DNA from: Escherichia phage vB_Eco_Lzu_P1
DNA: 44,712 nt
Sequence record: PQ295795
Strand: one strand, 5' to 3'
Made by a program: the position numbers and the translations under genes
Notes under the pieces: generated by a model
The model's input: the letters and a program-made list of their open reading frames with translations, nothing else
Database searches by the model: none
What the model was told of the DNA's origin: nothing
Part shown: positions 1 to 44,712 of the stretch, piece by piece
Numbering within the stretch: the stretch's first letter is position 1
How the letters are laid out: the number at the start of each line of letters is the position of its first letter

Positions 1-127
1 AATGCAAACAGCCAGATTAACGCGGTCCAGGTGGTATCAGATACGTCTCCTGTTTGCAACAGTCCGATAATACAGACCATTGCCGTTAACAGATACAGCA
101 CCCGGCCGAAAATGCCATCCCGGACGG
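1..127. repeat. Terminal overlap, copy 1 (identical to 44586..44712)
   Basis: Direct reading: bases 1-127 equal 44586-44712 base for base; a minus-strand ORF runs through it without a stop. Confidence 0.9.
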
Positions 128-194
128 ACGGCGCATACACGTTAAACAGGGACGAAGCCCCGATGATAACAAACAACAGGACGGAGATAATCAT
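1..194 (-). CDS. Small holin/antiholin-like membrane protein, N-terminal part (ORF runs off window start; completed at 44534..44585 in the other copy)
   Basis: ATG at 194 overlaps the stop of the 191..481 gene (ATGA coupling). Translation MIISVLLFVIIGASSLFNVYAP...LLTAMVCIIGLL has 2-3 hydrophobic helices and no stop before position 1. About 81 aa when joined across the junction. Confidence 0.5.
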   Translation of the reverse strand, partial: MIISVLLFVIIGASSLFNVYAPSVRDGIFGRVLYLLTAMVCIIGLLQTGDVSDTTWTALIWLFA

Positions 195-481
195 TTTGCA
201 CCCCCCGGAAGTCGGAACGACGCAATAGTCTCCCTGATCCGGTCGGCGATTGGCATCCAGAAAATTGCGGTTACGAAGCCCAAACCGGCGACAGTGCGCT
301 CACCCGACAAACCAGCCCACTCGGCGATAGCCGGTGCGCCAAATATGGCACACAGGAAGCCAACTACGACATACAAAACGAAGTTTAGCGGCCCCTTCGT
401 AGCCTCACCATGAATGCGTGCGCCTACGAAGCCACCCGCCAGACATGCCAGGGCGAATAGCCACTCGTTTAGCTTATCCAT
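191..481 (-). CDS. Holin-like membrane protein (96 aa, about 3 TM helices)
   Basis: ORF track; three hydrophobic segments (WLFALACLAGGFVGA, LNFVLYVVVGFLCAIFGAPAIA, VAGLGFVTAIFWMPIA) with a charged C-terminus; sits directly upstream of a second membrane protein and the endolysin in the circular map. Confidence 0.55.
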   Translation of the reverse strand: MDKLNEWLFALACLAGGFVGARIHGEATKGPLNFVLYVVVGFLCAIFGAPAIAEWAGLSGERTVAGLGFVTAIFWMPIADRIRETIASFRLPGGAK

Positions 482-487
482 AAAAAA

Positions 488-516
488 GTCCCAGTAAGTT
501 TTATCTCACTGGGACT
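488..516 (-). terminator. Intrinsic terminator (minus strand) immediately upstream of the holin gene
   Basis: Minus strand reads AGTCCCAGT-gagataaaactt-ACTGGGACT followed by TTTTTT then the holin ATG; 9-bp perfect stem. Confidence 0.55.
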
Positions 517-533
517 ATATCACGCTTGCATAA

Positions 534-821
534 TTAATCGAAAACGGACCACTTGCCGACGCCTTTCCACTCCCACCCGGATGAGCGGACGGCTTCGAAT
601 GTTCGACCGCCTATCATATCCCGATACCACAGCCACCACATGCGCAACCTGGTCGGGTGCTCCGTGATTCCACGGCGCTTGTAGATCTCGAACGTCATGC
701 GGGTAATGCTGGCTGCTTCCACGGCGGGCCATACCAAGAATACCCATATTGCGCCCAGCACTCCCGTAACCAGGCATAACATGCTGGCCATACCAAACCA
801 ATAAATCACATCGTGTAACAT
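534..821 (-). CDS. Small membrane protein (start chosen at internal ATG with AAGGGG RBS; ORF extends to 860)
   Basis: ORF track 534..860; hydrophobic helix IYWFGMASMLCLVTGVLGAIWVFLVWPAV; the overlapping alternative-frame ORF 520..864 is arginine-rich and less protein-like. Confidence 0.45.
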   Translation of the reverse strand: MLHDVIYWFGMASMLCLVTGVLGAIWVFLVWPAVEAASITRMTFEIYKRRGITEHPTRLRMWWLWYRDMIGGRTFEAVRSSGWEWKGVGKWSVFD

Positions 822-942
822 CGAATTGCCCCTTCCGGTTTGCCAATATGGCGCGCCCATGCACGCGCCACGAAGTAATTGCGAAATACCCGACCGCCTA
901 TCTCGAAGCGGTTATGCTGAAGCATATCACGGATCGTCGCAC

Positions 943-1560
943 TCATTTCAGAATCACCGAGCGCGGGTCGATGGCGTTCATGCTGCCGTCTCGTTCCACC
1001 CGGATGAATCCAACGCCATATTCCTGCGCATGGCGCTGTGCATTCGTCACGGCGTCAAAGCGATTGACTATTTGGCGTACTGCGTTGCCCATCTTCGCCT
1101 GCACCTGGTGGGAGTCGTAGGTTGCGTAGGCGGGCTGCGACTTGCGGAACTCCACACGCGTCTTCTGCGCCACGTCACGCGTTACTCGGTTAACTGCGTC
1201 CGCTATGGCGCTCGCTCGCTCATGTGGCTGGCGGTCCCGAAGGTGGTATTTCCGGCCTACTCGCTCGTAGTTGACAAGGCCGAAGTAAGTCATACCGGCG
1301 ACGCCATCCTTGCGGGATTGCATACGCAGGCCATGAAGCCCGACATACTCGACGACCCACATACTGCCGTCGCGAATATCACGCAGCACATCGCCGCGCT
1401 CGATATCATGCGTGAGGATTTCGCATTCCTCCGGCAGCTTGTCTTTCTTCGCCCACCACACCCGATTTCCTGCCGCGTTTTGCAAGCGGACGTGTGCTGC
1501 CAGGGTCTGTATTGGCTTCAGGATTTTGCCGTCTGATTTGCGGCGGAATAGTAATTTCAT
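943..1560 (-). CDS. Hypothetical protein (205 aa)
   Basis: ORF track; strong RBS AAGGAG 8 nt upstream of ATG; same-strand operon context. Confidence 0.6.
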   Translation of the reverse strand: MKLLFRRKSDGKILKPIQTLAAHVRLQNAAGNRVWWAKKDKLPEECEILTHDIERGDVLRDIRDGSMWVVEYVGLHGLRMQSRKDGVAGMTYFGLVNYERVGRKYHLRDRQPHERASAIADAVNRVTRDVAQKTRVEFRKSQPAYATYDSHQVQAKMGNAVRQIVNRFDAVTNAQRHAQEYGVGFIRVERDGSMNAIDPRSVILK

Positions 1561-1632
1561 TGCTCTGTCTCCTTAAAGTTTAACCGTGCCGCGGGGGAGT
1601 GTAATGTTTTGCTAATCGATGCTTTCATAATC

Positions 1633-1869
1633 TTACCTCCTGTACCTGTACATGTTGTCGCCCTCTGCGGCTAGTGGTGACCATTTCGCCCATACAGGCA
1701 CGTCGCGCATACGCGCGCAAAGTTCCTCGGTAGTGTAGTCGTCGATCTCCTCAATTTCTTCGATAGTTTTCGTGTCGCCATCGCACACAGTAGCGATGCC
1801 GTTTTGTTCGTAGTCAAGTACGCACATATGCAGGTAGATATACTCCTGCGAGAATCCGCCTATCATCAT
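1633..1869 (-). CDS. Small protein whose C-terminal half is a diverged copy of the DNA polymerase C-terminus (catalytic residues not conserved)
   Basis: ...DDYTTEELCARMRDVPVWAKWSPLAAEGDNMYRYRR here versus ...DDYTTEELCALMCDLPVWAKGFPLAAEGDIMYRYRK at the end of the 9900..12191 polymerase; nucleotide identity roughly 80 percent over about 110 bp; ATGA overlap with the upstream ORF. Confidence 0.5.
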   Translation of the reverse strand: MMIGGFSQEYIYLHMCVLDYEQNGIATVCDGDTKTIEEIEEIDDYTTEELCARMRDVPVWAKWSPLAAEGDNMYRYRR

Positions 1870-2135
1870 TTGCGCAGTCTCCAGTGTTTGCCTGCCCGCC
1901 CGACTGCGGGCTTCCGGCGTAATGTAATACGGATTCCCATTGGTTGCAAGGAAGTCCGCACCCTGAAATCGTGTTTTGCTGCGAACTGGTGCAAGTAGCG
2001 TGTCTGCGTCAACGGCTTCACATCGTCGCGATAGCTCCAGAACACAGAATCGCCCTCAGTCGCATTCTTAGCCCATATGCGTATGCAATGCAGCGGAATA
2101 TGCCACGAAAGCTGTTTAGCTCGTCTGCGGACCAT
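1866..2135 (-). CDS. Hypothetical basic protein (89 aa)
   Basis: ORF track; AAGGGG RBS; tight packing between flanking minus-strand ORFs; composition somewhat atypical. Confidence 0.35.
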   Translation of the reverse strand: MVRRRAKQLSWHIPLHCIRIWAKNATEGDSVFWSYRDDVKPLTQTRYLHQFAAKHDFRVRTSLQPMGIRITLRRKPAVGRAGKHWRLRK

Positions 2136-2144
2136 TTTGGCCCC

Positions 2145-2450
2145 TTATTTCGCAAGCTGGGCAAATAGTTCGCGCTGTGCTTTAATCCGGGCGACGTTTG
2201 TCACTGCCGTCTCACCGATCCCGAAGCGATACGCCAGGCGCTCGCGGGAGAATGCCTGCGCGTATGCATGGATGGCCTTACGCAACGGCCTCAGTTCGTC
2301 CATGCTGGCGCCCATACCGTAAAGCGCGCTGCGAAGTGATTGATGCGCCAGTATCGCGACCTGAAGCGCCGAGTCTACGTTGCCGTTTAGTGCCTTCGCT
2401 TCGTCCAGCTTTGCCACGGCCAGGGAGTAATTCCAGATAATCGCTTTCAT
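2145..2450 (-). CDS. Hypothetical protein with possible helix-turn-helix (101 aa)
   Basis: ORF track; segment FGIGETAVTNVARIKAQ resembles an HTH; ATGA overlap with the upstream ORF. Confidence 0.45.
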   Translation of the reverse strand: MKAIIWNYSLAVAKLDEAKALNGNVDSALQVAILAHQSLRSALYGMGASMDELRPLRKAIHAYAQAFSRERLAYRFGIGETAVTNVARIKAQRELFAQLAK

Positions 2451-2626
2451 AGTTCCGTAACCCTCTCAACCAGTTTATGCCCTAAACGATAGCTGTCGCC
2501 CCAAAGTAGCAGGCCCATAAATTCATCGATGCTAAACGCTCGCTTGCACACAGTGCGAAGCTCCCCGTTGTGGACTACCGTATCGCCGATCTTGATTTCG
2601 TGCTTATCAACCATTTCGGTTTTCAT
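2447..2626 (-). CDS. Hypothetical small protein (59 aa)
   Basis: ATG at 2626 preceded by AGGAGGG RBS; ORF track extends to 2686 but no RBS there. Confidence 0.45.
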   Translation of the reverse strand: MKTEMVDKHEIKIGDTVVHNGELRTVCKRAFSIDEFMGLLLWGDSYRLGHKLVERVTEL

Positions 2627-2646
2627 GTTCCGCCCTCCTATTGGTG

Positions 2647-2690
2647 TGCAACCAATATAGCAGGGTGCTGGGGTGGATGCAACCAATATT
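2647..2690 (-). promoter_or_regulatory. Sigma70-like promoter (minus strand) built from two direct copies of the ATATTGGTTGCA motif
   Basis: Minus strand: TTGCAT - 17 nt - TATATT, second motif copy ending about 20 nt before the RBS of the 2626 gene. Confidence 0.5.
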
Positions 2691-2841
2691 AATCACGCGC
2701 ATGAAAAAGTCGATCGCTATCCGTTGCAACTGCAAACTGCATTTTTCACACCCCATTCAGCAACTCGCATTGGTTGCCTAGTTCAGTGACGACCGCAATC
2801 CGCAACATGCTGCCGTGTATTTTGCAATCCCGGATTTTATG

Positions 2842-3012
2842 CAGTCTCAGACGAGGGGGGCCATTGACCCCCGTCTAGTCTGAAAGACTGGGCTTTGTCC
2901 CGCCTGTCCCGCTCCCCTCCAGGCCGCGTCATCTGTGGGCGGGACGGGGTGCTGTCCCGCTTTGTCCCGCCTCCTGTTTGTCCCGCTTTTTGTCCCGCTT
3001 ACTTTATGCAGT
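2842..3012. repeat. Non-coding hairpin plus GTCCCGC iteron element, copy A
   Basis: 2842-2911 identical to 30662-30731 (70 bp); imperfect hairpin AGACGAGGGGGG-ccattga-CCCCCGTCT; at least six direct TGTCCCGC units plus one inverted; ends with TTTATGCAG as in copy B. Confidence 0.85.
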
Positions 3013-3104
3013 TTTATTGCATAACTATGCATTATATTCACACTACACGGCAACCAATGTGACCAGATAAAAACGCTCAAAATGGAAACCAATGCGCGCA
3101 AAAT

Positions 3105-5369
3105 TTAATCGTTCAGGTCGTCATCGGTCGCCGAAAGCGTGATGGGGATATCCGATTTGATGACTAAATTCGACGACCCATATATGGCCCCGGTGTGCGG
3201 ATCTGTATAGAAACCGATCACGCCGCGCTCAACCATATCGTCGATTGCCTTCGTCGAAGTGCCCCCCTTCGCGAGTCCTGCCTGGCGGACTATTGCCGAT
3301 TTACTGAAACCAGTATGGTCCGGGTTATCTTCCATCAGTTTTTCCAGGGCCGCGTAAAGTACCTTTTCTTTTTCGGTGCGCGGTCCGGCGGTGTTCTCAT
3401 CCTTAACTGCGGCTTTTCCTGCGGCCTTCGCCTGTTCTATAGCGAACGGTGCCAGGGCGACCGGTACGAGGTATAAAGTCTCGTCGCGCGGGGTGGACGC
3501 AATTGGTTTGACGTCCCAACCAGCAACTACGTCACCGAAGTCTGGCCCGGTGCTGGTGGACTGGTGCGACGCGAACGCTTCTGACTTGCGGAGATCTACC
3601 GCCACCTTGCACTTGAGCAGGACGAAGCCACGCGGCGCTTGCTTGATGCCGTTACGTGACTTTTCGTGATACAGGTTAAGTTGTCCCGGCTGGTTGTCGT
3701 CCGGCTGTTCCAGGAAGAAAGCTGAATCGACAGCGCCATGCAGTGCGCCGGATCCGCGTGGGGTTCTGCTGCCGTTTGCACCCTTCGCCGGGTGGTGGAT
3801 GACGCCCGCACTGCCACCTGTGTTTTCCGCAATGGCCTTCAGCGCTTTGACCACTTCACCCATATCGCTGGCGTTGTTCTCGTCAAACGGTTTAGCATCG
3901 GCGGACCGCAGCGCAACAGTCTGGTTGAGTGAGTCGAACGCCACCAGGCCAACAGGTTCGCCGTTAGCGGTGCGGTTGATAAAGCTGATAACTTCGCGCA
4001 AACCGGACTTGCTGGTGATATCCCAGCCGCGAGACTGCAGGTCGATAATGTGCAGCTTGTCCAGGTCGTGCTCGTATTTAATCTGCAATGCTTCTTTGCG
4101 CTGGTTGGAGGCTTCGCCGCCTTCCGCGTCGAAATAGAAGCAATGAGACTGGACGACCTTCGCACCGCCAAACGGGATACCCGCGGCAACCGCGCCCATT
4201 TGGCCCAGCACATAGAAAGACTTACCGATATTCGACTCACCAGCCATATACCAGGTTGATTTAAAGTTAATCAACCCCTCGATTATCGGGTCGTGCTTGC
4301 TGAACAGTGCGACCGGCTCGTTATCCAGATCCGCATCGGTGCACACGCCGTATTCTTCGCCGTCGCCAACCGCATCAACAATATGATCATATAAGGATTC
4401 TACTTCCTCGTCGTCCAGACCTGGCAGGATGGCGGCGATTTGCTTACGTGACATGTTGTGCGGCTCGACGTTCAGGTGGTCCGGTATCCCGATAAGACGT
4501 AGCGCCAGGTGCTGGTGTCTATTTAGCTCAGAGCAACACTCGTTGCCGGTGTGCATACACTTGAAACGGATCTCGCCATCCTTGACCATGATAGCCGTCG
4601 ACCCTTCGCCGCTGTGCAGATGTTCGTTCGGGCACGGCACTTCATAACCGCGACCGGAAGATAACTCCTCGAATCCTGCCTGGAAGCACCAGTCCAGAAT
4701 GCCGTCAGCCACTGCGTCGTCGCCCTGGGTAAGCTCACGGCGTACTTCCTCTTTCTCCACTCCCAGCTTGTCAGCCAGGCGAAGCAGACGACGCACACTG
4801 GCGCGCTTGCCGTAGTGACACTTAATAACAGACTGCTGGTGTGGTAGGTACATAAGACGGTTTGTGTCTTTCGTGCAGTCGTCGAAGTCCACATCAGACA
4901 GGCCCAGTTGGTCTAACAGCGCGTACTGGACGCGGCCCAGGTCTTCCGCCGGTACTGGTTTATCTGTGAGCACAAGGAAACGGGCGCAACGCGTGCCGCC
5001 TTTCAGCGGGTGGCGGTCGCCGGTGGTTGTGTGGAATACGTGCTCCAGCCCCGCGTCGATAAAAGCCTTACGGCAGCGGCGTAGGGTGCGAGTGTCGGTG
5101 CGGTCAATATCAAAGAACAGGATCGAGCGGTCCACCGCACTGGTCTTGCGGCGTAGGCCGTCACTGGTATATGCCACGATGCCATCGGCCTTACGCTTGC
5201 GGCGCGCATACTCGGCTTTATCTTCCGTCTTGTTGATATGCACCGAGGAGATTTCTTTCGCGTCATTGATAAATTCGAAAAATTCATCGGTGGTCATCTG
5301 GAAGTTTTCCGCCCTGGCTTTTTCGCCTTTTTTAGCGGGTCGTGTTACCGCGAATTTAATTAAGCTCAT
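3105..5369 (-). CDS. DNA primase-helicase (N-terminal primase-polymerase-like domain, RecA/DnaB-like ATPase with Walker A GESNIGKS)
   Basis: 754-aa ORF; Walker A GESNIGKS, cysteine/histidine cluster CPNEHLH...CMHTGNECC, acidic FFDIDRTD motif typical of primase-polymerase domains. Confidence 0.7.
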   Translation of the reverse strand: MSLIKFAVTRPAKKGEKARAENFQMTTDEFFEFINDAKEISSVHINKTEDKAEYARRKRKADGIVAYTSDGLRRKTSAVDRSILFFDIDRTDTRTLRRCRKAFIDAGLEHVFHTTTGDRHPLKGGTRCARFLVLTDKPVPAEDLGRVQYALLDQLGLSDVDFDDCTKDTNRLMYLPHQQSVIKCHYGKRASVRRLLRLADKLGVEKEEVRRELTQGDDAVADGILDWCFQAGFEELSSGRGYEVPCPNEHLHSGEGSTAIMVKDGEIRFKCMHTGNECCSELNRHQHLALRLIGIPDHLNVEPHNMSRKQIAAILPGLDDEEVESLYDHIVDAVGDGEEYGVCTDADLDNEPVALFSKHDPIIEGLINFKSTWYMAGESNIGKSFYVLGQMGAVAAGIPFGGAKVVQSHCFYFDAEGGEASNQRKEALQIKYEHDLDKLHIIDLQSRGWDITSKSGLREVISFINRTANGEPVGLVAFDSLNQTVALRSADAKPFDENNASDMGEVVKALKAIAENTGGSAGVIHHPAKGANGSRTPRGSGALHGAVDSAFFLEQPDDNQPGQLNLYHEKSRNGIKQAPRGFVLLKCKVAVDLRKSEAFASHQSTSTGPDFGDVVAGWDVKPIASTPRDETLYLVPVALAPFAIEQAKAAGKAAVKDENTAGPRTEKEKVLYAALEKLMEDNPDHTGFSKSAIVRQAGLAKGGTSTKAIDDMVERGVIGFYTDPHTGAIYGSSNLVIKSDIPITLSATDDDLND

Positions 5370-5379
5370 TGCCGTTGCC

Positions 5380-5709
5380 TTACTTCGAAGTTTTATTATT
5401 GCGTACCCAGGAGCGCACGGTGCTCTGATTAATTCCTGTCAACTCAGCGATCATTGCCCAGGATTTGCCCTCGGCGCGCAAACGGATAACCTGTTTTTTG
5501 TATTCTTCCATTTCGTCATTGTGCTTTTGCAGCTTGCTTGCTGCCGTGCCGTTGAGTAATTCCAGCTTCGCGGTAAGCTCCTTCTCAGCACGCGATAATC
5601 TGGACACTTCAAATAACAGAGTATCCACCGCATTTGTGTAATACCAGGATTTACCCGCTTCGCCGCGGATTGCATTAGATAACACTTCAATTGCTTCTTT
5701 GATATTCAT
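5380..5709 (-). CDS. Helix-turn-helix DNA-binding protein (putative transcription regulator)
   Basis: C-terminal GKSWAMIAELTGINQSTVRSWVRN is a classic HTH; first gene of the minus-strand block next to the divergent promoter region. Confidence 0.55.
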   Translation of the reverse strand: MNIKEAIEVLSNAIRGEAGKSWYYTNAVDTLLFEVSRLSRAEKELTAKLELLNGTAASKLQKHNDEMEEYKKQVIRLRAEGKSWAMIAELTGINQSTVRSWVRNNKTSK

Positions 5710-5740
5710 AATTCAGTCTCCTGTTGGCTAATGACCAACG

Positions 5741-5769
5741 AAACTACACCCAAAACTGCACGGTGTCAA
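5741..5769 (-). promoter_or_regulatory. Sigma70-like promoter for the minus-strand block
   Basis: Minus strand: TTGACA - 17 nt - TAGTTT, about 30 nt upstream of the RBS of the 5709 gene. Confidence 0.45.
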
Positions 5770-5839
5770 ATCCTTTGGATATTGAAACGGGCGCGCACGC
5801 GTGTAATAATAATTCCCGTCTCATTGTCTCTTATTGGTT

Positions 5840-5875
5840 AGCGCCGTCGCATTTTGCTTCGGCGCTTTTTTTTTT
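5840..5875 (+). terminator. Intrinsic terminator (plus strand) with T10 tract
   Basis: AGCGCCG-13 nt loop-CGGCGCT followed by TTTTTTTTTT; no plus-strand CDS upstream. Confidence 0.6.
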
Positions 5876-5885
5876 AAATTAGTTG

Positions 5886-5914
5886 TTGACTCCCTTCTGC
5901 AACCAATCTAATAT
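5886..5914 (+). promoter_or_regulatory. Early promoter (sigma70-like) for the plus-strand replication block
   Basis: TTGACT - 17 nt - TAATAT; spacer contains TGCAACCAAT motif. Confidence 0.55.
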
Positions 5915-6110
5915 TCACCTCGTCGACAGGATGCAGGAAGCAAACTGGAGAGGGGCAACGCAGGGGCCGGATCGAAGTGTCAGGATTCCCAACCGTGATT
6001 ATATAACCCGGTCCACTACCCGAAAGGGAGAACGCGCAACCGGGCGCTATGTTAAGGCCACCGACGAAGTTAATGGTCGACACCTAAACTTAACCAATCG
6101 GAGATATACC

Positions 6111-6650
6111 ATGTTTGAGCAAATCGTAAACCTGATCACTCGCGGCGTAGTAGCCCTGGAAATCATCGCTAAGCATTATGAAACCGTTGGCGCTGCCGTA
6201 GACCCAAAAGCAAACGGCACCGCTAAGAAAGGCAAGGCCAAGCCGGAGAACGAAGTCGAAGACGACGATCAGGACGAAGTCGAAGATACGCCCAAAGCGA
6301 AAAAAGGCGCGGCAAAAGAAACCAAGTCTAAAGGTAAGGCCAAAAAAGAAGTCGTAGAGGATGACGACGAGGATGAAGCCGAAGACGAAAAACCGGCTAA
6401 AACCAAAAAAGCACCAGCGAAAGGCAAAGGTAAGAAAGATGCCGATCCGCTGGCAGAGATGCGCGACGAAATCAAACAGTATGCCGCGATTATCGCAGGC
6501 GGTGATGACGACGATGCGAACGACGAATTCGACGACCTGCTGGAATCGTTCGAGATCAAATCAATCGCTAAACTGGAAGACGACGACGTGGAAGACTTCC
6601 ACAAAGACCTGAAAGAAATCGTCGAAACTTATTTCGAACTGGAAGATTAA
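6111..6650 (+). CDS. Highly charged low-complexity protein (alternating acidic and lysine-rich blocks), first early gene
   Basis: ATG at 6111 with GGAGAT RBS; 179 aa with runs such as EDDDQDEVED, KAKKGAAKETKSKGKAKK, GGDDDDANDEFDD; ORF track 5883..6650 includes an upstream extension without RBS. Confidence 0.6.
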   Translation: MFEQIVNLITRGVVALEIIAKHYETVGAAVDPKANGTAKKGKAKPENEVEDDDQDEVEDTPKAKKGAAKETKSKGKAKKEVVEDDDEDEAEDEKPAKTKKAPAKGKGKKDADPLAEMRDEIKQYAAIIAGGDDDDANDEFDDLLESFEIKSIAKLEDDDVEDFHKDLKEIVETYFELED

Positions 6651-6656
6651 TATTAT

Positions 6657-6686
6657 CCGGCCCGCAGATTAGCGGGCCTCTTTTTA
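6657..6686 (+). terminator. Intrinsic terminator
   Basis: GGCCCGC-agatta-GCGGGCC followed by TCTTTTT. Confidence 0.6.
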
Positions 6687-6698
6687 GAGGACGAGACA

Positions 6699-6950
6699 AT
6701 GGCACGCTTCACGCTAATAGAGGCGGTGGATTCCCGCGACCAGCGCCCATATTATTGGCTATTCGAACGCATCGGCAGCTTTCAATCACGCGTTGCCGTA
6801 ATTGATAAACGCCGCACTACACCCGCGCAAATTAAGCGCACCACCTTTACCAATCCAGACTTTTATATTTGGGCTGACTCCAATCTGGAATATGTTCGCT
6901 TCGCCGTTGCATCCGAAGCAAAAACAATTGACCGCTGGGAGACAAAATAA
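6699..6950 (+). CDS. Hypothetical protein (83 aa)
   Basis: ORF track; GAGGA RBS. Confidence 0.5.
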   Translation: MARFTLIEAVDSRDQRPYYWLFERIGSFQSRVAVIDKRRTTPAQIKRTTFTNPDFYIWADSNLEYVRFAVASEAKTIDRWETK

Positions 6951-7139
6951 ATGGCTATATTTTTCGTTTTATTTCGCTGCCGTATCACTGGCGACGAGAT
7001 ACCAGAAATAATCAGGCATGAGAACTGGCTTTGCTGTTGGGGGAAAGCCTGCGACCTGGCTTTGACAATGAACGAAGACGCGAAGCGGGACAATGTTGAA
7101 CACGATTATTACATTGCTCAATTTTCAAGGGTGGAATAA
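6951..7139 (+). CDS. Hypothetical protein (62 aa)
   Basis: ORF track; start abuts previous stop, stop overlaps next start (TAATG). Confidence 0.4.
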   Translation: MAIFFVLFRCRITGDEIPEIIRHENWLCCWGKACDLALTMNEDAKRDNVEHDYYIAQFSRVE

Positions 7140-8569
7140 TGGCGATTAAACCAAAACGTAAAACGCAATCCGGTAGCAATACGGAACACTCATTACTCGG
7201 GCCATCCGGTGCTAAAAAATGGATGGGTTGCCCTGCCGCCCTGGTGGTGGAAAAAGATATCCCGAACGAATCCGGGCAGGCGGCGATTAACGGTACGAGT
7301 ATGCACACCGTATCTGAAGTTGTGCTAAACCGCATTATCGCCGGTGAAAAGCTGATAACCGCAAAGACGTATAAAGGATGCTACGTCGAGAACGAAGGCA
7401 AGGGACCAGTAAAGGCCCACCCGAAAGCACCGAAAGGCGGCGTACTGGTCAACGACGATATGGTGAAACAGTGCGACGCGTACATCGACCACTGGCGACC
7501 GCTCCTCGAAGTGGCGGAGTTTGTCCAGCTTGAGATGCGCGCCGATCTCACCCGCGTCCTCCACCATGGCGTCGAGATCGACGGTAACAGGGTTAAGACG
7601 TTCGGCACTGCCGATATGGTCATGATCATGAAGAAGACCGATGGCACGTACATGCTGATTGTTGGCGACCTGAAGACCGGGCGACATAAGGTCGAGGCGA
7701 AAGAAAACAAACAGCTTATGTTGTACGCGCTCGGCCTGCTGCGCAAGCTGCAAACCATGTACGACATTACGACCGTGCGCCTGGTCATCTTCCAGCCGTA
7801 TTGCGGCGGGGCGTCAGAGTGGGATATCTCAGTGGAAGCGCTGGAGATATTCGCGAAGTTTGCGTCCAAGCGTGCTATCGCCGCGCTCGATGCATACGCC
7901 CGTGGCAAGAAGGGACTGACCCGCGCCGACTTCCGACCGAGCGTTGATGCGTGCCAGTGGTGCAGATTTGCGGACCAGTGCAGCGTCCGGGCGAAGGCCG
8001 CAATCGACACGATGACGCCACCAACGGCAACCGACGAAGACCTTGGCGACGACGTGAGCGTGGCAACCGAGGAAGAGTGCGCCAACCAAGACCGCAATAT
8101 GACCCGCGAAGCCCGGAAGGCTGCCCGACGTGCTAAACGGGGCAAGAAGGAATCCACCCCAGGCGCTATGAGCGCGGCGGAACTGCGCAAGGCTTATGAA
8201 GGACTTGACGCAATGCGCCAGCACATCAAAGCTATCGAGTACGCGGTATTCAAGGCGGTCATGGCGGGCGATGGCGAATCGTTGGGCCTTAAGATGGTTG
8301 CCGGTAAGGAAGGGATCCGTAAGTGGGCAGACGAGAGCGAAGTGATTGAAATCTTCACGAAGGCCCGGATCAAGCGCGATGTGATGTACAAAGAAACATT
8401 GCTCAGCCCGACCGATGCCGAGAAGGTACTGAAGGACGAGAAGCCGAAAGTGTGGGCGAAGCTGTGTGCTAAAATCACACGCGCACCTGCAAAACCGGTG
8501 TTAGCACCAATCGACGACCCGCGCCCCGCGTGGTCTGAAGCTACTGACGAGGACTTAAGCAATGAATAA
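7139..8569 (+). CDS. PD-(D/E)xK-family nuclease with C-terminal cysteine cluster (Cas4/RecB-like phage exonuclease)
   Basis: Motifs GTADMV ... IVGDLKTG (D...D-x-K) and C-terminal CQWCRFADQC; paired with the downstream SSB-like gene. Confidence 0.55.
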   Translation: MAIKPKRKTQSGSNTEHSLLGPSGAKKWMGCPAALVVEKDIPNESGQAAINGTSMHTVSEVVLNRIIAGEKLITAKTYKGCYVENEGKGPVKAHPKAPKGGVLVNDDMVKQCDAYIDHWRPLLEVAEFVQLEMRADLTRVLHHGVEIDGNRVKTFGTADMVMIMKKTDGTYMLIVGDLKTGRHKVEAKENKQLMLYALGLLRKLQTMYDITTVRLVIFQPYCGGASEWDISVEALEIFAKFASKRAIAALDAYARGKKGLTRADFRPSVDACQWCRFADQCSVRAKAAIDTMTPPTATDEDLGDDVSVATEEECANQDRNMTREARKAARRAKRGKKESTPGAMSAAELRKAYEGLDAMRQHIKAIEYAVFKAVMAGDGESLGLKMVAGKEGIRKWADESEVIEIFTKARIKRDVMYKETLLSPTDAEKVLKDEKPKVWAKLCAKITRAPAKPVLAPIDDPRPAWSEATDEDLSNE

Positions 8570-8804
8570 AGTATTCGCATTCTTATTGATGATTATGCTC
8601 GGTGCGCTGGGCTTTATCCTGCATTGCGTGCAAGGCGTGTTAATGGTAGCCTGGATGATTCGCCATCCGACCCGCTGGCTGGACGATGGCTATAGTGACG
8701 CTGCCGTAGACTGGGTGGGGAAGAACATCGACCGACCGCCGTTAAGCTGGATTGAGAACGCCACCAACTACGTGACCAGAAATCTTTTTAATAAAAGTGC
8801 TTGA
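8562..8804 (+). CDS. Small membrane protein (80 aa)
   Basis: ORF track; hydrophobic N-terminus VFAFLLMIMLGALGFILHCVQGVLMVAWMI; start overlaps previous stop. Confidence 0.45.
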   Translation: MNKVFAFLLMIMLGALGFILHCVQGVLMVAWMIRHPTRWLDDGYSDAAVDWVGKNIDRPPLSWIENATNYVTRNLFNKSA

Positions 8805-8829
8805 CCGCGCAGGCGCAACCAAGTAAATT
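8801..8829 (+). promoter_or_regulatory. Sigma70-like promoter
   Basis: TTGACC - 17 nt - TAAATT upstream of the SSB-like gene; spacer carries GCAACCAAG twice. Confidence 0.45.
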
Positions 8830-8894
8830 GGCAACCAAGCCGAACGGGGTGGCTCACAATAACCCCGATACATGTGAAAATGAGGAATTGGAAA

Positions 8895-9674
8895 ATGGCT
8901 AAAGTCAACCTGAAAAATGTGCGCGTATGTTTCCTGAATATTTGGGAACGTGATACCCCTAAACAGGCTGGGCAAAAACCGGCATACCGCGCCGTGATTC
9001 TTCTGGATAAAGAAGATCCGCAGGTGGACAAAGTGGAAGCGGCAGCGCGCGCAGCGCTCACCGTCAAGCTGAAATCCGAGAAGAATGCCGATAAGTGGAT
9101 GGACCGCCACTACGCCCAGGATTCTAAGGAATGCGCAGTCCGCGACGGTGACGAGCGCGACGAAGTAACCGAAGAATTCGAAGGCATGTTGTACATCAAC
9201 GCCAAATCGTTCAAGCAGCCAAACATTCAAACGTCACTCGGCGAGAAGCAGACTGAACAAGGTCTGACCGTAGAAGGCGACGAGATCGAAGGCCAGGAGA
9301 TCTACTCCGGTTGTTATTGCAACGTGTCACTGGATATTTGGGCGTGGAACAATACCAACGGCAAGGGACTCGGTGCTGGGCTTTTAGGTCTGCGCTTCCG
9401 TGATGACGGCGAAGCCTTCGGCGGTGGCGGATCTTCTTGCTCCGACGAAGACCTGGGCGACGATGACGAAAGCCCGCGCAAGTCCAAAAAGTCAAAACGT
9501 CGTGATGACGATGACGAAGATGACAAGCCGCGCAAGTCCAAAAAGTCCAAGCGCCGCGATGACGATGACGACGACGAAGATGAAAAACCTCGTAAACGTC
9601 GTAAGCCACGCGACGATGAAGATGAGGACGAAGACGACGAAGACGAAGCACCACGTAAACGTCGCCGTCGTTAA
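8895..9674 (+). CDS. Putative single-stranded DNA-binding protein with repetitive acidic/basic C-terminal tail
   Basis: ATG at 8895 with GAGGA RBS; N-terminal MAKVNLKNVRVCFLNIWE pattern and acidic tail resemble phage gp2.5-type SSBs; location next to exonuclease and polymerase. Confidence 0.4.
   Translation: MAKVNLKNVRVCFLNIWERDTPKQAGQKPAYRAVILLDKEDPQVDKVEAAARAALTVKLKSEKNADKWMDRHYAQDSKECAVRDGDERDEVTEEFEGMLYINAKSFKQPNIQTSLGEKQTEQGLTVEGDEIEGQEIYSGCYCNVSLDIWAWNNTNGKGLGAGLLGLRFRDDGEAFGGGGSSCSDEDLGDDDESPRKSKKSKRRDDDDEDDKPRKSKKSKRRDDDDDDEDEKPRKRRKPRDDEDEDEDDEDEAPRKRRRR
9474..9660 (+). repeat. Imperfect tandem repeat (about 57-bp unit, 2-3 copies) inside the SSB-like CDS
   Basis: ccgcgcaagtccaaaaagtc...gatgacgatgac repeated, encoding PRKSKKSKRRDDDDEDDK twice, then a degenerate third copy. 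Confidence 0.75.
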
Positions 9675-9692
9675 GGGCAAAGCCCACTATTC

Positions 9693-9718
9693 AAGCCCGC
9701 TTAATGCGGGCTTTTTAA
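9693..9718 (+). terminator. Intrinsic terminator
   Basis: AAGCCCGC-ttaat-GCGGGCTT followed by TTTTAAT. Confidence 0.6.
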
Positions 9719-9732
9719 TAGGACAATGAAAA

Positions 9733-9903
9733 ATGCGCATTAAAGCCAGCGAAGTAAAAGTCGGAATGCGAGTATGGTCCAAGCTACTGGGGGAATATTT
9801 CACCGTTGCCGAGATTCGCAACAACGGCGAGGAGATAACACTTTCCGACGGTATCTTCTCCATGATCGGCAGCGCTGACGCCGTAGTGAGGATTAAGCAA
9901 TGA
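9733..9903 (+). CDS. Small protein (56 aa) translationally coupled to the DNA polymerase
   Basis: ATG at 9733, stop TGA overlaps polymerase ATG (ATGA); below the 60-aa track threshold; weak RBS. Confidence 0.35.
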   Translation: MRIKASEVKVGMRVWSKLLGEYFTVAEIRNNGEEITLSDGIFSMIGSADAVVRIKQ

Positions 9904-12191
9904 AAGACTTCGAACGCCTGTTTCTCGATACCGAGACATTTAGCGGGGTAGACCTGAAGAAAGTTGGCGCATACGCCTACGCAGAGCACCCAACCACCGA
10001 GATTATGATTTGCACCTACGCCATCGACGAGGGCCGCGTGCAGACATGGGATTGCACCGAGTCCCCCACAATGCCACGTGAACTGCGCAAGGCGCTCCGC
10101 CAGGTATCCCGCAAGAAAGCAAAAATCGTGATGGCTAACGGCCTCCTGTTTGACCGCCTGGTTATTCGCGAGAAGTGGGGCATTGACCTGCCAGTGTGCC
10201 AGATCGAAGACACCATGATTATGGCCTTCCGACACGCGCTGCCGGGTAGTCTCGACATGCAGTGCCAGGTGCTGGGCGTTGACGCAGAACACGCGAAGGA
10301 TAAGGCTGGCAAGGCGCTGATCAAACGATTCTGTAAGCCAACCCCTAAGACCTACAAAATCCGCCGCTACACCCGCGAGACTCACCCTGAAGAATGGGCT
10401 AAATTCCTGCGCTATGCCGCGCTGGATATCATCGCGATGAGGGAAGTCTATTGGCGCATACCGGACTGGGGTAATACGCCGAAGGAAGACGAAATCCTGC
10501 TTATTGACCAGTTGATTAACGACCGCGGCTTCTATGTGGACGTTGACCTGGCACGCGCTGCGATCAAAGCGGTACAGGCGCATAAGGAAGAATTAAAGGA
10601 AGAAGCCCGGGAGCGCTTCGGCGGTAAGCTAACCGGAAATGACTTCCTGCCAGCGCTGCGCGACCTCGCGCCTGCGTTCACAATCCACAACGCGCAGAAA
10701 TCCACGCTTAACGACCTGCTGGAAGATCCAGACTTCCCCGATGAAGGCAAAGTGCTTATCGAGATGCGCCTCGGAGCGTCATCAACGGCGTCGACTAAAT
10801 ACAATCCGCTCGTAAATGGTCTGTCTTCCGATGGTCGCCGCCGTGGGTGTCTTCAGTATGGTGGGGCAAAGCGCACGCTACGCTGGGCCGGTAAAGGCTT
10901 CCAGCCGCAAAACCTGGCGCGAGGCGAGTATAGCGACGACCACGAGGGGAAGATTAAGCGCCGTGAGGGCGAGAGCGATATATCCTTTTGGGTGCGGTCG
11001 CACATGCTCACCAACGGCATCAACTCCCTGTTACGCGGGACCGCACACTGGGCGTATGACATATCGAAGCTAACGGCCTCGACCGTTCGCGGGTGCATTA
11101 TTCCGGCGAAGGGCAAGAAGTTTGTCGTCGCGGACTACTCCAACGTGGAAGGGCGCGGCCTTGCCTGGATCGCTGGCGAGAAAACCGCGCTAATGGTGTT
11201 TAGGGCCGGTCGCGATATTTATTGTGAGACTGCCGGTAAGATGTTCGGCCTCGATCCGGAATACATTAAAGCCAACCGCAAAGACTTACGCCAGATTGGT
11301 AAGGCGTGTGAGTTGGGACTTGGCTATGGCGGCGGCGTGGCTGCGTTCTTGCAGTTCGCTAAAAACCTGGGCCTCGACCTTTATGCGATGGCTGACGTGA
11401 TGAAGGGCACATTCCCCGATCACATTTGGGCGGCGGCGAAACGTGGTTATGAGTATGCCCGCATTAACGAAGCGAAGCGCCCGCCGAAGCCGGGCAAGAA
11501 GGACGAGCGCCCGACTTACATACTGCCGAAAAACGTATGGCTTACGTGTGATGCGATTAAACGCATGTGGCGCGAGGCTCACCCGAAGACGGTAGCATTT
11601 TGGGCCGAGCTTGAGGACGCGGTGCTCTGCGCGATCCGCAATCCGGGCAAAGCGTACTGGGCTGGCGCGAACGTTCGCCCGGATGGTAAGAAAGCGCTCA
11701 AGATAGTCCGCACGAAGGCGAAGCATGACCCAACCTTCGACGAGGAGCGCGACGACCCGAACGCCGCTGGGTGGTGGTTGAAAATTGAGTTGCCGTCTGG
11801 GCGTATTATGAGTTACCCAGGCATTGCGCTGTCAGTGACGACCGAGATCGACGAAGACACCGGCAAGAAACGCACCAGCACCCGCATTAAATATCAGGGT
11901 GAGAATCAGACGACGCGCCAGTGGGGATTCCAGTACACCTACGGCGGCAAACTCACGGAAAACATCGTGCAGGCGCTGTGCCGCGATATCCTCGCATGGT
12001 CCATGCCGGGCGTTGAAGCTGCGGGGTATGAAATCGTCCTGTCAGTGCACGATGAACTGATAACCGAAGTGCCGGATACCGACGACTACACAACCGAGGA
12101 GTTGTGCGCGCTGATGTGCGACCTGCCGGTTTGGGCGAAAGGCTTCCCGCTTGCCGCGGAAGGCGACATTATGTACAGGTACAGAAAATGA
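9900..12191 (+). CDS. Family-A (Pol I-like) DNA polymerase with 3'-5' exonuclease domain
   Basis: 763 aa; Exo I motif LDTETF, motif A DYSNVEGR, motif B RQIGKACELGLGYGGG, motif C VHDEL. Confidence 0.9.
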   Translation: MKDFERLFLDTETFSGVDLKKVGAYAYAEHPTTEIMICTYAIDEGRVQTWDCTESPTMPRELRKALRQVSRKKAKIVMANGLLFDRLVIREKWGIDLPVCQIEDTMIMAFRHALPGSLDMQCQVLGVDAEHAKDKAGKALIKRFCKPTPKTYKIRRYTRETHPEEWAKFLRYAALDIIAMREVYWRIPDWGNTPKEDEILLIDQLINDRGFYVDVDLARAAIKAVQAHKEELKEEARERFGGKLTGNDFLPALRDLAPAFTIHNAQKSTLNDLLEDPDFPDEGKVLIEMRLGASSTASTKYNPLVNGLSSDGRRRGCLQYGGAKRTLRWAGKGFQPQNLARGEYSDDHEGKIKRREGESDISFWVRSHMLTNGINSLLRGTAHWAYDISKLTASTVRGCIIPAKGKKFVVADYSNVEGRGLAWIAGEKTALMVFRAGRDIYCETAGKMFGLDPEYIKANRKDLRQIGKACELGLGYGGGVAAFLQFAKNLGLDLYAMADVMKGTFPDHIWAAAKRGYEYARINEAKRPPKPGKKDERPTYILPKNVWLTCDAIKRMWREAHPKTVAFWAELEDAVLCAIRNPGKAYWAGANVRPDGKKALKIVRTKAKHDPTFDEERDDPNAAGWWLKIELPSGRIMSYPGIALSVTTEIDEDTGKKRTSTRIKYQGENQTTRQWGFQYTYGGKLTENIVQALCRDILAWSMPGVEAAGYEIVLSVHDELITEVPDTDDYTTEELCALMCDLPVWAKGFPLAAEGDIMYRYRK

Positions 12192-12469
12192 TGACACCAG
12201 AAGGCAAGATTCAAAGTCACCTTATGAAGCTGGTGAAAGCCGTCGGCGGATTCTGCCGAAAACTGGCATGGGAGGGGCGCGCAGGAGCGCCCGACCTCAT
12301 AATCATCATCAACGGCAAGATAGTTTTCGTCGAAGTGAAGCGCCCAGGCGGTAAACCTAAGCCGCACCAGGTACGAGAACATGAGCGAATGGCCTGCCGC
12401 GGTGCGGACGTTCGCGTCATCGACAACATAGCCGACTGTGATTTATTGGTTGCTGAATTGGTCGCGTAG
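12188..12469 (+). CDS. VRR-NUC domain nuclease
   Basis: ATG overlaps polymerase stop (ATGA); GAPDLIIIINGKIVFVEVKRPGGKPKPHQ matches the VRR-NUC D...E-V-K core. Confidence 0.6.
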   Translation: MMTPEGKIQSHLMKLVKAVGGFCRKLAWEGRAGAPDLIIIINGKIVFVEVKRPGGKPKPHQVREHERMACRGADVRVIDNIADCDLLVAELVA

Positions 12470-12509
12470 CAGTATAGTGGGCCGGTTAGCCCTATCGAGG
12501 ATTTTAGAA

Positions 12510-12683
12510 ATGGTTGAAGAAAAACGTTGTAGTAATTGCGGTTGTGTTAAACCGCTATCCCAGTTCCATAAATACACCGGTAAGACTGCGCGAAGCCCGG
12601 ACGGGTATCGGGCAGAGTGCAAATCGTGCCGCAATAAAAAAGAGCGCGAACGGCAGCGCCGCTACCGCGCAGAGCAAAAATAA
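12510..12683 (+). CDS. Small zinc-ribbon protein (C-x2-C ... C-x2-C), possible transcription factor
   Basis: ATG at 12510 with GAGGA RBS; CSNCGC ... CKSC pattern, basic C-terminus. Confidence 0.4.
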   Translation: MVEEKRCSNCGCVKPLSQFHKYTGKTARSPDGYRAECKSCRNKKERERQRRYRAEQK

Positions 12684-12689
12684 TTAATA

Positions 12690-12715
12690 CGGCGGGCTTG
12701 TCCCGCCATTTTTGG
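12690..12715 (+). terminator. Intrinsic terminator (stem contains the TTGTCCCGCC motif)
   Basis: GGCGGG-cttgt-CCCGCC followed by ATTTTTGG. Confidence 0.5.
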
Positions 12716-12726
12716 GAGACATGACG

Positions 12727-12945
12727 ATGAAAGAACATTATCGACTCACCACACTTGGCGAATGCAAACCAGGCGATCGCGTATGGTTTATCGCGGGCAT
12801 GAATTACCCGCTGCCGTTAACGGTGTGCTGGCAAAAATTTAAGAGCTTCCAGGCGACGGGTGTACACATCGGACACGCCACCAACTACGACGCCACAAAA
12901 AGGAACTGGAACAGTGAGACAGAAGTCTGGAAAAAGGCGGAATAA
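12727..12945 (+). CDS. Hypothetical protein (72 aa)
   Basis: ATG at 12727, GGGAGA RBS 7 nt upstream; track ORF 12712..12945 starts at TTG. Confidence 0.45.
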   Translation: MKEHYRLTTLGECKPGDRVWFIAGMNYPLPLTVCWQKFKSFQATGVHIGHATNYDATKRNWNSETEVWKKAE

Positions 12946-12949
12946 AGAT

Positions 12950-14374
12950 ATGGCACGATTCCGACGCCGCGAATATCAGAAGTTGATAACCGCGTTCATC
13001 CTCAAGCATAAGCGATGCAATATATGGGCGACAATGGGGTCGGGTAAAACTGGCGCGACCATGTGGGCACTGAATAAAATGTTCCAGACCGGCATCCTGT
13101 CCCTCCTGGAGGACCGCGTACTGGTGCTGGCCCCTCTGCGCGTTGCATCCGGCACATGGCCCCCGGAACAGGAAAAATGGCGCTTCCCCGCCTTGCTGGT
13201 AGTAGATGGCACTGGGTCCGAGAAGGACCGCATCGCTGCGCTTGAGAGCGACGCTAACGTGGTTTGTATTAACTATGATGTGGTTGAGTGGCTCGTCGAG
13301 TATTGCGGCGACGAGTGGCCCTTCACGGTAGTTGTTGCCGATGAATCCACTAAGCTGAAAGGCTATAGAAGCAAGCAGGGGAGTAAGCGCGCCCGCGCAC
13401 TGGCGGCGATTGCCCATAAGCACGTCAAGCGCTGGATTAACCTGACCGGCACACCCGCACCAAACGGGCTGAAAGACCTATGGGGTCAGACGTGGTTTGT
13501 CGATGGTGGCGAACGCCTCGGCAGTAGCTATAAGGCATTTACGGATCGCTGGTTTATTAGCAAGCCTGTTAAGCCTGGCAGCTTCACTATGCAGCACGCC
13601 CCGCTTAAGAACTCCGAGAAAGAAATCCAACAACGCCTGTCCGACGTGTCGCTAACAGTTGACGCGGCTGAATACTTCGGGTGTGACAAGCCGATCTATA
13701 CGCCGGTTGTTGTGGACCTGCCGAAGAAAGCCCGTAAGATTTATGACCAGTTCGAAGCGGAGCTATTTGCCGAACTGGAAAGCGGAACTGTGGAGGCCGC
13801 AAACGCCGCGTCGAAGACTATTAAGTGCCTTCAGCTTGCTTCGGGTGCCGTATATAAAGTCGACGAAGACGGCGAGCGCACCGACGAATGGGTGAAAATT
13901 CACGACGCTAAACTGGACGCGCTGGAAAGTATCGTGGAGGAGTTGAACGGCGCACCGTTGCTCGTCGCGTACCAGTACAAGCATGACCTGGCACGTCTTA
14001 AGAAGAAATTCCCGCACGGCGTAGCGATGGGTAAGGGGAAGCAAGGCAATAAGGATATGGAAGCGTGGAACAGGGGCGAGATCCCCATCATGTTCGCACA
14101 CCCGGCATCGGCGGGTCACGGCCTTAACTTGCAGGATGGCGGACACCACCTTGCCATCTTCTCCGACACCTGGAACTATGAGCATTTTTCGCAGATTGTG
14201 GAGCGTATCGGGCCGGTTCGCCAGATGCAAGCCGGACACCCTCGTCCGGTATTCGTCTACATTATCCAGGCGCGTGGCACACTGGATGAACTGGTCGCGG
14301 AGCGTCGCGACAGTAAGCGCGATATTCAGGACGACCTGATGGAATACATGAAAGCTAAAAAGGCGCGCAAATGA
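12950..14374 (+). CDS. SNF2-like superfamily-2 helicase
   Basis: Walker A MGSGKTGA, motif II VVADESTK, motif III LTGTPAPN; track ORF 12860..14374 has an N-terminal extension without RBS. Confidence 0.7.
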   Translation: MARFRRREYQKLITAFILKHKRCNIWATMGSGKTGATMWALNKMFQTGILSLLEDRVLVLAPLRVASGTWPPEQEKWRFPALLVVDGTGSEKDRIAALESDANVVCINYDVVEWLVEYCGDEWPFTVVVADESTKLKGYRSKQGSKRARALAAIAHKHVKRWINLTGTPAPNGLKDLWGQTWFVDGGERLGSSYKAFTDRWFISKPVKPGSFTMQHAPLKNSEKEIQQRLSDVSLTVDAAEYFGCDKPIYTPVVVDLPKKARKIYDQFEAELFAELESGTVEAANAASKTIKCLQLASGAVYKVDEDGERTDEWVKIHDAKLDALESIVEELNGAPLLVAYQYKHDLARLKKKFPHGVAMGKGKQGNKDMEAWNRGEIPIMFAHPASAGHGLNLQDGGHHLAIFSDTWNYEHFSQIVERIGPVRQMQAGHPRPVFVYIIQARGTLDELVAERRDSKRDIQDDLMEYMKAKKARK

Positions 14375-15081
14375 CTATTGCTAAAATGACAATCTGGTCA
14401 TTATTTGACGGCAGCGGCTTGATGATTGAGCGTGCTGCCGAGATGGGGAATAAGTGTTATTGCTTCAACTACTCCGAAGCCGATCACGGGTCGTACCTGG
14501 ACTACCGGATTTATGGGCGCGGTATCCGATATCGTAATGAGTTTATCGATCTGGACTTCGTGGACCGCGCGATGAATGGTGATTTTGGTACGCCGGATAT
14601 CATCTACGCATTCCCGCCGTGTACTGATCTGGCGGTGAGCGGTGCGCCAGCTTTCCCGCGTAAGCGTGCAAAAGACCCAGCCTTTCAGATTAAGGCGGTG
14701 CGCACCGCGAAGATCGCCGCTTACCTGGGTGATTTCTTCGAAGTGCCATATATGATTGAGAATCCGCGCAGCGTGCTATCAACTCAATGGCGTAAGCCGG
14801 ACCACTCGTTTGACCCGTGGGAGTATGGCGGATATCTGCCGGAGGATGACGTGCACCCGTTATTCCCGGAATACATCAACGCCCGCGATTCATATCCGAA
14901 GTTGACCTGCTTATGGACCGGCAACGGCTTCCGTATGCCAGAGAAGAAACCTGTTTTCGTTGAAAAAGGGTACTCGAAGCAGTATAGTCGCCTCGGAGGC
15001 AAATCAGCCCGCACAAAATTAATCCGGTCGCTCACCCCGCGCGGCTTCGCGATAGCGGTTAACGAGGAAAATTTAAAATGA
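14371..15081 (+). CDS. DNA C5-cytosine methyltransferase-like protein (short, small target-recognition region)
   Basis: Motif I-like LFDGSG, motif IV-like FPPC, motif VI-like ENP, motif X-like RSLTPRGF; ATGA overlap with helicase. Confidence 0.45.
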   Translation: MTIAKMTIWSLFDGSGLMIERAAEMGNKCYCFNYSEADHGSYLDYRIYGRGIRYRNEFIDLDFVDRAMNGDFGTPDIIYAFPPCTDLAVSGAPAFPRKRAKDPAFQIKAVRTAKIAAYLGDFFEVPYMIENPRSVLSTQWRKPDHSFDPWEYGGYLPEDDVHPLFPEYINARDSYPKLTCLWTGNGFRMPEKKPVFVEKGYSKQYSRLGGKSARTKLIRSLTPRGFAIAVNEENLK

Positions 15082-15401
15082 ATACTGCATTCGACGCCAT
15101 CGACTTTTCAGTGGCAATGACCAATCAGCTTTTTTCCTACGACAGCAAGACCGGCGTCATTCGCCTGAAGTCAACCGGCTGCAAGATTGGCAACCTCAAT
15201 ACTGCCGATGGCGGTACTCGTATCGAATGCAACGGCAAGACGCTGTCTGGCGCACGCGTGGCGTGGATTATCGCGACCGGCAATACAATCCCCCCAGGCT
15301 TTGCCGTTGTGTGCCGTCAGCGCACGCCAGGCCATTACGGCAACCGGATCAGCAATCTTTATTTGGTGGACGTTGCGCGCGACCCAAATTTTTATGCGTA
15401 A
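15078..15401 (+). CDS. HNH endonuclease (HNH_3-type homing endonuclease-like)
   Basis: GHYGNRISNLYLV matches the H-x-x-N-x3-NL-x-LV HNH core; free-standing between two methyltransferase-like genes. Confidence 0.5.
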   Translation: MNTAFDAIDFSVAMTNQLFSYDSKTGVIRLKSTGCKIGNLNTADGGTRIECNGKTLSGARVAWIIATGNTIPPGFAVVCRQRTPGHYGNRISNLYLVDVARDPNFYA

Positions 15402-15406
15402 ATTGG

Positions 15407-15435
15407 TTGCATAATCATATTGGTTGCATTATATT
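15407..15435 (+). promoter_or_regulatory. Sigma70-like promoter formed by two direct ATTGGTTGCA motif copies
   Basis: TTGCAT - 17 nt - TATATT; motif copies at 15402-15411 and 15417-15428. Confidence 0.55.
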
Positions 15436-15482
15436 GAGGGTGTCCGGTTTGGACGCCCTTTTTAATACCTGGAGACAACACG

Positions 15483-15941
15483 ATGAAAATTTTACAAGAA
15501 GAGAAAAATTACTGGGCCGCGCAATGCCTCGAAGCCCGCGAGCAAACGGCCAACGCGAAACAATCGGCCGAAATCTTCCGGTCAGGTTATGAAACGGAAG
15601 AAAAGCGTCGCATGGAGTTAGAGGAGCGCTTCGAACTGCTATTCGAATTGATGGGGATTATGCAACGCACCGGATACACCACCAGCGTTGCACTAAACCG
15701 CATCACTGCCGATAGTTTGCGTGAGCACTGTAAACGTGCGGAGGAGTACGTGCGACCGAAGGGCCGCCAGTCTAAGATTGACCGGAAAGACCTGGTGCTG
15801 GTTGCGTGGCGAGGGAACGGGTCTTACTACTCCGACTGCCGACCACTCGGCACCGAGGAATCAAAGCGCGTGCAACGCGTTCTAAACAGTAATAAGAAAA
15901 TTGCCCTGTACGCGATAGATCCAGATCATGCAGAAGAGTGA
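15483..15941 (+). CDS. Hypothetical protein (152 aa)
   Basis: ORF track; GGAGA RBS. Confidence 0.5.
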   Translation: MKILQEEKNYWAAQCLEAREQTANAKQSAEIFRSGYETEEKRRMELEERFELLFELMGIMQRTGYTTSVALNRITADSLREHCKRAEEYVRPKGRQSKIDRKDLVLVAWRGNGSYYSDCRPLGTEESKRVQRVLNSNKKIALYAIDPDHAEE

Positions 15942-16413
15942 GCAAAAAGATAGCTGGCGCACGCCGCCAGCTTTATTTAAACCGCTGCGCCGGAAGTACC
16001 GATTCCGTTATGACATGGCGGCGAGCGACACCAACCACCTGCTACCGCGTTACTTCACGGCAGAGCACAGCGCGCTTGAGGTGGACTGGTCAGAGTTGAA
16101 AGGGTGGAAGTGGTGCAATCCGCCGTATTCCGATCCGCTGCCGTGGGTCGAGTGCGCAGCGCACGGACGCAGGACTGTCATGCTGCTGAATCAGGACACG
16201 TCGACGAAGTGGGCGAGGCTGGCCCGGAAGACTGCAAACCTGATAATTCTTCTGGACTGGCGGATCCGATTCATCCATGCTGTGACCGGTGAAGTCGGGC
16301 CGAGCAATAACAAGTGCCAGCAATTGATAATCTTTGACGAAGCGCCGCCCATCGGCAGCGCACAAATTGAAATAATGAGCGAGAGTGAGTTACATGAATA
16401 TCTTAATCGTTGA
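15928..16413 (+). CDS. Phage-type DNA N6-adenine methyltransferase
   Basis: WCNPPYS (NPPY catalytic motif) and N-terminal WRTPP; size and layout typical of small phage Dam-like enzymes. Confidence 0.7.
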   Translation: MQKSEQKDSWRTPPALFKPLRRKYRFRYDMAASDTNHLLPRYFTAEHSALEVDWSELKGWKWCNPPYSDPLPWVECAAHGRRTVMLLNQDTSTKWARLARKTANLIILLDWRIRFIHAVTGEVGPSNNKCQQLIIFDEAPPIGSAQIEIMSESELHEYLNR

Positions 16414-16618
16414 CCGCGACCCCGCGGTCGTAGACCAAATGCAAAAAGACTATAACATCGACCCACGCCGCGATCGTGTGGTGCGCGCGTCTCGCCCCGA
16501 ATACATCCTGGGCCTTGACCTCACCGGTTGGCTTGTCATGACCCGACGTTGTCATTTCGTGTGCAACTCTTACACCGCGCGTAGCGCCCGAGCCACCCTT
16601 ATTGAGAGCCTAAAATGA
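16394..16618 (+). CDS. Hypothetical protein (74 aa)
   Basis: ORF track 16385..16618; second ATG chosen. Confidence 0.4.
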   Translation: MNILIVDRDPAVVDQMQKDYNIDPRRDRVVRASRPEYILGLDLTGWLVMTRRCHFVCNSYTARSARATLIESLK

Positions 16619-17085
16619 AATTACTGATTTGTGATCTGGATGGCGTTATTAATGGTTCAAGTGATGCGCGTGCCGACCTGGTGCCGGGCATAAAAACTAA
16701 ATCCACCTTTTGGGCGAAGTGGCACAAGGCGCACGTCCGCGAAGACCTTAACATGGATATGCTGCCGTTATTGCGCATGTATAAAGAGCAAGGCTTCGAG
16801 ATCGCGTACCTGACAAACCGGCAGCGAGAATGTTGGGACACCACCGCCGAGCAATTGGAGGTCTTCCCGGTAGGCCGGTTATTCATGCGCCACATGCTGG
16901 ACGACACCCCGCCGCCAGAGTTTAAGGCGTGCGCCGTGTTCAAAATGGTCTGCTACGCGGACGTGTCTGAACTGGTCATCATTGAAGATTGCGAGAAGAA
17001 CATCGCGGCAATTCGTCGGGCGTGTGGTGATTTGGTCCCGAAAATTTACGCAATAAACGTTGCAAAATTCACTTGCAACCAATAG
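16615..17085 (+). CDS. HAD-superfamily phosphatase-like protein
   Basis: N-terminal LLICDLDGV (HAD motif I DxDG), downstream YLTNR (motif II). Confidence 0.5.
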   Translation: MKLLICDLDGVINGSSDARADLVPGIKTKSTFWAKWHKAHVREDLNMDMLPLLRMYKEQGFEIAYLTNRQRECWDTTAEQLEVFPVGRLFMRHMLDDTPPPEFKACAVFKMVCYADVSELVIIEDCEKNIAAIRRACGDLVPKIYAINVAKFTCNQ

Positions 17086-17101
17086 TTGGTTGCAGTATAT
17101 T
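17073..17101 (+). promoter_or_regulatory. Sigma70-like promoter overlapping a perfect palindrome TGCAACCAA-tag-TTGGTTGCA
   Basis: TTGCAA - 17 nt - TATATT; palindrome at 17074-17094. Confidence 0.55.
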
Positions 17102-17151
17102 AAACACATCGGGAGGCAACGCCGCCTCCCACTAAAAAAAAGGAAAACATC

Positions 17152-17376
17152 ATGAAACAGTTTACTAAGACCGACCTTGATCAGATTACCTTCACCAATA
17201 CCATCAACGAAATTACCATGAAAATTAACACCGCTCGCACACCGGTTAAGAGCATCGCAGAACACGCCGAACTGTGTGCCACTCAGATTGCCAACGAGCA
17301 ATTCAGCAATATCCTGGCGAACATCGCCAAGTGCAAGACCCGCAAAGGCATGAACGCCATCATCGCAACCATCTAA
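17152..17376 (+). CDS. Hypothetical protein (74 aa)
   Basis: ORF track; GGA-rich RBS. Confidence 0.45.
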   Translation: MKQFTKTDLDQITFTNTINEITMKINTARTPVKSIAEHAELCATQIANEQFSNILANIAKCKTRKGMNAIIATI

Positions 17377-17416
17377 CCTTCCGGCCCCGAAAGGGGCCAC
17401 CCTTGAGGATCGCAGA

Positions 17417-17971
17417 ATGAAAGCATACGAATACTGCAAAAATGCCGCCACCACTATGGAACAGCGCGGGAAAGAAAACGGCTATGACAACGCGAAAGAA
17501 GAACGCAGCGCTAAACAAATCGCTGCCGTGTTTAACGCGCTTACCGGTCGCGACCTGTCCGAGCAAGAAGCCTGGACCTTCCTGATCTGCCTGAAGCTGG
17601 TGCGCCAGCACCGTAAGCACCAGGAAGATAACATCGTGGACCTGGTGGCGTATGCCGCCCTGCTGGGCGAGTCTTACATGACCGTACATGACGAGATTCA
17701 GATCGATACAACGGCAGCACAATTCGACAGCCTCAAAGGCCTGTCCGTGCGTCTCGACGGTGAAATTAATGCGTATAACAGAGCAATTCGCGTTGCAGAG
17801 GACACGGTAGCCTCGTTCGGCAAGACTGTTAAGGCCCGCGATTTTGGCATCGCAGATCAGGACGTCCAGCCTATGGTCGTGCTCACTGGCGAGGACGGAT
17901 CTAAAATCCTCATGACGCCGGAAGATTTCCGTAACATGGAAAAAACACTGGTGACTGGCGCACTTAAATAA
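17417..17971 (+). CDS. Hypothetical protein (184 aa)
   Basis: ORF track; AGGA RBS. Confidence 0.5.
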   Translation: MKAYEYCKNAATTMEQRGKENGYDNAKEERSAKQIAAVFNALTGRDLSEQEAWTFLICLKLVRQHRKHQEDNIVDLVAYAALLGESYMTVHDEIQIDTTAAQFDSLKGLSVRLDGEINAYNRAIRVAEDTVASFGKTVKARDFGIADQDVQPMVVLTGEDGSKILMTPEDFRNMEKTLVTGALK

Positions 17972-18013
17972 TTCTAATAGCGGGCTTCGGCCCGCATCAA
18001 TGAGGACTACACG

Positions 18014-18589
18014 ATGTACGGCGAATACGAAATATCTGGTAAACAATTCCACCTGGCGGCAATGATCGCAAGCATAGAGTTTGACCAGTGGCGCTTAAAG
18101 TCTGACGCGTGCAAGCAAAGCCGTCTTGTCGGTGTGCTGGGCGAGATGTTTGCGGGCATGTACCTGGAAGGGCAGGCAGGCGGTCGAAGTTGTATCCCGC
18201 AAGGCTTACTAATGCGTACCGGCCTGTTTAGCGCTAATACTATCGACCGCGGCGATATTATCATGGTTGGCAAGCGCAAGGTTAAGTCCGGTCCTGACTT
18301 CCGCGAGCATACGATCGATGCCGTATGGACATACGAGGTTAAAGCCACCAGCGGCATCCGTCGCGGACTGGTAGAGGCACGTTGCGCTCGCGAGTATCTC
18401 ACTCGTCGGGTTGCCGGTGTTATTCTGGTGGGGGTGTCGTTCGGGCAGCATAGCGCCATCGGCGTGATTGAGGATATTGCGGAGCCATACGTGATAGTGA
18501 ACGATTGGCCCCTGGTGGAAGTGGAAGGAAAGGAATATTACGAAAGCCCGCTGGTTCGGCGCAAAATGGACTGGGAAAACTCAAACTAA
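18014..18589 (+). CDS. Hypothetical protein (191 aa), possible PD-(D/E)xK-like nuclease
   Basis: ORF track; AGGA RBS; segment DAVWTYEVKATSG resembles a D...E-x-K core, weak. Confidence 0.4.
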   Translation: MYGEYEISGKQFHLAAMIASIEFDQWRLKSDACKQSRLVGVLGEMFAGMYLEGQAGGRSCIPQGLLMRTGLFSANTIDRGDIIMVGKRKVKSGPDFREHTIDAVWTYEVKATSGIRRGLVEARCAREYLTRRVAGVILVGVSFGQHSAIGVIEDIAEPYVIVNDWPLVEVEGKEYYESPLVRRKMDWENSN

Positions 18590-18620
18590 AAAAGGGGCCG
18601 TATGGCCCCTTTTCTCATTT
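18588..18620. terminator. Bidirectional intrinsic terminator between convergent blocks
   Basis: AAAAAA-GGGGCC-gtat-GGCCCC-TTTTCTCATTT; A-tract on one side, T-tract on the other. Confidence 0.65.
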
Positions 18621-20438
18621 CTCCGCTAACTTACTTTCTAACGCCTCAACCTTCGCCGCCAAATGCTGAACAGTCGCGATTAGATCAAGTAGTAGGACGT
18701 TTTCATCTAATGCCAGAAACTCTTTACCGGTTGCGTTGGTGTACTTGCGGACATACTGCGGGTCGATCTCTTCCAACTGCTGCGCGATAAAACCACGTCT
18801 AACCGTCTCTTTTTTGTCGTAGTTATAAACAAAGGACGAGTACTCCATAGTCATAACGTTATCGTACGCAACTTGAGTATCGATCCGGGCGATATCATGC
18901 TTCAGCGCCCTATCGGATACCGGGGACTTTGCGAAAATATAGTTAACAGTCCCTAAGTTGTTGCCGAAGGTGATATCGTATGCTTCGGGGTTGAATGTAG
19001 TGTTTCGAACGCTATCGCCGTTAGGCTGTGTACCGGACGCCAAATCATAATCAAAGACCTGCGCAATCATAGCATGGGGGTGCGAGTTACCGGAGGGCGG
19101 GTGGATCAGCGCGCCGAACGAAATAAAGTTACGCCACCCGCCACCACTCGTCCCCGCCCCGCCTCCAACAAAGCCGACGTGTCCCGAGTATTGGCTGTCC
19201 ATCCATGTATTCGCAAGGGTTACGTAGGTATTACCTGGCGACGCCGAGGTGGACGATGGATTCAGTCCTTTGTTGAAAATAATCTTGCCATCATATTTAA
19301 AGTCCCACGACGGCGAGGTACTTGGATCGAGGGCGTTAACGGTTGCCAAACTGGTCCAGGCGTCTACGTTATTACGGCCCTGAAGCTGAATCGACATTCT
19401 GTATTTTTCGACCCCGGCGACGTTCATAGAGGAGTCAATTCGACCGCCGTATACTTCTGCGCCATTCGCCGGGTCTGACGCGTAATTATTGCGTAAGCCC
19501 CAAAGCCCCACGTCGTCAAGACCGCGCCACACCCACCCTTTAGTCGCAGCGTCCAGGGGGTTTACGGGGTCCGCACCTACGCGAAGCGGTCCGGGCGGCA
19601 TAAGGTTAGCCCACGACGCGCCTTTGTCCGCAAGCCCCGCGAGGTTGCCGGATTTTGTTAGCAGATTGTCGGGGTTTACGCTTTGCGCCCATTCTTCGGC
19701 CTGATCGCGAAATCCCTGCGCGGCAGTGCTGGCGGCTTGCGCTTCAGCCTTCGCGGCGTTGGCCTCGTCGCGAATAGCGCCGGTGTCAGTCTTGATCTGG
19801 TTAGTCTGGTTTTTGATCGCCTGCGTATCAGCCTTAATCTGATCAGTCTGCGTTTTTATGGTATTAGTTGCGTCGCGAATGCCTGCCGTCTCTGCCTTAA
19901 TCTGATTGGTGGCGTCGCGAATGCCAGCCGTCTCAGTCTTGAAGCCTTCGGCCTCATTGCGAAATCCTTGCGCTGCTGCTTCAGATGCCGCGGCTTGTTG
20001 TTGCAGGTTGCGCATTTCAACGGGGTCAACTTGCTTCATCAATTGCGACAGGTAGCCCCAAGACATACCCTGCATAACTTGCCCGTTCGGCAGCGTTACC
20101 GTGATTTCTTCTTCGTCTCCGAAGATCGCACGCCAGTTGTTTTCGTCCGCGAGCATCAAGCGCAACGCTTTCTGTGCCTGTACTGTTACGCCCATCGTTG
20201 CCAGCGACATGGTGTCGCGCTTAACGCCATCCCACGCAAGGCCTGCTGCCGTTGGGCCGTCGAACGGCAGCACCAGCGTAAGCGCGGTGTCGCTTTCGAC
20301 TGACGCGATAGCAACAGTGTATGGGACTTGCCCCACTACCAGCGATAAGAAGTCGCCAGCTGTAAACGAGGTAAACGTCGTGCCTACCCCGACAACCGCC
20401 TTGCTGTTATTCGTTACGGATAGTGTACCCGCTGCCAT
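18615..20438 (-). CDS. Tail fibre with repetitive coiled-coil shaft and C-terminal intramolecular chaperone (peptidase S74-like) domain
   Basis: Start at second ATG (GAGGA RBS); shaft repeats TAGIRDATNQIK...; C-terminal SDRALKHDI ... FIAQQLEEIDPQYV resembles auto-cleaving chaperone domains of endosialidase/T5 L-shaped fibre. Confidence 0.65.
   Translation of the reverse strand: MAAGTLSVTNNSKAVVGVGTTFTSFTAGDFLSLVVGQVPYTVAIASVESDTALTLVLPFDGPTAAGLAWDGVKRDTMSLATMGVTVQAQKALRLMLADENNWRAIFGDEEEITVTLPNGQVMQGMSWGYLSQLMKQVDPVEMRNLQQQAAASEAAAQGFRNEAEGFKTETAGIRDATNQIKAETAGIRDATNTIKTQTDQIKADTQAIKNQTNQIKTDTGAIRDEANAAKAEAQAASTAAQGFRDQAEEWAQSVNPDNLLTKSGNLAGLADKGASWANLMPPGPLRVGADPVNPLDAATKGWVWRGLDDVGLWGLRNNYASDPANGAEVYGGRIDSSMNVAGVEKYRMSIQLQGRNNVDAWTSLATVNALDPSTSPSWDFKYDGKIIFNKGLNPSSTSASPGNTYVTLANTWMDSQYSGHVGFVGGGAGTSGGGWRNFISFGALIHPPSGNSHPHAMIAQVFDYDLASGTQPNGDSVRNTTFNPEAYDITFGNNLGTVNYIFAKSPVSDRALKHDIARIDTQVAYDNVMTMEYSSFVYNYDKKETVRRGFIAQQLEEIDPQYVRKYTNATGKEFLALDENVLLLDLIATVQHLAAKVEALESKLAEK
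19750..19960 (-). repeat. Internal tandem repeats in the tail-fibre shaft
   Basis: Repeated gcgtcgcgaatgcc...gtctc...ttaatctg units encoding about 11-residue repeats (ETAGIRDATNQIK / QTDQIKADTQAIK). Confidence 0.6.
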
Positions 20439-20459
20439 AGCTGAATCCTCATAAATTGG

Positions 20460-20487
20460 TTGCATTAATGGTCGAGCGGTGTAATAC
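20460..20487 (+). promoter_or_regulatory. Sigma70-like promoter for the plus-strand lipoprotein cassette
   Basis: TTGCAT - 16 nt - TAATAC; ATTGGTTGCA motif at 20455-20464. Confidence 0.4.
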
Positions 20488-20519
20488 TAAAACTCAACCA
20501 AATATAGGAAATGATACCA

Positions 20520-20743
20520 TGAAAACTTTAATTATGATTTGTGCGGTTATGTTGTCCGGCTGTGCTGTAGAACGCAACAACGGCGATTGCATTACTATGG
20601 CTTACGGTAGCTGCATGTTGCGCTACGTTGACGGGCAAAAAGTGCCCTCCGGGGATGTGGACTTGCGATTCACTGGGCTGTCTGCCGATAGTGACGGCAA
20701 TTTTTCCGGCACTGTTTCAGTTAAATCACGGGAGTGGAAGTAA
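20520..20743 (+). CDS. Small lipoprotein (74 aa), candidate receptor-blocking superinfection-exclusion protein
   Basis: Signal peptide with lipobox MKTLIMICAVMLSG-C; AGGAAA RBS; size and position near receptor-binding genes recall T5 Llp / T1 Cor-type lipoproteins. Confidence 0.55.
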
Positions 20744-21708
20744 TGGGCGCTGGGATACTTATCGACTACAACGACGGAAGGCCGCGCATGGAGATAACCG
20801 CAGGACTTCGCGCGCCGTCATTCTGTACCTCATTCTATCAGCGCTGCCAGTCTGATAAGACGCTTACTATTAACACTCAGCTAACGCCAGGGTCAGATCT
20901 GGTCGTCGCGCTCACAAGCCCCGTTGAAGTTATAGAAGTATTCGACCAGACACTGGTCTTGCCCGACCCTTTCTACGTCACCTCAGTACAACGTAACGGG
21001 GATGGCGGAATCACCTTGCGAGGTGAAGACGCATATGGCGCATATAGCGGGCTTCCAACATGGGGCGGGGTGATCATGGAAGTGTTGCCGGTTGGTTCGC
21101 GCAACGCAGGGTTACTGGTGGCGAACTCGACGGACTTCACCGCCATATCAAATGTATCCAGGCTAATGACCTGCCAATATGCGCAGCGCGTGTGGGTGAA
21201 CGGAAGTATGCCGTTACCTGTAGGCGGTGTCCCATTCGCGCGCTGGGACGACGGAAACGTGTCGGTCGGCTTCGATGGCGGAAGTATTATCGTCCGTAAT
21301 GCGTCCTATGGCGGGATTGACGACGTAGGCGCTGCCGTTGAAATGGACCTGGTTATATTCAACAATACGCCACCCACCCCTGGAAACGGCATCACCATGA
21401 CAAACAACCAGGGTCAGGTCACGTTCTCAACAGTGAATAAGCCATTTGTTTATGACCGCCTTATCTATATCGGCGGCGGCGATCAGTACATAGGCAATAG
21501 CCTGGTCCAGCTTTCGTATACCGGCGCGCTCATTGAGAACAACGGCGGCTACAATCACGTTCGAATGAACGGGATTCGAATGGCAGGCGGTAATGTGCGC
21601 ATCGCCAAAAACCGGGTAATCGGCAACTATTCACGGCAGCAATTCCAAATGCCGGGTAAAAATATTGCAGTACCCACCCCGTTACTCGTAATTCCTAACA
21701 TCTATTAA
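20743..21708 (+). CDS. Glycine-rich beta-type protein (321 aa), function unknown; co-transcribed with the lipoprotein
   Basis: ORF track 20734..21708; ATG at 20743 overlaps lipoprotein stop (TAATG); opposite orientation to surrounding tail genes. Confidence 0.5.
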   Translation: MGAGILIDYNDGRPRMEITAGLRAPSFCTSFYQRCQSDKTLTINTQLTPGSDLVVALTSPVEVIEVFDQTLVLPDPFYVTSVQRNGDGGITLRGEDAYGAYSGLPTWGGVIMEVLPVGSRNAGLLVANSTDFTAISNVSRLMTCQYAQRVWVNGSMPLPVGGVPFARWDDGNVSVGFDGGSIIVRNASYGGIDDVGAAVEMDLVIFNNTPPTPGNGITMTNNQGQVTFSTVNKPFVYDRLIYIGGGDQYIGNSLVQLSYTGALIENNGGYNHVRMNGIRMAGGNVRIAKNRVIGNYSRQQFQMPGKNIAVPTPLLVIPNIY

Positions 21709-21736
21709 AAAGGGGCCGGATGGCCCCTTCTCCTTT
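21707..21736. terminator. Bidirectional intrinsic terminator
   Basis: AAAAA-GGGGCC-ggat-GGCCCC-TTCTCCTTT; same stem as terminators at 18594, 31675 and 37365. Confidence 0.6.
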
Positions 21737-24700
21737 ACCACGTCCCCACTTTCACCCTACCCCCGCCCGGTAATGGCACGTTAATGCCGGTGGCGTCGAT
21801 CTGTACCGACCCTCCAGAGAATCCGAAGTTACCAGTAGTAGCGAACAAGTTGCCTCGTACCGTTACGTTGTTGAACTCCGCCCCGCCGTCCTTCTGGATG
21901 CGCCAGCCGCTGTGACCCGGATTCCAGTTATTCGACTGCAGCGTGTCCGTGATCTGCGCGAAGTTGATAGACGCGTTCTTGATGCGTGCGGTGTCAATGT
22001 ACACCTGACCGCCGTCAACGATAAACGCGGACGAAAGCGACCCATTAGATGGGTGCATGATGTAGAACTGGTCCGCCTTGAACGCGATGCGGGATTTAAC
22101 CGCGCCACCTTCCGCAACAACTGAAAGCTGCATACCGGCATCGTAGTAAGCCCCGTTATACGTCACGCCAGCCTTAAGGCTATATGTGGCGCTGCCACCA
22201 GCATGGTTAAACGAAGACGTCATCTTCTGCTCGATAGCGGCAGACTGCTGACCGAACTGTGCCGCGACCTGGGTCTTGTACTCCGCCAGTGCGCCAGCTA
22301 CGTCTGCCGTTGCCGTTTGTACCTGCCGGATGGCGGCTTCCTGCTCCCCAAACTTAGCGGCGACAGTTTGTTGGTACTGGGCGAACGCTTGTTCGTGCGT
22401 GCTTTGCGCTGTCTGCAACGTGTGGATTGACGCCTCCGCATCATCAAGTCGTGTGCCGATCAACGTTTCCAGTTGCGCTACTGCCTTGTGGGCGTCCGTG
22501 GCAACGTTATACGCCACCTTGATTTCCGCATAAATACCCTTGTACTCGGCGCGGGCGTTGAACAATTGCTGCGCGTCGGTGAGCATCGCCTCGTAAATAC
22601 CCTGCGGGATCGTGTCGATTGCTTCCTGGAAGCGTTTACCATCCTCGGAAGTCAAGAACTCGTCATCAAGCCCCTTCATGTACTCGTCAACTTTGTCACT
22701 CACCTGCCCTTCAAACGGGGCCGACCAGTCCGACAGGTTGCCGATTTTATCCGCTACACGGGCGCGCAACTGCTGGTAAATTCCGAACTCCAGCGACGTT
22801 TGCGCGTACTCCGCGCCAGGATACGGGACGTTTGTTAAGAACTTCCATTCCGTTTCGCCCGTCTTGCGGACTTCAAGCTCGGTGTAAGAAATATCCGTCG
22901 CGGCGTTGTTGTGGTTCCACTTCCATAGAATTTGATGCAGACCCGAAATCGCGCTGGTGATGATTGGTGCGTTAAGCCCACCGAGGCGACCTTCCACCGG
23001 CGTGATGGCGGACGACACCCACGGGGATGAAATCTCGCCCATACCGATCGCACGGACGCGCGCCTGATAGTTTCCGGAGAACACGTTAGGAATGTGCGCG
23101 CCGTTCGATGCCGTGCGCGGGATATTCACCCAGTCGTTACCCCACTGGACCGCCATATTCTGCAGGCTTGTACGCCGCCACTGGATTTCATACACCACGG
23201 CATCCTTCACCGGCGGGAAAACAATATCCACGTTGGTGATTAGCTGGCCTTGCGATGAGATCTGCGACGGGGTAATGGTAACGGATTCTGGCCCCGTCAT
23301 TACACCGTCTGGCACTTGCGTGAAGATGCCAGGATCAAGGCGAGCGCCATTATCAACGGCGTCATATTTGCTATCGTTGTATTCAATCCCGCGCACCGAG
23401 AAAGTGCTCGTAGAGTCGTCATACTCCAGATCGGTGATGCGGAATTTTTGCAACTGGATATCATCGCCATCAACGCAAAACGGTTGGTCTGGAATCGGGT
23501 CGTCATCCAGTGCGGTTTTTAGCGTGACCTTGTTGCCGTTGACGCTGGCGATCTCGCGAGTCTCCACATTTCCGCTATCGGTGCGCACCAGGAACTTATC
23601 ACCAGGGCGGAATGTGATTTCGCTGTCTGTGTTAAGCACGGTACGCGTGCCAGGGTCTGACAACAGGCGACCGCCGCGAGTCTCGAATCCGCCAGAAATA
23701 TTAGTATCCGCGATCGCGACTACGCTACCAGGAATAAAGAATAGCCCCTCCATGCCAACCTTAAAGCTGACCTGCTGGTCCAACTGGTTGGAGATTAGCG
23801 CCCAGTGTCCGCGGCGTTGCGCTTCAGATTCGCGCGTACAGCCGATCGCCGTTATATCCAGACGGTTAATCTTATGGCGGCGCACCAGTTCGACGCGCTG
23901 GCCCGTTGCGATAGCGTCATCATAGTGGTTTTTCGGGTTGCCGTATGCTACCGCGAAAGTGGAGTACCGCGTTTTCTGGCTGCCAGATGCGTAGTCGAAT
24001 CGACCATCAATAACCGAGGCGTTGGTGATAGTGTGCGACACTGCTGCGACCGGTTGGTCACTGACGATATTCAACATTTGGTTTCCCCACCAGGTCATCC
24101 CGGCGAAGATGGCAGCTAAATCCTTAAGCACGGTCCAGGCGTCTGTCTGCGACTGGATGTACATATCATTCTTAAATCTGATTTCCCGTCCGCCGTTGCC
24201 GTCGCTGACCAACTGATCGCAGCGCTGCGCGATCTGGTAGAGCGCGTACCGGTTCAGCATTTGCGGTTTGATACGCCGACCGAGGCCGAAGCGCTCAGTA
24301 ATACAAATATCGTACCAGTGCCACGCAGGGTTATCTGTCCATGCGCGTTTAAACGTGCCGTCCCAGTCCCCGGAATAGGTATGATTGATCGGGTCGTAGT
24401 TGTTCGGTATTAGAACTTTGCGACCTTTGCACTTGATGGACACGCGCGGGATGTTCTGGAACGCTTTAGCGTCGAACTCCACGAACAACAGCGCGGTTAG
24501 CGGATAGCGCAGGCGGGCGTCAATAATCTCAGTGATGGATTGCACCTGGATATCATTAACCACTTTCGCCGATGTGGAGTCTGCCGTTATGCGGTGCACC
24601 TCCACGCGCCAGCCGGTGTTAACGTTCGGAGGTAATTCGATGCGGTGGTCGCGCTCATACAGCGACATTGTTTTACCAACGGCGGCGAAAGTAAACTCAC

Positions 24701-25181
24701 GCGGGTCCGCGTTATCCGTATACACAACGATCTTATAGTCGATGCGCCCGCCCACCAGGTCGCCATTATCTTCGTTTGTGTACAGGGCCGGAATGCCGAT
24801 GCGAATGCGCACGGCGTCCAAACTGGTGTCGTTAATCTGGCGCACCCACGGCGTGCCGTTTTCCAGTTTTACGCCGACAGATTGCTCACTTTCCACCGCT
24901 GAAAATCCGTGGATCACATCCTGGTGCTGTGTTCCGGGGCGGAACTCCACACGCGCGCCTGGGAAGTTTTCAGACAGGTCTGCATTCTGGATCGGTGTTC
25001 CGTCCAGATATACGCGCCGCCGTAATTCGTTAGGGTCTGGAATACCTTCGAACTCACCTTCTCCCAGCGCAAGCAAGATGCGGATTTTAGCCAGCGAATG
25101 CAGGCTATCGGGTGTCTCCTGTGGGGTGTGCTGTTTGCCACCGCCGCCTTTATGGCCTGTGACGTCATAGACAATCGTCAT
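21735..25181 (-). CDS. Central tail fibre / tip attachment protein (lambda J-like host-specificity protein)
   Basis: 1148 aa, last gene of an M-L-K-I-J order; conserved J-type segment LRYPLTALLFVEFDAKAFQNIPRVS...NPAWHWYDICITERFGLG. Confidence 0.8.
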   Translation of the reverse strand: MTIVYDVTGHKGGGGKQHTPQETPDSLHSLAKIRILLALGEGEFEGIPDPNELRRRVYLDGTPIQNADLSENFPGARVEFRPGTQHQDVIHGFSAVESEQSVGVKLENGTPWVRQINDTSLDAVRIRIGIPALYTNEDNGDLVGGRIDYKIVVYTDNADPREFTFAAVGKTMSLYERDHRIELPPNVNTGWRVEVHRITADSTSAKVVNDIQVQSITEIIDARLRYPLTALLFVEFDAKAFQNIPRVSIKCKGRKVLIPNNYDPINHTYSGDWDGTFKRAWTDNPAWHWYDICITERFGLGRRIKPQMLNRYALYQIAQRCDQLVSDGNGGREIRFKNDMYIQSQTDAWTVLKDLAAIFAGMTWWGNQMLNIVSDQPVAAVSHTITNASVIDGRFDYASGSQKTRYSTFAVAYGNPKNHYDDAIATGQRVELVRRHKINRLDITAIGCTRESEAQRRGHWALISNQLDQQVSFKVGMEGLFFIPGSVVAIADTNISGGFETRGGRLLSDPGTRTVLNTDSEITFRPGDKFLVRTDSGNVETREIASVNGNKVTLKTALDDDPIPDQPFCVDGDDIQLQKFRITDLEYDDSTSTFSVRGIEYNDSKYDAVDNGARLDPGIFTQVPDGVMTGPESVTITPSQISSQGQLITNVDIVFPPVKDAVVYEIQWRRTSLQNMAVQWGNDWVNIPRTASNGAHIPNVFSGNYQARVRAIGMGEISSPWVSSAITPVEGRLGGLNAPIITSAISGLHQILWKWNHNNAATDISYTELEVRKTGETEWKFLTNVPYPGAEYAQTSLEFGIYQQLRARVADKIGNLSDWSAPFEGQVSDKVDEYMKGLDDEFLTSEDGKRFQEAIDTIPQGIYEAMLTDAQQLFNARAEYKGIYAEIKVAYNVATDAHKAVAQLETLIGTRLDDAEASIHTLQTAQSTHEQAFAQYQQTVAAKFGEQEAAIRQVQTATADVAGALAEYKTQVAAQFGQQSAAIEQKMTSSFNHAGGSATYSLKAGVTYNGAYYDAGMQLSVVAEGGAVKSRIAFKADQFYIMHPSNGSLSSAFIVDGGQVYIDTARIKNASINFAQITDTLQSNNWNPGHSGWRIQKDGGAEFNNVTVRGNLFATTGNFGFSGGSVQIDATGINVPLPGGGRVKVGTW

Positions 25182-25795
25182 TCGTTCAAATCCTCGGTTA
25201 CGATTCCGGCTGAAATAATAGCGCCGCCGATCTCACGCTCGCCCCATAATACACCAAGCGCCGTACCTTGCGCGGTCGTGTTTACAGGGCCGCCGAACGC
25301 ATACGACGCTTTGTTATCCACGTCCTGCCGGGTCTGCAATCCTTTCGGCTGCGGCGACAGCAATTGCATAGCACCGCCCAGCGCAAGCGACATGCCAAAC
25401 GAAAATGTAGCCGTACCGATAGCGGCAGCGGTTGCAGCCGAAGCCCCGAAAGCGGCAGTAGCAAGTCCGCCAGTATAGAACGACGCCACTACAATCGCGA
25501 CACCCGCCAGCAATTGGCCCAGTCCGCTTTTTGCCCCCGTCATAACCGGCGCGATGGTGACGACGCGGTTACCGTGGAACTCGCCAAGCTCATCATAACC
25601 GGTCATCGTGTGGTTGCCTTTGCGCACCTTGAACATCATATTGTCCAGGTGGGCCGACATTAAAAAGTCTTGTAGCCCTGGCAACTTCACACACAGGCCG
25701 GTGATGCCTTCTCCCGGTGTGAAGCAGTCCAGCTTATGCACTTTACCAAAACGACGCCCTAAGACGCCGTACAATTTAAACGTGGTCATTGCCAT
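25178..25795 (-). CDS. Tail assembly protein (lambda I-like)
   Basis: 205 aa with Gly/Ala-rich hydrophobic C-terminal half; position between K-like and J-like genes. Confidence 0.65.
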   Translation of the reverse strand: MAMTTFKLYGVLGRRFGKVHKLDCFTPGEGITGLCVKLPGLQDFLMSAHLDNMMFKVRKGNHTMTGYDELGEFHGNRVVTIAPVMTGAKSGLGQLLAGVAIVVASFYTGGLATAAFGASAATAAAIGTATFSFGMSLALGGAMQLLSPQPKGLQTRQDVDNKASYAFGGPVNTTAQGTALGVLWGEREIGGAIISAGIVTEDLNE

Positions 25796-26526
25796 TCTGT
25801 GATATTCCCTGGTAGGTCTTTATGACGTACCCATTTAACCACATTGTCGCGGAAAAATCCTGCCCGGAAGGGAATCACGCTCGACAGGCTGCCGTAGATA
25901 TGGTGTAGTAGTTGGTTGCCCGGAAGGAATATCCCAGCGTGGTTAGGCACAGGCGCGCTAATCTGCATGATGACCATTGCCCCCGGCGTATTCTCCTCGC
26001 ATTCCCTGAAGCCCGCACCGTACCAATTATCCATATACAGATTTTCGCCTGTCTCCCACCAGTTATACGGCACGCGGAAGTCTGGCAGGTTTACACCCTG
26101 CTTTTTGTGCCAGTCCATGACGAGGCCATAACAATCTGTAATTCCGAGAACAAATCGGCGGCCTACCAGCGGCGGGTCTTCAGGGTCGATCTCGATAAAG
26201 TCGCCATATTCGTTAGTGATGGTCCAGACTACGCCGCTGCCGTTGCATCCGTTAACGTCGCCCAGTGAGGGGGTAAGCTCTCTCTGGCCCGGATGCGAGT
26301 GGACTACGCGCACGACGTCGCCCATATCCTCGGCATCCATCCAGGCCATATCACTAATCGTGAATGCGTCTTTACGTGAACGCACGCCGGTCGGGTCTTC
26401 GAATACGTTCATGCACGGGACAAATACTTGTTTGCGGCCCACCATGACAACCAGGCCACAGGCTTCTTCAGGCAGACATGCCGCAACGTGCGCGGCGATA
26501 TCGCTTTTAACCTTTTTCGTTAACAT
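25786..26526 (-). CDS. Tail protein with JAB/MPN and NlpC/P60 domains (lambda K-like)
   Basis: EACG ... HSHP JAB-type metal site followed by a Cys/His peptidase-like region; gene order. Confidence 0.7.
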   Translation of the reverse strand: MLTKKVKSDIAAHVAACLPEEACGLVVMVGRKQVFVPCMNVFEDPTGVRSRKDAFTISDMAWMDAEDMGDVVRVVHSHPGQRELTPSLGDVNGCNGSGVVWTITNEYGDFIEIDPEDPPLVGRRFVLGITDCYGLVMDWHKKQGVNLPDFRVPYNWWETGENLYMDNWYGAGFRECEENTPGAMVIMQISAPVPNHAGIFLPGNQLLHHIYGSLSSVIPFRAGFFRDNVVKWVRHKDLPGNITEWQ

Positions 26527-26528
26527 GG

Positions 26529-27317
26529 CTACCCCTTGATTAATTTGGACCCAGGAAAACCACCGAAGTCCAGCACCGCAGCTTTAGGATCCGCAAGCCC
26601 TTGCCCAAAACGAAGATAGCAGTCGGACAAACAGCCGCCGCATCGGTCCATATTCATCGCAATGACTTCATTACCACGCTCGTCGTAATACTTGATCCCA
26701 GGCTTCGCAAGGTTCCACGTACACCCGTCCCCGCTGGCGTACTTCCCGTTGAGCGCCCATTCGCACATATTCATGATTTGGCGACGGGGTACGACCTGCC
26801 CTTCCATATCCGCAGGTGAGGATAGTGCGAAGGTGATTTGCTTGCCAGGATTGCGCCCGACCTGCGAGTCGATGTAATACTCCTGAACTCGTTTCTGCGT
26901 CGGGTCTGGATCTGTCCCGTTGTCCAGGAACTTCGCGAACGTATCAATGATCTCAACCTTCGCGCCCAGTAGCTGGTCGTGGTTCAGCGACAGCCGGGTG
27001 ATAACTCCTCCAATATCGACAATGGTCAGTTGCGGTTCTGCTGCCGTTGATGTGGAGAAGTTGAGGCCGGACAAATCGAAGGGCCAAAATTCGAACTCCT
27101 GCCCGCCGAAGAAGATGGATTTTGGCTTCAGCTTATCCTCGTCACCCCCAGCGGCAGCAATATCCTCGGCAGTGTGCGGAATAAAGCAGTAATGAAAATA
27201 GTGGTGGCCCGCGCCGATCGCACCGTCTCCTGGTTCCACGTCCTGCGCGTCAATGTGAATCAGGCGAACGCGGCCCGATGGGTCAAAGCGCGTCGCCTCA
27301 CGATATAATTTATTCAT
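26529..27317 (-). CDS. Minor tail protein (lambda L-like) with C-terminal cysteine cluster
   Basis: 262 aa; C-terminal CEWA...C..C...CGGC cluster consistent with the Fe-S site of L-type proteins; gene order. Confidence 0.65.
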   Translation of the reverse strand: MNKLYREATRFDPSGRVRLIHIDAQDVEPGDGAIGAGHHYFHYCFIPHTAEDIAAAGGDEDKLKPKSIFFGGQEFEFWPFDLSGLNFSTSTAAEPQLTIVDIGGVITRLSLNHDQLLGAKVEIIDTFAKFLDNGTDPDPTQKRVQEYYIDSQVGRNPGKQITFALSSPADMEGQVVPRRQIMNMCEWALNGKYASGDGCTWNLAKPGIKYYDERGNEVIAMNMDRCGGCLSDCYLRFGQGLADPKAAVLDFGGFPGSKLIKG

Positions 27318-27913
27318 CTTACAAACCCGATAGCAGTCTTAAGGGTGGCGGATACCGTTGCCGTGTAGTGTCCGTTGTCAGTGTACGACAAGCTCGAGCG
27401 CTCGACCACGAATAAACCTGTTTCGCCATCCGGCGCGGTGACGATGAACGGTTTTACGAAGTGCCCGCGAAGGAAGTTGTAAACCAGTTTAGGGTTGCAC
27501 CACTTGTCGGTAGTCAGTCCTATGAATTGCACGGGGAACTGTTTCGTTTCGGCGTTCGGGCCGTCCGCAATGTTCTGTCCGTAACCGTTACCGAATTGCA
27601 ATTCCTCGGACCGGAAAGCCAACTGCACGTCTCCGCCGCCTTGCAATTGCATGTGCCAGTAATAGGGCCATTCGTTTGATCGCGGGTCGTGTGCTTCTAT
27701 TAGCTCATATACCGCACCGGATTTCGTTGGACCGGCCCAGTTATCCACCAGAGTGATGACGGTGTTAGAGTTGAATGCCGCAATTTTTCCGGTGTAGTCG
27801 TTGCCGTCGATGCGGGCGAATACGCGTACCTTCCCGACCTCGCTCAAGAACGCCGTTCCCGCGCCCGTGACGGTCTTACTTCCGTTCGTTAGTGTGATTG
27901 TACCTTGTGCCAT
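27314..27913 (-). CDS. Minor tail protein in the lambda M position (199 aa) sharing an N-terminal motif with the tail fibre
   Basis: Gene order after tape measure; MAQGTITLTNGSKTVTGAGTAF resembles MAAGTLSVTNNSKAVVGVGTTF of the 18615..20438 fibre. Confidence 0.55.
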   Translation of the reverse strand: MAQGTITLTNGSKTVTGAGTAFLSEVGKVRVFARIDGNDYTGKIAAFNSNTVITLVDNWAGPTKSGAVYELIEAHDPRSNEWPYYWHMQLQGGGDVQLAFRSEELQFGNGYGQNIADGPNAETKQFPVQFIGLTTDKWCNPKLVYNFLRGHFVKPFIVTAPDGETGLFVVERSSLSYTDNGHYTATVSATLKTAIGFVR

Positions 27914-27949
27914 AGAAAATCCCCCACGATGGATGTGGGGGCCATTTTA

Positions 27950-30591
27950 TCATCGTTTGTAAAGTACACCACCCGGTTTCGTCGCCTTCACGATCTCGGC
28001 CTTCACCGCCTCGGTGATTTGCTTGCCGAACGCCTGCGCGGTACGTGGGTCCGGCCCGCCAACACTGGTATCCGTCTTACCGGTCCCCGTGTAAACGTTA
28101 GTCGTCACGACCATACCACCGCCTGCGCCAGACGCGGCAACGCCCAGTTTCCCGTCCGGCCCGCGCTTCAGTGGCATGATGGCCTCGGGTCCAGCCTCAC
28201 CCATCAACCCAGCGCCCTTAGCGAACGCCTGGACGCCATAACTGAAAAAGGTAGGCTGGCTTACCACTTTCCCCGAATAGGCCGCGAGATTGCCTCCTGC
28301 GTACGCTCCGCCGTCCGCATTCTTAGTAAGGCCAGAGAAGATAGCGCCGAACAATCCGTTTTTGCCGCCGTCACCACCGAAAGCGCTAACGATGGACTTG
28401 AACGCCTGCGAGGTAGCCAGCTTGATTAATTCGCTCAGGATGGACTTAACCATATCCTTTGCGTTCAGCTTGCCAGTCTCGAAAAACTCGTTCATCGTGT
28501 CCTGCATAGCGCTGAATGTGAATTTCGTGAGAGACGCCATCTGCGTATATCCGTTACCCATCTCATCCACGCTATCCTTAAGCCCGCGACTGAATCCATC
28601 CCATAACGAGGCGTTAGCGCCGGTCTGTGCCTCCTGCACTTCTCGCAGCTTAGACACCGCCTTGTCAATATCGGTATCGTTAGCGCCAACCCGCTTCAGG
28701 CGGTCAATTAGCTGCAATTCTTCGCGCAGGTTTGCCGCTTCGCGAGTGGAAAGCGCATAGCCCGCGGCGGTGGCTTTTAGTTCGGCGTTCTGGTTCTTAA
28801 CGAAGGCATCGATCTGCGCGTGCGCCTTAACCTGCCTCTCTTTCGCGTCCAGCAATTTGGCTTCTTCGACGATCTGCTCGCGCACTTCCTTCACGCGTCC
28901 AAATTCCACCATCTGCTGCTTTTCGGCTGCCGTTAGCGCTCTTTCTTTGCTCGCAGCGATTAACTGCTCATTGTCGGCGATCAGCTTGTTTAGGGCCGCT
29001 TGAGCGCGTTGCGTGCGGGTCTGCGTCGATGCGTTGGCTTCGATCTGTTTGCCGGATTCTCGAAGCTGGGCCAGTTCGCTCCGTGCGACTTCCAGCATTT
29101 TCATACCGGCATCCACGCGAACAGCCGCGGCCTTCTTCGGGGCCGGGTCTTTGTAACGCTCGTTTACCTGCTTAACTGCCTCAGCAAGCTCTTTCTCATC
29201 AATAACGCCGCGCTTATTCAGCAAATTGAGGCGGGCGATCTCGTCGGCGCGCTTCTTCGCGTTAGTTGCGTACTCCTTCTCGAACGCGGCGCGGTCGCGA
29301 GCGGTGCGGTTGGCCTCCTCGTTCGCCTTTGCTGATTCGTCCGCGGCGCGGGCGTTGTCTCGCTCCGCACGGTTACGCAGGGTGAGCGACGCCACTACTT
29401 TTTCCTGGGCGACCAGTTCGCTGTAAAGCATGTTAATACGTGCTTTCTGCGCTTCAGTCATTACCCCACCGGCAGCGTTAACCGCTTTCATCTCGGCATA
29501 GTAAGCCGTAGTCATGCGCTGCAGTGATTCGCGCGCTTTCATCTCCGACTCATTGGAGGACTGCGCGCGGCCCACATCCAGGATAGCGTCCCACATAGAT
29601 TTAGCCGCCGATGTGACGACGTTCATCGACCGCTCAAGCGTGCCCATGTTCGCCTTGATATCGTTGGTCATAGTGGTGAACGATGCCGCGGCGGTTTTGT
29701 TCGCCAGCGCAACTGCGTCTGTCTCACGACCCATATCCACAAGCGACTGCACCTGCTGGATCTGCGCTTCGTTTACGACGTGATACTTATCTGCCAGTGC
29801 GCGCAAACCGCCTACGGGGTCAGTTGACAGCTTCGCCACCGCCGCGACCACATCTTCGACCGGCTGGCTGGACACCTTAGAGAAGTCATTAACCACCTTC
29901 GCCAGTGCACCGAAGTCAGCACCCGCCTTCACACCCGCCGCCGCCAGTGACTGAATTGTGTCACGCGTCTTGCGGAATGATCCGCCCATCCTCTCGGCGT
30001 TCTCGGATAGCACCAGGATCTGGTTAGCGGTGAGGCCAGAAATATTACCGGACAGCGCCAGCGTCTTGTTAAGCGCCGCCACTTGGTTTTCCGCGCGGGA
30101 CATAATCGACACGCCAACGCCCATCGTTGCCGTTAATGCAGCGATGCCGATCCCTAACGGGCCGAGTGTGCCGACGACATAACGCAGCGTATTCCCCAAC
30201 CCGCCAAACGCCCCAGTAAGCTGTGGTAACTGCTGAAGCATGACTCGATGCACCGGCATACCCATTTCAAGCGTCACCGCGATATCCTGTAACTGGAATG
30301 CGGCGTTCCGCGATGCGAATCCCAGGTTTTTGGTCGACATGCCTAATCGGCTGGCGAGTCGCTCCTGTTTCGTCATGCCGTCGGCGGCGCGCTGCGATTC
30401 AGTCGCTAACTTTTCCATTCCGCCCGCGGCGTCACCAGTGACCTTTTTCGACTTGCCGAGTGTGTCGTTTAATTTCTTTACTTTCTGTTCTGTGTTCTCG
30501 GATTTCTGCGCAAATGTGTCCAGCACAGTATTGGCCGTTTTAATTTGCGCGACGTCCGCCTTGAGCGTGATGCCCGCAGCCTGATCTGCCA
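27950..30591 (-). CDS. Tail tape measure protein
   Basis: 880 aa, long alpha-helical/Ala-Gln-rich stretches, downstream of the G/GT chaperone; start at ATG 30591 (AAAGGGGGGA RBS) rather than the track start 30631. Confidence 0.8.
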
Positions 30592-30661
30592 TTATGCAGT
30601 CCCCCCTTTTTATGCAGTTGCCGTCGGTCATTGTATCAGCGAATTTAAAACAAACCTTATT

Positions 30662-30975
30662 CAGTCTCAGACGAGGGGGGCCATTGACCCCCGTCTAGTC
30701 TGAAAGACTGGGCTTTGTCCCGCCTGTCCCGATCGGCTAAAACCCACGGCAGCACTGACGGGGACAGGGGTGCTGTCCCGCTTTGTCCCGCCTCATTCTG
30801 TCCCGCTTTCTGTCCCGTTTGTTTTATGCAGAAAAACCGCATAGCTATTCACTTTTAAGGGGCGGGACAGATCGGGACATCACCCCGTCCCGCTTTTAGT
30901 TTATGCAATGAAAGTGAGTATATATGCTGTTTAATGGTGGCGGGACAAAACGGGACGTCCCGCCTGTCCCGCTTC
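30662..30975. repeat. Non-coding hairpin plus GTCCCGC iteron element, copy B, with extra iteron cluster
   Basis: 30662-30731 identical to 2842-2911; about nine direct and several inverted (G)TCCCGC units; inserted between the GT chaperone stop and the tape-measure start. Confidence 0.85.
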
Positions 30976-30976
30976 G

Positions 30977-31653
30977 TTATGCGGGGTTCTGCCGCGCCAT
31001 TTCATCCAGCGCAACGCGTTCCATTAGCTTGATATCTTTAAACGCACGTTGCGCGTTTTCGATGCCGTGCATCTTAAATAACCATTCCAGTACGCCGTAG
31101 TCTATGCCGTATGCCCCGCCAAATCCGGTACGCCATTGCGTGGAGCAATCTGTGAAGACTGCGACTACCTTCGCGTTGTCGGGCCACAGCGCAACTGGTG
31201 GACACACGTCTTCAGGTGTCGCGCCCCATAAACTCGCGGCTAAATCTTCGGAGGGTGGCGGCGGGCCATAAAAGCGCCGCGCCGCCTCAATTAGTTTTTT
31301 TCACGCAACCCCATCAATTCGAGGTAGTACGACGTATGGAACACGCCGAACGCGCGCGGGTAGTTGACTACCAGGCGGCGGACGTTGGCGGCATTAAATT
31401 CGTCCGGCAAATTCCAGCCTTCAGCGACGTGCATGATGGCCTCGACCATAACGTTAAATCCTTCCGGGTCATTGTCGTCATACTCCGACAATTTGCGCTC
31501 AGTGTCCTGCATGGTCTGCGAAAATTCGTCGATAGGGCGGTGGCGCACGGTAAACGTCATTTTGCCCGGTTCGTTCTCACCAGGGCGCGGGATCTCAATC
31601 GGCAGCTTAAAGGTTGGTTTAGGGTCAAGTGTGAAGAGTGGTGCTTTAGCCAT
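30977..31653 (-). CDS. Tail assembly chaperone G-T fusion product (requires -1 ribosomal frameshift near 31294-31302)
   Basis: The -1 frame is open from the slippery site to 30977; downstream ORF lacks its own start context. Confidence 0.6.
31291..31653 (-). CDS. Tail assembly chaperone G
   Basis: ATG at 31653 with GGAGAA RBS; position between major tail and tape measure; ends in the slippery sequence. Confidence 0.65.
   Translation of the reverse strand: MAKAPLFTLDPKPTFKLPIEIPRPGENEPGKMTFTVRHRPIDEFSQTMQDTERKLSEYDDNDPEGFNVMVEAIMHVAEGWNLPDEFNAANVRRLVVNYPRAFGVFHTSYYLELMGLREKN
31294..31302 (-). other. Programmed -1 frameshift slippery site G-AAA-AAA-C
   Basis: Minus strand CGT GAA AAA AAC TAA at the end of G; A-AAA-AAC heptamer. 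Confidence 0.6.
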
Positions 31654-31663
31654 TGTAGTATTC

Positions 31664-31691
31664 TCCAATAAAAAGGGGCCAGTACGGCCCC
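31664..31691 (-). terminator. Intrinsic terminator after the major tail gene
   Basis: Minus strand GGGGCC-gtact-GGCCCC followed by TTTTTATT. Confidence 0.55.
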
Positions 31692-31721
31692 ATATTAACA
31701 CCCGCTATTTAAGCGACCAAA

Positions 31722-32447
31722 TTACGACAGCGCTTCAACCAGGTCCTTACGGTAAATAACCATATCGGATTGCATGGTCAGAGTGGACTCCACCGTCTCC
31801 ACGTTGTTTACTTCAGCCGATGGAATCTTCCGGAAAGACACCTTAGCCGGGTAAATGCGGATCTCACCTTTGCCGCTTGCTGCCGCTGGGTTAGTGAACT
31901 TAATCACAGTGGTTTTCTGTGTGTCGTCCAGGTCTTCCAGGATTGGGCGGATCGGGTCTTCTTCGTCATGGGTGAAGGTGTAAGTCTGGACCAACGGGTT
32001 TTTCGTGGTGTTCAGACTAATCGCGGTATTCACCTGCAACGGCTGGAAGGTAGTAGTCTGCTGGTCGCCACCAGACACGGCGACGTTAGTGATAAACGGG
32101 AAGTCGATAAAGCTCGACACCTTCACCACCTCACCAGGTGTGCCTACGCCGAAAGCACCGGTCGGGTATTTGGTTACGTCTTGAGTATCGAAGCGCGCCA
32201 GCGTCACGTCGTTAGTATCCACTTTACCCACGATGAACGCGCGGTTAAGCGCACGTACCCACGGGGTTTTAGTGAACATAACCACGTCCCCCACAGCAAG
32301 ACCATGCGACGCCGCGCAGGTGATAACGCATCCTTGCGTAAGATCGGATATTGACGCCGCGGCGTTGGTCGCTGCCGTAACGGCGATGCCTGCACCCAAT
32401 ACGGACCCAATCTGCACGCTGGACCCGTTAGGAAGTTGATAACCCAT
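31722..32447 (-). CDS. Major tail protein
   Basis: 241 aa, immediately upstream of G/GT and tape measure, followed by a terminator as often seen after abundant tail-tube genes. Confidence 0.7.
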   Translation of the reverse strand: MGYQLPNGSSVQIGSVLGAGIAVTAATNAAASISDLTQGCVITCAASHGLAVGDVVMFTKTPWVRALNRAFIVGKVDTNDVTLARFDTQDVTKYPTGAFGVGTPGEVVKVSSFIDFPFITNVAVSGGDQQTTTFQPLQVNTAISLNTTKNPLVQTYTFTHDEEDPIRPILEDLDDTQKTTVIKFTNPAAASGKGEIRIYPAKVSFRKIPSAEVNNVETVESTLTMQSDMVIYRKDLVEALS

Positions 32448-32508
32448 AATGAACGCTCCTGTTTAGATATACGGTTTAATGATACAGCACGCGCATAATT
32501 GCGCCAAA

Positions 32509-32931
32509 TCAGGCGCAACAGGTGTAGGGGACTGTAACCACGATGCGGGCGCGATCAACGTCCTCGACCACCGAACTGGTATAAGGCGAGTCCTGAAGCT
32601 GGAAGGCCGCTCCGGAAATCCTTACGGCCTGCCATTTATCCGACGTCGCGATGGCGTCCGCCAGTTCGCTCGCGTACTGTGTGCCAGTGCCCGCCGGAAA
32701 CACCACGGCAACCTGATATACGCCAGCATAGATCCGGCCCTTCTGCTGTAAGCCCACAAACTGGGTCGGGGCCGGTAGCAGGTACGGCTCCAGGTAGACA
32801 CCGCTGCCGTTTGCGTGGTCGCCGCTCACGTTCTCCCAGTTAACCCTAATCGGACGCTGGCTTGTGCTCAGGCTTGCCGATAATTCTTCAACCACGCTGT
32901 TAAGCGCTTTGCGGATTGCGGTATTGCTCAT
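32509..32931 (-). CDS. Tail terminator / tail completion protein (by position)
   Basis: 140-aa ORF immediately upstream of major tail gene. Confidence 0.4.
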   Translation of the reverse strand: MSNTAIRKALNSVVEELSASLSTSQRPIRVNWENVSGDHANGSGVYLEPYLLPAPTQFVGLQQKGRIYAGVYQVAVVFPAGTGTQYASELADAIATSDKWQAVRISGAAFQLQDSPYTSSVVEDVDRARIVVTVPYTCCA

Positions 32932-33524
32932 TATTTCACCTTCGAATTAATTTCTGCCGCTACGACGCGAACAATCCCCGCGGGCGCTTGTTTACTCCAT
33001 CCATACTCAAGTCGCTGCGCGTATGGCACATTGTTAGTAAACCAGATCGACCCGTATTCACTCGAATCGTAATGCGCCAGCACTTCACGCCCAGCGGCTA
33101 ATGTTGCCGTTCCGGCCTTGTCAACGCGGTCAATAGCGCCGACAGCCGGGCGATCGAACGTAACCTGCCAGTTACCACGGAAGCGCCCCCCGGTGTAATT
33201 CTTCGCGGCCCAGCCACGCTGGCGGAACGTGACGTTGCCGTTTTTAGTTTTGAATGATACCAGCACACTGGCGTGCTTCTTCTGACCGCGCTTCAGTTTG
33301 CCGCCATTCTTGCGGCGCTGTGCGGCGTTCACCTTGTTCGCGTGCTGGCGGGCCATTGCATAAGCCTTGTTAATCTTCCACCGGCGAGGGTCGCCCACCG
33401 GGGAGATCTCAATAAGGCGTCCGAGTATTTGCATCCCATACGCCCGCACCGCCTTGTCGTTGTTCTCCTTCGTCTTATCCACCCACGTAGCAATCGTGGC
33501 GGCGAACGAGTAGACTTCAGCCAC
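32931..33524 (-). CDS. Head-tail connector / neck protein (by position)
   Basis: 197-aa ORF in the connector cluster; overlapping stop/start with neighbours. Confidence 0.4.
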   Translation of the reverse strand: MAEVYSFAATIATWVDKTKENNDKAVRAYGMQILGRLIEISPVGDPRRWKINKAYAMARQHANKVNAAQRRKNGGKLKRGQKKHASVLVSFKTKNGNVTFRQRGWAAKNYTGGRFRGNWQVTFDRPAVGAIDRVDKAGTATLAAGREVLAHYDSSEYGSIWFTNNVPYAQRLEYGWSKQAPAGIVRVVAAEINSKVK

Positions 33525-33525
33525 G

Positions 33526-33879
33526 TTAGCCCCTTAGCTGTAGTTGAAACAGCATGGTCTGGCCCGCCGGTTGCAGGGGGTTGGGATTGATAACCCGGTA
33601 GTCTGTATTGTTCAGGCTAACCAAATCCCCTACCCTCACCTGCTTGACGGCCTGACACAAAAACTTCACATCACCGGCAACGATACGCGTCCCGTCGATC
33701 TCGCTCGGCTTGTACTCCTCTCGAAGACCGATGACGTCGAACGACGTTGGCGGGATTATCACTTCGTCGCCGTCTACGCGGTCAACCGACCCCGGACGCG
33801 TCACCGTAGCCGTCATGCCGAACTTTTTAATCAGCGGATTGACTTTCCGCTTTAACCCCGCGTAATTAAAGCCCGCCAT
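33526..33879 (-). CDS. Head-tail connector protein (by position)
   Basis: ATG at 33879 with GGGGGA RBS; track start 33885. Confidence 0.4.
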   Translation of the reverse strand: MAGFNYAGLKRKVNPLIKKFGMTATVTRPGSVDRVDGDEVIIPPTSFDVIGLREEYKPSEIDGTRIVAGDVKFLCQAVKQVRVGDLVSLNNTDYRVINPNPLQPAGQTMLFQLQLRG

Positions 33880-33983
33880 TATCATCCCCCTGTACCGGTG
33901 GTTCCGGTTCTGGCGCTGGTTCCGGTTCTGGTTGGCGTTTAGTATTTGCGGCGATAATAGCCGCCAGTAATGCAGGATTCATA

Positions 33984-34484
33984 TCACCCCCGGAATACGT
34001 CAAAATTACCCGCTGCGTTGCCATCCGAGTCAATCCAGTGGCCCAGCAAGCCATCCCACCACGGGAACGAGACACCGCTACCAATCGTCGCAGGGTCATA
34101 TTCCATCGTGATCGGGCCAACAGTTTCGCGGATAGTCTCCTTACCACTGCCAACAGGAGAAATATCAACCTCGTCCGCCACCAACATCGCCAACCGGTAA
34201 ACGGCTTGCTCAACGGCAACGGGGATTGATGCGAAGTCTACGATTTGCCCCGCTTGAACTACTGCCAAATCTTCAGTAAGCGTGTTTTGCACCGGCTTAC
34301 CGTCTGACGGGTAATTGATGCGGGGCCATGCGTCGATGCCTGTCGGGTCCGCTGGTTCTCCGATCCAGTTGATGCCGTTAAGGAAGTCATTAACGACGGT
34401 AAGGTGGCGCGTTGCGTCGATCAGCGTGACTTCAACGCCTCGCGCGGCGGCATAATCAATAAAGGTTTGTTGGTCGCCATACAT
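33984..34484 (-). CDS. Head completion / connector protein (by position)
   Basis: ATG at 34484 with AGGAG RBS; directly downstream of major capsid gene. Confidence 0.4.
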   Translation of the reverse strand: MYGDQQTFIDYAAARGVEVTLIDATRHLTVVNDFLNGINWIGEPADPTGIDAWPRINYPSDGKPVQNTLTEDLAVVQAGQIVDFASIPVAVEQAVYRLAMLVADEVDISPVGSGKETIRETVGPITMEYDPATIGSGVSFPWWDGLLGHWIDSDGNAAGNFDVFRG

Positions 34485-34542
34485 TTCATTCACTCCTATA
34501 AAAAAGGCGGGCATAAGCCCGCCCCTTTTGGATGTGCGCCTG

Positions 34543-35643
34543 TTAGGACGCTGTGGTCGCAGTCAGCGTAACCAGTACGCCCGCCGTTTCCTTGATGTTA
34601 CGGGTAGGCACTGCCTGTGCGGCCTGGGTCTTACGACGGCCTTTAGTATCGCCATCACCAACAGCGCCAACGTCCTGCACGGTTGCCGGTGCGTTGTCTA
34701 CCTGGCCCTGGTCCAGTTCCCAGTTAGCGGAAGTGGTGATGTCGTCCAGTTTGAACGAGCGAACGCCTTCGATCGGAGTACGAGCGGACGCCTTCAGACG
34801 ATATCCCTTAACAGCCACGTTGAAGTCGAACTCGCCCTGCCACCAGCGCTCAATGTTCTCGTTACCGCCTTTTTCTTGCGCCAGCATATCAAGGCCGTTG
34901 GTGGTAACTGCAACCGCGCCAGGGACCAGGCCCAGCATTTTACCAGCACCCATTGCATCGGCAGCGGCATCGGAGATAATGAAACGGCGGCCCAGGCCAT
35001 CGCCCATTACCTGCAGATCGCCGATCGCGAATACCTGCTCGGCAGATGGAAGCGCCTGGTAAGCAATGAAGTTTGCCCAGGTAACGCCGTCCATAAACCA
35101 GGATTTAATCAAAGACGCCTGATCGCCGAACTTAGAAGCCGCCAGCGGGAAGTCTGCCAGGGTTGGGAAGGTACGACCGCCAACGCCGTCAACGCGCGCT
35201 GGTTGGGTGTAGTTTGCCGCTGCGTTGCTTTCGATAGCGGCTTTGCCAGCACCGATACCCGCTTTGAGGTAATGCAGCATAATCGCTTGAGTAGCCTGTG
35301 CCGCAATCTCCGCCGCAACGCTGTTAACGTTGGTTTCGATCTTAGCCATCATGGCCTTAGTGATTGCTACCGGACCCACTTTCGCGGAAAGGTTAACCGA
35401 GTTGGTCAGCATACGCGCCAGCACTTTTGCGGTCGCTGGAGTACCGACAGGGGCGTAGGCGTTACGGTCGGTAACGAGGTTGGCGATCAAGCCTACGGAC
35501 ATTTTTTCTACAACGTCCTTCAGCACTTCACCCGTGCCGAGAACAACAGCGCCGTTAGCGGCAGCGTTGAACACGTTCAGGTTATCGGGAATCATTTGCG
35601 TAACCGCGGTGACGAGTTTACGCTGGAACACTGTTAAAGACAT
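34543..35643 (-). CDS. Major capsid protein
   Basis: 366 aa, downstream of scaffold and upstream of connector genes; the overlapping plus-strand 369-aa ORF is its mirror-frame shadow. Confidence 0.7.
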   Translation of the reverse strand: MSLTVFQRKLVTAVTQMIPDNLNVFNAAANGAVVLGTGEVLKDVVEKMSVGLIANLVTDRNAYAPVGTPATAKVLARMLTNSVNLSAKVGPVAITKAMMAKIETNVNSVAAEIAAQATQAIMLHYLKAGIGAGKAAIESNAAANYTQPARVDGVGGRTFPTLADFPLAASKFGDQASLIKSWFMDGVTWANFIAYQALPSAEQVFAIGDLQVMGDGLGRRFIISDAAADAMGAGKMLGLVPGAVAVTTNGLDMLAQEKGGNENIERWWQGEFDFNVAVKGYRLKASARTPIEGVRSFKLDDITTSANWELDQGQVDNAPATVQDVGAVGDGDTKGRRKTQAAQAVPTRNIKETAGVLVTLTATTAS

Positions 35644-35740
35644 ATCGAAATCCTTTGAGTTGTGAGCATTCGCTCAGTGTCGTTAATGTTACCTTAGATT
35701 TACGCGCTCGCAAAATCGCCCGCTTTCGCGGGCGATCTGC

Positions 35741-36445
35741 TTACTCGTCGTCGCCCATTTTAGCGATGATATCCCCTGCCTGTTTCGTCAAGTCAGTGAT
35801 ACCGAAGCTATGGCCCATAGTGATTTTTGACTTCACATCTTCGACAACCTGCGTCGGTTTGCTAGGAGCGCCGCCTGCTGGCGTGCCAGCCAGGACGGAT
35901 GCGAAATCGGCGTTATTACGGAACTCTTTTTCAAGCTCTTCCATAGTCAGCGCGGACGGTTTGCCATCCTGCAAGACACGCACTTTTAAGCTGCCGTCTT
36001 CGCCGTCTTCCAGCGTGAGGCGGTCCATAACGTGGCGTTGCATGATTCCGGCATTCTTACCGAACAGCTTCGACGCCAGATCTTTGGCAGCGCTGCCGAT
36101 GGTTAGGTCGTGGATCTGCTTGCGGTAGGCTTCGATTTTCCCCGATGTGTCTGCTTCGTGTTTCGCAAACTTATCTTTCCAGGACTTGTCGATCGCTTCG
36201 AGGTCGCCGTTTTTGCGCGCGGCGGCTTCCTCTTTCTCTTTCGCAAGGCGCTCAGCTTCGGCGCGACGTTCGGCTTCTGCTTTCTTCTCGCTAACCAGCT
36301 TCGCGTTGTTGTCTTTCAGACCCTTGATCTCCGCCTGTACTTCTTCGGCGGTCATGAACGTTGATTTGTACCCGTCACCATCGGCGACAAAAAGCGCCTT
36401 CATACCTTCCAGCAACGCGTCATATTCTGCTTTAGTAAGTTTCAT
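35741..36445 (-). CDS. Scaffolding protein
   Basis: 234 aa, charged coiled-coil-like (AEAERRAEAERLAKEKEEAAARK), immediately upstream of major capsid; ATG 36445 with CAGGGGGA RBS. Confidence 0.6.
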   Translation of the reverse strand: MKLTKAEYDALLEGMKALFVADGDGYKSTFMTAEEVQAEIKGLKDNNAKLVSEKKAEAERRAEAERLAKEKEEAAARKNGDLEAIDKSWKDKFAKHEADTSGKIEAYRKQIHDLTIGSAAKDLASKLFGKNAGIMQRHVMDRLTLEDGEDGSLKVRVLQDGKPSALTMEELEKEFRNNADFASVLAGTPAGGAPSKPTQVVEDVKSKITMGHSFGITDLTKQAGDIIAKMGDDE

Positions 36446-36499
36446 GCTATCCCCCTGGGATTGTGGCAAAGCGGGCCACCCGCTTGACTTCACGCCTTA

Positions 36500-36527
36500 A
36501 TATTATCAGCGATAAAAATAATCGCAA
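36500..36527 (-). promoter_or_regulatory. Sigma70-like promoter for scaffold/capsid genes
   Basis: Minus strand TTGCGA - 16 nt - TAATAT. Confidence 0.4.
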
Positions 36528-36534
36528 AATTCGC

Positions 36535-36563
36535 TTGCATTGCAGACGTTGGTCGCATTATAT
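36535..36563 (+). promoter_or_regulatory. Sigma70-like promoter for the plus-strand 254-aa gene
   Basis: TTGCAT - 17 nt - TTATAT followed by TATATTGGTTGCACACCAA, the same 19-mer as upstream of the 2626 gene. Confidence 0.5.
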
Positions 36564-36593
36564 TGGTTGCACACCAACAACGAGGACACAAAA

Positions 36594-37358
36594 ATGAGAC
36601 TGACAAAAGGCATTAAAAATCAGATCCTAGCTAACATCCTTCGCGACCACGAAATCGCAACCGAAGCCAAACAAATCATGATGGACTCTCGCGACCTGGC
36701 GTACGCGATCACGCTGGACTGTATGCCGGACGGCATTCGCACGTTCGCAGCGCTCCGCGAGCATATCAAGGCAATCCGCGATGACCAGTCGCAGATGTAC
36801 GGCGTCAGCGTATACACCAACAAGGCGACGTATAGTTATAACACCGACCGCCCGAAGGGTATCGGCCGCGTTTACGACGCCACCTTTGAAATCAACGCAG
36901 GCGGCAATGTTCGCACCTTGTCCTTGAGCGGTGACGGTCGCCAATACCGCGTACATCGCGGATACTGGGAAGAGAAATATATGAATAAGCTCTCGCCTGA
37001 TCTCGGCGATATCGTTCCGGGGTTCGAGACAGTTATGCTCGCGTCAGTGTGCGAAGTGGACGAGGAAGGGAAAGCGCTGCCGATATATCTCCCACGCGGT
37101 CGCGTAGACTACCCGGCGGACCATGACTTCTGTAAGCGCCTGGACCGCAACGACAAGGCACGTCGCGAGTTGCGTGCGAAGTATGACGCGTTCAAACTCA
37201 CCGTTACCGGTGTGCTGGACCTGCACAATACTGACAAGAAGCTGATTAAGGCATGGCCTGAAGTTGAGCAATTCATACCATACCAGGACAAGCCAAAATC
37301 CACGGCGGTGGCGCTGGATGTGAAAACTCTCAACGAGATTTGCGGTATTCCGCGCTAA
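36594..37358 (+). CDS. Hypothetical 254-aa protein in an autonomous promoter-gene-terminator cassette inside the head gene block
   Basis: ATG at 36594 with GAGGA RBS; own promoter and terminator; opposite orientation to flanking structural genes. Confidence 0.6.
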   Translation: MRLTKGIKNQILANILRDHEIATEAKQIMMDSRDLAYAITLDCMPDGIRTFAALREHIKAIRDDQSQMYGVSVYTNKATYSYNTDRPKGIGRVYDATFEINAGGNVRTLSLSGDGRQYRVHRGYWEEKYMNKLSPDLGDIVPGFETVMLASVCEVDEEGKALPIYLPRGRVDYPADHDFCKRLDRNDKARRELRAKYDAFKLTVTGVLDLHNTDKKLIKAWPEVEQFIPYQDKPKSTAVALDVKTLNEICGIPR

Positions 37359-37360
37359 TG

Positions 37361-37392
37361 AAAAGGGGCCATTACGGCCCCTTAATTATTTG
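37361..37392. terminator. Bidirectional intrinsic terminator
   Basis: AAAA-GGGGCC-attac-GGCCCC-TTAATTATTT; overlaps the last codons of the o-spanin gene. Confidence 0.6.
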
Positions 37393-37602
37393 CTGCAACT
37401 CCAACACCTGCGCCCTTAGCTTCGCGCCGCATTCCATATTTTTCACGTCAATCATCAAATCTTCGTCGGGGTCCGCAGACGGGTTATCGAACTTGCACGG
37501 CGGTCGCAGTGCCGACTCCGTTAGCGGCATCAACGGCACGCTGCTTGATCCGCACGCGCTCAGCGTCAAAACTACAATCAGGGCGGTTAGGGCGCGTAAC
37601 AT
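37372..37602 (-). CDS. Outer-membrane spanin component (lipoprotein, Rz1-like)
   Basis: MLRALTALIVVLTLSA-C lipobox, proline-rich mature part; AAGAGG RBS; overlaps the i-spanin gene in another frame. Confidence 0.55.
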   Translation of the reverse strand: MLRALTALIVVLTLSACGSSSVPLMPLTESALRPPCKFDNPSADPDEDLMIDVKNMECGAKLRAQVLELQQIIKGP

Positions 37603-37813
37603 ATTTAACAACCTCTTTTGTGATAGTCCGGTATTCCACGTCGCGGGCTTGTTCTGCCTGCACGGAGCGCTCAATTACTTTAGTTTGCTGCCGTTGGGCT
37701 TCGGCTTGCGCTTCTTGCGCCGCCTCAGCCACTACGCCAGCGCGATAGGAGTCCCCAAGCCAGAATCCTACCGCCAGACCTATAACCAGTCCAATAGCCG
37801 CATACTTAATCAC
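37484..37813 (-). CDS. Inner-membrane spanin component (Rz-like); start codon uncertain (GTG 37813 or TTG 37843)
   Basis: N-terminal TM helix IKYAAIGLVIGLAVGFWLG followed by Ala/Gln/Glu-rich coiled coil; o-spanin gene begins inside it in a different frame. Confidence 0.5.
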   Translation of the reverse strand: MIKYAAIGLVIGLAVGFWLGDSYRAGVVAEAAQEAQAEAQRQQTKVIERSVQAEQARDVEYRTITKEVVKYVTRPNRPDCSFDAERVRIKQRAVDAANGVGTATAVQVR

Positions 37814-38909
37814 GCCATAACCCCCGGTTTTTAAGCTGCGCAATAGTCATTAGTTCGCCTGAATCGGTGAACATCTTCGGAACTTTCACGCCGCGCATAA
37901 TCTGGTCGGCGCGTTGCACTCCGTATAATTCTTCCAGGATATGGCGCGGCTGGCGCTGCACCCATGAGAAGAAATCAGTCTGCGCGTCGACCTGCTCACT
38001 CAGCAATCGGCCCGCGTCAGCCTTCAGTGCCGGACGCTTACCACTGGGCCAATCTTCCATACCTTTAACCTTCCACGTCTCCGTCGACCGGCAACAATAA
38101 TGCAGCTTGCCCGGACCAGCGCCATATTGTGACCCAGCCACCACTTTCCCGCCGCGCTTTCCTTTGGTGTCGGGAGTAACATCAACCGGATAAAACAGGC
38201 GATCGCGTAGCTGGCACATGGGAGAAGTATGAGTGTCCAATGTAGATAACCATTGGCGACCTTCGAGAATATCGTCATTAGCTTTTACCATTAATTCGCG
38301 GGCTGTCGCCGCATAGTGGTTGACTGCCGACTTAACAACGCTTGAGATAGCTTGCGCACTACGACCGCCGAGCGAGCGCCTCACGTCCGCTATAATTTCC
38401 ATAGTCGGCTTGCCCTGGATGAATCCGGCGCGCACCTGATTGCCGATCTGCGTTCTGGTCCATTCTGAAAGTGAATCGGGCCATTGCATCAGGGTATTGC
38501 CCTGAAACGGGTTTTTCATTGCCGTCGCTGCGATCTGCGCACCGGTCACTACGCCAACCACCTCGACCGCAGGTACAGCGACCACCGGCTGGATCGCTGC
38601 CGTTAATGTGTCGGTGAGATAATCAGCCTCCGTGTCGGCAAACTCCTGAAGGCTTTCAGCTAACGCCTTAAACTCGGTGCGCAGTTCCGTTTTGACGGTC
38701 TTGTCCAGTTGCGTCAACAGTGTGGTAAGTGCCTTGTTACTCATGGTCTTTTTGCCATCAAGTAACTCGGTCAGCTTACCCTGTAACGTGGGCCGGAACT
38801 TCTCCCACATAGCCAACACCCTTCGCGCCTGGTCATTACTCAGGCGCTGGGTGAAGATGTGTCGGCGGATCATTCGATCCGCCATATATTGATTAATTGT
38901 CTTCGCCAT
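37806..38909 (-). CDS. Head morphogenesis protein (Mu F / SPP1 gp7-like minor head protein)
   Basis: 367 aa directly downstream of portal; central QWLSTLDTHTSPMCQLRDRLFYPVD segment typical of this family. Confidence 0.7.
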   Translation of the reverse strand: MAKTINQYMADRMIRRHIFTQRLSNDQARRVLAMWEKFRPTLQGKLTELLDGKKTMSNKALTTLLTQLDKTVKTELRTEFKALAESLQEFADTEADYLTDTLTAAIQPVVAVPAVEVVGVVTGAQIAATAMKNPFQGNTLMQWPDSLSEWTRTQIGNQVRAGFIQGKPTMEIIADVRRSLGGRSAQAISSVVKSAVNHYAATARELMVKANDDILEGRQWLSTLDTHTSPMCQLRDRLFYPVDVTPDTKGKRGGKVVAGSQYGAGPGKLHYCCRSTETWKVKGMEDWPSGKRPALKADAGRLLSEQVDAQTDFFSWVQRQPRHILEELYGVQRADQIMRGVKVPKMFTDSGELMTIAQLKNRGLWRD

Positions 38910-40413
38910 TGTCCGCTACCTTGTCCGGGTCTTCTTCGGTAGATTCTACCGCATCAGGGGACATTTGAGGCAATGGATTCTGATTTCGCAGTTCGTCTTC
39001 CACCTGCTCGACGGTTTGCGAGTCATCAATGACGCCCTGGGCCATCATCCACTTGATAAAGTCCGCCAGCCGGACCGTACCGGTCTGCACACCCGCCATC
39101 ATTGCGGTCATAAGCTGTGCGTCAACCGTGATTTCGGTGTAGAACTTATTCAGCGTTACGCGTTGATCTGCGGTGTCGCCCGTGAACAGCTTGACGATTT
39201 GCAGCGCACGGTTGAAAGCCTTCTCGACGTTACCGGCAATCAGTGACAGGATACTGTTATCAGTCTGCGCATCGTAGGCCGCTTCGGTTGCCGTCTTAGG
39301 TGCGGTCCCCTTCTCGACCAGGGCCGCGCCAAGTTTAGCCATTTGCAGCTCTCGGCGTTCACACAGTGCGACCGATAGGTTTCGTTCTTCGGCCTGAAGC
39401 AGTTTGGCGTCCATGTTCTGACCCAGGATAACGCCCTTAGTTGCCCCGAGCGCGATGCCCCCTTTCAGGTTCTTGTCCGCCCATGACTGGGTCAGGCCGG
39501 TCGCAACCAGGGTAGGTTGGCCCACGATGTGCGCAATCTCGGCGACGTCCGCTTCGGCGTTGTAGTGCTTAATGTTGATGGACGCAATATCCGCCAGCGG
39601 CGCGGCGTCCGGCGTCGCGTTGTTGTCCACAGCACCACACCAGCAAAATGGCAGTTGAGTAAGCGCGTTACCGGCGGCATCCACCAGCGGCACAAGGTCT
39701 GTGCGGGTGAAGCCCCGCGGCAAGTCCATTTGCACTTCGGACGTGTCCGCGTTGTAAAACCAGCGGCGACCATGTGCCACACCGTTAACCATGCGAAGCT
39801 CAGTCCAGATCGTTACTTCGTGGTTTGCGAAGTCGTCCGGGTCTTCGGTGCTGATTTCGTCCGTTTCCTTCAGCACGATTAGCGTGTCGACCCCGTGGGT
39901 CTGCCGCCAGTTAATGATCTGTTCAGCCGTATACAGGCGGATAAGCGGGCGGTGTGCCGCCATTTCAGCGGCTGTCTGCGGCACTACGTTACCCAGTTCA
40001 TCAAAGTTAGCCTGGCGGTCGTAGTCCACCATAAAGCCAGCGCGGCCCGATTGCAGCACTTCCGACATAGCGCCGCGCAGGAGTTGCGCCAGCGGCATCC
40101 CGCTGCCGTCTACGTCATCAATCAGGTCAGCCATTGCCCCGGAAAGGTCCATACTCACCGGTTTGGCGAAGGCGACGCCTAACAGCGCGTTAAGGGTTCG
40201 GGCGGTGGCATTCAGGAAGACAGCACGTTGCTTATATGCCTTATAGCGCGCACGCGATTTCGGGTCTGTGGTGTCGCCGCTGGCTGGGTGTGGCAGGTAC
40301 AATGGTCCGCACGCCTTTACGGCGCGCTCCCCTGCGACGCAGTCACGGATCATTTTCCACTCTGGCGCGATGCGCGCATATAGCGGGTGTTGGTTGTCAA
40401 CGTTAACGGTCAT
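38893..40413 (-). CDS. Portal protein
   Basis: 506 aa between large terminase and head morphogenesis genes; acidic C-terminus. Confidence 0.7.
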   Translation of the reverse strand: MTVNVDNQHPLYARIAPEWKMIRDCVAGERAVKACGPLYLPHPASGDTTDPKSRARYKAYKQRAVFLNATARTLNALLGVAFAKPVSMDLSGAMADLIDDVDGSGMPLAQLLRGAMSEVLQSGRAGFMVDYDRQANFDELGNVVPQTAAEMAAHRPLIRLYTAEQIINWRQTHGVDTLIVLKETDEISTEDPDDFANHEVTIWTELRMVNGVAHGRRWFYNADTSEVQMDLPRGFTRTDLVPLVDAAGNALTQLPFCWCGAVDNNATPDAAPLADIASINIKHYNAEADVAEIAHIVGQPTLVATGLTQSWADKNLKGGIALGATKGVILGQNMDAKLLQAEERNLSVALCERRELQMAKLGAALVEKGTAPKTATEAAYDAQTDNSILSLIAGNVEKAFNRALQIVKLFTGDTADQRVTLNKFYTEITVDAQLMTAMMAGVQTGTVRLADFIKWMMAQGVIDDSQTVEQVEDELRNQNPLPQMSPDAVESTEEDPDKVADNGEDN

Positions 40414-40424
40414 GGTCGGTTTCC

Positions 40425-41810
40425 TTAGTAGAAGTCTACGGTTGGAACAACGGCGATCGGTCGAATCACAGGGAACAAGTGCGCAATAGGGTAGCCCGCC
40501 GCGTCATTCATGTGGTCCACACCGGCTGTTTTATCCGGTTCGCCTTTCTTCAGGTCGTACACCTGCTGTTCCAGACATTTCGCTAGTGTAGGGCATTTAT
40601 CCAGGTTGACAAAATACTGGCGCACGCCCTTCGAGTTGCACATCATCGTATTCATCGCGATAAGTCTGTCTTTCACTGGCGGGTTAACGCTGTCATATTC
40701 CACATCGAAGCCCGCGTCTTCCAGTTGCGCGATATCGGACGACGACGCGTTGACCGTCTTGCGGGATTTGCCACTGCTATCCGGGTAAACGACGACCCTA
40801 CCGGCGGCACAATGATCGGGGTAGCGCTCCTCGATCGCCTCAATCATCGCCGGGGTGTCGAACAGGTCCACGAATTCGTCCACCGCGTGGATCTCGTCGC
40901 GGAACTCCTTGTTCTCGGTGACTCGCTGCCGCCTGACGTACACAACCGCCGCCATCTTAGTGACGTTAAAGTCCATACCGATAATCAGCGTGTCTTCCGG
41001 CTGCACTTCTTCGGTGCTGGCGTTCTCCTCGCGGTTGAACATCTTGTACACCGCGCCCGACGTAAGGTTAACAAACAGGCCGTTCAGGTACGCGTCGATC
41101 AGGTTAGCTGGGTATTGACTACGCAGCGTGTCGATAAAGTCTGCCGGTAAATGGTGGTTGTCCGTGGTCTTCGCCCGGATCAAGCGTTTTTGGTTATCCT
41201 TCTCCACCTCGAAAATTTGGTACATCGCCCGGTAGCCTTCAGGCGTTGACACGATGACGAACTGGCGGACGAAGCCCGCACGCAGACGACCGAGCAATTT
41301 GTGATATGCCGCCAGCGCGACGTCTTGCTTCGTAGTGTCGAATTCATCTGCAACAATCCACGCGGCGTTGACCCCGATCAGGCGGGTATAGTTCTCCATT
41401 GATTCACAGATAACGCGTGTCCATTTCCCTTTCACCAGCACGTTATAGATCTTGTCCTGCTTATTGAACTTCCACCGGAAGCCCGCCTCGTCAAACGCCT
41501 TTTCCAATTCCGGGTACATGATTTTGACCAGGAGGGGAATAGTCGGTTCTGTAACGATACCGTCATGACCGGGGTTCAGGGTTAAAAGCTGGATGACCTT
41601 ACGCGCAGCGACCCACGACTTTCCACCACCGAAGCCGGAACACAGGCCGAGGATTTTAGTCTTCGTGTCGCGCAGTAGTTCAACCTGGTGCGGCAAGCAA
41701 TCAGGCTGGTAAAGGCGGACGGCCTGCGCAACGCGTGTTGGGCGTGGCGGTCGGTTGCGCTTTGCGATCGCGCGTTCCAGTGCGCGGTGTTCTGCCGCAT
41801 AGTTACGCAT
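40425..41810 (-). CDS. terL: Terminase large subunit
   Basis: Walker A GFGGGKS, Walker B IVADEFD, C-terminal nuclease-type acidic residues; 461 aa. Confidence 0.85.
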   Translation of the reverse strand: MRNYAAEHRALERAIAKRNRPPRPTRVAQAVRLYQPDCLPHQVELLRDTKTKILGLCSGFGGGKSWVAARKVIQLLTLNPGHDGIVTEPTIPLLVKIMYPELEKAFDEAGFRWKFNKQDKIYNVLVKGKWTRVICESMENYTRLIGVNAAWIVADEFDTTKQDVALAAYHKLLGRLRAGFVRQFVIVSTPEGYRAMYQIFEVEKDNQKRLIRAKTTDNHHLPADFIDTLRSQYPANLIDAYLNGLFVNLTSGAVYKMFNREENASTEEVQPEDTLIIGMDFNVTKMAAVVYVRRQRVTENKEFRDEIHAVDEFVDLFDTPAMIEAIEERYPDHCAAGRVVVYPDSSGKSRKTVNASSSDIAQLEDAGFDVEYDSVNPPVKDRLIAMNTMMCNSKGVRQYFVNLDKCPTLAKCLEQQVYDLKKGEPDKTAGVDHMNDAAGYPIAHLFPVIRPIAVVPTVDFY

Positions 41811-42361
41811 TATTCACCCTGGCCTTTGCCGGAAGGTTCGACAACGACGTCGCCGTTATCATCTTCGTCGTCATCCAGAGGCACATCGTCGCGGACGCCG
41901 TGGTTTGCTTTAAGCAGGAATGTTGCGAAGCCCGCCGCGATGGTCACGCCGCCAGCTTCCATCAGGAAGGTTTTTTGTAACTCCATAGCGTCAGCCATCG
42001 CCTCAGCGAACTCCTCATGCGCACGCGCCCAGCGATACAGGCAAGCTACGCCCACGCCGATTTCCGCGGCAAATCGACCGAAGGTTGGCATTTTGTTGCG
42101 GGGGATTACTTGCGCCGCGCCTTTATCGGAGTAGTTTACCTGCCAGGCGTCGGCGTCGGCAAAATAGCGGCGAAGCTGGTCGCAGTAAACTGTGCGGTAG
42201 TCGGTCGGGCGCCCACATTTGCCGCCTTTACGGCGTTTGCCGTACTCGATTTCCGGTCCGAGATTGGTATGTTCTGTTTGCTCGCCTGGTTTACGGCGCG
42301 GGGTTACTGCCACTCGTCCGTCCAGTTTGGCGCGTCGGCCCTTAACTTTGATTTCTGCCAT
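41810..42361 (-). CDS. Terminase small subunit (putative)
   Basis: 183-aa basic N-terminus and acidic C-terminus, immediately upstream of terL with overlapping stop/start; ATG 42361 with AAAGGG RBS. Confidence 0.5.
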   Translation of the reverse strand: MAEIKVKGRRAKLDGRVAVTPRRKPGEQTEHTNLGPEIEYGKRRKGGKCGRPTDYRTVYCDQLRRYFADADAWQVNYSDKGAAQVIPRNKMPTFGRFAAEIGVGVACLYRWARAHEEFAEAMADAMELQKTFLMEAGGVTIAAGFATFLLKANHGVRDDVPLDDDEDDNGDVVVEPSGKGQGE

Positions 42362-42491
42362 GATATAAGCCCTTTTGTTCATATGCGCCGACCATCGGCA
42401 ACATAGGAGACGGCCCTGCCATCTAACGGGGATTATAACAGGCACAAAAAAGCCCACCAAATCGGCAGGCTGGGAGGGGTACGGGTTGCCG

Positions 42492-43634
42492 TTACTTCAA
42501 CATTTCCGGGCTAATGGTTAAGCGCGCTACTTCGCCGTAGTTGGCGCTGTAGGTAATGACGTTGGCGCTGCGACCTGACATCCAACCGCCACGACTGGCG
42601 TAGGCGTCTTTCGCTGCGAGCGTCCTGTGCTGTTCAACAATCATGTTGCGGGATTCAACAATCTTCTGGTGGTGCAAATGGCCTACGTGCGCGTAGCTGT
42701 ATTCGCTCGCCCCGAACGCCTGTCTGAATTTAGCGATCATAACCTGCTCGATAACATCGAATCGCGCTTTGTGCCCGTGGTGGAAGAATAGCGTGGTCTT
42801 TCCGTGCTGCACCATTTTGTAAACGTCCGGGGACGTATCCACATCGACGCGCGGCTCGTTCTCGTACAGAGTATTGAACATCTCAGCCAGCCAGATCATA
42901 CCCGACTCATCATGATTCCCCTGGACGATTAGCAGTTTGACTTTGTGGTGTTTTTGCAGCGCCAGGTCTACCACGTTGCGCACCATGCGGATCATATAGC
43001 GGACCAACTTCTGGTATCTGGTGTCGGCGTCCAGTACGTGACCGCTGGCGGGAGTGACGGCGTCGAGGCTATCAAAGTGCGCCATATCGCCGAGGATATT
43101 GATCACGGCAGTGCCTGCGTCTGGTGCGCGTGCGAAGGCTTCGACAAACCAGCGGTAGAACAGGTCTTCGGCGATCGCCATATCCCAGTCTTCGCCAGTC
43201 TCCTCGCCCCACGCCAACATGCCCAGGTGGAAGTCGGACACGGTGTACAGGTTGAGCAAGTCGAGCGCCTGGGTATACTGGCATGGGGCGTTTACTGGCG
43301 CTGCCGGTGTGATTTCGCTGTTCATACCCTCGACAACAGCGCGCATGGCTTCGAGTTGGCGCTCCTTATCCTGCTCAGTGATGACCCACGACATGACCTC
43401 TTCGCCATTGCCGCGCACCAGGGCCGATACGCGCTTAACGCCGAAGCCATCGGCAACGCGCTTGCGGATTACGGCATCGTTGCCGTGCCCAATTCCTTTT
43501 TTCGATAGGCGGGCTTTCCGCATATAGACATTGCGCAGGGCAATCCCGTATTTCTTCGCAATCTCTTTAACCGTAGTCCCTGCCTGAATTTCTGCGATCA
43601 ATTGCTCATCGGTAATTTTAGTTTGCGGGTGCAT
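42492..43634 (-). CDS. Calcineurin-like metallophosphoesterase with N-terminal helix-turn-helix domain
   Basis: HTH TVKEIAKKYGIALRNVYMRKARL; phosphoesterase motifs DFHLG, GDMAH, GNHDE, GHLHH. Confidence 0.6.
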   Translation of the reverse strand: MHPQTKITDEQLIAEIQAGTTVKEIAKKYGIALRNVYMRKARLSKKGIGHGNDAVIRKRVADGFGVKRVSALVRGNGEEVMSWVITEQDKERQLEAMRAVVEGMNSEITPAAPVNAPCQYTQALDLLNLYTVSDFHLGMLAWGEETGEDWDMAIAEDLFYRWFVEAFARAPDAGTAVINILGDMAHFDSLDAVTPASGHVLDADTRYQKLVRYMIRMVRNVVDLALQKHHKVKLLIVQGNHDESGMIWLAEMFNTLYENEPRVDVDTSPDVYKMVQHGKTTLFFHHGHKARFDVIEQVMIAKFRQAFGASEYSYAHVGHLHHQKIVESRNMIVEQHRTLAAKDAYASRGGWMSGRSANVITYSANYGEVARLTISPEMLK

Positions 43635-43656
43635 ATTTAATTAATTCCTGATTAGT

Positions 43657-43682
43657 GGACCGTGTACAATATACCACGGTCC
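43657..43682. promoter_or_regulatory. Perfect 8-bp-arm palindrome GGACCGTG-tacaatatac-CACGGTCC (operator or RNA stem-loop)
   Basis: Read directly; lies between the 26-aa ORF and the phosphoesterase RBS. Confidence 0.4.
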
Positions 43683-43695
43683 GTATGGCGGCGGG

Positions 43696-43776
43696 TTATA
43701 TCAATTCGCAAATAACCATGCCGATAAAAGCCGCGGTGGTCCAGATCGCTAATACCCAAATATCGCTACGTGCCAT
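43696..43776 (-). CDS. 26-aa hydrophobic micro-protein
   Basis: MARSDIWVLAIWTTAAFIGMVICELI; strong RBS GAGGAG 8 nt upstream; below track threshold. Confidence 0.35.
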   Translation of the reverse strand: MARSDIWVLAIWTTAAFIGMVICELI

Positions 43777-43796
43777 CTTGATTACTCCTCTCGTTG

Positions 43797-43830
43797 ATTG
43801 GTTGCAGTATGGCGTCTATGTTGGTTGCAA
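43797..43830 (+). promoter_or_regulatory. Pair of ATTGGTTGCA motifs (regulatory site; promoter orientation ambiguous)
   Basis: Motif at 43797-43806 and 43821-43830; plus-strand TTGATT - 17 nt - TATGTT, minus-strand TTGACT - 18 nt - CATACT. Confidence 0.35.
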
Positions 43831-43848
43831 GTCAAGCAATAAAAAGCC

Positions 43849-43873
43849 CGGTATTATCCGGGCTTGATTGTTT
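43849..43873 (-). terminator. Intrinsic terminator ending the lysis operon
   Basis: Minus strand AAGCCCGG-ataata-CCGGGCTT followed by TTTATTG. Confidence 0.65.
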
Positions 43874-44039
43874 ACGCTGCGGGGCCGGGTTCTTCCGGCG
43901 GTGGCGGGCTTGGCAGCTTCGCGTCAAAGACGCCTGCATGGCTGATAGTGTCCGCGATGATAGCGCGTGCGCCAGGGTCTTCGGTTTTAGCCAGCGCGGC
44001 GAGCGCGTCAGCGTTATGATCAAGAATACTTTTTAACAT
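43872..44039 (-). CDS. Hypothetical small protein (55 aa) downstream of endolysin
   Basis: ATG 44039 with GAGGTGA RBS 6 nt upstream; MLKSILDHNADALAALAKTEDPGARAIIADTISHAGVFDAKLPSPPPPEEPGPAA; below track threshold. Confidence 0.45.
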   Translation of the reverse strand: MLKSILDHNADALAALAKTEDPGARAIIADTISHAGVFDAKLPSPPPPEEPGPAA

Positions 44040-44055
44040 ATTGTGTCACCTCGTA

Positions 44056-44547
44056 TTATGCAGCGTTACGTCCGATTCGCTCGGCAACGTCCCACTGCTT
44101 GCCATCAAACAACGCCTGTCTGCCGATTGCACGGCGTACCAGACCCTTCAGCACTTCCCCGCCTTGCTTGCGGAACTGCGGCAGAGTAGCACGGACCTTC
44201 GCCCAGTCCCCCAGTCGCACCGCATCGTCGAAATCATTCGCGACGTCATCCGGTACGATAGGACCAGGACCGGCGTTGATTACCAGGTCCACCAGCGCGT
44301 CGAATTGCGCCTGGTTAATGCTCTTATGAGCGTATTTGTTCACCCAGTCCTCAGCATACGCCACATCGCGCTTGAGCAGTGCCAGCGCTTCCTCGCGGGT
44401 AATGCTTCGAGGCGGATTAGTGCCAGTATGACCATAACCCCAGGTGTACAGGCCGCGGGCCTGCTCTTTCTTGGTCGCGAAATACGGCACCGGGCTGAAA
44501 GCCTCCCATGCTGCCGTAAATCTTAGACCGTTGTCACTGAATCGCAT
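44056..44547 (-). CDS. Endolysin (GH24 T4-type lysozyme)
   Basis: N-terminal catalytic region FTAAWEAF ... LYTWGYGHTG matches Glu/Asp/Thr lysozyme core; 163 aa; preceded by two holin-like genes. Confidence 0.8.
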   Translation of the reverse strand: MRFSDNGLRFTAAWEAFSPVPYFATKKEQARGLYTWGYGHTGTNPPRSITREEALALLKRDVAYAEDWVNKYAHKSINQAQFDALVDLVINAGPGPIVPDDVANDFDDAVRLGDWAKVRATLPQFRKQGGEVLKGLVRRAIGRQALFDGKQWDVAERIGRNAA

Positions 44548-44712
44548 GTTTTACCCCATTCAAAACAGCATTACGCAGTGTGCGCAATGCAAACAGCCAG
44601 ATTAACGCGGTCCAGGTGGTATCAGATACGTCTCCTGTTTGCAACAGTCCGATAATACAGACCATTGCCGTTAACAGATACAGCACCCGGCCGAAAATGC
44701 CATCCCGGACGG
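44534..44712 (-). CDS. Small holin/antiholin-like membrane protein, C-terminal part (5' end beyond window; same gene as 1..194)
   Basis: Continuation of the ORF starting at 194 through the repeated end; stop TGA at 44534-44536 overlaps the endolysin start by 14 nt. Confidence 0.5.
   Translation of the reverse strand, partial: VRDGIFGRVLYLLTAMVCIIGLLQTGDVSDTTWTALIWLFALRTLRNAVLNGVKHAIQ
44586..44712. repeat. Terminal overlap, copy 2 (identical to 1..127)
   Basis: Direct reading. Confidence 0.9.

Follow-up and report, generated by a model that had tools for sequence, protein, structure and literature searches.

The window analysed, 44,712 nucleotides from Escherichia phage vB_Eco_Lzu_P1 (sequence record PQ295795), is the complete genome of a Dhillonvirus, an HK578/SO-1-like siphophage with E. 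coli as host. At 15402 to 15435 we identified a predicted promoter (promoter F) for ligase-like and Dam genes. It is built around two direct copies of a short word: the first supplies the -35 hexamer TTGCAT (15407-15412), and the second occupies the spacer to within 1 nt of the -10 hexamer TATATT (15430-15435). This promoter is kept in five relatives, in which only the bases between its copies vary. Genes of an integrase or repressor module were not identified in the window or in annotated relatives, and this phage has no immunity region. Published descriptions of the genus call Dhillonvirus lytic.

The motif is a 9-base word, TTGGTTGCA, with the core TTGGTYGC. TTGGTTGC and its reverse complement occur 18 times, an approximately 9-fold excess over the mean of 2.09 in 100 dinucleotide shuffles (maximum 6). 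ATTGGTTGCA is exact at 10 sites. Non-coding DNA accounts for 7.0% of the genome and holds 14 of the 18 copies of TTGGTTGC (binomial p = 1.6e-13). Two more fall within the last 3-24 nt of a gene (12446, 17075) and two lie deep in coding sequence (1940, 25912); the copy at 25912 is probably one of about two chance copies. In an unbiased k-mer scan (k = 6 to 9), the motif word was the top non-coding-enriched word at every length. A first-pass annotation had listed about eleven copies, always in non-coding DNA and with well under one expected by chance. The excess is upheld and all eleven copies are real, but the expectation was too low and the true total is 18; the restriction to non-coding DNA nearly holds, with 14 copies there. 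Two positions in that list were slightly off (15417 and 36561, for 15419/15420 and 36562/36563), and it lacked the copies at 1940, 2770, 3050, 8815, 8831, 12446 and 25912, as well as degenerate TTGGTCGC copies at 12458 and 36549. The 19-mer TATATTGGTTGCACACCAA, reported as common to the sequences preceding the genes that start at 2626 and 36594, was confirmed.

Promoters were called by scoring the sequence with our own approximate sigma-70 matrix (maximum ~17 bits). Eleven motif sites fit sigma-70-type promoters, with hexamers 16-18 nt apart upstream of a correctly oriented gene (Table 1). These score 8.8-13.7 bits without help in the whole-genome scan, eight of them at 10.2-13.7 bits, and four were also recovered by a consensus scan. 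Genome-wide, only 21 collapsed hits reach at least 10 bits, and the motif overlaps 8 of the 13 non-coding promoter-like hits at this threshold; among the remaining hits are the promoters of the HTH gene, the scaffold gene and the terminase genes. Because they score well unaided, the motif promoters do not look activator-dependent. The earlier description of the motif at nearly every intergenic promoter was overstated, as about 11 of about 16 promoter-like sites carry it. The 17-nt distance between hexamers given there is found at 15407-15435, 2654-2682 and 17073-17101, but the promoter at 36535-36564 has 18 nt.

Table 1. Predicted promoters, motif copies and the candidate regulator gene in the window.
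Feature	Coordinates	Strand	Description
Candidate internal promoter K	1921..1949	-	Inside small ORF; TTGCAA, 17-nt spacer, TACATT
Promoter A	2647..2687	-	-35 TTGCAT from copy 2679-2686; 17-nt spacer; -10 TATATT 2654-2659
Region B, far-end copy	2770..2777	+	Invariant in 7-genome alignment; no clear promoter assignable
Region B, upstream part	3030..3092	-	Copy 3050-3057 (ATTGGTTGCC) and degenerate TTGGTTTC at 3085-3092
Candidate regulator, 109 aa	5380..5709	-	Coiled-coil plus C-terminal HTH
HTH gene own promoter	5722..5769	-	TTGACA, 17-nt spacer, TAGTTT (5741-5769); without exact copy
Promoter C	5886..5914	+	TTGACT, 17-nt spacer, TAATAT; rightward early operon
Promoter D	8801..8838	+	TTGACC, 17-nt spacer, TAAATT; SSB-like gene
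Promoter E	12446..12478	+	Copy 12446-12453 supplies -35 TTGCTG; -10 TATAGT
Promoter F	15402..15435	+	Two direct ATTGGTTGCA copies 17 bp apart, 15403-15410 and 15420-15427
Promoter G	17073..17101	+	Inverted pair TGCAACCAA-TAG-TTGGTTGCA: 17075-17082 minus strand, 17086-17093 plus strand
Divergent region H	20455..20501	+	Copy 20456-20463 supplies -35 TTGCAT; lipoprotein/DUF6453 genes
Coding copy	25912..25919	+	Deep in tail-assembly K gene, without promoter context
Major capsid promoter	35686..35715	-	TTTTGCGA-N16-TAACAT, without motif
Scaffold promoter	36500..36529	-	TTTTGCGA-N16-TAATAT, without motif; invariant in 6 genomes
Promoter I	36535..36577	+	TTGCAT, 18-nt spacer, TATATT; Nmad5 gene
Terminase promoter	42432..42460	-	TTGGTG, 17-nt spacer, TATAAT, without motif; invariant in 7 genomes
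Promoter J	43798..43835	-	TTGACT, 18-nt spacer, CATACT; leftward, phosphoesterase gene

All promoter-associated copies lie within the polymerase footprint (about -40 to +20), where they occupy the -35 hexamer, the spacer or the bases just after the -10. Their offsets from the start of the -10 are -27, -20, -16, -15, -10, -9, -8, +4, +7, +8 and +12. About 11 copies point in the same direction as the downstream gene and about 8 in the opposite one. The majority of motif promoters carry two copies at no fixed spacing (11, 12, 14, 16, 17, 23 and 31 bp in the window, with 9 and 13 bp added by divergent relatives). Given so many different spacings, there is no helical phasing. Sites are mostly single asymmetric copies or direct repeats 9-31 bp apart. 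Dyad symmetry, usual for dimeric HTH repressors, is not a general property: TTGGT-N5-ACCAA palindromes occur at only two or three sites, not above chance, and one inverted pair has N3 spacing (17075/17086).

Individual promoters use the motif in different ways. Promoter A, which drives leftward small genes leading to the lysis cassette, has a second copy (2648-2655) overlapping the -10 end and start-site region; there TATATTGGTTGCACACCAA contains a TTGGT-N5-ACCAA palindrome. Promoter I is similar in that its copy at 36563-36570 overlaps the -10 end and start-site region, and a degenerate TTGGTCGC (36549-36556) abuts its -10. In promoter G the reverse copy supplies the -35 TTGCAA and the forward copy abuts the -10 TATATT. 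Promoter E drives Lar-like and helicase genes; its first copy overlaps the 3' end of a resolvase-like gene, and its spacer holds a degenerate TTGGTCGC (12458-12465). In region H a degenerate reverse copy, CAACCAA (20495-20501), lies downstream of the -10, and the same bases are upstream of the leftward tail-fibre gene. Only reverse-oriented copies are present at promoters C (a single one, 5899-5906, inside the spacer), D (8815-8822 within the spacer, 8831-8838 immediately past the -10) and J, where the copies 43798-43805 and 43821-43828, on the plus strand, run against the direction of transcription, one of them immediately following the -35 and the other the -10. Candidate promoter K takes its -35 from the copy at 1940-1947, and the motif is kept there where the flanking coding sequence has diverged. 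In region B the degenerate TTGGTTTC reads TTGGTTGC in all six relatives, and an AT-rich stretch with TATAAT comes after the upstream copies.

The capsid and scaffold promoters have a common signature, TTTTGCGA, unlike that of the motif class. The promoter of the HTH gene is followed by an imperfect palindrome, GTTGGTCATTAGCCAAC (5722-5738), made of degenerate half-sites. In two divergent metagenomic relatives (L012 and L014) an exact (T/C)GCAACCAA follows this promoter at the position of the palindrome in the window; HK578 and CHD5UKE2 have no motif there. In the region of L012 and L014 that matches promoter C, the divergent promoters have two abutting copies, the other strand reading TTGAC...CAACCAACGCAACCAA.

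Six other sequenced Dhillonvirus genomes contain 18-21 motif copies each. In L012 and L014 it is the top non-coding-enriched 8-mer, and first or second at k = 7. Alignment of orthologous promoters gave 10 variable columns of 112 within the motif versus 177 of 701 in other non-coding DNA (Fisher p = 5.5e-5), with the variation falling between motif copies. The unit of 8-10 bp persists in distant relatives too, although the rest of their intergenic DNA cannot be aligned. No promoter enrichment of the motif was found in four outgroups (Kagunavirus, Jerseyvirus, Cornellvirus and T1). Counts are at chance level in three of these; T1 has 8 copies versus 2.8 expected, none in promoter context. The motif is real, promoter-associated, conserved and clade-specific.

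The protein encoded at 5380-5709 was the only HTH or regulator-like protein among about 30 small or unassigned proteins scanned. Its gene heads the leftward operon and is followed, after 10 nt, by the helicase-primase gene. The protein has a variable N-terminus, a long coiled-coil-like helix (residues 22-79) and HTH helices at 84-91 and 95-107. The HTH is of the HTH_23 type; searches with the protein gave a score to Sigma70_r4_2 and structural matches to sigma region 4. A fold search and sequence and profile searches of the PDB returned only generic HTH and coiled-coil matches. Among 18 homologues the HTH half is almost invariant and the N-terminus highly variable; across all homologues from the protein database and IMG/VR the HTH itself is invariant, and the family is confined to the Dhillonvirus clade. 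Members are currently mis-annotated as transposase, Gam or resolvase.

The HTH gene and the motif co-occur. A tblastn search with the gene gave no match in Kagunavirus, Jerseyvirus, Cornellvirus or T1. We also scanned viral contigs for paired motif copies; most were chance hits or coding repeats (e.g., collagen-like CCTTGGTTGCC repeats), and the HTH was encoded by Dhillonvirus contigs only. This co-occurrence, from which the link between protein and motif is drawn, comes from one clade and is confounded by shared ancestry. The first-pass annotation named two possible regulators. One, the HTH protein, is a reasonable candidate, being the only HTH found and having an HTH conserved like the motif. 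The other, a zinc-ribbon protein (12510-12683), is a poor candidate because it matches Lar-like restriction-alleviation and endonuclease VII zinc modules. The binder could also be another small protein of unassigned function.

The motif had been described as either a promoter signature or an operator, and the evidence favours the operator. It is over-represented, lies in regulatory DNA, overlaps polymerase sites and is conserved above its surroundings, as is expected of an operator. Its occurrence in both orientations, at several positions and with variable spacing is more in keeping with an asymmetric operator than with an element intrinsic to the promoter. The same is indicated by spacer copies at promoters with a canonical TTGACT/TTGACC -35 of their own, and by conserved bases at positions that sigma-70 does not read. 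We therefore propose, with a probability of about 0.5, that TTGGTTGCA is an asymmetric operator to which the 109-aa HTH protein binds, blocking RNA polymerase at the non-structural promoters. That a protein binds, that it is this protein and that the effect is negative are points that we infer from the sequence.

Under this proposal, the operator would overlie the sigma-70-type promoter cores of replication, nucleotide metabolism, accessory and lysis-proximal genes, most of these promoters having two copies in the stretch covered by RNA polymerase (about -40 to +15). A strong consensus promoter would drive synthesis of the HTH protein, the first product of the helicase-primase operon. As it accumulated, it would occupy the motif sites and exclude RNA polymerase. 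In the manner of lambda Cro at early promoters, this would lower transcription from the whole non-structural promoter set at once; the promoters of terminase, scaffold and capsid, which are without the motif, would escape. Motif promoters also precede the tail-fibre gene and the leftward block that ends in lysis genes, so a simple early-versus-late split is imperfect.

It is also conceivable, if rather improbable, that the HTH protein acts as a promoter-specificity switch. As a flexible dimer at or near the -35 it would compete with or replace sigma region 4 and re-program host RNA polymerase across the regulon, and it might also link this re-programming to the loading of the helicase-primase encoded next to it at promoters under transcription. 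The idea comes from the resemblance of the HTH to sigma-70 region 4 and from the -35-like TTGCA within the word. If true, this would be a new way for a phage without its own polymerase to time its genes.

Other explanations do not require a repressor. The motif could be intrinsic to the promoters, a signature in the form of an extended -35 or cassette that is recognised by the host RNA polymerase or by a phage-modified polymerase in which sigma-70 region 4 is redirected, and would then mark a temporal class. It supplies the -35 (TTGCAT, TTGCAA or TTGCTG) in six promoters, 17 nt from a good -10; TTGGTYGCA-N-TATATT recurs as a fixed arrangement in three promoters and TATATTGGTTGCA in two; and the candidate protein's matches to sigma region 4 would suit a redirected polymerase. 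However, a signature of this type is hard to reconcile with the two orientations of the copies and their presence in spacers and past the -10, with copies at promoters that already have a canonical TTGACT/TTGACC -35, and with the lack of a single fixed position of the T4 MotA-box kind. The invariant TTGG sits upstream of the -35 hexamer, where, to our knowledge, sigma-70 makes no base-specific contacts. We consider an intrinsic signature unlikely. Common descent is a further explanation: duplicated promoter cassettes may have spread with mobile gene modules, leaving the 9-mer under no additional selection. Promoters G and I do have GCAAAATTCRCTTGCA in common besides the motif, promoters A and I have the 19-mer in common, and gene content beside several motif promoters differs among relatives. 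Against this, the conserved unit is just 8-10 bp, its orientation and register differ between sites, and it is invariant while flanks and inter-copy spacers diverge, distant relatives included. It is quite doubtful that descent explains the pattern.

Two further roles were weighed. Copies might serve as loading or initiator sites for the HTH protein and the helicase-primase, coupling replication to promoter transcription. The 10-nt distance between the two genes is consistent with this, as is the 480-bp region B (2627-3104), which lies just downstream of the helicase-primase gene and combines 4-5 copies with an AT-rich stretch and further repeats; in Sodalis phage SO-1 the corresponding region is annotated as a repeat_region, with a note that breaks off after 'possible'. 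An unrelated viral contig (L024) also has 8 copies flanking an AT-rich stretch beside a primase-helicase gene. However, the majority of copies are single or paired at promoters around the genome rather than in one array, and region B has a separate, more iteron-like repeat family, GCGGGACA. The L024 and phage helicase genes are unrelated, and the resemblance may be coincidence; as a related system, the origin-like cluster of L024 was rejected and treated as such. A role in replication is very unlikely. A host transcription factor could bind the motif and tie phage expression to host physiology, for example PdhR of the GntR/FadR family, whose box, AATTGGTnnnACCAATT, has the half-site ATTGGT (PMC7660256). 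The motif has this half-site in common with the box (ATTGGT/ACCAAT), and two phage sites form TTGGT-N5-ACCAA palindromes. Yet these palindromes are N5-spaced rather than N3, and most phage sites are single and asymmetric, with a conserved GCA that is absent from the PdhR box. The full box is at chance level in the phage (1 hit at no more than 2 mismatches versus 1.51 expected), and a PdhR/GntR operator was rejected. The outgroup counts given above, from four other enterobacterial phages, also argue against a host factor, which we regard as highly improbable.

The proposed operator resembles parts of several known systems. Brown and co-workers reportedly described, in 1997, the gp71 repressor of mycobacteriophage L5 with its operator and 'stoperator' sites. 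As with the motif, L5 stoperators are short asymmetric sites, in roughly two dozen copies mainly in short intergenic spaces; one overlaps an early promoter, and gp71, a small HTH protein, needs no dyad symmetry. However, L5 is temperate and gp71 is its immunity repressor, whereas this phage is virulent. L5 sites are 13 bp, in one orientation relative to transcription, and mostly block elongation; the phage motif is 9 bp, in both orientations, with almost all copies on promoter cores. The features of an L5-type stoperator system, a single orientation and a temperate phage with an immunity repressor and integration module, are not found here. The likeness of gp71 to the 5380-5709 protein is by description, the Pfam and PDB searches of the latter having given only generic HTH matches. 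Lambda Cro would be similar in being a small early HTH protein that acts on sites overlapping the -35 and -10 to reduce early transcription, the role proposed here for the 5380-5709 protein, with autoregulation possible. Cro operators are 17 bp, dyad-symmetric and at two loci, in contrast to about 11 promoters with asymmetric, variably spaced sites, and the 5380-5709 protein has a coiled coil and a C-terminal HTH_23-type motif rather than the Cro fold.

The T4 MotA box is also a phage word at or near the -35 of a temporal class of sigma-70-type promoters with a good -10. MotA boxes (with AsiA) take the place of the -35, always in the same orientation and centred near -30; the phage motif varies in position (-27 to +12) and orientation, and promoters C, D and J keep TTGACT/TTGACC. 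None of the listed Pfam or PHROG matches of the scanned proteins carries MotA or AsiA as its family name. Mor and C of phage Mu activate by binding a dyad upstream of or overlapping the -35 at a few promoters without a good -35, whereas here sites lie in spacers and at the transcription start of promoters that score well unaided. No Pfam match to Mor was found.

In the literature searched, the proposed regulatory circuit built on TTGGTTGCA has not been described. We found no account of the motif, promoters or a timing circuit for Dhillonvirus, HK578, SO-1 or member phages, nor any published footprint, binding experiment or mapped transcript 5' end, and the Dhillonvirus genome papers examined do not mention promoters. 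Dhillonviruses are common E. coli phages that are used for defence-system work (BASEL and SECphi collections) and are proposed for therapy. One 9-bp word at about 11 promoters provides a ready map of the non-structural regulon, and the 5380-5709 protein is a testable candidate master regulator. The motif promoters are also defined engineering handles that could be switched together. If the repressor role is confirmed, a strictly virulent phage would provide an example of operator control across the genome, a style otherwise known mainly in temperate phages, L5 among them.

Several other readings were rejected. Sigma-54 promoters have the form TGGCAC-N5-TTGCW, in which 10 nt separate the GG and GC elements. 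When the sequence is read directly, the GG and GC of the motif are 3 nt apart, and paired copies never give the required 10 nt. An RNA element was rejected: the whole window has no Rfam hit at gathering thresholds and no tRNA, and the majority of copies are not transcribed from their own promoter. A highly conserved stretch at 5917-6110 that appeared non-coding has a predicted fold that is not significant (z = -0.69). This stretch is better explained as an N-terminal extension of the first rightward gene, starting from an ATG at 5931.

The word TTGGTTGC, counted together with its complement, occurs 18 times in the window, where dinucleotide shuffling predicts 2.09 copies (no more than 6 in any of 100 shuffles). 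The first-pass annotation had noted this excess, although it under-counted the copies and slightly overstated the case in expecting well under one by chance. Its claim that the word is always non-coding is correct for 14 of the 18 copies (binomial p = 1.6e-13 for the non-coding concentration); of the other four, two lie within the final few codons of a gene and two well inside coding sequence. The extended 9-base form ATTGGTTGCA has 10 exact sites, and degenerate copies adjoin exact ones (TTGGTCGC at 12458 and 36549, and TTGGTTG at 20495). In an unbiased test, independent of the word originally proposed, non-coding and total occurrences were compared for every k-mer of length 6-9. TTGGTT, TTGGTTG, TTGGTTGC and TTGGTTGCA rank first at their respective lengths, followed by terminator-stem words and a separate GCGGGACA repeat.

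The genome is complete and circularly permuted, and belongs to a virulent E. coli siphophage of the genus Dhillonvirus (HK578/SO-1-like). It is matched by 162 phage records, and vB_Eco_Lzu_P3 is ~94% identical. Genes were mapped by tblastn transfer of the Lzu_P3 annotation, with gaps filled from the ORF list, and 7.0% of the window is non-coding DNA. The sequence points to an in-frame ATG at 5931 as the start of the first rightward gene, which would lower this share slightly. The stretch 5931-6110 (+), nearly invariant and unannotated in some relatives, reads in frame from this ATG into the downstream gene, adding to its product an arginine-rich N-terminal extension of 60 aa. No significant fold was identified for this stretch as RNA; over ~65-150 nt, it also has matches in phages of unrelated genera (sortkaff, XY3, Klebsiella KMI8), with 73-88% identity.

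The whole genome was scanned for promoters on both strands using an approximate sigma-70 matrix based on E. coli promoter statistics. There are 21 sites of at least 10 bits by this matrix, of which 13 are non-coding, and eight of these 13 overlap the motif. A separate consensus scan recovers four of the motif-overlapping promoters. From scores and gene orientation, we infer eleven motif-bearing promoters (A-K in the table). With scores of 8.8-13.7 bits (maximum ~17, computed from the approximate matrix), they do not look activator-dependent. The 17-nt promoter geometry and the 19-mer shared by two upstream regions had been described correctly.

Predicted promoters in the window, with and without exact motif copies
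Feature	Position	Strand	Remark
Promoter A	2654-2682	minus	predicted
Promoter B	about 3030-3057	minus	predicted
Promoter C	5886-5914	plus	predicted
Promoter D	8801-8829	plus	predicted
Promoter E	12450-12478	plus	predicted
Promoter F	15407-15435	plus	predicted
Promoter G	17073-17101	plus	predicted
Promoter H	20460-20488	plus	predicted
Promoter I	36535-36564	plus	predicted
Promoter J	43806-43835	minus	predicted
Promoter K	1921-1949	minus	internal candidate
Regulator gene's own promoter	5741-5769	minus	no exact motif copy
Short promoter-terminator unit beside regulator promoter	5782-5876	plus	no exact motif copy
Terminase promoter	42432-42460	minus	no exact motif copy; invariant in 7 genomes
Capsid promoter (major-capsid gene)	35686-35715	minus	exact TTTTGCGA-N16-TAAYAT; no motif
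Scaffold promoter	36500-36529	minus	exact TTTTGCGA-N16-TAAYAT; no motif

The position of the motif within the eleven promoters is variable. A forward copy supplies the -35 of promoters A, E, F and H (TTGCAT or TTGCTG), and a reverse copy that of G and K (TTGCAA). One base separates the end of a forward copy from the -10 in F, G and I (TTGGTYGCA-N-TATATT). Promoters C and D have their own TTGACT/TTGACC -35, with a reverse copy filling the spacer, and J has a reverse copy immediately after its -35. A copy begins within the -10 of A and I (TATATTGGTTGCA), and D, H and J each have a reverse copy 7-12 nt past the -10 start. Two copies fall within the polymerase footprint at eight of the eleven promoters, or at nine when a degenerate copy farther away in region B (2627-3104) is included; paired copies are spaced 11, 12, 14, 16, 17, 23 and 31 bp apart. 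At every site, a protein on the DNA would clash with polymerase.

Six other Dhillonvirus genomes (Lzu_P3, WFI, JL1, SO-1, HK578 and CHD5UKE2) have 18-21 copies each. In alignments of orthologous promoters the copies are essentially invariant and substitutions fall on the bases between them: variation is confined to the 6-7 bases separating the two copies at 15402-15435, and to the -35/-10 spacer at 2654-2682. Across the ten regions counted, variation affects 10 of 112 columns in the motif and 177 of 701 in the rest of the non-coding DNA (Fisher p = 5.5e-5). In two far more divergent metagenomic relatives the intergenic DNA can no longer be aligned, yet the motif word is the top-ranked non-coding 8-mer and, at k = 7, ranks first or second among non-coding-enriched k-mers. 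Corresponding promoters of these relatives have paired copies spaced 9, 12, 13, 16 and 17 bp apart (9 and 13 bp being additional to the spacings in the window). The pattern is absent from four outgroups that have a homologous replication module: Kagunavirus K1ind1 (3 motif copies vs 1.6 expected), Jerseyvirus SETP3 (1 vs 1.5), Cornellvirus FSL SP-031 (2 copies, without non-coding enrichment) and T1 (8 vs 2.8 expected, none in a promoter-like context). The motif is confirmed as a genuine, conserved and clade-specific cis-regulatory element.

We scanned ~30 small or unassigned proteins of the window against Pfam and PHROGs. The sole DNA-binding regulator signature is in the 109-aa product of 5380-5709 (-), the candidate binder of the motif, which matches HTH_23 (3e-7), Sigma70_r4_2 (1e-6) and HTH_28, and is variously annotated in public records as a transposase, Gam, a resolvase or an HTH protein. 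The AlphaFold2 model (pLDDT 87) has a short helix, a 58-residue helix and then a two-helix HTH; PDB sequence searches gave weak coiled-coil matches (vimentin) for the long helix. Among 18 homologues, there is almost no variation in residues 47-106, including the recognition helix INxSTVRSW, and a great deal in the first 45 residues, which in HK578-type phages are replaced by an unrelated, longer N-terminus. The pattern points to diversifying pressure on the N-terminus or to its exchange as a module. The unchanging HTH parallels the unchanging DNA word. No homologue with a different HTH was identified in the databases searched, and tblastn found no match to the gene in the outgroups with a homologous replication module; the apparent link between regulator and motif is co-occurrence within one clade. 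The zinc-ribbon protein (12510-12683), also proposed as a binder, matches Lar-like and endonuclease VII zinc modules and was therefore set aside.

The candidate regulator gene heads the leftward operon, with the helicase-primase gene 10 nt downstream, and is preceded by a near-consensus promoter (TTGACA, 17-nt spacer, TAGTTT). An exact motif copy lies ~9 nt past the -10 of this promoter in the two divergent relatives, and a degenerate palindrome (5722-5738) follows it in the window. No motif follows it in HK578 and CHD5UKE2.

As a less likely alternative to an operator, the motif may be an intrinsic promoter signature or reflect sigma-appropriation. Sigma-70 reads the two hexamers; the TTGG that precedes the -35 is not read, and neither are most bases of the spacer and of positions +1 to +12. 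Since the conserved motif includes such bases, selection on what sigma-70 ignores, in either orientation, calls for another reader. A host factor is a less likely candidate for this role; the host PdhR box shares ATTGGT with the motif, but is no more frequent than chance and was rejected. Inherited promoter cassettes are a further, less likely explanation, as is a function in replication centred on the repeat-rich DNA that follows the helicase-primase gene.

An operator for a phage-encoded regulator, which would jointly control the non-structural promoters, is the best explanation of the motif. In the simplest model, the operator would be asymmetric, with a repressor binding each 9-mer and no fixed partner site required. 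The nearest counterpart is found in mycobacteriophage L5, with its many copies of an asymmetric repressor site; unlike L5, the present phage is virulent, and its motif copies lie on promoter cores. The system is an undescribed instance of a familiar kind, and no paper mentioning the motif was found in the literature.

Several promoter-like sites, namely those of the regulator, the promoter-terminator unit, terminase, scaffold and capsid, lack an exact copy, and the motif therefore marks non-structural transcription units rather than every promoter. The TTTTGCGA-N16-TAAYAT arrangement common to the scaffold and major-capsid promoters may be a late-promoter signature. The promoter-terminator unit has a strong sigma-70-like promoter (TTGAAA, 17-nt spacer, AATAAT, upstream TG) and, ~30 nt past it, a strong intrinsic terminator (GCGCCG...CGGCGC + T10). 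It has no convincing Rfam match, is kept in alignable relatives, and is predicted to yield a ~60-nt transcript between two divergent early promoters. Within 42432-42471 (-), the candidate terminase promoter (TTGGTG, 17-nt spacer, TATAAT) overlaps the T-tract of the phosphoesterase-gene terminator, and thus termination and re-initiation share bases.

Intergenic terminators at 17391, 18592-18611, 21710-21729, 31673 and 37363-37383 have common stem words (AAAAGGGGCC...GGCCCCTTTT), which form the second most non-coding-enriched k-mer family and are also found in the Cornellvirus outgroup. Direct and inverted GCGGGACA/TGTCCCGC repeats form two clusters, one downstream of the helicase-primase gene (2896-2998) and one upstream of the tape-measure gene (30716-30972), each adjoining an AT-rich stretch with TGCAT repeats. 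Both clusters resemble iterons more closely than the TTGGTTGC motif does. At their positions, the record of Sodalis phage SO-1 has annotated repeat regions B and A, with a note whose text ends at "possible".

An unrelated viral contig (IMG/VR contig 3300030118_006568, GC 41%) has 8 TTGGTTGC copies at 7740-7990, some of them abutting or inverted. The copies lie on either side of a very AT-rich stretch that immediately follows a Prim-Pol/DUF3987 primase-helicase gene, in a layout resembling a replication origin; this helicase is not homologous to that of Dhillonvirus.

The octamer G[CT]TGCCGT has 52 copies in the window (e.g., 982, 2379, 3768, 22309, 23532, 27040, 38596 and 43479), with GCTGCCGT found 31 times vs 2.8 expected and GTTGCCGT 21 times vs 2.05. 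Of the 52, 40 lie on the plus strand and 12 on the minus, spread evenly in coding DNA whatever the gene direction or reading frame, and the excess is also present in all six other Dhillonvirus genomes. Its strand skew and even spacing recall Chi-like or other polar motifs.

Follow-up and report, generated by a model that had tools for sequence, protein, structure and literature searches.

At the end of a phosphatase-like gene in the genome of Escherichia phage vB_Eco_Lzu_P1 (PQ295795; the whole 44,712 nt are referred to here as the window) lies a palindrome, TGCAACCAATAGTTGGTTGCA (17074–17094), which reads TGCAACCAA-TAG-TTGGTTGCA and consists, exactly as a first-pass annotation had described it, of perfect 9-nt arms around a 3-nt loop, a pattern expected 0.01 times in shuffles. 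The left arm also encodes the last three codons of the gene (Cys-Asn-Gln, C-N-Q) and the loop supplies its stop codon, so the earlier placement of the palindrome within the 3' end of a HAD phosphatase gene holds for these two elements and fails for the right arm, which is intergenic. The Pfam match behind the HAD assignment (Acid_phosphat_B/HAD IIIB, E 3.6e-5) is sub-threshold, at 23.8 bits against a cut-off of 27, and its orthologs in related phage records are labelled either phosphatase or nucleotidase. A second inverted repeat, GTTGCAA-aattcac-TTGCAAC, has TTGCAA in common with the left arm and is largely kept in relatives, where the constraint on it is ambiguous because it lies within coding sequence.

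The two arms, henceforth the left and right boxes, occupy positions −34 to −26 and −22 to −14 of a sigma-70-type promoter, TTGCAA-17-TATATT, called by a promoter scan on the plus strand upstream of the gene at 17152, in agreement with the overlap with a −35 element and spacer reported before. When sigma-70 promoters are taken as hexamers near TTGACA and TATAAT set 16–18 bp apart, this arrangement has 9 of 12 consensus matches and is the top-scoring one in the region, with a predicted start at about 17108. The orthologous promoter of relatives reads TTGCAA-18-TATAGT or TATCTT, and all 26 aligned genomes (25 relatives and the window) keep (T/C)TGCAA, a 17–18 bp spacer and TAT..T, followed by a stem-loop, a Shine-Dalgarno sequence and a start codon. 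In the window, the 96-nt region with the 5'-UTR stem-loop has a z-score of −3.96, and the stem is kept in 18 distinct relatives, 5 of which show a single compensatory replacement of G-C by A-U; a Shine-Dalgarno-like AAGGA and an ATG at 17152 follow it. On the strength of the conserved −35 and −10 elements and of the stem-loop with its compensatory pair, the promoter looks real. A sigma-54 promoter was dropped for a misfit of the GG/GC register, judged by eye, and an extended −10 was dropped for want of a TG at −15/−14.

Behind this promoter lies a variable accessory slot. The 74-aa ORF that occupies it in the window has no Pfam or PHROG match, and DNA homology to about 155 relatives ends at 17157, the DNA of the ORF being unmatched there. 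In Pandora71 and McMelon the slot is filled by an ORF that opens with the identical four residues, MKQF, and most phages have a DUF6378 gene directly behind the promoter (its homolog in the window is at 17417). Three different accessory-gene arrangements occur in this slot among the phages. Because the slot is variable, control of the promoter may decide when swapped-in accessory genes are expressed.

Table 1. Coordinates of the features discussed in the text (positions in the 44,712-nt window; box-bearing regions are given by the positions of their boxes).
Feature	Position	Strand	Description
Phosphatase ORF	16615–17085		Ends at the TAG of the palindrome
Second inverted repeat	17059–17079		GTTGCAA-aattcac-TTGCAAC, in phosphatase coding sequence
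Sigma-70-type promoter	17073–17101	+	−35 TTGCAA 17073–17078, 17-bp spacer, −10 TATATT 17096–17101
Left box	17074–17082	+	TGCAACCAA; covers −35 hexamer positions 2–6 and the first 4 nt of the spacer
Loop	17083–17085	+	TAG; stop codon of the phosphatase ORF
Right box	17086–17094	−	TTGGTTGCA on the plus strand; spacer positions 8–16, 1 nt before the −10; non-coding
5'-UTR stem-loop	17111–17130	+	GGGAGGC-aacgcc-GCCTCCC; about 3 nt past the predicted start; no T-run after it
74-aa ORF	17152–17376	+	Variable accessory gene behind the promoter
Box-bearing promoter regions	1940; 2647/2678; 5898; 8814/8830; 12446/12458; 15403/15420; 17074/17086; 20456; 36549/36563; 43798/43821		
Two further box sites	2770; 3049		In a repeat-rich gap
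Typical direct pair, 17 bp apart	15403–15428	−	Promoter of gene 15483; plus strand TTGGTTGCAt-N7-TTGGTTGCA-t-TATATT
Dyads TTGGT-N5-ACCAA	2641–2655; 36563–36577		Right after a TATATT −10
Candidate regulator gene, 109 aa	5383–5709	−	Variable N-terminus, long helix 21–79, C-terminal HTH 84–108
Palindrome GTTGGctaatgACCAAC	5723–5739		Just downstream of the −10 of the 109-aa gene promoter; TTGGT/ACCAA pentamers as in the boxes
Promoter of the 109-aa gene	5741–5769	−	TTGACA-17-TAGTTT
380-aa metallophosphatase	42495–43634		N-terminal HTH matches sub-threshold

The genome belongs to a Dhillonvirus (HK578-like E. coli siphophage), a genus of common E. coli phages with about 155 genomes in the collection searched, which feature in phage-collection, phage-therapy and anti-phage-defence studies. 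The plus strand from about 6100 to 18600 carries genes for replication and nucleotide metabolism, and most of what remains is a single long stretch of the minus strand devoted to lysis, packaging and structure, with 7.3% of the window non-coding. Gene order agrees with that of Salmonella phage Kenya-K19, Sodalis phage SO-1 and phage JL1, and a 3-kb piece around the palindrome matched 158 phage records at 80–95% identity, nearly all of them Dhillonvirus. The literature on these phages, SO-1 and HK578 included, yielded no published account of the motif or of Dhillonvirus promoters and their mapping, a literature search for Dhillonvirus transcript data found none, and, as regards promoters and the motif, the annotation in the SO-1 GenBank record is limited to two large repeat regions; the transcription programme of the Dhillonviruses appears to be so far undescribed.

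The boxes at the palindrome are instances of a motif that the first-pass annotation rightly called recurrent. The window contains 18 copies of the core, GCAACCAA, a number reached by none of 100 shuffles and to be compared with an expectation of 1.86, and TGCAACCAA has 12 exact occurrences. In non-coding DNA, where 14 of the 18 copies of the core lie, no other 8-mer is as frequent; the usual form of the core is T-GCAACCAA-T. Within the 9-mer the first T is variable, and the most conserved part is ACCAA, not TGCAA; a methyltransferase target (TGCA) was dropped as an explanation because of that variable T. The sites, including the variant GCGACCAA, cluster in about ten promoter regions (Table 1), and in each of them a box lies at the −35, in the spacer or at +1 of the best sigma-70-like promoter that reads in the direction of the downstream gene. 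A scan of the whole window gave 10 distinct promoter-like hits in non-coding DNA with the orientation of the downstream gene; 7 of them have at least one box at these positions, against boxes on 1 of the 14 hits within coding sequence, and at five promoters a box, in either orientation, ends 1–2 nt before the −10. The positions of the boxes are kept in SO-1, JL1 and Kenya-K19, and in four syntenic metagenome contigs of greater divergence GCAACCAA again ranks first or nearly first among the words. A single 8–9 bp box lying on most promoter regions provides a ready-made promoter map, and it also points to a candidate master regulator.

Boxes are usually paired at promoters, so that the occurrence of one inverted pair is unsurprising in itself, and the palindrome is indeed, as had been stated, the sole exact inverted pair of the motif, a uniqueness that refers to the window. 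Across relatives, an inverted pair is the majority form at this locus, mostly as 9-4-9. Among the 25 aligned relatives, 20 have the 9-4-9 arrangement with loop tagg or ccta and an 18-bp promoter spacer, and at least 109 phage-collection records, counted as those sharing a 28-nt word, have it as well; this record count includes the form of phage Sponge, the one relative whose 9-4-9 has the left-arm variant cGCAACCAA. Kenya-K19 has an inverted 9-3-9 with one mismatch, and three relatives (L014, Pandora71 and McMelon), together with 10 records, have a direct repeat, TGCAACCAA-taa-TGCAACCAA. The perfect inverted 9-3-9 of the window is found in none of the 25 relatives and in no other record of the phage collection or of IMG/VR. 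The loop of relatives is mostly tagg; it is ccta in L013 and L015, whose ORF continues through it, and the direct-repeat genomes have taa. The left box is present in 26 of the 26 aligned genomes, the Sponge variant included, and the right box is conserved throughout the alignment apart from one substitution in K19, with variable non-coding bases next to it. In the three direct-repeat genomes of the alignment (L014, L018 and L019) the right box is flipped to TGCAACCAA, still 1 nt from the −10.

These comparisons bear directly on the possibility that function resides in the perfect dyad as such, to which a dimeric HTH repressor would bind symmetrically, the classic operator geometry proposed by the first-pass annotation. 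Besides the perfection of the repeat in the window and the prevalence of inverted pairs at the locus, such a reading would draw on the long helix predicted for the candidate protein described below, which would suit dimerisation. Against it, the half-site spacing is 3 or 4 bp depending on the relative, the right copy is flipped in the direct-repeat genomes, and the perfect form is confined to this genome. Across nine genomes every remaining pair of boxes is a direct repeat, at start-to-start distances of 9, 12–14, 16–17, 23, 31, 35 or 37 bp, many motif sites are single boxes, and elsewhere the dyads with the same pentamers run the other way round, as TTGGT-N5-ACCAA. Compared with a symmetric, lambda-type dimeric operator, the site has the overlap with the core promoter, but neither a conserved dyad with fixed half-site spacing nor counterparts of the same geometry at other motif sites. 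Symmetric recognition is on these grounds very unlikely, and the operator geometry previously assigned to the site is not upheld. What is conserved is a pair of independent boxes at fixed promoter positions rather than a palindromic geometry, and the perfect symmetry is lineage-specific, an accident of two boxes standing head to head in one genome.

The palindrome could also be conceived as an RNA hairpin in read-through phosphatase mRNA that terminates transcription, stabilises the 3' end or marks a site of processing, since it folds as a 9-bp stem and spans the stop codon. On the plus strand, however, the stem is followed by GTATATTAAAC and not by a U-tract, and the only strand on which an intrinsic terminator is called is the minus strand, which has no gene end there. 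Furthermore, the hairpin is abolished in the direct-repeat genomes, in which both boxes persist, and the same 9-mer occurs elsewhere singly and in both orientations. The mixed orientation of boxes within single transcription units and the loss of hairpin potential in the direct-repeat genomes argue for recognition on DNA and not on RNA, and make the hairpin explanation extremely improbable.

The reading put forward here, to which we assign about an even chance of being correct, is that the palindrome is composed of two adjacent Dhillonvirus regulatory boxes, read independently by a protein, most likely encoded by the phage, that represses the promoter. Since the box marks most promoter regions of the genus, the palindrome is probably a regulator-binding site and not a special symmetric operator. 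In this model, both boxes would be occupied by a sequence-specific DNA-binding protein, the left one covering most of the −35 and the right one filling the spacer to within 1 nt of the −10, and the bound protein would occlude the host RNA polymerase. With the polymerase blocked, the downstream accessory gene or genes would be turned down once the regulator had accumulated. As the same boxes, mostly in direct pairs, lie on most other promoter regions, 17074–17094 would be one node of a genome-wide circuit, and mutations in the boxes may offer engineering handles to de-repress or silence accessory genes.

Steric repression seems the simplest reading of boxes that lie at the −35, in the spacer or at +1, are free in orientation and spacing, and accompany adequate hexamers. 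The box promoters have 4–5 of 6 matches per hexamer and spacers of 17–18 bp, and repression is favoured over activation because these promoters look self-sufficient. The repressor model has to contend with the fact that repressing nearly all promoters, late ones too, would call for further logic, which is not apparent from the sequence. An alternative is that the boxes are activator or promoter-specificity elements, at which a phage protein on GCAACCAA recruits or re-targets the host RNA polymerase, for instance by replacing −35 recognition as T4 MotA or lambda CII do. Four promoters (R2, R5, R6 and R8b) have TTGGTTGCA at the same constant place, about −39 to −31, where the box provides a weak −35 hexamer that reads TTGCAt or TTGCtg. 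Two promoter classes are visible, one with TTGAC(T/C/G) and a box in the spacer and one in which the box itself supplies TTGCA(A/T). The 109-aa candidate protein, moreover, matches Sigma70_r4_2 above threshold. A variant of this idea is that the protein might repress consensus −35 promoters and activate those of the TTGCA type, as in an early-to-middle switch. The wide variation in box orientation and in distance to the −10 (at the −35, in the spacer, abutting the −10 or at +1) speaks against activation, as do the flippable right box at 17086–17094, the decent hexamers that the promoters have of their own, and the typical association of spacer-filling or +1-covering boxes with occlusion, so that we consider it fairly unlikely. 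The sign of regulation is beyond what sequence alone settles, and the fixed placement of TTGGTTGCA leaves room for an activating or dual role.

The best candidate for the binder, by association only, would be a 109-aa protein with a predicted coiled coil and HTH. Of the 24 products compared with Pfam, it and one other match a DNA-binding domain at all, and it alone does so above the curated threshold, with HTH_23 at 30.5 bits (cut-off 24.6), Sigma70_r4_2 at 28.8 (25.7) and HTH_28 at 28.5 (25). Its AlphaFold2 monomer model (pLDDT 83) gave, in a Foldseek search of the PDB, generic HTH matches at E > 0.3 (LuxR/GerE, NarL, LiaR, IstA and Sin; best E 0.34), and the sole PDB sequence match is a de novo designed repeat protein. 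Among homologs, residues 47–106, which include the HTH, are nearly invariant, and the N-terminal 45 residues vary freely. The family is tiny, confined to Dhillonvirus-type phages and co-distributed with the boxes, and its gene heads a leftward operon at a divergent, early and box-bearing promoter region. Just downstream of the −10 of that gene and ahead of its ATG lies GTTGGctaatgACCAAC, the counterpart of which in K19, SO-1, JL1, Pandora71 and McMelon is GTTGGTcattaACCAAC, the window differing by one mismatch. Sister-lineage contigs have, at the same spot, TTGGTcTGCAACCAA (L020), TTGGCcTGCAACCAA (L022) or a single GCAACCAA box (L021). This palindrome is possibly the autoregulatory site of the gene, and the evidence as a whole fits an autoregulated phage regulator, again by association.

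A more distant lineage qualifies this association. In contig L029, the HTH region of the ortholog (P0027) is divergent and its recognition helix reads VSTIKNWIYRK instead of VSTVRSWVRNAK, and GCAACCAA is nevertheless unchanged, with 12 copies, as the top non-coding word; no box was seen from the −10 to the ATG of the ortholog gene. Because the contig keeps GCAACCAA despite the divergent HTH, the motif does not co-vary with the protein, a check that neither supports nor refutes the link between protein and box. The connection with an HTH regulator drawn by the first-pass annotation is accordingly plausible as an association, one in which a changed recognition helix coexists with an unchanged motif, and that annotation as a whole is partly supported. 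Another phage protein or a host factor is a possible binder, since any of the small phage proteins that show no domain, which are the majority, could serve. The other protein with HTH matches, a 380-aa metallophosphatase, was set aside, its N-terminal HTH matches being sub-threshold; it is unlikely to be the binder because its gene is not called in the lysozyme-terminase interval of the box-bearing contigs L020, L021 and L029.

Reading by a host (E. coli) protein would account for a motif that is identical across lineages with a diverged HTH ortholog and diverged iteron words, as expected of a conserved host reader, and the boxes partially resemble half-sites of CytR (TTGCA) and PdhR (ATTGGT/ACCAAT). 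CytR sites are TTGCA-centred octamers with flanking CRP sites, and PdhR binds ATTGGT-N3-ACCAAT. The dyads found in the phage, by comparison, are TTGGT-N5-ACCAA or ACCAA-N3/4-TTGGT; PdhR-type N3 dyads are absent, there being no left half-site at N3, and no known host consensus, as generally described, fits a motif in which ACCAA and not TGCAA is the most conserved part. A single host operator on most promoters of a phage would also be unusual. In a genome-contig collection of 596 Gb the palindrome had 24 scattered matches, by estimate about the chance level, with no enterobacterial chromosomal counterpart, and three of these matches that were inspected, one of them from Serratia, contain only 2–3 boxes each. 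A scan of viral contigs for any direct box pair within 31 nt was uninformative because it was swamped by chance matches and tandem repeats. A host reader is, on this evidence, decidedly unlikely.

The most far-reaching extension of the model of two independently read boxes is that one small protein, combining a coiled coil with a sigma-region-4-like HTH and reading GCAACCAA, may run most of the transcription in a lytic siphophage lacking its own polymerase. This is a speculative and, in our view, unlikely proposition. If it were true, consensus −35 early promoters would be shut off where boxes lie in the spacer or at +1, the same protein would be the −35 reader or recruiter at TTGGTTGCA-type promoters, and a single-factor early-to-middle/late switch would be conserved in Dhillonvirus and its sister lineages.

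Several known systems share traits with this arrangement. The predicted long helix of the candidate running into a small HTH recalls the C-terminal E-helix and HTH of serine recombinases such as Sin and gamma-delta resolvase, a resemblance that would explain the "resolvase/transposase" labels in database records; the candidate, however, is without the catalytic domain and matches them only weakly (Sin 2r0q, rmsd 7.4 over 109 columns), and there is no evidence of recombination sites. The MotA boxes of T4 likewise mark a whole class of host-polymerase promoters with a phage-specific box, but they have one orientation and one position (about −30) and need AsiA, whereas the orientation and distance of the phage box vary between promoters and, among relatives, even at the 17073–17101 promoter. 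Lambda CII and P22 C1 similarly combine a small phage HTH protein with TTGC direct repeats (TTGC-N6-TTGC) that straddle or replace the −35. CII repeats keep a fixed 10-bp register and are activator sites only; the boxes are 9–37 bp apart from start to start, conserve ACCAA, and lie also in the spacer and at +1, and no pair is in the 10-bp register of the commonly cited CII consensus.

The operators of lambda CI/Cro (OR/OL) and of P22 Mnt/Arc have in common with the boxes that they are short, phage-specific sites on the −35, spacer and +1 of sigma-70 promoters, present in several copies per promoter, with the regulator gene beside divergent promoters and, likely, autoregulated. They are fixed-length pseudo-dyads bound by dimers, whereas the putative site described here is an asymmetric 8–9-mer, single or mostly in direct pairs, with variable spacing and spread over about ten promoter regions, in a genus described as lytic. 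The site would seem to work like a phage operator on its promoter, yet it departs from the lambda type in dyad and spacing. In the behaviour of the boxes, the closest parallel is with the heptamers of NarL/GerE regulators, which are also short, asymmetric boxes placed around promoters in several orientations and spacings. The candidate differs from these regulators in having no receiver domain, no significant structural match (best E 0.34) and an unrelated motif. The parallel is a functional analogy only, and the Foldseek and Pfam matches of the candidate HTH, weak as they are, point to this fold class as well (LuxR/GerE, NarL, LiaR).

Homologs of the HTH protein, the candidate binder of the GCAACCAA box (5383-5709, minus strand; family members P0001-P0027), are almost invariant over their C-terminal 60 residues and hypervariable over their N-terminal 45. 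This split in conservation suggests that the DNA target is conserved, and that the other end of the protein, which would bind a partner or act in sensing, evolves fast. The promoter of the HTH gene itself carries a palindrome, which is possibly an autoregulatory operator. Five relatives present this palindrome in a perfect form (GTTGGTcattaACCAAC), and in the sister lineages a GCAACCAA box stands in its place.

Features identified in the Dhillonvirus genome
Feature	Position	Orientation or context	Detail
GCGGGAC(A) word clusters	2897-2992 and 30717-30966	mixed orientation	~7 and ~10 copies, respectively
TTGGT-N5-ACCAA dyads	2641-2655 and 36563-36577	full box inside each	two, 15 bp
Palindrome in HTH gene promoter	5723-5739	directly downstream of the -10 (TTGACA-17-TAGTTT, minus strand)	GTTGGctaatgACCAAC
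74-aa ORF	17152-17376	downstream of the 17074-17094 palindrome promoter	
Nmad5 (nucleotide-modification-associated) gene	36594-37358	reverse orientation within structural block	
Short hydrophobic ORF	43775-43695	minus strand	~26 codons (MARSDIWVLAIWTTAAFIGMVICELI)

The TTGGT-N5-ACCAA dyads, two in the window against 0.07 expected, have a polarity opposite to that of the 17074-17094 palindrome. Each is immediately preceded by a TATATT -10 element and followed by a Shine-Dalgarno sequence and an ATG, in a module of the form TATATTGGTTGCACACCAA.

The slot downstream of the 17074-17094 palindrome promoter looks like a hot spot for accessory genes. Searches of Pfam and PHROG returned no match for the 74-aa product, and its DNA had none among ~155 Dhillonvirus records. 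An ORF with the same first four residues (MKQF) occupies the slot in Pandora71 and McMelon, two relatives with direct-repeat boxes at the palindrome site, and most phages have no ORF there.

The GCGGGAC(A) clusters occupy the two largest non-coding gaps of the window and share a longer homologous segment. In the GenBank record of the Sodalis phage SO-1 their counterparts are annotated as 'repeat region A/B'. The clusters look like iterons and are perhaps part of an origin. The GCAACCAA box remains the same between lineages, but the repeat word changes: it is CGGCACC in the sister-lineage contigs L021 and L022 and GGCACCCC in L029. Hairpins of the form GGCCCC-loop-GGGGCC also recur between genes (17382-17397, 18583-18620, and elsewhere), and AAGGGGCC ranks among the top non-coding words of the window. 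The 18583-18620 hairpin lies between convergent genes and resembles a terminator that works in both directions; T-runs are absent from others, which may act as RNA stabilisers or processing sites.

The short hydrophobic ORF lies between a box-bearing promoter (43806-43835) and the gene for a 380-aa metallophosphatase, with a good terminator ahead of it at 43848-43868. The Nmad5 gene has a box-bearing promoter of its own. In other Dhillonviruses, phages have escaped the Tmn defence system through mutation of nmad5, which has been proposed as the trigger of Tmn (PMC11846954).

Follow-up and report, generated by a model that had tools for sequence, protein, structure and literature searches.

A predicted LptD-type host-recognition module inverted between the tail genes of a Dhillonvirus genome

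Introduction

A locus type in which the gene of a receptor-binding protein (RBP) is paired with that of a lipoprotein was described in 2021 in Drexlerviridae, Dhillonvirus, Nonagvirus and Seuratvirus phages, including an LptD allele and phage Oekolampad (Bas18) (PMC8594841). It was found as a general rule, whatever the receptor type, that the RBP gene comes with that of a lipoprotein specific to the receptor, and the RBPs of these phages, attached non-covalently, were placed on the J protein (PMC8594841). Dhillonviruses use FhuA, BtuB, LamB or LptD as receptor and the locus is exchanged horizontally (PMC8594841; second BASEL paper). A 2026 preprint confirms a single protein family, delimited by >30% identity and >99% coverage, for every receptor class; LptD-specific features are also found in the J C-terminus (2026 preprint). 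LptD was predicted from the same locus to be the target of Bas83-85 (second BASEL paper; 2026 preprint).

The LptD dependence of Oekolampad rests on resistant lptD mutants (PMC8594841), and with LptD mutated in EL4, EL5 or EL11 neither infection nor in vitro binding takes place. The structural report (Dunbar et al., PNAS 2025, PMC12685063) describes cryo-EM structures of the Oekolampad RBP on open Shigella flexneri LptDE (9RPT, 9RPW, 9RQI), in which the RBP inserts into the extracellular mouth of LptDE through an interface of ~1,700 Å2 and contacts EL3-5 and EL11; RBP Gln299 is named there as the hydrogen-bond partner of LptD Ser350. A superinfection-exclusion lipoprotein encoded by phage Rtp, Rtp45, was solved in the same study in complex with LptDE(M), bound from the periplasmic side (9RPS). 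Rtp45, which carries a Cys30-Cys38 disulfide, binds periplasmic LptD between LptE and LptM and its hairpin in the barrel lumen displaces EL4 by up to 20 Å, giving an LptD conformation sterically incompatible with RBP binding (PMC12685063). Expression of the Oekolampad lipoprotein (SEOeko) failed, Rtp45 is the only lipoprotein solved and its exclusion role is presented on structural grounds (PMC12685063).

A comparable arrangement is found in T5, which likewise has a monomeric RBP, pb5 (oad), at the tip of its central fibre and a small lipoprotein gene, llp, next to it. T5 Llp, described as early-expressed, and Cor of T1 and phi80 are also periplasmic outer-membrane lipoproteins with an intramolecular disulfide that inactivate the receptor. 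The receptor of T5 and T1 is FhuA, a TonB-dependent transporter, and Llp, working from the periplasmic side, inactivates it by reverse allostery. A lipoprotein of the Rtp45 type instead physically displaces EL4 through the LptD lumen.

Results and Discussion

Organization of the locus

The window analysed here is a stretch of 44,712 nucleotides. Nucleotide comparison of the 1.4-kb stretch around the genes studied matched 145 phage records, the best of them from Dhillonvirus (99.9% identity to Escherichia phage HK1), and identifies the window as a Dhillonvirus genome. Its first and last 127 bases (1-127 and 44586-44712) are identical, which is typical of the overlap of a circular assembly at k=127 and probably does not represent true terminal repeats; the window is thus probably a complete genome of ~44.6 kb. 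Scans for tRNA genes and for Rfam families over the whole window were both empty. The features relevant to the locus are the following:

18615-20438, - strand: lateral tail-fibre gene, 607 aa, outside the module (PHROG tail fibre; C-terminal Peptidase_S74 chaperone domain)
20460-20488, + strand: candidate sigma-70 promoter (read from the sequence; conservation)
20506-20509, + strand: AGGA resembling a Shine-Dalgarno sequence, 9 nt ahead of the ATG of the lipoprotein gene (read from the sequence; GGGG at this position of the alignment in Oekolampad)
20519-20743, + strand: predicted superinfection-exclusion lipoprotein gene, 74 aa (PF24052, Oekolampad and Rtp45 matches, lipobox)
20743-21708, + strand: RBP gene, 321 aa, DUF6453, its product a predicted binder of LptD on the extracellular side (PDB, Pfam and Oekolampad matches)
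21710-21729, no strand assigned: GC-rich hairpin (AAGGGGCC-GGAU-GGCCCCUU) between the convergent RBP and gpJ stops (folding)
21735-25181, - strand: gpJ-like central tail-fibre/tail-tip gene, 1148 aa (Pfam FNIII-A_GpJ, Phage-tail_3, Phage_Tail_Tip)

A first-pass annotation, made from the sequence alone, had reported a 74-aa lipoprotein with an LSG-C lipobox and a 321-aa ORF inverted relative to the tail genes, and both exist as it described them. The two genes lie on the + strand between the gpJ-like and lateral tail-fibre genes, which are both on the - strand. The lipoprotein gene (ATG at 20519, TAA at 20741-20743) stands immediately upstream of the RBP gene (ATG at 20743, TAA at 21706-21708), whose start shares one base with the lipoprotein stop (TAATG). 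Through this one-base overlap the two genes are translationally coupled. The stops of the convergent RBP and gpJ genes are separated by 26 nt. The two ORFs do not arise by chance, since the stretch is kept in 145 phage records and both products match curated Pfam families far above the cut-off. No NCBIfam model matched either protein.

Oekolampad belongs to the same genus and has the same locus with the same gene order and orientation; its RBP and lipoprotein genes are 2 nt apart, whereas those of the window overlap by 1 nt. Phage Rtp belongs to a different phage family, Drexlerviridae, and also has the lipoprotein gene followed by the RBP gene with a 1-nt overlap, convergent with J, as in the window. 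Pfam places its proteins Rtp44 and Rtp45 in the families of the window products (PF20051/DUF6453 and PF24052), with identities of only 33% for the RBP and about 35-40% for the lipoprotein.

The 321-aa protein

The first-pass annotation found no obvious analogue for the 321-aa protein and proposed to search for homologues. Such an analogue does exist: residues 1-321 match chain C of 9RPT, 9RPW and 9RQI among the PDB sequences (2e-188), the solved and biochemically characterised RBP of Oekolampad. Alignment with that protein (bas18_0025) gives 283 identical residues out of 321 (88%) without gaps, and the alternative suggestion of the first-pass annotation, that the partner of the lipoprotein could be a receptor-binding factor, is borne out by this similarity. 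The protein also matches Pfam PF20051 (DUF6453) at 1.2e-120 (cut-off 25 bits) and is 33% identical to Rtp44 over its full length, within the published limits (>30% identity, >99% coverage) of a family whose membership follows LptD specificity. Judged by these matches it is an RBP of the LptD-targeting family PF20051/DUF6453, the same role as that of T5 pb5, encoded next to llp. Its fold is taken as the same as that of the solved Oekolampad chain because of the 88% ungapped identity.

The 38 substitutions relative to the Oekolampad RBP are scattered across residues 27-320, while Gln299 is kept and residues 288-319 are invariant. LptD binding by the 321-aa protein, and with it the use of LptD as receptor by the window phage, would follow by homology at 88% identity in spite of these substitutions. 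The glycine-rich character attributed to the protein by the first-pass annotation corresponds to an enrichment that is only moderate (12.5% Gly).

Several RefSeq records carry the name “membrane protein” and the label of PHROG 1265 reads “membrane protein, moron/host takeover”. Read literally, these labels would make the 321-aa protein a non-structural factor at work inside infected cells and not part of the virion. They are automatic annotations. No signal peptide was detected in the protein, its N-terminus (MGAGILIDYNDGRPR) being not signal-like, nor any hydrophobic segment (maximum 19-residue Kyte-Doolittle average of 1.27), and the 88%-identical orthologue is soluble and attaches to LptDE on its extracellular side (PMC12685063). 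The label was rejected on these grounds, and a moron of this kind has a negligible probability. Detection of the 321-aa protein in virions, which the first-pass annotation had treated as counter-evidence to its own proposal, is exactly what the RBP reading predicts.

The lipoprotein

The 74-aa precursor has a predicted signal peptide of 14 residues (MKTLIMICAVMLSG, followed by CA) with Lys2, a hydrophobic core and the lipobox L-S-G-C15, leaving a mature part of 60 aa. The residue at position +2 is Ala and therefore not Asp, the pattern for sorting to the outer membrane; both features come from a pattern check. The protein matches Pfam PF24052 (Phage_lipoprotein) at 1.2e-21 (76.9 bits, cut-off 27 bits), a model to which Rtp45 itself matches at 1.3e-37, and retrieved Rtp45 (9rps_D, 8.5e-9) from the PDB sequences. 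It is identical to Oekolampad SEOeko (bas18_0026) at 68 of 73 positions (93%), without indels, and has one C-terminal Lys more. Identity to Rtp45 is about 35-40%: the lipobox is shared, the lipidated Cys15 is invariant in the alignment and so are Cys24 and Cys32, which align with the Cys30/Cys38 disulfide pair of Rtp45, while the C-terminal part of Rtp45 differs in length and sequence. These matches assign the lipoprotein to the Rtp45-type superinfection-exclusion family PF24052. The receptor-blocking role guessed in the first-pass annotation thus agrees with its membership in the family of the structurally characterised Rtp45 (9RPS), and periplasmic binding of LptD with blocking of the receptor is predicted by homology.

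The first-pass annotation had drawn its comparison with T5 Llp and T1 Cor. This holds as a functional analogy, but Pfam, PHROG and PDB searches detected no sequence relationship to either protein, and the predicted receptor is LptD and not FhuA. No Llp chain was found among the PDB matches of the lipoprotein up to E=10, nor any match to Cor or Llp families in Pfam up to E=0.1. The PHROG Cor family did match (8.9e-4), over residues 1-30 only, that is, the signal peptide. Membership in the Llp/Cor families was rejected since the similarity is confined to that segment. The allostery on a TonB-type receptor that the comparison with Llp implies does not carry over either: the published blocking is steric, by displacement of EL4 through the barrel lumen (PMC12685063).

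Expression signals

The candidate promoter of the cassette has a −35 TTGCAT (20460-20465), a spacer of 17 nt and an extended −10 (TGT-AATACT, 20480-20488, with AATACT at 20483-20488). Oekolampad and HK1 carry this element, TGTAATACT, without any change, and Rtp has a similar one, TGTACTATT, at the corresponding place. A consensus promoter scan did not call it, and promoter-like sites were no commoner in the scan than in shuffled sequences, so that the assignment draws on conservation. A promoter of its own, as claimed in the first-pass annotation, is plausible for the cassette, with 20460-20488 as the candidate, kept in two relatives and in part in Rtp, though it escapes the consensus scan. 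With the tail-fibre start revised as described below, the divergent intergenic region is reduced to 80 bp (20439-20518).

The hairpin at 21710-21729 was missed by a simple terminator scan. Its folding energy is -15.7 kcal/mol for the + strand (z-score -2.4) and -19.3 kcal/mol for the - strand (z-score -3.0). It is likely the shared intrinsic terminator of the RBP and gpJ genes. The first-pass annotation had named it a bidirectional terminator. It does fold on both strands, but a good U-run follows only on the - strand, in the gpJ transcript; the one on the + strand is weak (tail UCUCCUUU) and termination there is weakly supported. The lipoprotein and RBP genes are probably transcribed as a single unit, antisense to the tail operon, that ends at the hairpin shared with gpJ.

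The neighbouring tail genes

The gpJ-like protein is 95.9% identical to Oekolampad J, and a tail assembly protein is 97.6% identical to its Oekolampad counterpart. Within J the identity to Oekolampad falls from 98-100% in the middle of the protein to 85-86% in the last ~200 residues. When compared to Rtp J the last ~48 aa are instead the segment best kept (48%, against 34% overall). The gpJ-like protein is presumed, by homology, to be the platform on which the RBP docks.

The longest ORF of the lateral tail fibre starts at 20465. Its start codon is most likely 20438 (M10), however, because the upstream ATG is not kept in Oekolampad, where it is a TTG followed by an in-frame TAA, because the downstream ATG is preceded by GAGGA, and because the annotated proteins of HK1 (607 aa) and Oekolampad (606 aa) use the downstream start. 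The fibre is only 47.5% identical overall to that of Oekolampad, its N-terminus being kept and its C-terminus divergent; the window phage therefore probably uses a primary (glycan) receptor other than that of Oekolampad. It has a mosaic structure: its first 100 aa are 93% identical and its C-terminal two-thirds 16-34% identical to the Oekolampad fibre. Set against the 88-96% identity of J, RBP and lipoprotein, this suggests that the primary glycan receptor module was exchanged independently of the LptD module.

The lateral fibre gene lies downstream of the inverted cassette. To transcribe it, the polymerase must either read through the gpJ hairpin, antisense across the cassette, or start from a promoter belonging to the fibre gene itself. 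The sole promoter-like site on the - strand (CGGACA-16-CATAAT, 20531-20558) is found inside the signal-peptide codons of the lipoprotein gene. Its −10 is kept in Oekolampad, but this cannot be separated from coding constraint.

Proposed function and alternative explanations

We assign a probability of about 0.93 to the reading that a small siphophage of the genus Dhillonvirus has in this cassette its host-recognition module of the LptD type (“bona fide RBP locus”). By homology with the described systems, the 321-aa RBP would cap the gpJ-like central tail fibre as a monomer and insert into the extracellular mouth of open LptDE, contacting LptD loops EL3-5 and EL11. This binding is expected to commit the phage to irreversible adsorption and to trigger DNA ejection. 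The 74-aa protein would be exported, lipidated at Cys15 and sorted, as its +2 Ala indicates, to the inner leaflet of the outer membrane, where it is predicted to bind periplasmic LptD between LptE and LptM. A hairpin reaching up the barrel lumen would then displace EL4 and lock LptD in a shape incompatible with the RBP, and as a result infected cells and the debris left after lysis would no longer adsorb the window phage or other LptD-dependent phages. The timing of expression would likewise follow that of the homologous systems.

The most substantial competitor to this reading, though an unlikely one, concerns the lipoprotein, which could bind LptDE with a main role other than exclusion: modulation of LPS export or of envelope integrity in the infected cell, protection of the progeny only at lysis, or service as an accessory of the RBP. 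It gains from the fact that SEOeko was never expressed or assayed and that the exclusion role of Rtp45 is presented on structural grounds (PMC12685063), and from the translational coupling to a virion protein, which suggests late co-expression, unlike that of the early T5 Llp. Steric incompatibility of Rtp45-bound LptD with RBP binding (same source) argues the other way, as does the generality of the pairing between RBP and receptor-specific lipoprotein (PMC8594841), and shielding of the progeny from debris is already part of the accepted exclusion function. Recognition of another receptor by the module, for instance FhuA as in the case of T5 Llp and T1 Cor, with the similarity to Oekolampad then not predictive, is very improbable. 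Dhillonvirus receptors do vary among FhuA, BtuB, LamB and LptD with horizontal exchange of the locus, and the weak PHROG Cor match (8.9e-4) could be taken in the same sense, but the latter covers only residues 1-30, the signal peptide, Llp and Cor are absent from the PDB and Pfam results, and the receptor classes are unrelated protein families of which the RBP of the window belongs to the LptD one, at 88% identity to a solved member.

Two further ideas extend the module reading and were given little credence. The 38 RBP substitutions and the co-varying changes at the J C-terminus could define an allele adapted to another variant or conformational state of LptD. Apart from this, LPS export in the infected cell could be changed by the lipoprotein that enters the LptD lumen, a host takeover function in addition to exclusion. 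Nothing specific in the sequence points to the altered-LptD allele or to the effect on LPS export.

Relation to described modules and wider distribution

The cassette is a further, nearly identical member of a module already described genetically, biochemically and structurally. The novelty suggested by the first-pass annotation is lost accordingly, the locus type having been described in 2021 (PMC8594841) and solved in 2025 (PMC12685063), and the credit belongs to these two studies. What is gained is annotation: genes listed as “hypothetical”, “membrane protein” or “lipoprotein” can be named as encoding an LptD-specific RBP and its cognate superinfection-exclusion lipoprotein, and the terminal receptor of the window phage becomes predictable as LptD. 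More broadly, the module type draws its importance from LptD, which is essential and a target of drugs and of phage steering. At the cassette, the nucleotide identity of the closely related Dhillonviruses Bas83-85 to the window is 87-92%.

Homologues of both module proteins are also encoded, at separate loci, by phiEco32-like podoviruses (Kuravirus/Gordonclarkvirinae). In phiEco32 (NC_010324), gp21 is a DUF6453 protein (Pfam, 1.2e-23) that matches 9rpt_C (2e-9) and is 25% identical to residues 111-298 of the window RBP; its gene is located between tail-fibre and ejection-protein genes. The PF24052 lipoprotein of this phage, gp106 (2.4e-36), is found among small genes of the early region. These similarities hint that phiEco32-like podophages may engage LptD and block it. 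Our literature search listed no study linking LptD directly to these phages; the second BASEL paper, the only one listed that contains both terms, deals with LptD and with these phages apart from each other.

Database records that carry this E. coli-type LptD module include some assigned to Acinetobacter or Campylobacter phages. For example, OQ221563.1 (“Acinetobacter phage NJ01”) has 85% nucleotide identity to the cassette and MG065671.1 (“Campylobacter phage A120”) encodes a 61%-identical RBP. Such host labels look doubtful, the records representing either contaminating coliphages or phages with mis-assigned hosts.

Follow-up and report, generated by a model that had tools for sequence, protein, structure and literature searches.

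[quoted passage not shown] Distal tail proteins (Dits) can, for their part, carry extensions: T5 possesses an OB-fold and other phages a galectin domain, while gpM of lambda is without any (PMC7291167). The tail-tip locus described here touches on both themes, in that its Dit, judging from sequence, looks like one that has captured a fibre-anchor domain.

The window, by which the whole analysed stretch of 44,712 nucleotides is meant (Escherichia phage vB_Eco_Lzu_P1, record PQ295795), comes from a Dhillonvirus, a siphophage of E. coli. Dhillonviruses are common coliphages that are represented in the BASEL model collection and are considered as therapy candidates; to our knowledge, there is no description so far of how their lateral fibres are mounted. 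The two open reading frames in question exist at the coordinates given by the initial annotation, 27314..27913 and 18615..20438, and the strand is minus for both, the plus-strand translations at the two positions being interrupted by many stops. The former encodes the Dit, a protein of 199 aa that begins MAQGTITLTNGSKTVTGAGTAF, and the latter the lateral tail fibre of 607 aa, which begins MAAGTLSVTNNSKAVVGVGTTF from the ATG at 20438. The start codons had also been placed correctly, as a GGGGGA Shine-Dalgarno sequence precedes 27913 and GAGGA precedes 20438; a longer fibre reading frame starting at 20465 was rejected, since the Shine-Dalgarno sequence stands before 20438. The Dit gene occupies the position of lambda gpM, right after the tape measure gene (27950..30631, minus strand), which flanks it, and directly before the gpL homologue (26529..27317, minus strand), and K, I and J come further on; this whole run of genes is on the minus strand. 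The intergenic hairpin between the tape measure and Dit genes is terminator-like by pattern, and was rejected as its folding energy is ordinary (z=-0.79).

The M-position protein, initially noted as a minor tail protein, is not a fibre: it is a distal tail protein with a gpM domain of its own. It scores 44.7 bits with PF05939 (Phage_min_tail) at aa 86-187, above the cut-off of 39 bits (E=2e-11), and phrog_9922 matches over the full length (E=1.5e-140). The Dit core (aa 83-199; 27314..27667, minus strand), a gpM-type ring domain of the tail-tube fold, also matches the Dit of T1 (9l9p_H, E=8.7e-12) and that of the F2-pyocin (25vf_6), and the relatives P0005-P0010 (122-125 aa, 56-66% identical) are made up of nothing but this core. 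Ahead of it lies the N-terminal domain (aa 1-78; 27680..27913, minus strand), a copy of the predicted fibre-anchor β-barrel that is joined directly to the gpM domain by a linker of 5-10 residues, with no stem. Since the gpM ring domain is what holds the Dit in the tail, the N-terminal domain is not needed to dock the protein. The near-identity of the Dit to a chain of the tail-tip entry 23gd, described next, would imply that it is a hexamer whose ring sits between tail tube and trimeric hub.

Over all 199 residues, the Dit is 94% identical to gp20 of Oekolampad (Bas18), or bas18_0020, and 11 of the 12 substitutions between them fall within aa 1-75. The sequence of bas18_0020 in turn matches chain B of PDB entry 23gd, 'Distal tail protein gp20', an entry that contains two chains of gp20 and one each of gp21 and gp24, and that fits the numbering and sequence of Oekolampad. 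Assignment of 23gd to Aeromonas phage Avs-1, which likewise has a 'DTP gp20', was rejected, the Avs-1 entries being 43J* and its Dit having a helical extension. A published description of the Dit N-terminal domain was not found in the literature on the Dhillonvirus Dit, Oekolampad and 23gd, and the PDB sequence file yielded no fibre chain with this N-domain.

The Dit and the fibre both open with M-A-x-G-T at the initiator methionine, and have 13 of their first 22 residues in common. The shared N-terminal motif that was originally noticed is thus genuine, although it extends over about 70 residues and not 22. BLASTP with compositional adjustment aligns aa 1-70 of both proteins with 27/70 identities (E=1e-9), in agreement with the proposed relatedness, and the Smith-Waterman score of 114 compares with 26.7 ± 5.2 for shuffled sequences, being reached by 0 of 2000 shuffles. 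With the 22-residue motif taken out, aa 23-80 of the two proteins still score 61, against 20.9 ± 4.0 for shuffles, none of which attain this value. A family profile (A3), built from 76 domains with both window copies included, recognizes exactly two copies in the window, one in the fibre (20220..20438, minus strand; E=1.6e-25) and the other in the Dit (27695..27913, minus strand; E=5.9e-23). The N-termini of the Dit and the fibre are a truly homologous module of approximately 75 residues.

Modeling of the domain by AF2 with a 76-sequence alignment indicates that it is a small, OB-like β-barrel; an AF2 model of the full-length Dit, for which the alignment held 12 sequences, reached a pLDDT of 47.7 and was discarded. 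A Foldseek search of the PDB with the domain model, using a library older than 23gd and 25ve, returned nothing below E=0.1, and Pfam gave no match to aa 1-80 of either the Dit or the fibre. The domain was detected by a HMMER scan (E<=1e-3) in 3,989 representative clusters, where it is mostly found at aa 1-75 of proteins of 250-800 aa; in giant proteins it is repeated in tandem, with as many as 13 copies. By sequence comparison, it is among the commonest N-terminal heads of side and lateral tail fibres. The parts that lie downstream vary, with the stem being present in 111/149 top representatives and an S74 C-terminus in only 36/149.

The lateral fibre of the window (18615..20438, minus strand) is composed of an N-terminal domain, a stem, a repetitive helical shaft, a distal domain and an S74 intramolecular chaperone. 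It matches phrog_1980 'tail fiber protein' (E=1.5e-122), its counterpart in Oekolampad is annotated as 'lateral tail fiber protein', and the T5-like L-shaped fibre 8hqz_d can be aligned with its C-terminal part (E=9e-13). The Peptidase_S74 chaperone region (aa 508-607; 18615..18917, minus strand), to which PF13884 aligns at aa 508-563 (E=2e-11), places it among the S74 tail fibres. At the other end of the protein, the N-terminal domain (aa 1-78; 20205..20438, minus strand) is 88-96% conserved across Dhillonvirus loci and occupies the canonical position of the β-barrel anchor domain. It is followed, as in most fibres of the family, by the stem (aa 79-140; 20019..20204, minus strand), which has the conserved pattern ALRGLNxDKxNWQxVF...TVTLPDGSxFTGPSW (alignment A4) and is absent from the Dit.

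The side fibres of the F-pyocins, whose structures are solved, suggest by homology how such a fibre could be mounted. Profile A3 matches the F2-pyocin side fibre 25ve over aa 5-73 (E=2.9e-14); as single queries against the F-pyocin side-fibre N-domain, the Dit gives E=2.9e-4 and the fibre does not reach E<=10. The J protein of the window corresponds over aa 7-857 to the pyocin central fibre (E=9e-224), and its aa 895-1100 align to aa 980-1185 of the F2-pyocin central fibre (E=1.4e-17) and to J of T1 (E=4e-30). By this homology, the fibre trimer would be anchored at the tail tip through its N-terminal domain, most probably by docking on the helical shaft of J, the homologue of the central fibre. 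This shaft is predicted at approximately aa 836-990 of J (22212..22676, minus strand), and we infer by analogy with the F-pyocins that it is a candidate site on which the lateral fibre docks. When a profile of domain and stem is used, the pyocin alignment does not extend into the stem; because the fibre stem does not align to that of the pyocin, the argument for J-shaft docking draws solely on the homology of the OB-like domain and of J. The earlier proposal of a common docking module for attachment to the tail tip therefore divides between the two copies. It finds support for the fibre copy, which is homologous to the F-pyocin attachment domain and, by analogy, is probably an anchor to the tail tip, but not for the Dit copy, whose protein has its gpM domain for this purpose.

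Comparison of the window with locus L018 delimits an exchangeable cassette. The two are 94.1% identical down to 27910 and 92.6% identical again from 27134 to 19896, and between these stretches, over 27909..27135, nothing matches at the nucleotide level. The cassette (27135..27909, minus strand) comprises the Dit gene and the first ~60 codons of gpL, and its recombination boundaries are at the Dit start codon and codon ~60 of L. In L018 and L019 its products are a Dit of 123 aa that lacks the domain, and an L protein bearing an insertion of ~150 aa, for which there is no Pfam or PHROG match and only a weak match to the R4C 'Megatron' protein. Compared with the window, these two loci are 98-99% identical in J, 94-96% in the fibre N-module and about 90% in the C-terminus of L. 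Absence of both the Dit domain and the L insertion is confined to L017 and more distant phages. L017 combines a short Dit and a normal L with a fibre that has domain and stem, ES18 possesses a 115-aa gpM-like Dit and a domain-bearing fibre, gp33, annotated as 'present in virion', and the F-pyocin Dit has 113 aa and is without the domain. As the fibre N-module and J are retained in syntenic relatives with a short Dit, the two copies do not form an obligatory pair.

Among 17 genomes, the Dit N-terminal domain has a dN/dS of 0.107, the highest among the tail-tip segments measured; the Dit core has 0.033 and L 0.016. In Pandora71 and bov11C2 this domain is only 68-69% identical, with 31% of its residues changed, whereas identity is 96-97% in the Dit core, 98% in L, 99% in J and 92-95% in the fibre N-domain. 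Its dN/dS in these two phages is 0.52-0.59, with a dS level with that of the flanks; a ratio of ~0.5 is equally expected from relaxed constraint. Mantel tests of co-variation, which have little power and are treated as uninformative, gave r=-0.02 for the fibre N-module against the J shaft and r=-0.14 and -0.07 against the Dit N-terminal domain, and were also null for J-N and L.

Together, these observations make it moderately probable, in our assessment, that the fibre copy serves as an anchor, and that the Dit copy is a captured accessory decoration and not the required partner of the fibre. For the Dit copy itself, a dispensable peripheral decoration is more likely than a fibre partner. Such an arrangement would have arisen by fusion of one fibre-head domain, minus its stem, to the N-terminus of a gpM-type ring protein. 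The Dit ring would then set six copies of the domain outside the tube-tip junction. The Dit copy is swappable as a cassette, and its amino acid sequence evolves far more quickly than the other parts of the tip do. By analogy with the OB extension of T5 pb9 and with the galectin or carbohydrate-binding extensions that other Dits carry, we infer that it could be a host-facing module, for example one that binds weakly to surface glycans.

Several other accounts of the two copies have to be set against this one. That two Gly/Thr-rich N-termini resemble each other through chance or composition might be entertained, given how much G, T, S and V the motif contains, yet composition-preserving shuffles never attain the observed score (z ~17), and the BLASTP result, reciprocal PHROG matches and the profile matches at E=1e-23 to 1e-25 reduce the probability of this account to practically nil. 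A similar question attaches to the module exchange between fibre genes that was initially put forward. In its general form the idea holds, in that the domain stands at the head of many fibres that differ further downstream; a recent exchange between the Dit and fibre genes of this phage, on the other hand, is highly improbable. The common start of both copies at the initiator methionine, with the M-A-x-G-T opening and the shared residues of the motif, speaks in its favour, but the copies are only 39% identical, and in every Dhillonvirus examined the pair has diverged to the same extent (27-41% identity). Moreover, the phage's own fibre type ranks just 108th of 241 among the relatives of the Dit copy, and other fibre N-termini are closer to it (45-48% identity).

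[quoted passage not shown] A Dit hexamer would display exactly six copies, the homologous domains of the F2 pyocin self-associate into a pseudo-sixfold ring, and other siphophages have their side fibres anchored at the level of the Dit, as with the Stf ring that encircles gpM in Ur-lambda, the p132 collar of T5 and the Dit of monocin (PMC13455828). In addition, loss of the Dit domain in L018 and L019 coincides with gain of the L insertion, which could in principle stand in for a docking role of the Dit domain. However, L017, ES18 and the F-pyocins carry domain-bearing fibres with short Dits and no L insertion, and the fibre N-module hardly changes either where the Dit domain is missing or where it differs by 31%. 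The Dit and fibre copies do not co-vary, for what the low-powered tests are worth, and in the deposited Oekolampad tip structure no fibre chain was found by sequence. A docking collar of this kind is unlikely. Still less likely is a tolerated relic without function, left when a recombination accident placed the 5' end of a fibre gene in front of the Dit sequence. Close relatives do without the domain, and its dN/dS, already the highest of the measured tip segments, rises above 0.5 in one lineage; but the overall value of 0.107 signifies purifying selection, the domain is intact in about 157 Dhillonvirus records and in 19/19 examined loci that carry it, and neither frameshifts nor truncations were observed among the copies. 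The fold-defining residues G4, T5, G17, G19, T20, F22, Y40, L55, G61, P62 and G66 are moreover kept even in the most divergent Dit copies. Finally, the Dit copy might be a functional, host-facing seventh adsorption element, acting either as a glycan adhesin, diversifying rapidly and presented in six copies at the tube-tip junction, or as a mimic of the fibre's anchor ring that recruits or parks lateral fibres, and exchanged among phages as a Dit-L cassette that alternates with an L-borne insertion domain. This reading we regard as tentative and less likely than not; if true, small coliphages would have, in the tube-tip junction, a second host-range locus that has so far gone unrecognised.

The analysis ties an abundant and uncatalogued fibre-head domain, with about 4,000 clusters and no Pfam family, to the solved anchor of the F-pyocins, and this link leads to a docking model that can be tested on enterobacterial side fibres in their thousands. 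Under the favoured reading, capture of an anchor domain by a Dit is a new route within the known theme of decorated Dits, and the Dit-L cassette and its locally fast-evolving domain offer handles for engineering and for host-range experiments. Current understanding is not overturned by these findings, and the structure of a near-identical protein, 23gd, is already deposited.

Among the closest known systems is the near-identical Oekolampad gp20, which has the same architecture and gene context. Lambda gpM, the T1 Dit and ES18 gp23 share the homologous ring domain and an equal gene position, but at 109-117 aa they have no extension, whereas the Dit of the window carries 80 additional N-terminal residues. 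The Ig-like ring of Ur-lambda Stf and the T5 p132 collar are likewise small N-terminal β-domains that ring the tail tip (PMC13455828); unlike the domain described here, which is predicted to be OB-like and is covalently part of the Dit, they are Ig-like dodecamers formed by separate polypeptides. In T5 pb9 (PDB 4JMQ), as in the window, a Dit bears an extra small β-barrel or OB-like domain beside its ring domain. However, the pb9 extension is C-terminal (PMC7291167) and that of the window N-terminal, PDB searches gave no sequence match of pb9 to the window domain, and T5's own fibre is not known to share the pb9 domain; the resemblance is one of working principle and not of family membership.

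Sequence homology connects the locus to the F-pyocins. The N-domain of their side fibre (PyoF13; PA0643/PA0646; PDB 25ve/25vj) is homologous to both window copies, and their tip is similarly lambda-like, with homologous J, L and M proteins. The two systems differ in that the pyocin stem has no detectable homology to the enterobacterial fibre stem and the short pyocin Dit bears no such domain, and in that shaft docking is demonstrated for the pyocin and proposed by analogy for the phage of the window. In the pyocin, the domain stands at the extreme N-terminus of a trimeric fibre, and this same placement is seen for the fibre copy of the window, at aa 1-78 of 607, and not for the Dit copy, which belongs to a ring protein.

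The initial annotation had named two ORFs with related N-termini, and both proved to be real, but they lie on the minus strand, their plus-strand translations being stop-rich. The ORF at 27314..27913(-) encodes a 199-aa protein beginning MAQGTITLTNGSKTVTGAGTAF, while that of the lateral tail fibre (18615..20438, minus strand) starts at the ATG at 20438 and encodes 607 aa beginning MAAGTLSVTNNSKAVVGVGTTF. Both starts are preceded by good Shine-Dalgarno sequences (GGGGGA and GAGGA, respectively), and an upstream fibre ATG at 20465 has none. Several database entries extend the 199-aa protein by 13-19 residues from an upstream start overlapping the tape-measure gene, such as the relatives P0001 (218 aa) and P0002 (212 aa) and the Pandora71 coding sequence (contig L021:10462-11100). 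The window contains no in-frame start upstream of 27913, and the shorter start is favored by the family N-terminus M-A/S-x-G-T.

The relatedness of the two N-termini is genuine, and extends further than had been recognized. BLASTP aligned residues 1-70 of each protein without gaps (27/70 identities, E=1e-9), and the local alignment score was 114, compared to 26.7 +/- 5.2 for 2000 composition-preserving shuffles, none of which scored as high. Even with the originally noticed motif excluded, residues 23-80 scored 61 against a shuffled 20.9 +/- 4.0. The shuffle test leaves chance similarity with virtually no credibility. A profile of the domain family detected exactly two copies in the 44.7-kb window, these being the ones in the 199-aa protein and the fibre.

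Its matches identify the 199-aa protein as the distal tail protein (Dit). Pfam PF05939 (gpM) scores above threshold on residues 86-187, and the protein is 94% identical to bas18_0020 from the BASEL phage Oekolampad (Bas18), the sequence of which matches chain B of PDB 23gd, "Distal tail protein gp20". That entry also contains gp21, the L homologue, and gp24, a "J-like tail tip protein"; no chain with the fibre sequence was present in the PDB sequence file, and no paper on 23gd was found in the literature searched. The genomic setting is that of a Dhillonvirus, a small siphophage of E. coli, with nucleotide identities of 91-98% to HK1, Lzu_P3, JL1, HK578 and Oekolampad. A lambda-like tail-tip module occupies the minus strand, comprising the tape measure (27950..30631), Dit, homologues of gpL (26529..27317), gpK (25786..26526; JAB and NlpC/P60) and gpI (25178..25795), and a J-like central fibre (21735..25181); the lateral fibre gene lies beyond this module, separated from it by two plus-strand genes. 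Tail modules approximately 93-95% identical to that of the window also occur in OQ221563.1 (Acinetobacter phage NJ01) and OQ291023.1 (Salmonella phage Kenya-K19), which may mean that the labelled hosts are not to be trusted or that these phages infect more hosts than supposed.

One of the two intervening genes, 20734..21708(+), encodes a DUF6453 protein that is closely homologous over residues 4-324 (E=2e-188) to the solved receptor-binding protein of Oekolampad, which binds the LptDE translocon (PDB 9rpt/9rpw/9rqi; PMC12685063). By this homology, LptD is probably the terminal receptor of the window phage. The alignment suggests that translation really begins at the Met of residue 4 (~20743), and the PHROGs family label of "membrane protein / moron" looks wrong. 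The other, a small ORF at 20456..20743(+), has a lipoprotein signal (MKTLIMICAVMLSGC) and matches PF24052 (Phage_lipoprotein, E=1.5e-21); its start is probably an internal ATG rather than the listed TTG. It adjoins the receptor-binding protein gene, as does the superinfection-exclusion lipoprotein Rtp45 in related phages (PMC12685063).

The shared domain belongs to a large family, for which there is no Pfam model despite some 4,000 clusters: 3,989 representative clusters at the 50% identity level match a profile of the two window copies at E<=1e-3. Most of these are proteins of 250-800 aa in which it makes up residues 1-75. It heads several PHROG "tail fiber" families as well as fibres from annotated phages, including ES18 and several phages of Salmonella, Erwinia, Klebsiella, Aeromonas and Pseudomonas. 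Among the 149 best representatives, the following ~60 residues of the window fibre (the stem) are common to 111 and the S74 C-terminus to 36, while the Dit core is found in none except the Dhillonvirus cluster. Ordinarily, then, domain and stem together head a fibre whose distal parts vary, and the fusion to Dit is a Dhillonvirus peculiarity. Some giant metagenomic proteins, among them P0011 (1330 aa), P0012 (1557 aa) and P0032 (1632 aa), carry tandem arrays of 4-13 copies of the ~70-aa domain, with interspersed PKD domains or multihaem cytochrome motifs alongside; these repeats match PF05354 (phage head-tail attachment protein) only below the Pfam threshold.

The function of the fibre copy is suggested by F-type pyocins. 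The domain profile matches residues 5-73 of the F2-pyocin side fibre (PDB 25ve) with E=2.9e-14, and Dit alone does so with E=2.9e-4. [quoted passage not shown] The tip proteins are likewise homologous, J over residues 7-857 (E=9e-224) and L with E=1.2e-29; residues 895-1100 of J align with pyocin residues 980-1185 (E=1.4e-17). From these homologies we infer that the fibre copy is the fibre's anchor, with the J shaft as the leading candidate docking site; the stems of the pyocin and enterobacterial fibres do not align with each other. Further along the fibre, the shaft (residues ~150-250) contains the imperfect repeats ETAGIRDATNQIKA and ETAGIRDATNTIKTQTDQIKADTQAIKNQTNQIKTDTGAIRDEANAAKAEAQAA, and regions beyond them align to the L-shaped tail fibre of a T5-like phage (8hqz_d, E=9e-13), which suggests that Dhillonvirus and T5-like lateral fibres have shaft and distal modules in common.

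Natural variants that lack the Dit copy retain both the fibre and its N-module unaltered. Beyond the genus cluster, the nearest relatives of the Dit core have 122-125 aa, lack the domain and are encoded on fully syntenic contigs. Two of these contigs, L018 and L019, share 98-99% identity with the window in J, 94-96% in the fibre N-module and ~90% in the C-terminal part of L, yet their Dit has only 123 aa, with a core 65% identical. A third contig, L017, combines a short Dit and an ordinary L with a fibre bearing domain and stem; ES18 has a gpM-like Dit of 115 aa and a domain-headed fibre, gp33, annotated as "present in virion"; and F-pyocin Dits have 113 aa. Nucleotide identity between the window and L018 is 94% up to 27910, which falls three bases into the Dit start codon, is lost over 27909..27135, and resumes at 93% from 27134, so that the exchanged cassette comprises the Dit gene and the first ~60 codons of L. 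Just upstream of the 27910 junction, in the gap that separates the tape-measure stop (27950) from the Dit start (27913), is a perfect 7-bp GC-rich hairpin (CCCCCAC...GTGGGGG, then ATTTTCT; 27921..27941, minus strand), whose 3' arm contains the Dit Shine-Dalgarno; a pattern scan calls both strands terminator-like, and its folding energy is ordinary for its composition (z=-0.79). The L homologues of these contigs (L018:10362-11609, L019:6133-7380) have 415 aa rather than 262, owing to a ~150-aa insertion after residue ~60. It has no Pfam or PHROG match, its sole, weak match being to residues 502-617 of the "Megatron" tail-tip protein of marine siphophage R4C (8gtc_M, E=1.6e-4), and it may be an alternative peripheral decoration.

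Values of dN/dS across 17 Dhillonvirus loci were 0.107 for the Dit N-domain, 0.069 for the fibre N-domain, 0.033 for the Dit core, 0.032 for the N-terminal part of J and 0.016 for L. The Dit N-domain is under purifying selection, yet more weakly constrained than any other part of the tip. In Pandora71 and bov11C2 it is 68-69% identical to the window, compared to 96-97% for the Dit core, 98% for L, 99% for J and 92-95% for the fibre N-domain. There its dS (0.38-0.44) is the same as in the flanking genes, and it is therefore not an imported segment; dN is 10-20x higher (dN/dS 0.52-0.59), with fold-defining residues kept. Such a pattern would be expected of a module that is exposed, host-facing or under weak constraint, and not of an interface locked to the conserved fibre head.

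The Dit copy starts at the initiator Met, just as fibre N-termini do, and the copies that it most resembles are those heading other fibres (45-48% identity). Most parsimoniously, a gpM-type Dit gene would long ago have acquired the 5' end of a side-fibre gene, coding for the domain but not for the stem. Among 241 relatives of the Dit copy, the fibre type of the phage itself takes only 108th place, which speaks against a recent exchange of the module between the two genes; we regard such an exchange as very improbable. The suggestion of a common docking module is supported, by pyocin homology, for the fibre copy, but not for the Dit copy as its partner. We consider it reasonably probable that the fibre copy anchors the lateral fibre, probably by docking on the J shaft, while the Dit copy would be a peripheral decoration that was captured, can be dispensed with and evolves rapidly. 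That Dit copies instead form a collar holding the fibre would accord with the tendency of the domain to form rings and with the Dit-level fibre collars of lambda and T5, but is unlikely given the variants that keep the fibre N-module without any Dit copy. A functionless relic appears less likely still, as the Dit copy is retained in ~157 genomes under purifying selection. Formal co-variation tests were null in every pairing, including fibre with J shaft, and did not tell these models apart.

Decorated Dits and modular fibre N-termini are already known, and a near-identical Dit has a deposited structure. Apparently undescribed in the literature searched are the homology of the extra Dit domain to a side-fibre anchor, its swapping as a Dit-L cassette, and its fast evolution. 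As a putative peripheral decoration, the Dit copy would have its parallels in the OB extension of T5 pb9 and in extensions of galectin or carbohydrate-binding type on other Dits (PMC7291167), and it may be an auxiliary adhesin.

Follow-up and report, generated by a model that had tools for sequence, protein, structure and literature searches.

A duplicated candidate replicator module at the chaperone/tape-measure junction of Dhillonviruses

Introduction

Why should a long, repeat-filled block that encodes no protein lie between two tail genes of a lytic coliphage? The window analysed here, a stretch of 44,712 nt (PQ295795), is a complete Dhillonvirus genome, and such a block separates its tail-assembly-chaperone and tape-measure genes. 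Searches of the literature with the term Dhillonvirus, the repeat strings and P4 terms returned no earlier description of the element. We propose that it is most likely an element of a familiar sort, unusually placed. The block is the second copy of a conserved module, and, judged from sequence and analogy, there is about an even chance that this module is a replicator, either an iteron-type origin or a cis-acting replication site resembling ori/crr of satellite phage P4, with a tape-measure promoter at its edge.

A non-coding block in the tail operon

The original prediction described a 345-bp non-coding insertion at 30632-30976; its non-coding character holds, but its size does not. The tape-measure ATG that the list of open reading frames places at 30631 is ATA in several aligned relatives, and the true start is at 30592, preceded by the SD sequence AGGGGGG; this gives the length annotated for the protein in GenBank relatives. 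With 30977 as the end of the DUF1799 'T' ORF on the upstream side, the gap comprises 384 bp:

27950..30592, minus strand: tape-measure protein gene, 880 aa
30593..30976, minus strand: copy 1, the whole non-coding block between the T ORF and the tape-measure gene, 384 bp
30977..31207, minus strand: tail-assembly-chaperone T-extension ORF, DUF1799

The functional orientation of copy 1 is that of the minus-strand genes. An ORF within it (30657..30842) is spurious, as had been suspected, because single-base indels occur across the region in relatives and most records annotate no gene there. The expectation that the G/GT chaperone and tape-measure genes are contiguous elsewhere is borne out in more distant relatives (L055, L144 and Salmonella phage vB_SenTO17).

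Repeats, AT-rich elements and a composite hairpin

In the order of its functional orientation, the block and its distal edge consist of the following parts:

30939..30972, minus strand: repeat cluster A, with GCGGGACA and GGCGGGAC, then two inverted GTCCCG; cores conserved in 15 relatives
30894..30936, minus strand: AT-rich box 1, about 72% A+T, terminating in TTGCATAAAC
30861..30893, minus strand: repeat cluster B, one direct and two inverted sites
30821..30852, minus strand: left element GTGAATAGCTATGCGGTTTTTCTGCATAAAAC, AT-rich, homologue of the clade-wide GAATAGTTATGCAGAAAAAGTGAATAGTTAT
30760..30817, minus strand: repeat cluster C, four direct (G)CGGGACA spaced by 12, 15 and 10 bp, and one inverted GTCCCC
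30732..30759, minus strand: spacer containing the conserved GCCAGTGCTGCCG
30716..30731, minus strand: repeat pair D, CGGGACA-G-GCGGGACA, 9 bp apart
30662..30710, no strand assigned: composite hairpin, 49 nt, with outer stem CAGTCT/AGACTG, middle stem CAGAC/GTCTG and inner stem G6/C6
30617..30664, minus strand: right element, ..TGAATAAGG..AAATTCGC..CGACGGCAAC, homologue of the clade-wide TTATTCAT..ATGCAACACGGCAGCA
30630..30638, minus strand: extended -10-type promoter candidate TGATACAAT for the tape-measure and distal tail genes
30590..30611, minus strand: tape-measure ribosome-binding region, two ACTGCATAA motifs flanking the SD sequence AGGGGGG and the ATG (30592-30590)

The array itself is extreme. 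At least nine direct and several inverted copies of GTCCCGC had been reported, and we count nine direct GTCCCG sites on the plus strand (30717, 30726, 30775, 30785, 30800, 30812, 30887, 30957 and 30966) and four inverted ones (30863, 30873, 30941 and 30951). Of the 32 GTCCCG sites in the genome, these 13 fall inside a stretch of 255 bp where 0.18 would be expected (Poisson P = 3e-20), and neighbouring sites start 9-16 bp apart. Iterons being at least three short repeats at roughly helical-turn spacing and far beyond chance, the two copies carry 13 such sites in 255 bp and 7 in 101 bp. The composition of an AT-rich segment, as looked for in iteron-type origins, is also present: the block contains two AT-rich boxes, and such boxes reach 67-72% A+T, compared with 45% for the genome.

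Two separate hairpins had been proposed (AGACGAGGGGGG/CCCCCGTCT and AGTCT-TTC-AGACT); both exist, but as parts of the single 49-nt structure (DNA dG -15 kcal/mol, z -2.6). In the relatives compared, its stems are invariant or compensatorily changed (A-T to G-C in L140, G-C to T-A in L060 and wholly different stems in distant lineages), and its apical loop is hypervariable. These compensatory changes were scored case by case, a formal pair count having been dropped because MAFFT misregistered the divergent lineages.

The left element is conserved across lineages and might be a DnaA-box-like site, with TGTGAATAT, AGTGAATAG and TGAATAA matching the DnaA box TGTGNATAA at only 7-8 of 9 positions. 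Direct repeats resembling CTGCATAA bound the module; a sigma-54 or simple sigma-70 reading of this motif was rejected by eye, the spacing being wrong.

A second copy beside the helicase-primase gene

Copy 1 has a counterpart elsewhere in the genome. The second copy noted in the original prediction is confirmed by an exact 70-bp identity between 30662-30731 and 2842-2911, and recognisable homology extends over about 190 bp, reaching 30852 in copy 1 and 3041 in copy 2. The features at this second locus are:

3105..5369, minus strand: helicase-primase gene, 754 aa, with an AAA_25/RepA-like helicase core
2842..3041, minus strand: copy 2, about 200 bp, taken as the ancestral module, with a hairpin (2842-2890), a repeat pair (2896-2911), a repeat cluster (2938-2998, four direct and one inverted) and a left element (3002-3041)
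2654..2682, minus strand: sigma-70-like promoter candidate TTGCAT-N17-TATATT, overlapped by two TTGGTTGC motifs

Copy 2 holds 7 GTCCCG sites at 2897-2997 (within 101 bp; P = 2e-12), so that 20 of the 32 sites in the genome fall in the two modules. It begins 63 bp past the stop codon of the helicase-primase gene, and this position next to the gene is kept across the clade; copy 1 lies about 17 kb from it. Copy 1 is a paralogue of copy 2, the ancestral module. The first reading of this DNA had missed that copy 2 adjoins the helicase-primase gene, that this copy is the ancestral and widely conserved one, and that the block brings with it a putative tape-measure promoter.

Conservation and repeat classes among relatives

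Every one of the 158 GenBank and 15 IMG/VR Dhillonviruses carries the block, and searches of 5,426 E. coli genomes and 72,556 plasmids found no copy. Among 15 aligned Dhillonviruses the repeat cores are invariant and the spacers variable, a pattern shared by the hairpin, with invariant stems and a variable loop.

Across a wider clade, the layout of left element, repeats, hairpin and right element follows the helicase-primase gene down to about 37% protein identity, and some ten lineage-specific repeat classes occur in phages of the same hosts: CGGGACA, GTGTGGCA, GTGTGCCA, GGTGCCA, GGGGGAGA, TCCGACA, CGGACAA, AGGGATA, ACTCGCAA and GCTGCCAAC. That phages sharing hosts carry lineage-specific repeats argues for a binder that the phage encodes and that co-evolves with them, more than for a host factor. 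Lineages named by their repeat type include GTGTGGCA, GTGTGCCA and GCAACCAA.

One pair of contigs bears on how the two copies evolve. The GTGTGCCA repeat is used in L061, after the helicase-primase gene, and in L269, at the chaperone/tape-measure junction, with different hairpins; if the two contigs are one phage, as their common sample, complementary sizes (11.1 and 33.4 kb) and shared rare repeat suggest, both copies appear to have switched together to GTGTGCCA. Homologous helicase-primases of L090 and L093-L095 possess the winged helix described below and have no module right after the gene. In IMG/VR, the pattern GTGTGGCA-N(1-8)-GTGTGGCA occurs at 120 or more unrelated loci, those listed all lacking the flanking elements of the module, and a scan with the junction string of L143 matched only the end of the same contig.

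A candidate repeat-binding domain

In the helicase-primase, an AEP-like primase and a zinc motif accompany a hexameric helicase core resembling that of RepA, and the C-terminus is a predicted winged helix:

3153..3374, minus strand: C-terminal winged-helix domain of the helicase-primase, aa 666-739, the proposed repeat-binding domain

AlphaFold predicts three helices and a beta-hairpin for this C-terminus (H-H-H plus beta-hairpin, pLDDT 78-88), and its top Foldseek hits are all winged-helix DNA binders, Orc1 among them, with weak E-values of 0.04-0.5. Class-specific signatures, for example KGG-TST, DGG-RRRPA and GGGNxRRR, occur at the turn and start of helix 3. Identity of the HTH segment is only modestly higher within a repeat class (0.60-0.70) than between classes (0.40-0.67), and covariation of winged helix and repeat is, in these sequences, confounded by phylogeny. 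With this qualification we propose the winged helix of the helicase-primase, as modelled, as the candidate repeat binder.

Used by itself as a query, the C-terminal segment of 174 aa found no matching protein; the full-length query returned some. No match to P4 alpha was obtained from the single sequence or from a profile in the PDB, and the Pfam assignment was AAA_25 only.

Binding sites for a phage regulator had been among the roles first suggested, with the phage's HTH protein as a named binder. The general idea survives as a live rival, discussed below, but the HTH_23 protein is excluded as the repeat binder because it does not covary with the repeats: its recognition helix stays unchanged in phages of four repeat classes and differs among members of a single class. 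As a separate matter, we looked for a protein shared with unrelated contigs bearing GTCCCG arrays (L013, L015, L017 and L039) and rejected the only candidate, a 26-aa HTH match to one contig, judged to be generic HTH similarity before covariation excluded the HTH protein.

Comparison with known replicons

Flensburg and Calendar in 1987 and Ziegelin and Lanka in 1995 are said to have described two separated repeat clusters in P4, crr next to alpha and ori kilobases away. The present phage also has its repeat in two clusters far from each other, one of which adjoins the candidate initiator gene, and the repeats are likewise short, direct and inverted. The alpha protein of P4 binds the origin repeats through a C-terminal winged helix, so that one polypeptide serves as primase, helicase and origin binder (PMC4234260, PMC2777425), and a similar fusion, with a predicted winged helix, is seen here. 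The differences are substantial: alpha is a Toprim and SF3 protein, whereas the present one joins an AAA_25/RepA-like helicase to an AEP-like primase, with no sequence match between them; the repeat sequence is another; the module adds a conserved hairpin and flanking elements; and its second site lies inside the tail operon of a 44.7-kb lytic phage.

The origin of the archaeal plasmid pRN1 is a stem-loop just downstream of a gene for a primase-helicase-winged-helix protein (ORF904) (PMC4234260, PMC2777425), and its authors noted similar arrangements in bacteriophages (PMC4234260). The module described here also directly follows a primase-helicase gene with a C-terminal winged helix, and conserves the structure of its stem-loop but not the sequence. 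Unlike the present system, with its iterons and AAA_25 helicase, pRN1 has no iterons, an SF3 helicase and a stem-loop of about 100 nt in a single copy.

The IncQ plasmid RSF1010 is likened to this phage by its helicase family (Pfam AAA_25, and a weak match to the RepA structure 1g8y). Its oriV combines iterons with an AT-rich segment and with hairpins at which the primase begins synthesis. RSF1010 has itself been named as a parallel (PMC4234260). In that plasmid, however, three separate proteins (RepA, RepB' and RepC) act, and RepC binds the iterons, whereas here the functions appear fused; no RepC homologue was seen in the phage. Extra initiator-binding arrays outside the origin proper are known from the iteron plasmids P1 (incC/incA), F and R6K, and several origins per lytic genome from T4 and T7, where they lie at promoters in intergenic regions and are promoter-primed, without iteron arrays. 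Both are parallels in arrangement, with no homology to the module.

A proposed replicator in two places

The four candidate roles first offered for the block (iteron-type origin, regulator binding sites, packaging site, mobile element) do not fare alike: the iteron-type origin is favoured, and the packaging site and mobile element are not supported. We prefer the origin because several lines of evidence converge on it, namely the repeat statistics and footprint, the position after the helicase-primase gene, the lineage-specific repeats, their apparent joint switching, the winged helix, the anatomy and the precedents. Counting against it are the helicase-primases of L090 and L093-L095, with no module adjoining their genes, the phylogenetic confounding of the winged-helix covariation and the loose match to a DnaA box. 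GC skew and cumulative skew track transcription direction and locate no origin.

In the mechanism that we envisage, the helicase-primase would bind the (G)CGGGACA repeats through its winged helix, and many protomers may thereby be gathered on sites that lie one helical turn apart in both orientations. The AT-rich element would then melt, the hairpin would extrude, or both, yielding single-stranded DNA on which the protein's own helicase ring could load and its primase start synthesis; host DnaA may help at the elements that resemble DnaA boxes. A second, enlarged copy of the module entered the chaperone/tape-measure junction in an ancestor shared by Dhillonvirus and its sister lineages, and there copy 1 could serve as a second origin or as a partner site like crr of P4. 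At the distal edge of the block, the extended -10 promoter would drive the tape-measure and distal tail genes.

Alternative readings

The strongest rival, possible but doubtful, is that the block is a late-transcription control region, in which a lineage-specific phage protein on the arrays would activate or insulate the promoter just downstream of each module. Both modules are upstream of, and co-oriented with, promoter-like sequences. At copy 1, TGATACAAT is invariant in Dhillonviruses, L269 has TGCTACAAT, and the motif probably acts as the promoter of the tape-measure and distal tail genes; at copy 2, TTGCAT-N17-TATATT, which was read by eye and is absent from the list of a stricter promoter scan, would drive the downstream genes. 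The genes downstream of the two modules together form the whole lysis, packaging, head and tail set, one module preceding each late unit, and only one module occurs in phages whose T and tape-measure genes adjoin. In lineages with inserted reverse-strand genes, whether at the junction (L140, L269, L143) or after the helicase-primase gene (L099), the module stays with the downstream promoter, not with the upstream gene, and inserted genes are always upstream of the module, never between it and the promoter. In L269 and L143 a canonical terminator also precedes the junction module, so the tape-measure gene needs its own promoter there. Retention of the module with the promoter, and one module per late unit, fit a transcriptional role equally well.

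Other features weigh against late control. The hairpin of conserved structure and the likewise conserved AT-rich flanks are without an obvious role in activation, and the ancestral site directly after a replication gene, with a winged helix fused to the helicase-primase, speaks for replication. The genome-wide TTGGTTGC motif and the invariant HTH protein, moreover, already resemble the phage's transcriptional operator system. Arrays of 7-13 sites over 100-250 bp, with 25-170 bp or more between them and the -10 that they precede, are to our knowledge unlike phage activator sites and typical of origins.

The binder in such a control region could even be the helicase-primase, coupling late expression to replication. 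We think it unlikely, though worth stating, that the modules are replication-coupled late-gene switches in which the winged-helix helicase-primase on the array licenses the adjacent promoter for host RNAP. T4 couples late gene expression to replication through its sliding clamp. Were the switches real, late expression would be coupled to replisome assembly by an undescribed route, differing from that of T4, and concerted repeat switching at both loci would amount to a combined replication and transcription code.

Initiator binding for a purpose other than initiation, in a titration or 'handcuffing' locus like incA of P1 or in a DNA-organising site, seems to us distinctly unlikely. Copy 1 does have more sites than copy 2 (13 and 7) and lies far from the initiator gene, and the two copies keep one repeat specificity; P1 incA similarly carries more iterons than the P1 origin. 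Yet copy 1 possesses the left element, the hairpin and the right element besides its repeats, which makes it a whole module, and there is little obvious reason for a strictly lytic phage to restrain its copy number.

An RNA-level element (a non-coding RNA, or an attenuator or terminator formed by the hairpin and inverted repeats) is highly improbable, even though RNA of the minus strand is folded much more stably than shuffled sequences (z -6.3) and compensatory changes preserve the structure of the hairpin. An Rfam search, suggested at the outset, gave no match at gathering score (the best, a weak one with E = 0.11, reached 23 bits where the threshold is 79). No T-run follows any hairpin on the sense (minus) strand, whereas the same phages use canonical terminators elsewhere; the terminator-like sites on the antisense plus strand are repeat-derived and no more frequent than in shuffled sequence. 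The fold energy is due to the inverted, protein-site-like repeats: indels break the pairing in relatives, and the 6-nt cores are kept.

Scarcely credible, finally, is a pac/cos packaging site or a small mobile or repeat element, despite the CTGCATAA-like boundary repeats and the records or contigs linearised inside the block (UAE_MI-01, EcoIv6a_Kente and L267), which we attribute to assemblers breaking at two-copy repeats: the terminase genes lie at about 40.4-42.5 kb, 11 kb off (terS 41810-42460), their products TerS and TerL are of the headful Sf6/P22-like type and the genus is reported to use headful packaging (PMC9022532, PMC13348001), the predicted cos end of phage EE09, ATCTTAAGGG, has no exact match in the genome and no near match near the block, and MITE-like dispersal is contradicted by just two fixed, ancient loci per genome and the absence of copies from the E. 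coli genomes and plasmids searched.

Implications for Dhillonviruses

Dhillonviruses are common coliphages in therapy and in studies of defence systems, including the BASEL collection, and their origin and gene control are undescribed; a concrete origin candidate and a candidate origin-binding domain are now supplied. For annotators, the 'gap' in the tail operon would be a functional element and a source of assembly breaks, and should not be filled with hypothetical ORFs. For phage engineering, the chaperone/tape-measure junction appears to be a tolerated insertion site, provided that the module and promoter are kept. More broadly, the roughly ten pairs of repeat and winged helix may offer a natural series for following the evolution of initiator specificity or for building orthogonal replicons.

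Gene setting and anatomy of the block

The 44,712-bp window is a full Dhillonvirus genome, that of a virulent coliphage of the HK578/SO-1 type. A 601-bp query around the block matched 158 phage records at 80–98% identity, and nearly all of these are Dhillonviruses of Escherichia or Shigella. The block lies within the tail operon:

31291..31701, minus strand, tail assembly chaperone (Phage_TAC_4)
30977..31207, minus strand, tail-chaperone T-extension ORF (T ORF; DUF1799)
start at 30592, minus strand, tape-measure gene, with an AGGGGGG Shine–Dalgarno sequence

We place the tape-measure start at 30592 and not at the ATG at 30631 in the ORF list, which reads ATA in several relatives; neither the AGGGGGG Shine–Dalgarno sequence nor the ATG at 30592 varies. 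This leaves a non-coding gap of 384 bp (30593–30976), upholding the non-coding block of the original prediction with a corrected extent. The ORF predicted at 30657..30842, already suspected of being spurious, is not a gene, because single-base indels run through the same span in relatives.

GTCCCG occurs 32 times genome-wide, overall not above shuffles; 13 sites fall in 30717–30971 (Poisson probability 3e-20) and 7 in 2897–2997 (2e-12), and only in these two clusters, genome-wide, does a 7-mer recur at least seven times within 250 bp. The first cluster is the array of direct and inverted copies described earlier. Both small hairpins noted beside it are parts of a single 49-nt composite hairpin (30662–30710), and the 70 bp reported as identical to 2842–2911 are exactly so, with homology running on to ~190 bp. 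In the direction of the flanking genes (minus strand, 5′ to 3′), copy 1 comprises:

1, minus strand, T-ORF stop codon
2, minus strand, repeat cluster A (2 direct and 2 inverted sites)
3, minus strand, AT-rich box 1
4, minus strand, repeat cluster B
5, minus strand, left element, 32 bp, AT-rich, GTGAATAGCTATGCGGTTTTTCTGCATAAAAC
6, minus strand, (G)CGGGACA sites (4 direct and 1 inverted)
7, minus strand, spacer, 28 bp
8, minus strand, 2 further direct sites, 9 bp apart
9, hairpin
10, minus strand, right element, ending in CGACGGCAAC, which includes TGATACAAT (an extended −10-type sequence)
11, minus strand, Shine–Dalgarno sequence, then tape-measure ATG

Copy 2 (2842–3041), downstream of the helicase-primase gene, consists of items 5 to 9, left element to hairpin, in the same order and orientation. 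Two ACTGCATAA motifs flank the tape-measure Shine–Dalgarno sequence (30590–30611, minus strand) and are invariant in all Dhillonviruses; this 8-mer, perhaps a translational operator or another protein-binding motif, also occurs at the left-element end and after the copy 2 hairpin. Five of the six minus-strand CTGCATAA sites fall inside the two modules. The left element also holds a 21-bp quasi-palindrome (window 3004–3024; 6332–6352 in L004, one of the viral contigs, given L-numbers, compared with the window) in two forms, TTATGCAGTTTTATTGCATAA in L004, L016 and L020 and TTATGCAATAAAACTGCATAA in the window, L018 and L024. Because the forms are exact mutual reverse complements, the centre between the 7-bp arms has flipped between strains.

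Conservation and ancestry of the module

The block is carried by 15 of 15 IMG/VR Dhillonviruses and by all 158 GenBank records. Their alignment shows a textbook footprint: the CGGGAC cores, hairpin stems, TGATACAAT and ribosome-binding region are invariant, spacers vary and the apical loop of the hairpin takes more than a dozen forms. The sole annotation that we found for the block is in phage 'rolling', where 44 bp are marked as a 'repeat_region' with no explanation, and the literature searched gave no description of the element.

Beyond the genus, a module lies 3′ of the helicase-primase gene throughout a large clade in which helicase-primase identity falls from 100% to ~37%. Its layout is constant: a near-invariant left element (GAATAGTTATGCAGAAAAAGTGAATAGTTAT) is followed by 3–4 direct and 1–2 inverted repeats, and beyond a spacer come a further pair of direct repeats, a hairpin with a GC core and a right element that is also conserved (TTATTCAT..ATGCAACACGGCAGCA). 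The repeat sequence differs between lineages, the classes being CGGGACA, GTGTGGCA, GTGTGCCA, GGTGCCA, GGGGGAGA, TCCGACA, CGGACAA, AGGGATA, ACTCGCAA and GCTGCCAAC. The hairpins of these lineages are unrelated in sequence and all fold (dG −11 to −22 kcal/mol, z −1.8 to −4.8); closer relatives show compensatory stem changes, AGACG/CGTCT to GGACG/CGTCC in L140 and GGGGG/CCCCC to GGGTG/CACCC in L060.

Two further observations concern other contigs. In L099, a Jerseyvirus-like relative, six TGGCAGCA units stand in tandem behind the conserved right-element core CACGGCAGCA (5250–5310), and a reduced module (AGGGATAAG repeats and hairpins) lies 1.5 kb downstream of the helicase-primase gene, past inserted reverse-strand genes. 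Four unrelated GC-rich IMG/VR viral contigs (L013 ~6360–6790, L015 ~5180–5590, L017 ~4330–4740 and L039) have (T)GTCCCG(C) arrays in both orientations around a central alternating CA/CG tract, beside large genes for primase/helicase-like proteins of another family; a similar repeat has either been adopted convergently or arisen by chance.

The junction copy has the narrower distribution, and the copy after the helicase-primase gene is the ancestral one. The chaperone and tape-measure genes had been taken to be normally contiguous, and in the distant relatives L055, L144 and Salmonella phage vB_SenTO17 the T ORF and tape-measure gene are indeed so, without a second cluster. The junction module is also present in sister lineages outside the genus. 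In L140, whose major tail protein is 73% identical, it lies behind an inserted reverse-strand gene, and both copies use CGGGACA. In L269, a canonical terminator stands after the T ORF, and behind it come a small reverse gene and a module with GTGTGCCA repeats; this rare repeat also occurs after the helicase-primase gene of L061, a contig from the same sequencing sample. The two contigs total 44.5 kb and seem likely to be one genome, in which case the specificity of both copies has changed together while the hairpin sequences diverged, as expected if one trans-acting protein reads both arrays and only the hairpin fold matters.

Insertions of reverse-strand genes make the junction a hotspot (L140 3964–4344, 126 aa; L269 1792–1965, 57 aa; L143 3973–4714, three genes). 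These insertions always lie upstream of the module, and L143, like L269, has a canonical terminator after the T ORF.

Candidate repeat-binding proteins

The repeats differ among phages that share hosts, so a host factor is unlikely to bind them. Two phage proteins were considered:

5380..5709, just upstream of the helicase-primase gene, small HTH_23/sigma-70-region-4-like protein
3105..5369, minus strand, helicase-primase

The HTH_23 protein is ruled out: across four repeat classes its recognition helix (SWAMIAE-TGIN-STVRSWVRN) hardly changes, yet in phage CHD5UKE2, which retains CGGGACA, it is divergent. The helicase-primase diverges most at its C-terminus, where residues ~666–737 are predicted to form a helix-helix-helix-beta-hairpin domain (AlphaFold model, 49 homologues; pLDDT 78–88). 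Its best Foldseek matches, with weak E-values of 0.04–0.5, are all winged-helix DNA-binding domains, including MarR, IclR, ScpB, histone H1, Rio2 and DNA-bound archaeal Orc1. The turn and the start of the third helix carry class-specific signatures that hold within each repeat class even where the remainder of the domain has changed:

CGGGACA, KGG-T(S/N)T
GTGTGGCA, (A/T)GG-SSTKP
TCCGACA, DGG-RRRPA
CGGACAA, GGGN-RRR

Identity in this segment is 0.60–0.70 within a class versus 0.40–0.67 between classes, a comparison confounded by shared ancestry, and the pairing of winged-helix identity with repeat class is suggestive. The CHD5UKE2 helicase-primase (L004 3989–6250 versus window 3105–5369) is a mosaic, its first ~200 residues being 40–72% identical to the window protein and the remainder 90–100%.

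Transcription control and other readings

The modules could instead be upstream control regions of late operons, the main rival reading, which we consider the less likely one. Each late transcription unit is preceded by one module, the module always remains with the downstream promoter where reverse-strand genes are inserted, and phages with an uninterrupted tail operon have a single module. Against this role stand the extent of the arrays and how far off they lie, the structure of the hairpin and the module's ancestral association with the replication gene, and also a separate motif, TTGGTTGC, with 18 sites in the window versus about 2 expected:

1940, 2648, 2679, 2770, 3050, 5899, 8815, 8831, 12446
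15403, 15420, 17075, 17086, 20456, 25912, 36563, 43798, 43821

These sites are often paired, 16–31 bp apart, over promoter-like sequences (for example TTGCAT-N17-TATATT, 2654–2682), and are common to all examined lineages encoding the HTH_23 protein, whose recognition helix is invariant there. Owing to this promoter overlap and matching distribution, TTGGTTGC looks like the real operator system, with the HTH_23 protein as its candidate regulator.

A packaging recognition site, also proposed originally, is unsupported, given distant terminase genes of headful type and the headful packaging reported for the genus (PMC9022532, PMC13348001). For another Dhillonvirus, EE09, PhageTerm predicted a 10-nt 5′ cos end, ATCTTAAGGG (PMC10673088), so published packaging modes disagree; this end has no exact match anywhere in the window. 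Three sequences are linearised or broken inside the block (MW862804.1 at its start, OX460974.1 at its end and Logan contig L267 at its start); these breaks probably arose during assembly at a repeat present twice and should not be taken for virion termini.

The suggested small mobile element is likewise unsupported, the module occupying just two loci, both fixed and ancient, and a search of 5,426 E. coli genomes and 72,556 plasmids giving no match. Nor is there support for an intrinsic terminator, the hairpin having no T-run behind it, or for a known RNA family, an Rfam search of the block giving no match.

A candidate phage replicator

The phased array, adjacent AT-rich DNA, structure-conserved hairpin, position beside a replication gene and winged-helix primase-helicase together match an iteron-type origin with a self-contained initiator. 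With moderate confidence we read the module as such a replicator and the block, its second copy, as a second origin or crr-like partner. Beyond the anatomy, duplication, conservation and repeat switching observed here, initiation would involve binding of the repeats by the winged helix of the helicase-primase, melting of the AT-rich DNA or extrusion of the hairpin, and self-loading of the helicase followed by priming, with DnaA perhaps taking some part. The edge of the block would also carry the promoter from which the tape-measure and distal tail genes are expressed. Origin and transcription-control functions are compatible, because transcription leaving an origin can aid melting.

P4 requires two clusters of repeats, of which crr adjoins the alpha gene and ori lies several kilobases off, and RSF1010 oriV has iterons together with AT-rich DNA and hairpins as priming sites; the RSF1010 helicase belongs to the same Pfam family as the phage helicase-primase. 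P4 alpha recognises its origin repeats with a winged helix at the C-terminus, and the pRN1 origin is a structure-conserved stem-loop just downstream of a primase-helicase-winged-helix gene (PMC4234260, PMC2777425). These three are the closest functional parallels and none is homologous; no sequence match of the helicase-primase to P4 alpha was found, and unlike alpha the phage helicase is RepA-like, not SF3.

Iteron origins adjoining initiator genes are well known, so the module is not a new principle. New are a description of the element, a first for this phage group, its conserved three-part architecture, apparently served by a fusion of AEP-like primase, RepA-like helicase and winged helix, a natural series of switched repeat specificities, and a conserved second copy within the tail operon.

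Follow-up and report, generated by a model that had tools for sequence, protein, structure and literature searches.

The plus-strand gene between the head scaffold gene and the spanin genes of Escherichia phage vB_Eco_Lzu_P1 is nmad5, and the locus is the nmad5 cassette of the Dhillonviruses, which carries a conserved, dispensable accessory gene. The window, that is the whole stretch of 44,712 nt that was analysed (sequence record PQ295795), is the genome of a Dhillonvirus (HK578-like siphophage), and members of this genus are often isolated for phage therapy. An earlier note based on the letters of the DNA had spoken of an unknown protein. This was not borne out: the product is a full-length member of the Pfam family Nmad5, and the same gene has already been studied experimentally. 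Gene, family and genetic phenotype are thus already published, and nmad5 offers a published way into the question of how Dhillonviruses are sensed by the host defence Tmn. What we add here is evidence against the label "modification enzyme", a promoter family and a corrected numbering of the escape site.

The nmad5 cassette in Dhillonviruses

The elements of the locus have the following positions in the window:

35741-36445, minus strand: head scaffold gene, real start at ATG 36445
36446-36593, no strand assigned: divergent intergenic region from the scaffold start to the nmad5 start, 148 bp, near-invariant in relatives
36535-36564, plus strand: predicted nmad5 promoter with -35 TTGCAT (36535-36540), 18-nt spacer and -10 TATATT (36559-36564)
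36549-36557 (one mismatch) and 36563-36571 (exact), plus strand: the two copies of the 9-mer TTGGTTGCA at nmad5
36582-36586, plus strand: GAGGA ribosome-binding site, 7 nt 5' of the nmad5 ATG
36594-37358, plus strand: nmad5 coding sequence (Pfam PF18757), ATG 36594, TAA 37356-37358, 254 aa
37230-37262, plus strand: codons T213-E223 with the motif T-x-x-K-L-x-x-A-W-P-E, K216 codon at 37239-37241
37363-37383, no strand assigned: predicted GC-rich terminator hairpin AAGGGGCC-ATTAC-GGCCCCTT at the 13 bp that separate the stops of the converging genes nmad5 and o-spanin
37372-37843, minus strand: Rz/Rz1-like spanins, converging on nmad5

The ORF map confirmed that a plus-strand gene is located amid minus-strand scaffold and spanin/head genes; the head-morphogenesis, portal and terminase genes near nmad5 are all on the minus strand as well. 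The existence of a self-contained, oppositely oriented cassette is also supported, with the promoter and the terminator being predicted. The dN/dS values of 0.09-0.18 in comparisons with four relatives show that nmad5 is a real gene under purifying selection. Its product evolves at 3-5 times the rate of the scaffold and capsid proteins.

A region of approximately 1.1 kb around nmad5 is matched by 153 phage records, with Salmonella phage Kenya-K19 (96.9%), SSL-2009a and EP23 at the top, as compared to 158 records with the capsid gene, which corresponds to about 97% of the Dhillonvirus-type records. The gene also occupies this position in a relative with a Nmad5 that is only 45% identical. Thus, nmad5 is fixed at its position across the genus. 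This bears on the earlier description of the cassette as moron-like, of which one part stands, namely an apparent promoter and terminator of its own inside an operon of other function, and the other, sporadic presence, does not. Classical morons (lambda bor/lom, cor of T1/N15-like phages) are sporadic and typically expressed from the prophage. Similarly to them, nmad5 seems to have its own promoter and terminator within a late operon, and the cor-like gene of the window has the TTGGTTGCA element upstream, as nmad5 does. However, unlike them, nmad5 is fixed throughout a virulent genus and is also present in the 45%-identical relative.

The variable part of the locus is an extra gene slot beside nmad5, inside the same transcription unit. 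Its content was as follows:

Slot empty: window (36572-36586), Kenya-K19, Ioannina and SM_S22
Slot with a 104-109-aa gene of PHROG 24635: SSL-2009a and SM_A8
Slot with a 170-aa gene of PHROG 3007, upstream of nmad5: EP23; sub-threshold match to the central domain of DNA polymerase III beta

In the 45%-identical relative, the 170-aa gene of PHROG 3007 (84% identical) is located downstream of nmad5. The slot genes of the compared loci have the coordinates 4186-4515 (L001), 2695-3207 (L002), 2146-2460 (L010) and 5251-5763 (L011). The insertions are exactly between CACCAACA and the GAGGA ribosome-binding site and are bounded by repeated ribosome-binding-site sequence; the junction GAGGA-ACACAAAAATG is also present 5' of nmad5 in SSL-2009a and EP23. 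The label "DNA polymerase III beta subunit" for Nmad5 of EP23 was rejected, because it belongs to the neighbour gene EP23p08.

In Ioannina, nmad5 (L009, 2501-3262) is saturated in dS and its product shows 64% amino acid identity, while the scaffold and capsid genes of this phage have dS values of approximately 0.8 and 90% amino acid identity. A diverged nmad5 between near-identical promoter and terminator sequences suggests allele replacement by recombination within the cassette borders.

The Nmad5 family and escape from Tmn

The nmad5 product matches PF18757 ("nucleotide modification associated domain 5") with E=5.4e-61 and 206.7 bits at profile positions 1-206 of 206; the curated cut-off of this profile is 27 bits, and full-length profile coverage was required for membership. 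The protein also belongs to PHROG 1965, a group of unknown function. The family name reportedly goes back to Iyer et al. 2013. Viral matches to Nmad5 were only other Nmad5 members, and the family is phage-restricted. Sequence searches gave no match in the PDB (single sequence and profile), NCBIfam and PADLOC. The AlphaFold model of the 254-aa protein has a pLDDT of 90.7, and from a fold absent from the PDB nothing positive about function follows.

Conservation was analysed using 49 diverse members from an exhaustive HMMER search (99 clusters, E<=0.001). Only L217, W221 and N247 are invariant among them, and G104, P222, L246 and G251 are nearly so. All parts of the family signature are present in the window protein: the N-terminal R-L-T-x-x-I, G104, L217, W221-P222-E223, L246-N247 and G251-x-P253. 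The 49-member alignment agrees with the earlier note in that it reveals no catalytic motif. Residue K216 adjoins the invariant L217 in T-x-x-K-L-x-x-A-W-P-E; of the 49 members, 45 were inspected at this position, with 30 having K, 10 having Q and five having A.

This lysine is the residue at which Tmn-escape mutants were found. Escape mutants of the Dhillonviruses SM_A8 and SM_S22 obtained on E. coli expressing Tmn carry the nmad5 exchanges K216E and K296E, respectively (Yamashita et al. 2025, PMC11846954). Reverting K-to-E restored Tmn sensitivity and introducing K-to-E led to escape, SM_A8 with wild-type nmad5 was Tmn-sensitive, deletion of nmad5 was tolerated and the phage was still sensitive, and cloning of the gene failed due to apparent toxicity (PMC11846954). 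A genetic interaction between nmad5 and Tmn is supported by that work. The anti-defence or exclusion role which had been considered typical of such a cassette is unsupported for the wild-type protein, because wild-type phages are Tmn-sensitive and the deletion is neutral (PMC11846954).

The Nmad5 of the window is 87% identical to that of SM_A8 and SM_S22 and contains K216. In both phages nmad5 (CDS7 and CDS6, respectively) is located, as in the window, between scaffold and spanins, with the same predicted promoter and terminator; SM_A8 differs by an extra 104-aa gene between promoter and nmad5, which the window does not have. The annotated SM_S22 ORF (334 aa; L022, PP627283, 5005-6009) is over-extended: upstream, it crosses the conserved promoter and overlaps the scaffold gene. 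M81 of this ORF corresponds to M1 of the window protein, and the N-terminal difference of 80 residues is an annotation artefact. The true SM_S22 protein has 254 aa and, therefore, the published K296E is K216E.

Tmn is fired by a contact with the early protein RIIB of phage T2, one residue change in RIIB uncouples this contact and abolishes the activation, and rIIB nonsense mutants escape (PMC13001434), which makes RIIB a straightforward trigger. Nmad5 would resemble RIIB as a phage early protein in which a single substitution abolishes Tmn activation. However, loss of RIIB gives escape while loss of Nmad5 does not, and the sequences are unrelated. Thus, the literature argues against nmad5 as the Tmn trigger: its deletion leaves the phage sensitive (PMC11846954), unlike rIIB nonsense mutations (PMC13001434).

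In other phages, Nmad5 genes were found in the following contexts:

HK542 and Stx1/Stx2 phages: first gene after N
Vibrio phage Athena1: adjoining the replication gene O
Roseophage R26L: between helicase and exonuclease
Metagenomic phage: between small early-type genes and lysis genes

The lambdoid homologues (HK542 gp33 and those of the Stx phages) belong to PF18757 with E=3e-72 and are likewise accessory and of unknown function. They differ from the window protein in having 207 aa and in being encoded in the pL early operon of temperate phages, not in an autonomous divergent cassette. The Yuavirus relatives (Sphaerotilus phage SN1_019, Pseudomonas phage M6, Bordetella phage MW2) belong to the same family and have the C-terminal motifs T-x-x-K-L-x-x-A-W-P-E ... 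L-N-x-x-C-G-L-P in common with the window protein, but they comprise about 186 aa instead of 254 and lack the window residues ~111-170. Their genes sit in a thymidine hypermodification cluster, of which nothing is annotated in the near-identical SSL-2009a.

Predicted promoter and terminator, and the TTGGTTGCA element

The proposal that nmad5 has its own sigma70-like promoter is credible in view of the conservation of the intergenic region, the fourfold recurrence of the predicted promoter and its counterpart in the 45%-identical relative. The 148-bp region is near-invariant in five Dhillonviruses (window, SSL-2009a, EP23, SM_A8 and Ioannina), and Ioannina keeps it although its Nmad5 is 64% identical and its nmad5 synonymous sites are saturated. 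The pattern TTGCA(T/A)-N17/18-TATATT has four sites in the window:

15407-15435, plus strand
17073-17101, plus strand
36535-36564, plus strand (nmad5)
2682-2654, minus strand

By our own arithmetic, approximately 0.02 exact occurrences are expected. The pattern actually scanned and shuffled was the looser TTGCAN-N16-18-TANNNT, with six matches versus a shuffle mean of 2.7, and the claim of promoter enrichment therefore depends on the stricter pattern. The metagenomic relative with the 45%-identical Nmad5 contains TTGCAA-N17-TATAGT 5' of nmad5 in the same gene order. A generic sigma-70 scan of the window gave no call at the nmad5 promoter, because its -35 matches TTGACA at just three of six positions. 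A literature search for Dhillonvirus transcriptome data found none. Judging from their sequences, promoter and terminator are presumably active, and judging from the promoter type only, nmad5 may be expressed early.

The intergenic region probably also harbours a minus-strand promoter from which the scaffold and capsid genes are transcribed. Within it we noticed the inverted repeat GCGAT-N7-ATCGC at 36509-36525 and a perfect TATAAT on the minus strand (complement of 36558-36563). Both are candidate parts of a promoter that would restart scaffold/capsid transcription past the terminator.

The terminator had been described as strong and bidirectional. Indeed, the hairpin is stable on both strands (-21.7 kcal/mol folded with its context; z=-4.2 on the plus and -3.4 on the minus strand) and is invariant in five phages. 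Bidirectionality is plausible, but weaker than claimed. The terminator scan gave a call only on the plus strand, where the tail is rich in T; on the minus strand, a stem of 6 bp leaves TTTTCATT as the T-run, and only with this reading of the stem is the tail adequate.

Twelve exact copies of TTGGTTGCA are present in the window:

1940, 2647, 2678, 5898, 15403, 15420, 17074, 17086, 20456, 36563, 43798, 43821

SSL-2009a also contains 12 copies, at syntenic places, while 0.48 are expected in shuffles of SSL-2009a. At nmad5, the pair of copies overlaps the spacer, the -10 element and the likely transcription start. The copies are mostly paired and intergenic; one palindrome, TGCAACCAA-n3-TTGGTTGCA, is located at 17074-17094. 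The element provides the -35-like TTGCA of four near-identical promoters, and it also precedes the helicase-primase operon and the cor-like gene. It could act as a promoter element specific to the phage, or some regulator may use it as an operator. Predicted promoters marked by TTGGTTGCA also precede the operon with the anti-Tmn homologue, a methyltransferase and a PNK-like protein, as well as other non-structural operons. The occurrence of this promoter type at nmad5 and at the anti-Tmn homologue suggests that both Tmn-related loci are co-regulated. At 43798-43870 (plus strand), a terminator-like hairpin, GCCCGG-TATTAT-CCGGGC, is located no more than 30 nt downstream of a TTGGTTGCA pair, with no obvious ORF in between. 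This element could correspond to a small RNA or a regulatory site.

Possible roles of Nmad5, and the operon of the anti-Tmn homologue

In our opinion the chances are about even that the 29-kDa Nmad5 is a non-catalytic early binding or adaptor protein and not a base-modifying enzyme. Host sigma-70 RNA polymerase would transcribe nmad5 from its own promoter, a putative member of the TTGGTTGCA-marked family, independently of the minus-strand head and lysis genes, and transcription would end at the hairpin common to the converging spanin genes. The protein would adopt a distinct fold composed of a helical bundle and a small beta-sheet, and its conserved C-terminal surface (T213, K216, L217, W221-P222-E223, N247, G251-x-P253) would bind a partner, either DNA or a protein of the phage or the host. 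As a speculative guess, prompted only by the neighbours of the gene in a few other phages, the partner might be the early replication or nucleotide-supply apparatus. With the charge on this surface reversed in K216E, the complex would be remodelled and the Tmn sensor would stay silent. A remodelled complex would explain escape by missense mutation but not by deletion; indeed, a K216E phenotype without a null counterpart is most simply read as that of an altered-interaction allele. Alternatively, K216E could act otherwise, by altered expression or stability or by direct inhibition of Tmn. Further, R2, N14, T213, E223, T237 and N247 are conserved polar residues that could make up a small active or ligand-binding site, so that catalysis is conceivable.

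A wider conjecture, to which we assign a low probability, is that Nmad5 is a widespread, phage-only, non-enzymatic early family with a fold unseen in solved structures, and that its W-P-E/L-N surface docks on an early replication-associated (possibly membrane-linked) complex watched by sensors of the Tmn type. If true, the family would generally modulate the way in which an infection is "seen" by defence sensors, and its name would be a misnomer derived from one lineage.

The partner might also be sought in the host only, and it is tempting to connect the toxicity of the gene upon cloning (PMC11846954) with a host-takeover toxin or an inhibitor of a conserved host protein, the link to Tmn then being indirect, via cell physiology. 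We consider this rather unlikely. The accessory slots, for example first after N in lambdoid phages, and the evolution 3-5 times faster than that of the neighbours are in line with it. However, no plating defect was reported for the deletion, and the explanation overlaps with that of an adaptor protein, differing only in that the partner is from the host and not from the phage.

The overlap of two TTGGTTGCA copies with the -10 element and the likely start of nmad5 raises the question whether Nmad5 is a transcription or DNA-binding regulator that recognises TTGGTTGCA, its own promoter included, and tunes early expression. K216E would then lead to escape because either the true Tmn trigger or the anti-Tmn homologue, whose gene is preceded by the same promoter type, is expressed differently. 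The missense-not-null phenotype suits altered specificity, the toxicity of the cloned gene (PMC11846954) is compatible with it, and the sometimes palindromic arrangement of TTGGTTGCA (17074-17094) fits a dimeric binder. Nevertheless, such a regulator is clearly improbable: the searches revealed neither a helix-turn-helix nor any other DNA-binding fold in the protein, which is near neutral (pI 8.2; family median 7.0), the lambdoid, Vibrio and Pseudomonas loci that we fetched are nearly devoid of TTGGTTGCA (one copy, in Vibrio phage 1.075.O), and the deletion is viable (PMC11846954).

Very doubtful is the notion that Nmad5 is a DNA or nucleotide modification enzyme, that Tmn senses the installed modification and that K216E alters it. 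Although nmad5 was termed a "DNA modification enzyme" in the 2025 paper (PMC11846954), this label relies on the family name alone. The name does point to modification, the Nmad5 gene of the Yuavirus and Vojvodinavirus group is located between aGPT-Pplase1 and dU hydroxymethylase, and two DNA methyltransferase genes are present elsewhere in the window. Indeed, genes for dU hydroxymethylase, 5-hmdU DNA kinase and aGPT-Pplase are present in SN1 and MW2, and in this lineage the association of Nmad5 with thymidine hypermodification genes is real. It is, however, the only lineage in which Nmad5 is found among modification genes; they are absent from most contexts of the family, and in the near-identical SSL-2009a none of the three is annotated, only two methyltransferases. 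Further, gp51-gp54 sufficed to reconstitute the 5-NedU pathway of phage M6 in vitro, with no need for the Nmad5 homologue (PMC8989533), restriction-modification systems are effective against Dhillonviruses (PMC8594841), and deletion of nmad5 leaves Tmn sensitivity unchanged (PMC11846954). The 49 members have no conserved catalytic constellation, and no enzyme fold was recognised in Nmad5. With no catalytic signature or known fold, mostly unrelated contexts and a pathway that works without Nmad5, binding partners and not chemistry should be looked for.

That Nmad5 is a head-assembly or structural protein is hardly credible: only its location between scaffold and head-morphogenesis genes speaks for it, while it is encoded on the opposite strand behind what seems to be its own promoter, has homologues in early regions and is dispensable, the deletion mutants being viable (PMC11846954). 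The earlier note had named homology to a structural or assembly protein and essentiality as points to be checked; no such homology was found, and the viable deletion speaks against essentiality (PMC11846954).

The operon with the anti-Tmn homologue at 15483-17085 (plus strand) comprises the following genes:

15483-15941, plus strand: anti-Tmn homologue, 152 aa
15928-16413, plus strand: DNA methyltransferase
same operon, plus strand: gene for a 77-aa protein
16615-17085, plus strand: polynucleotide-kinase/HAD-like protein

The 152-aa protein is 73% identical to SM_S22 CDS0035, a gene that SM_A8 lacks at the syntenic position; from this we infer that CDS0035 is the published anti-Tmn gene (ORF35). 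The PHROG label of the protein is "DNA ligase", which looks wrong because Pfam finds nothing in it. Its gene is the first one behind the TTGGTTGCA-type promoter at 15407-15435, and this promoter type is common to both Tmn-related loci. The operon may represent an anti-defence or nucleic-acid-repair module. Its leader (15436-15482), which is 3' of the 15407 promoter and 5' of ATG 15483, contains a hairpin with a T-run directly behind it, GGGTGTCC-GGTT-TGGACGCCC-TTTTT. This hairpin is kept in SM_S22 and looks like an attenuator or a terminator.
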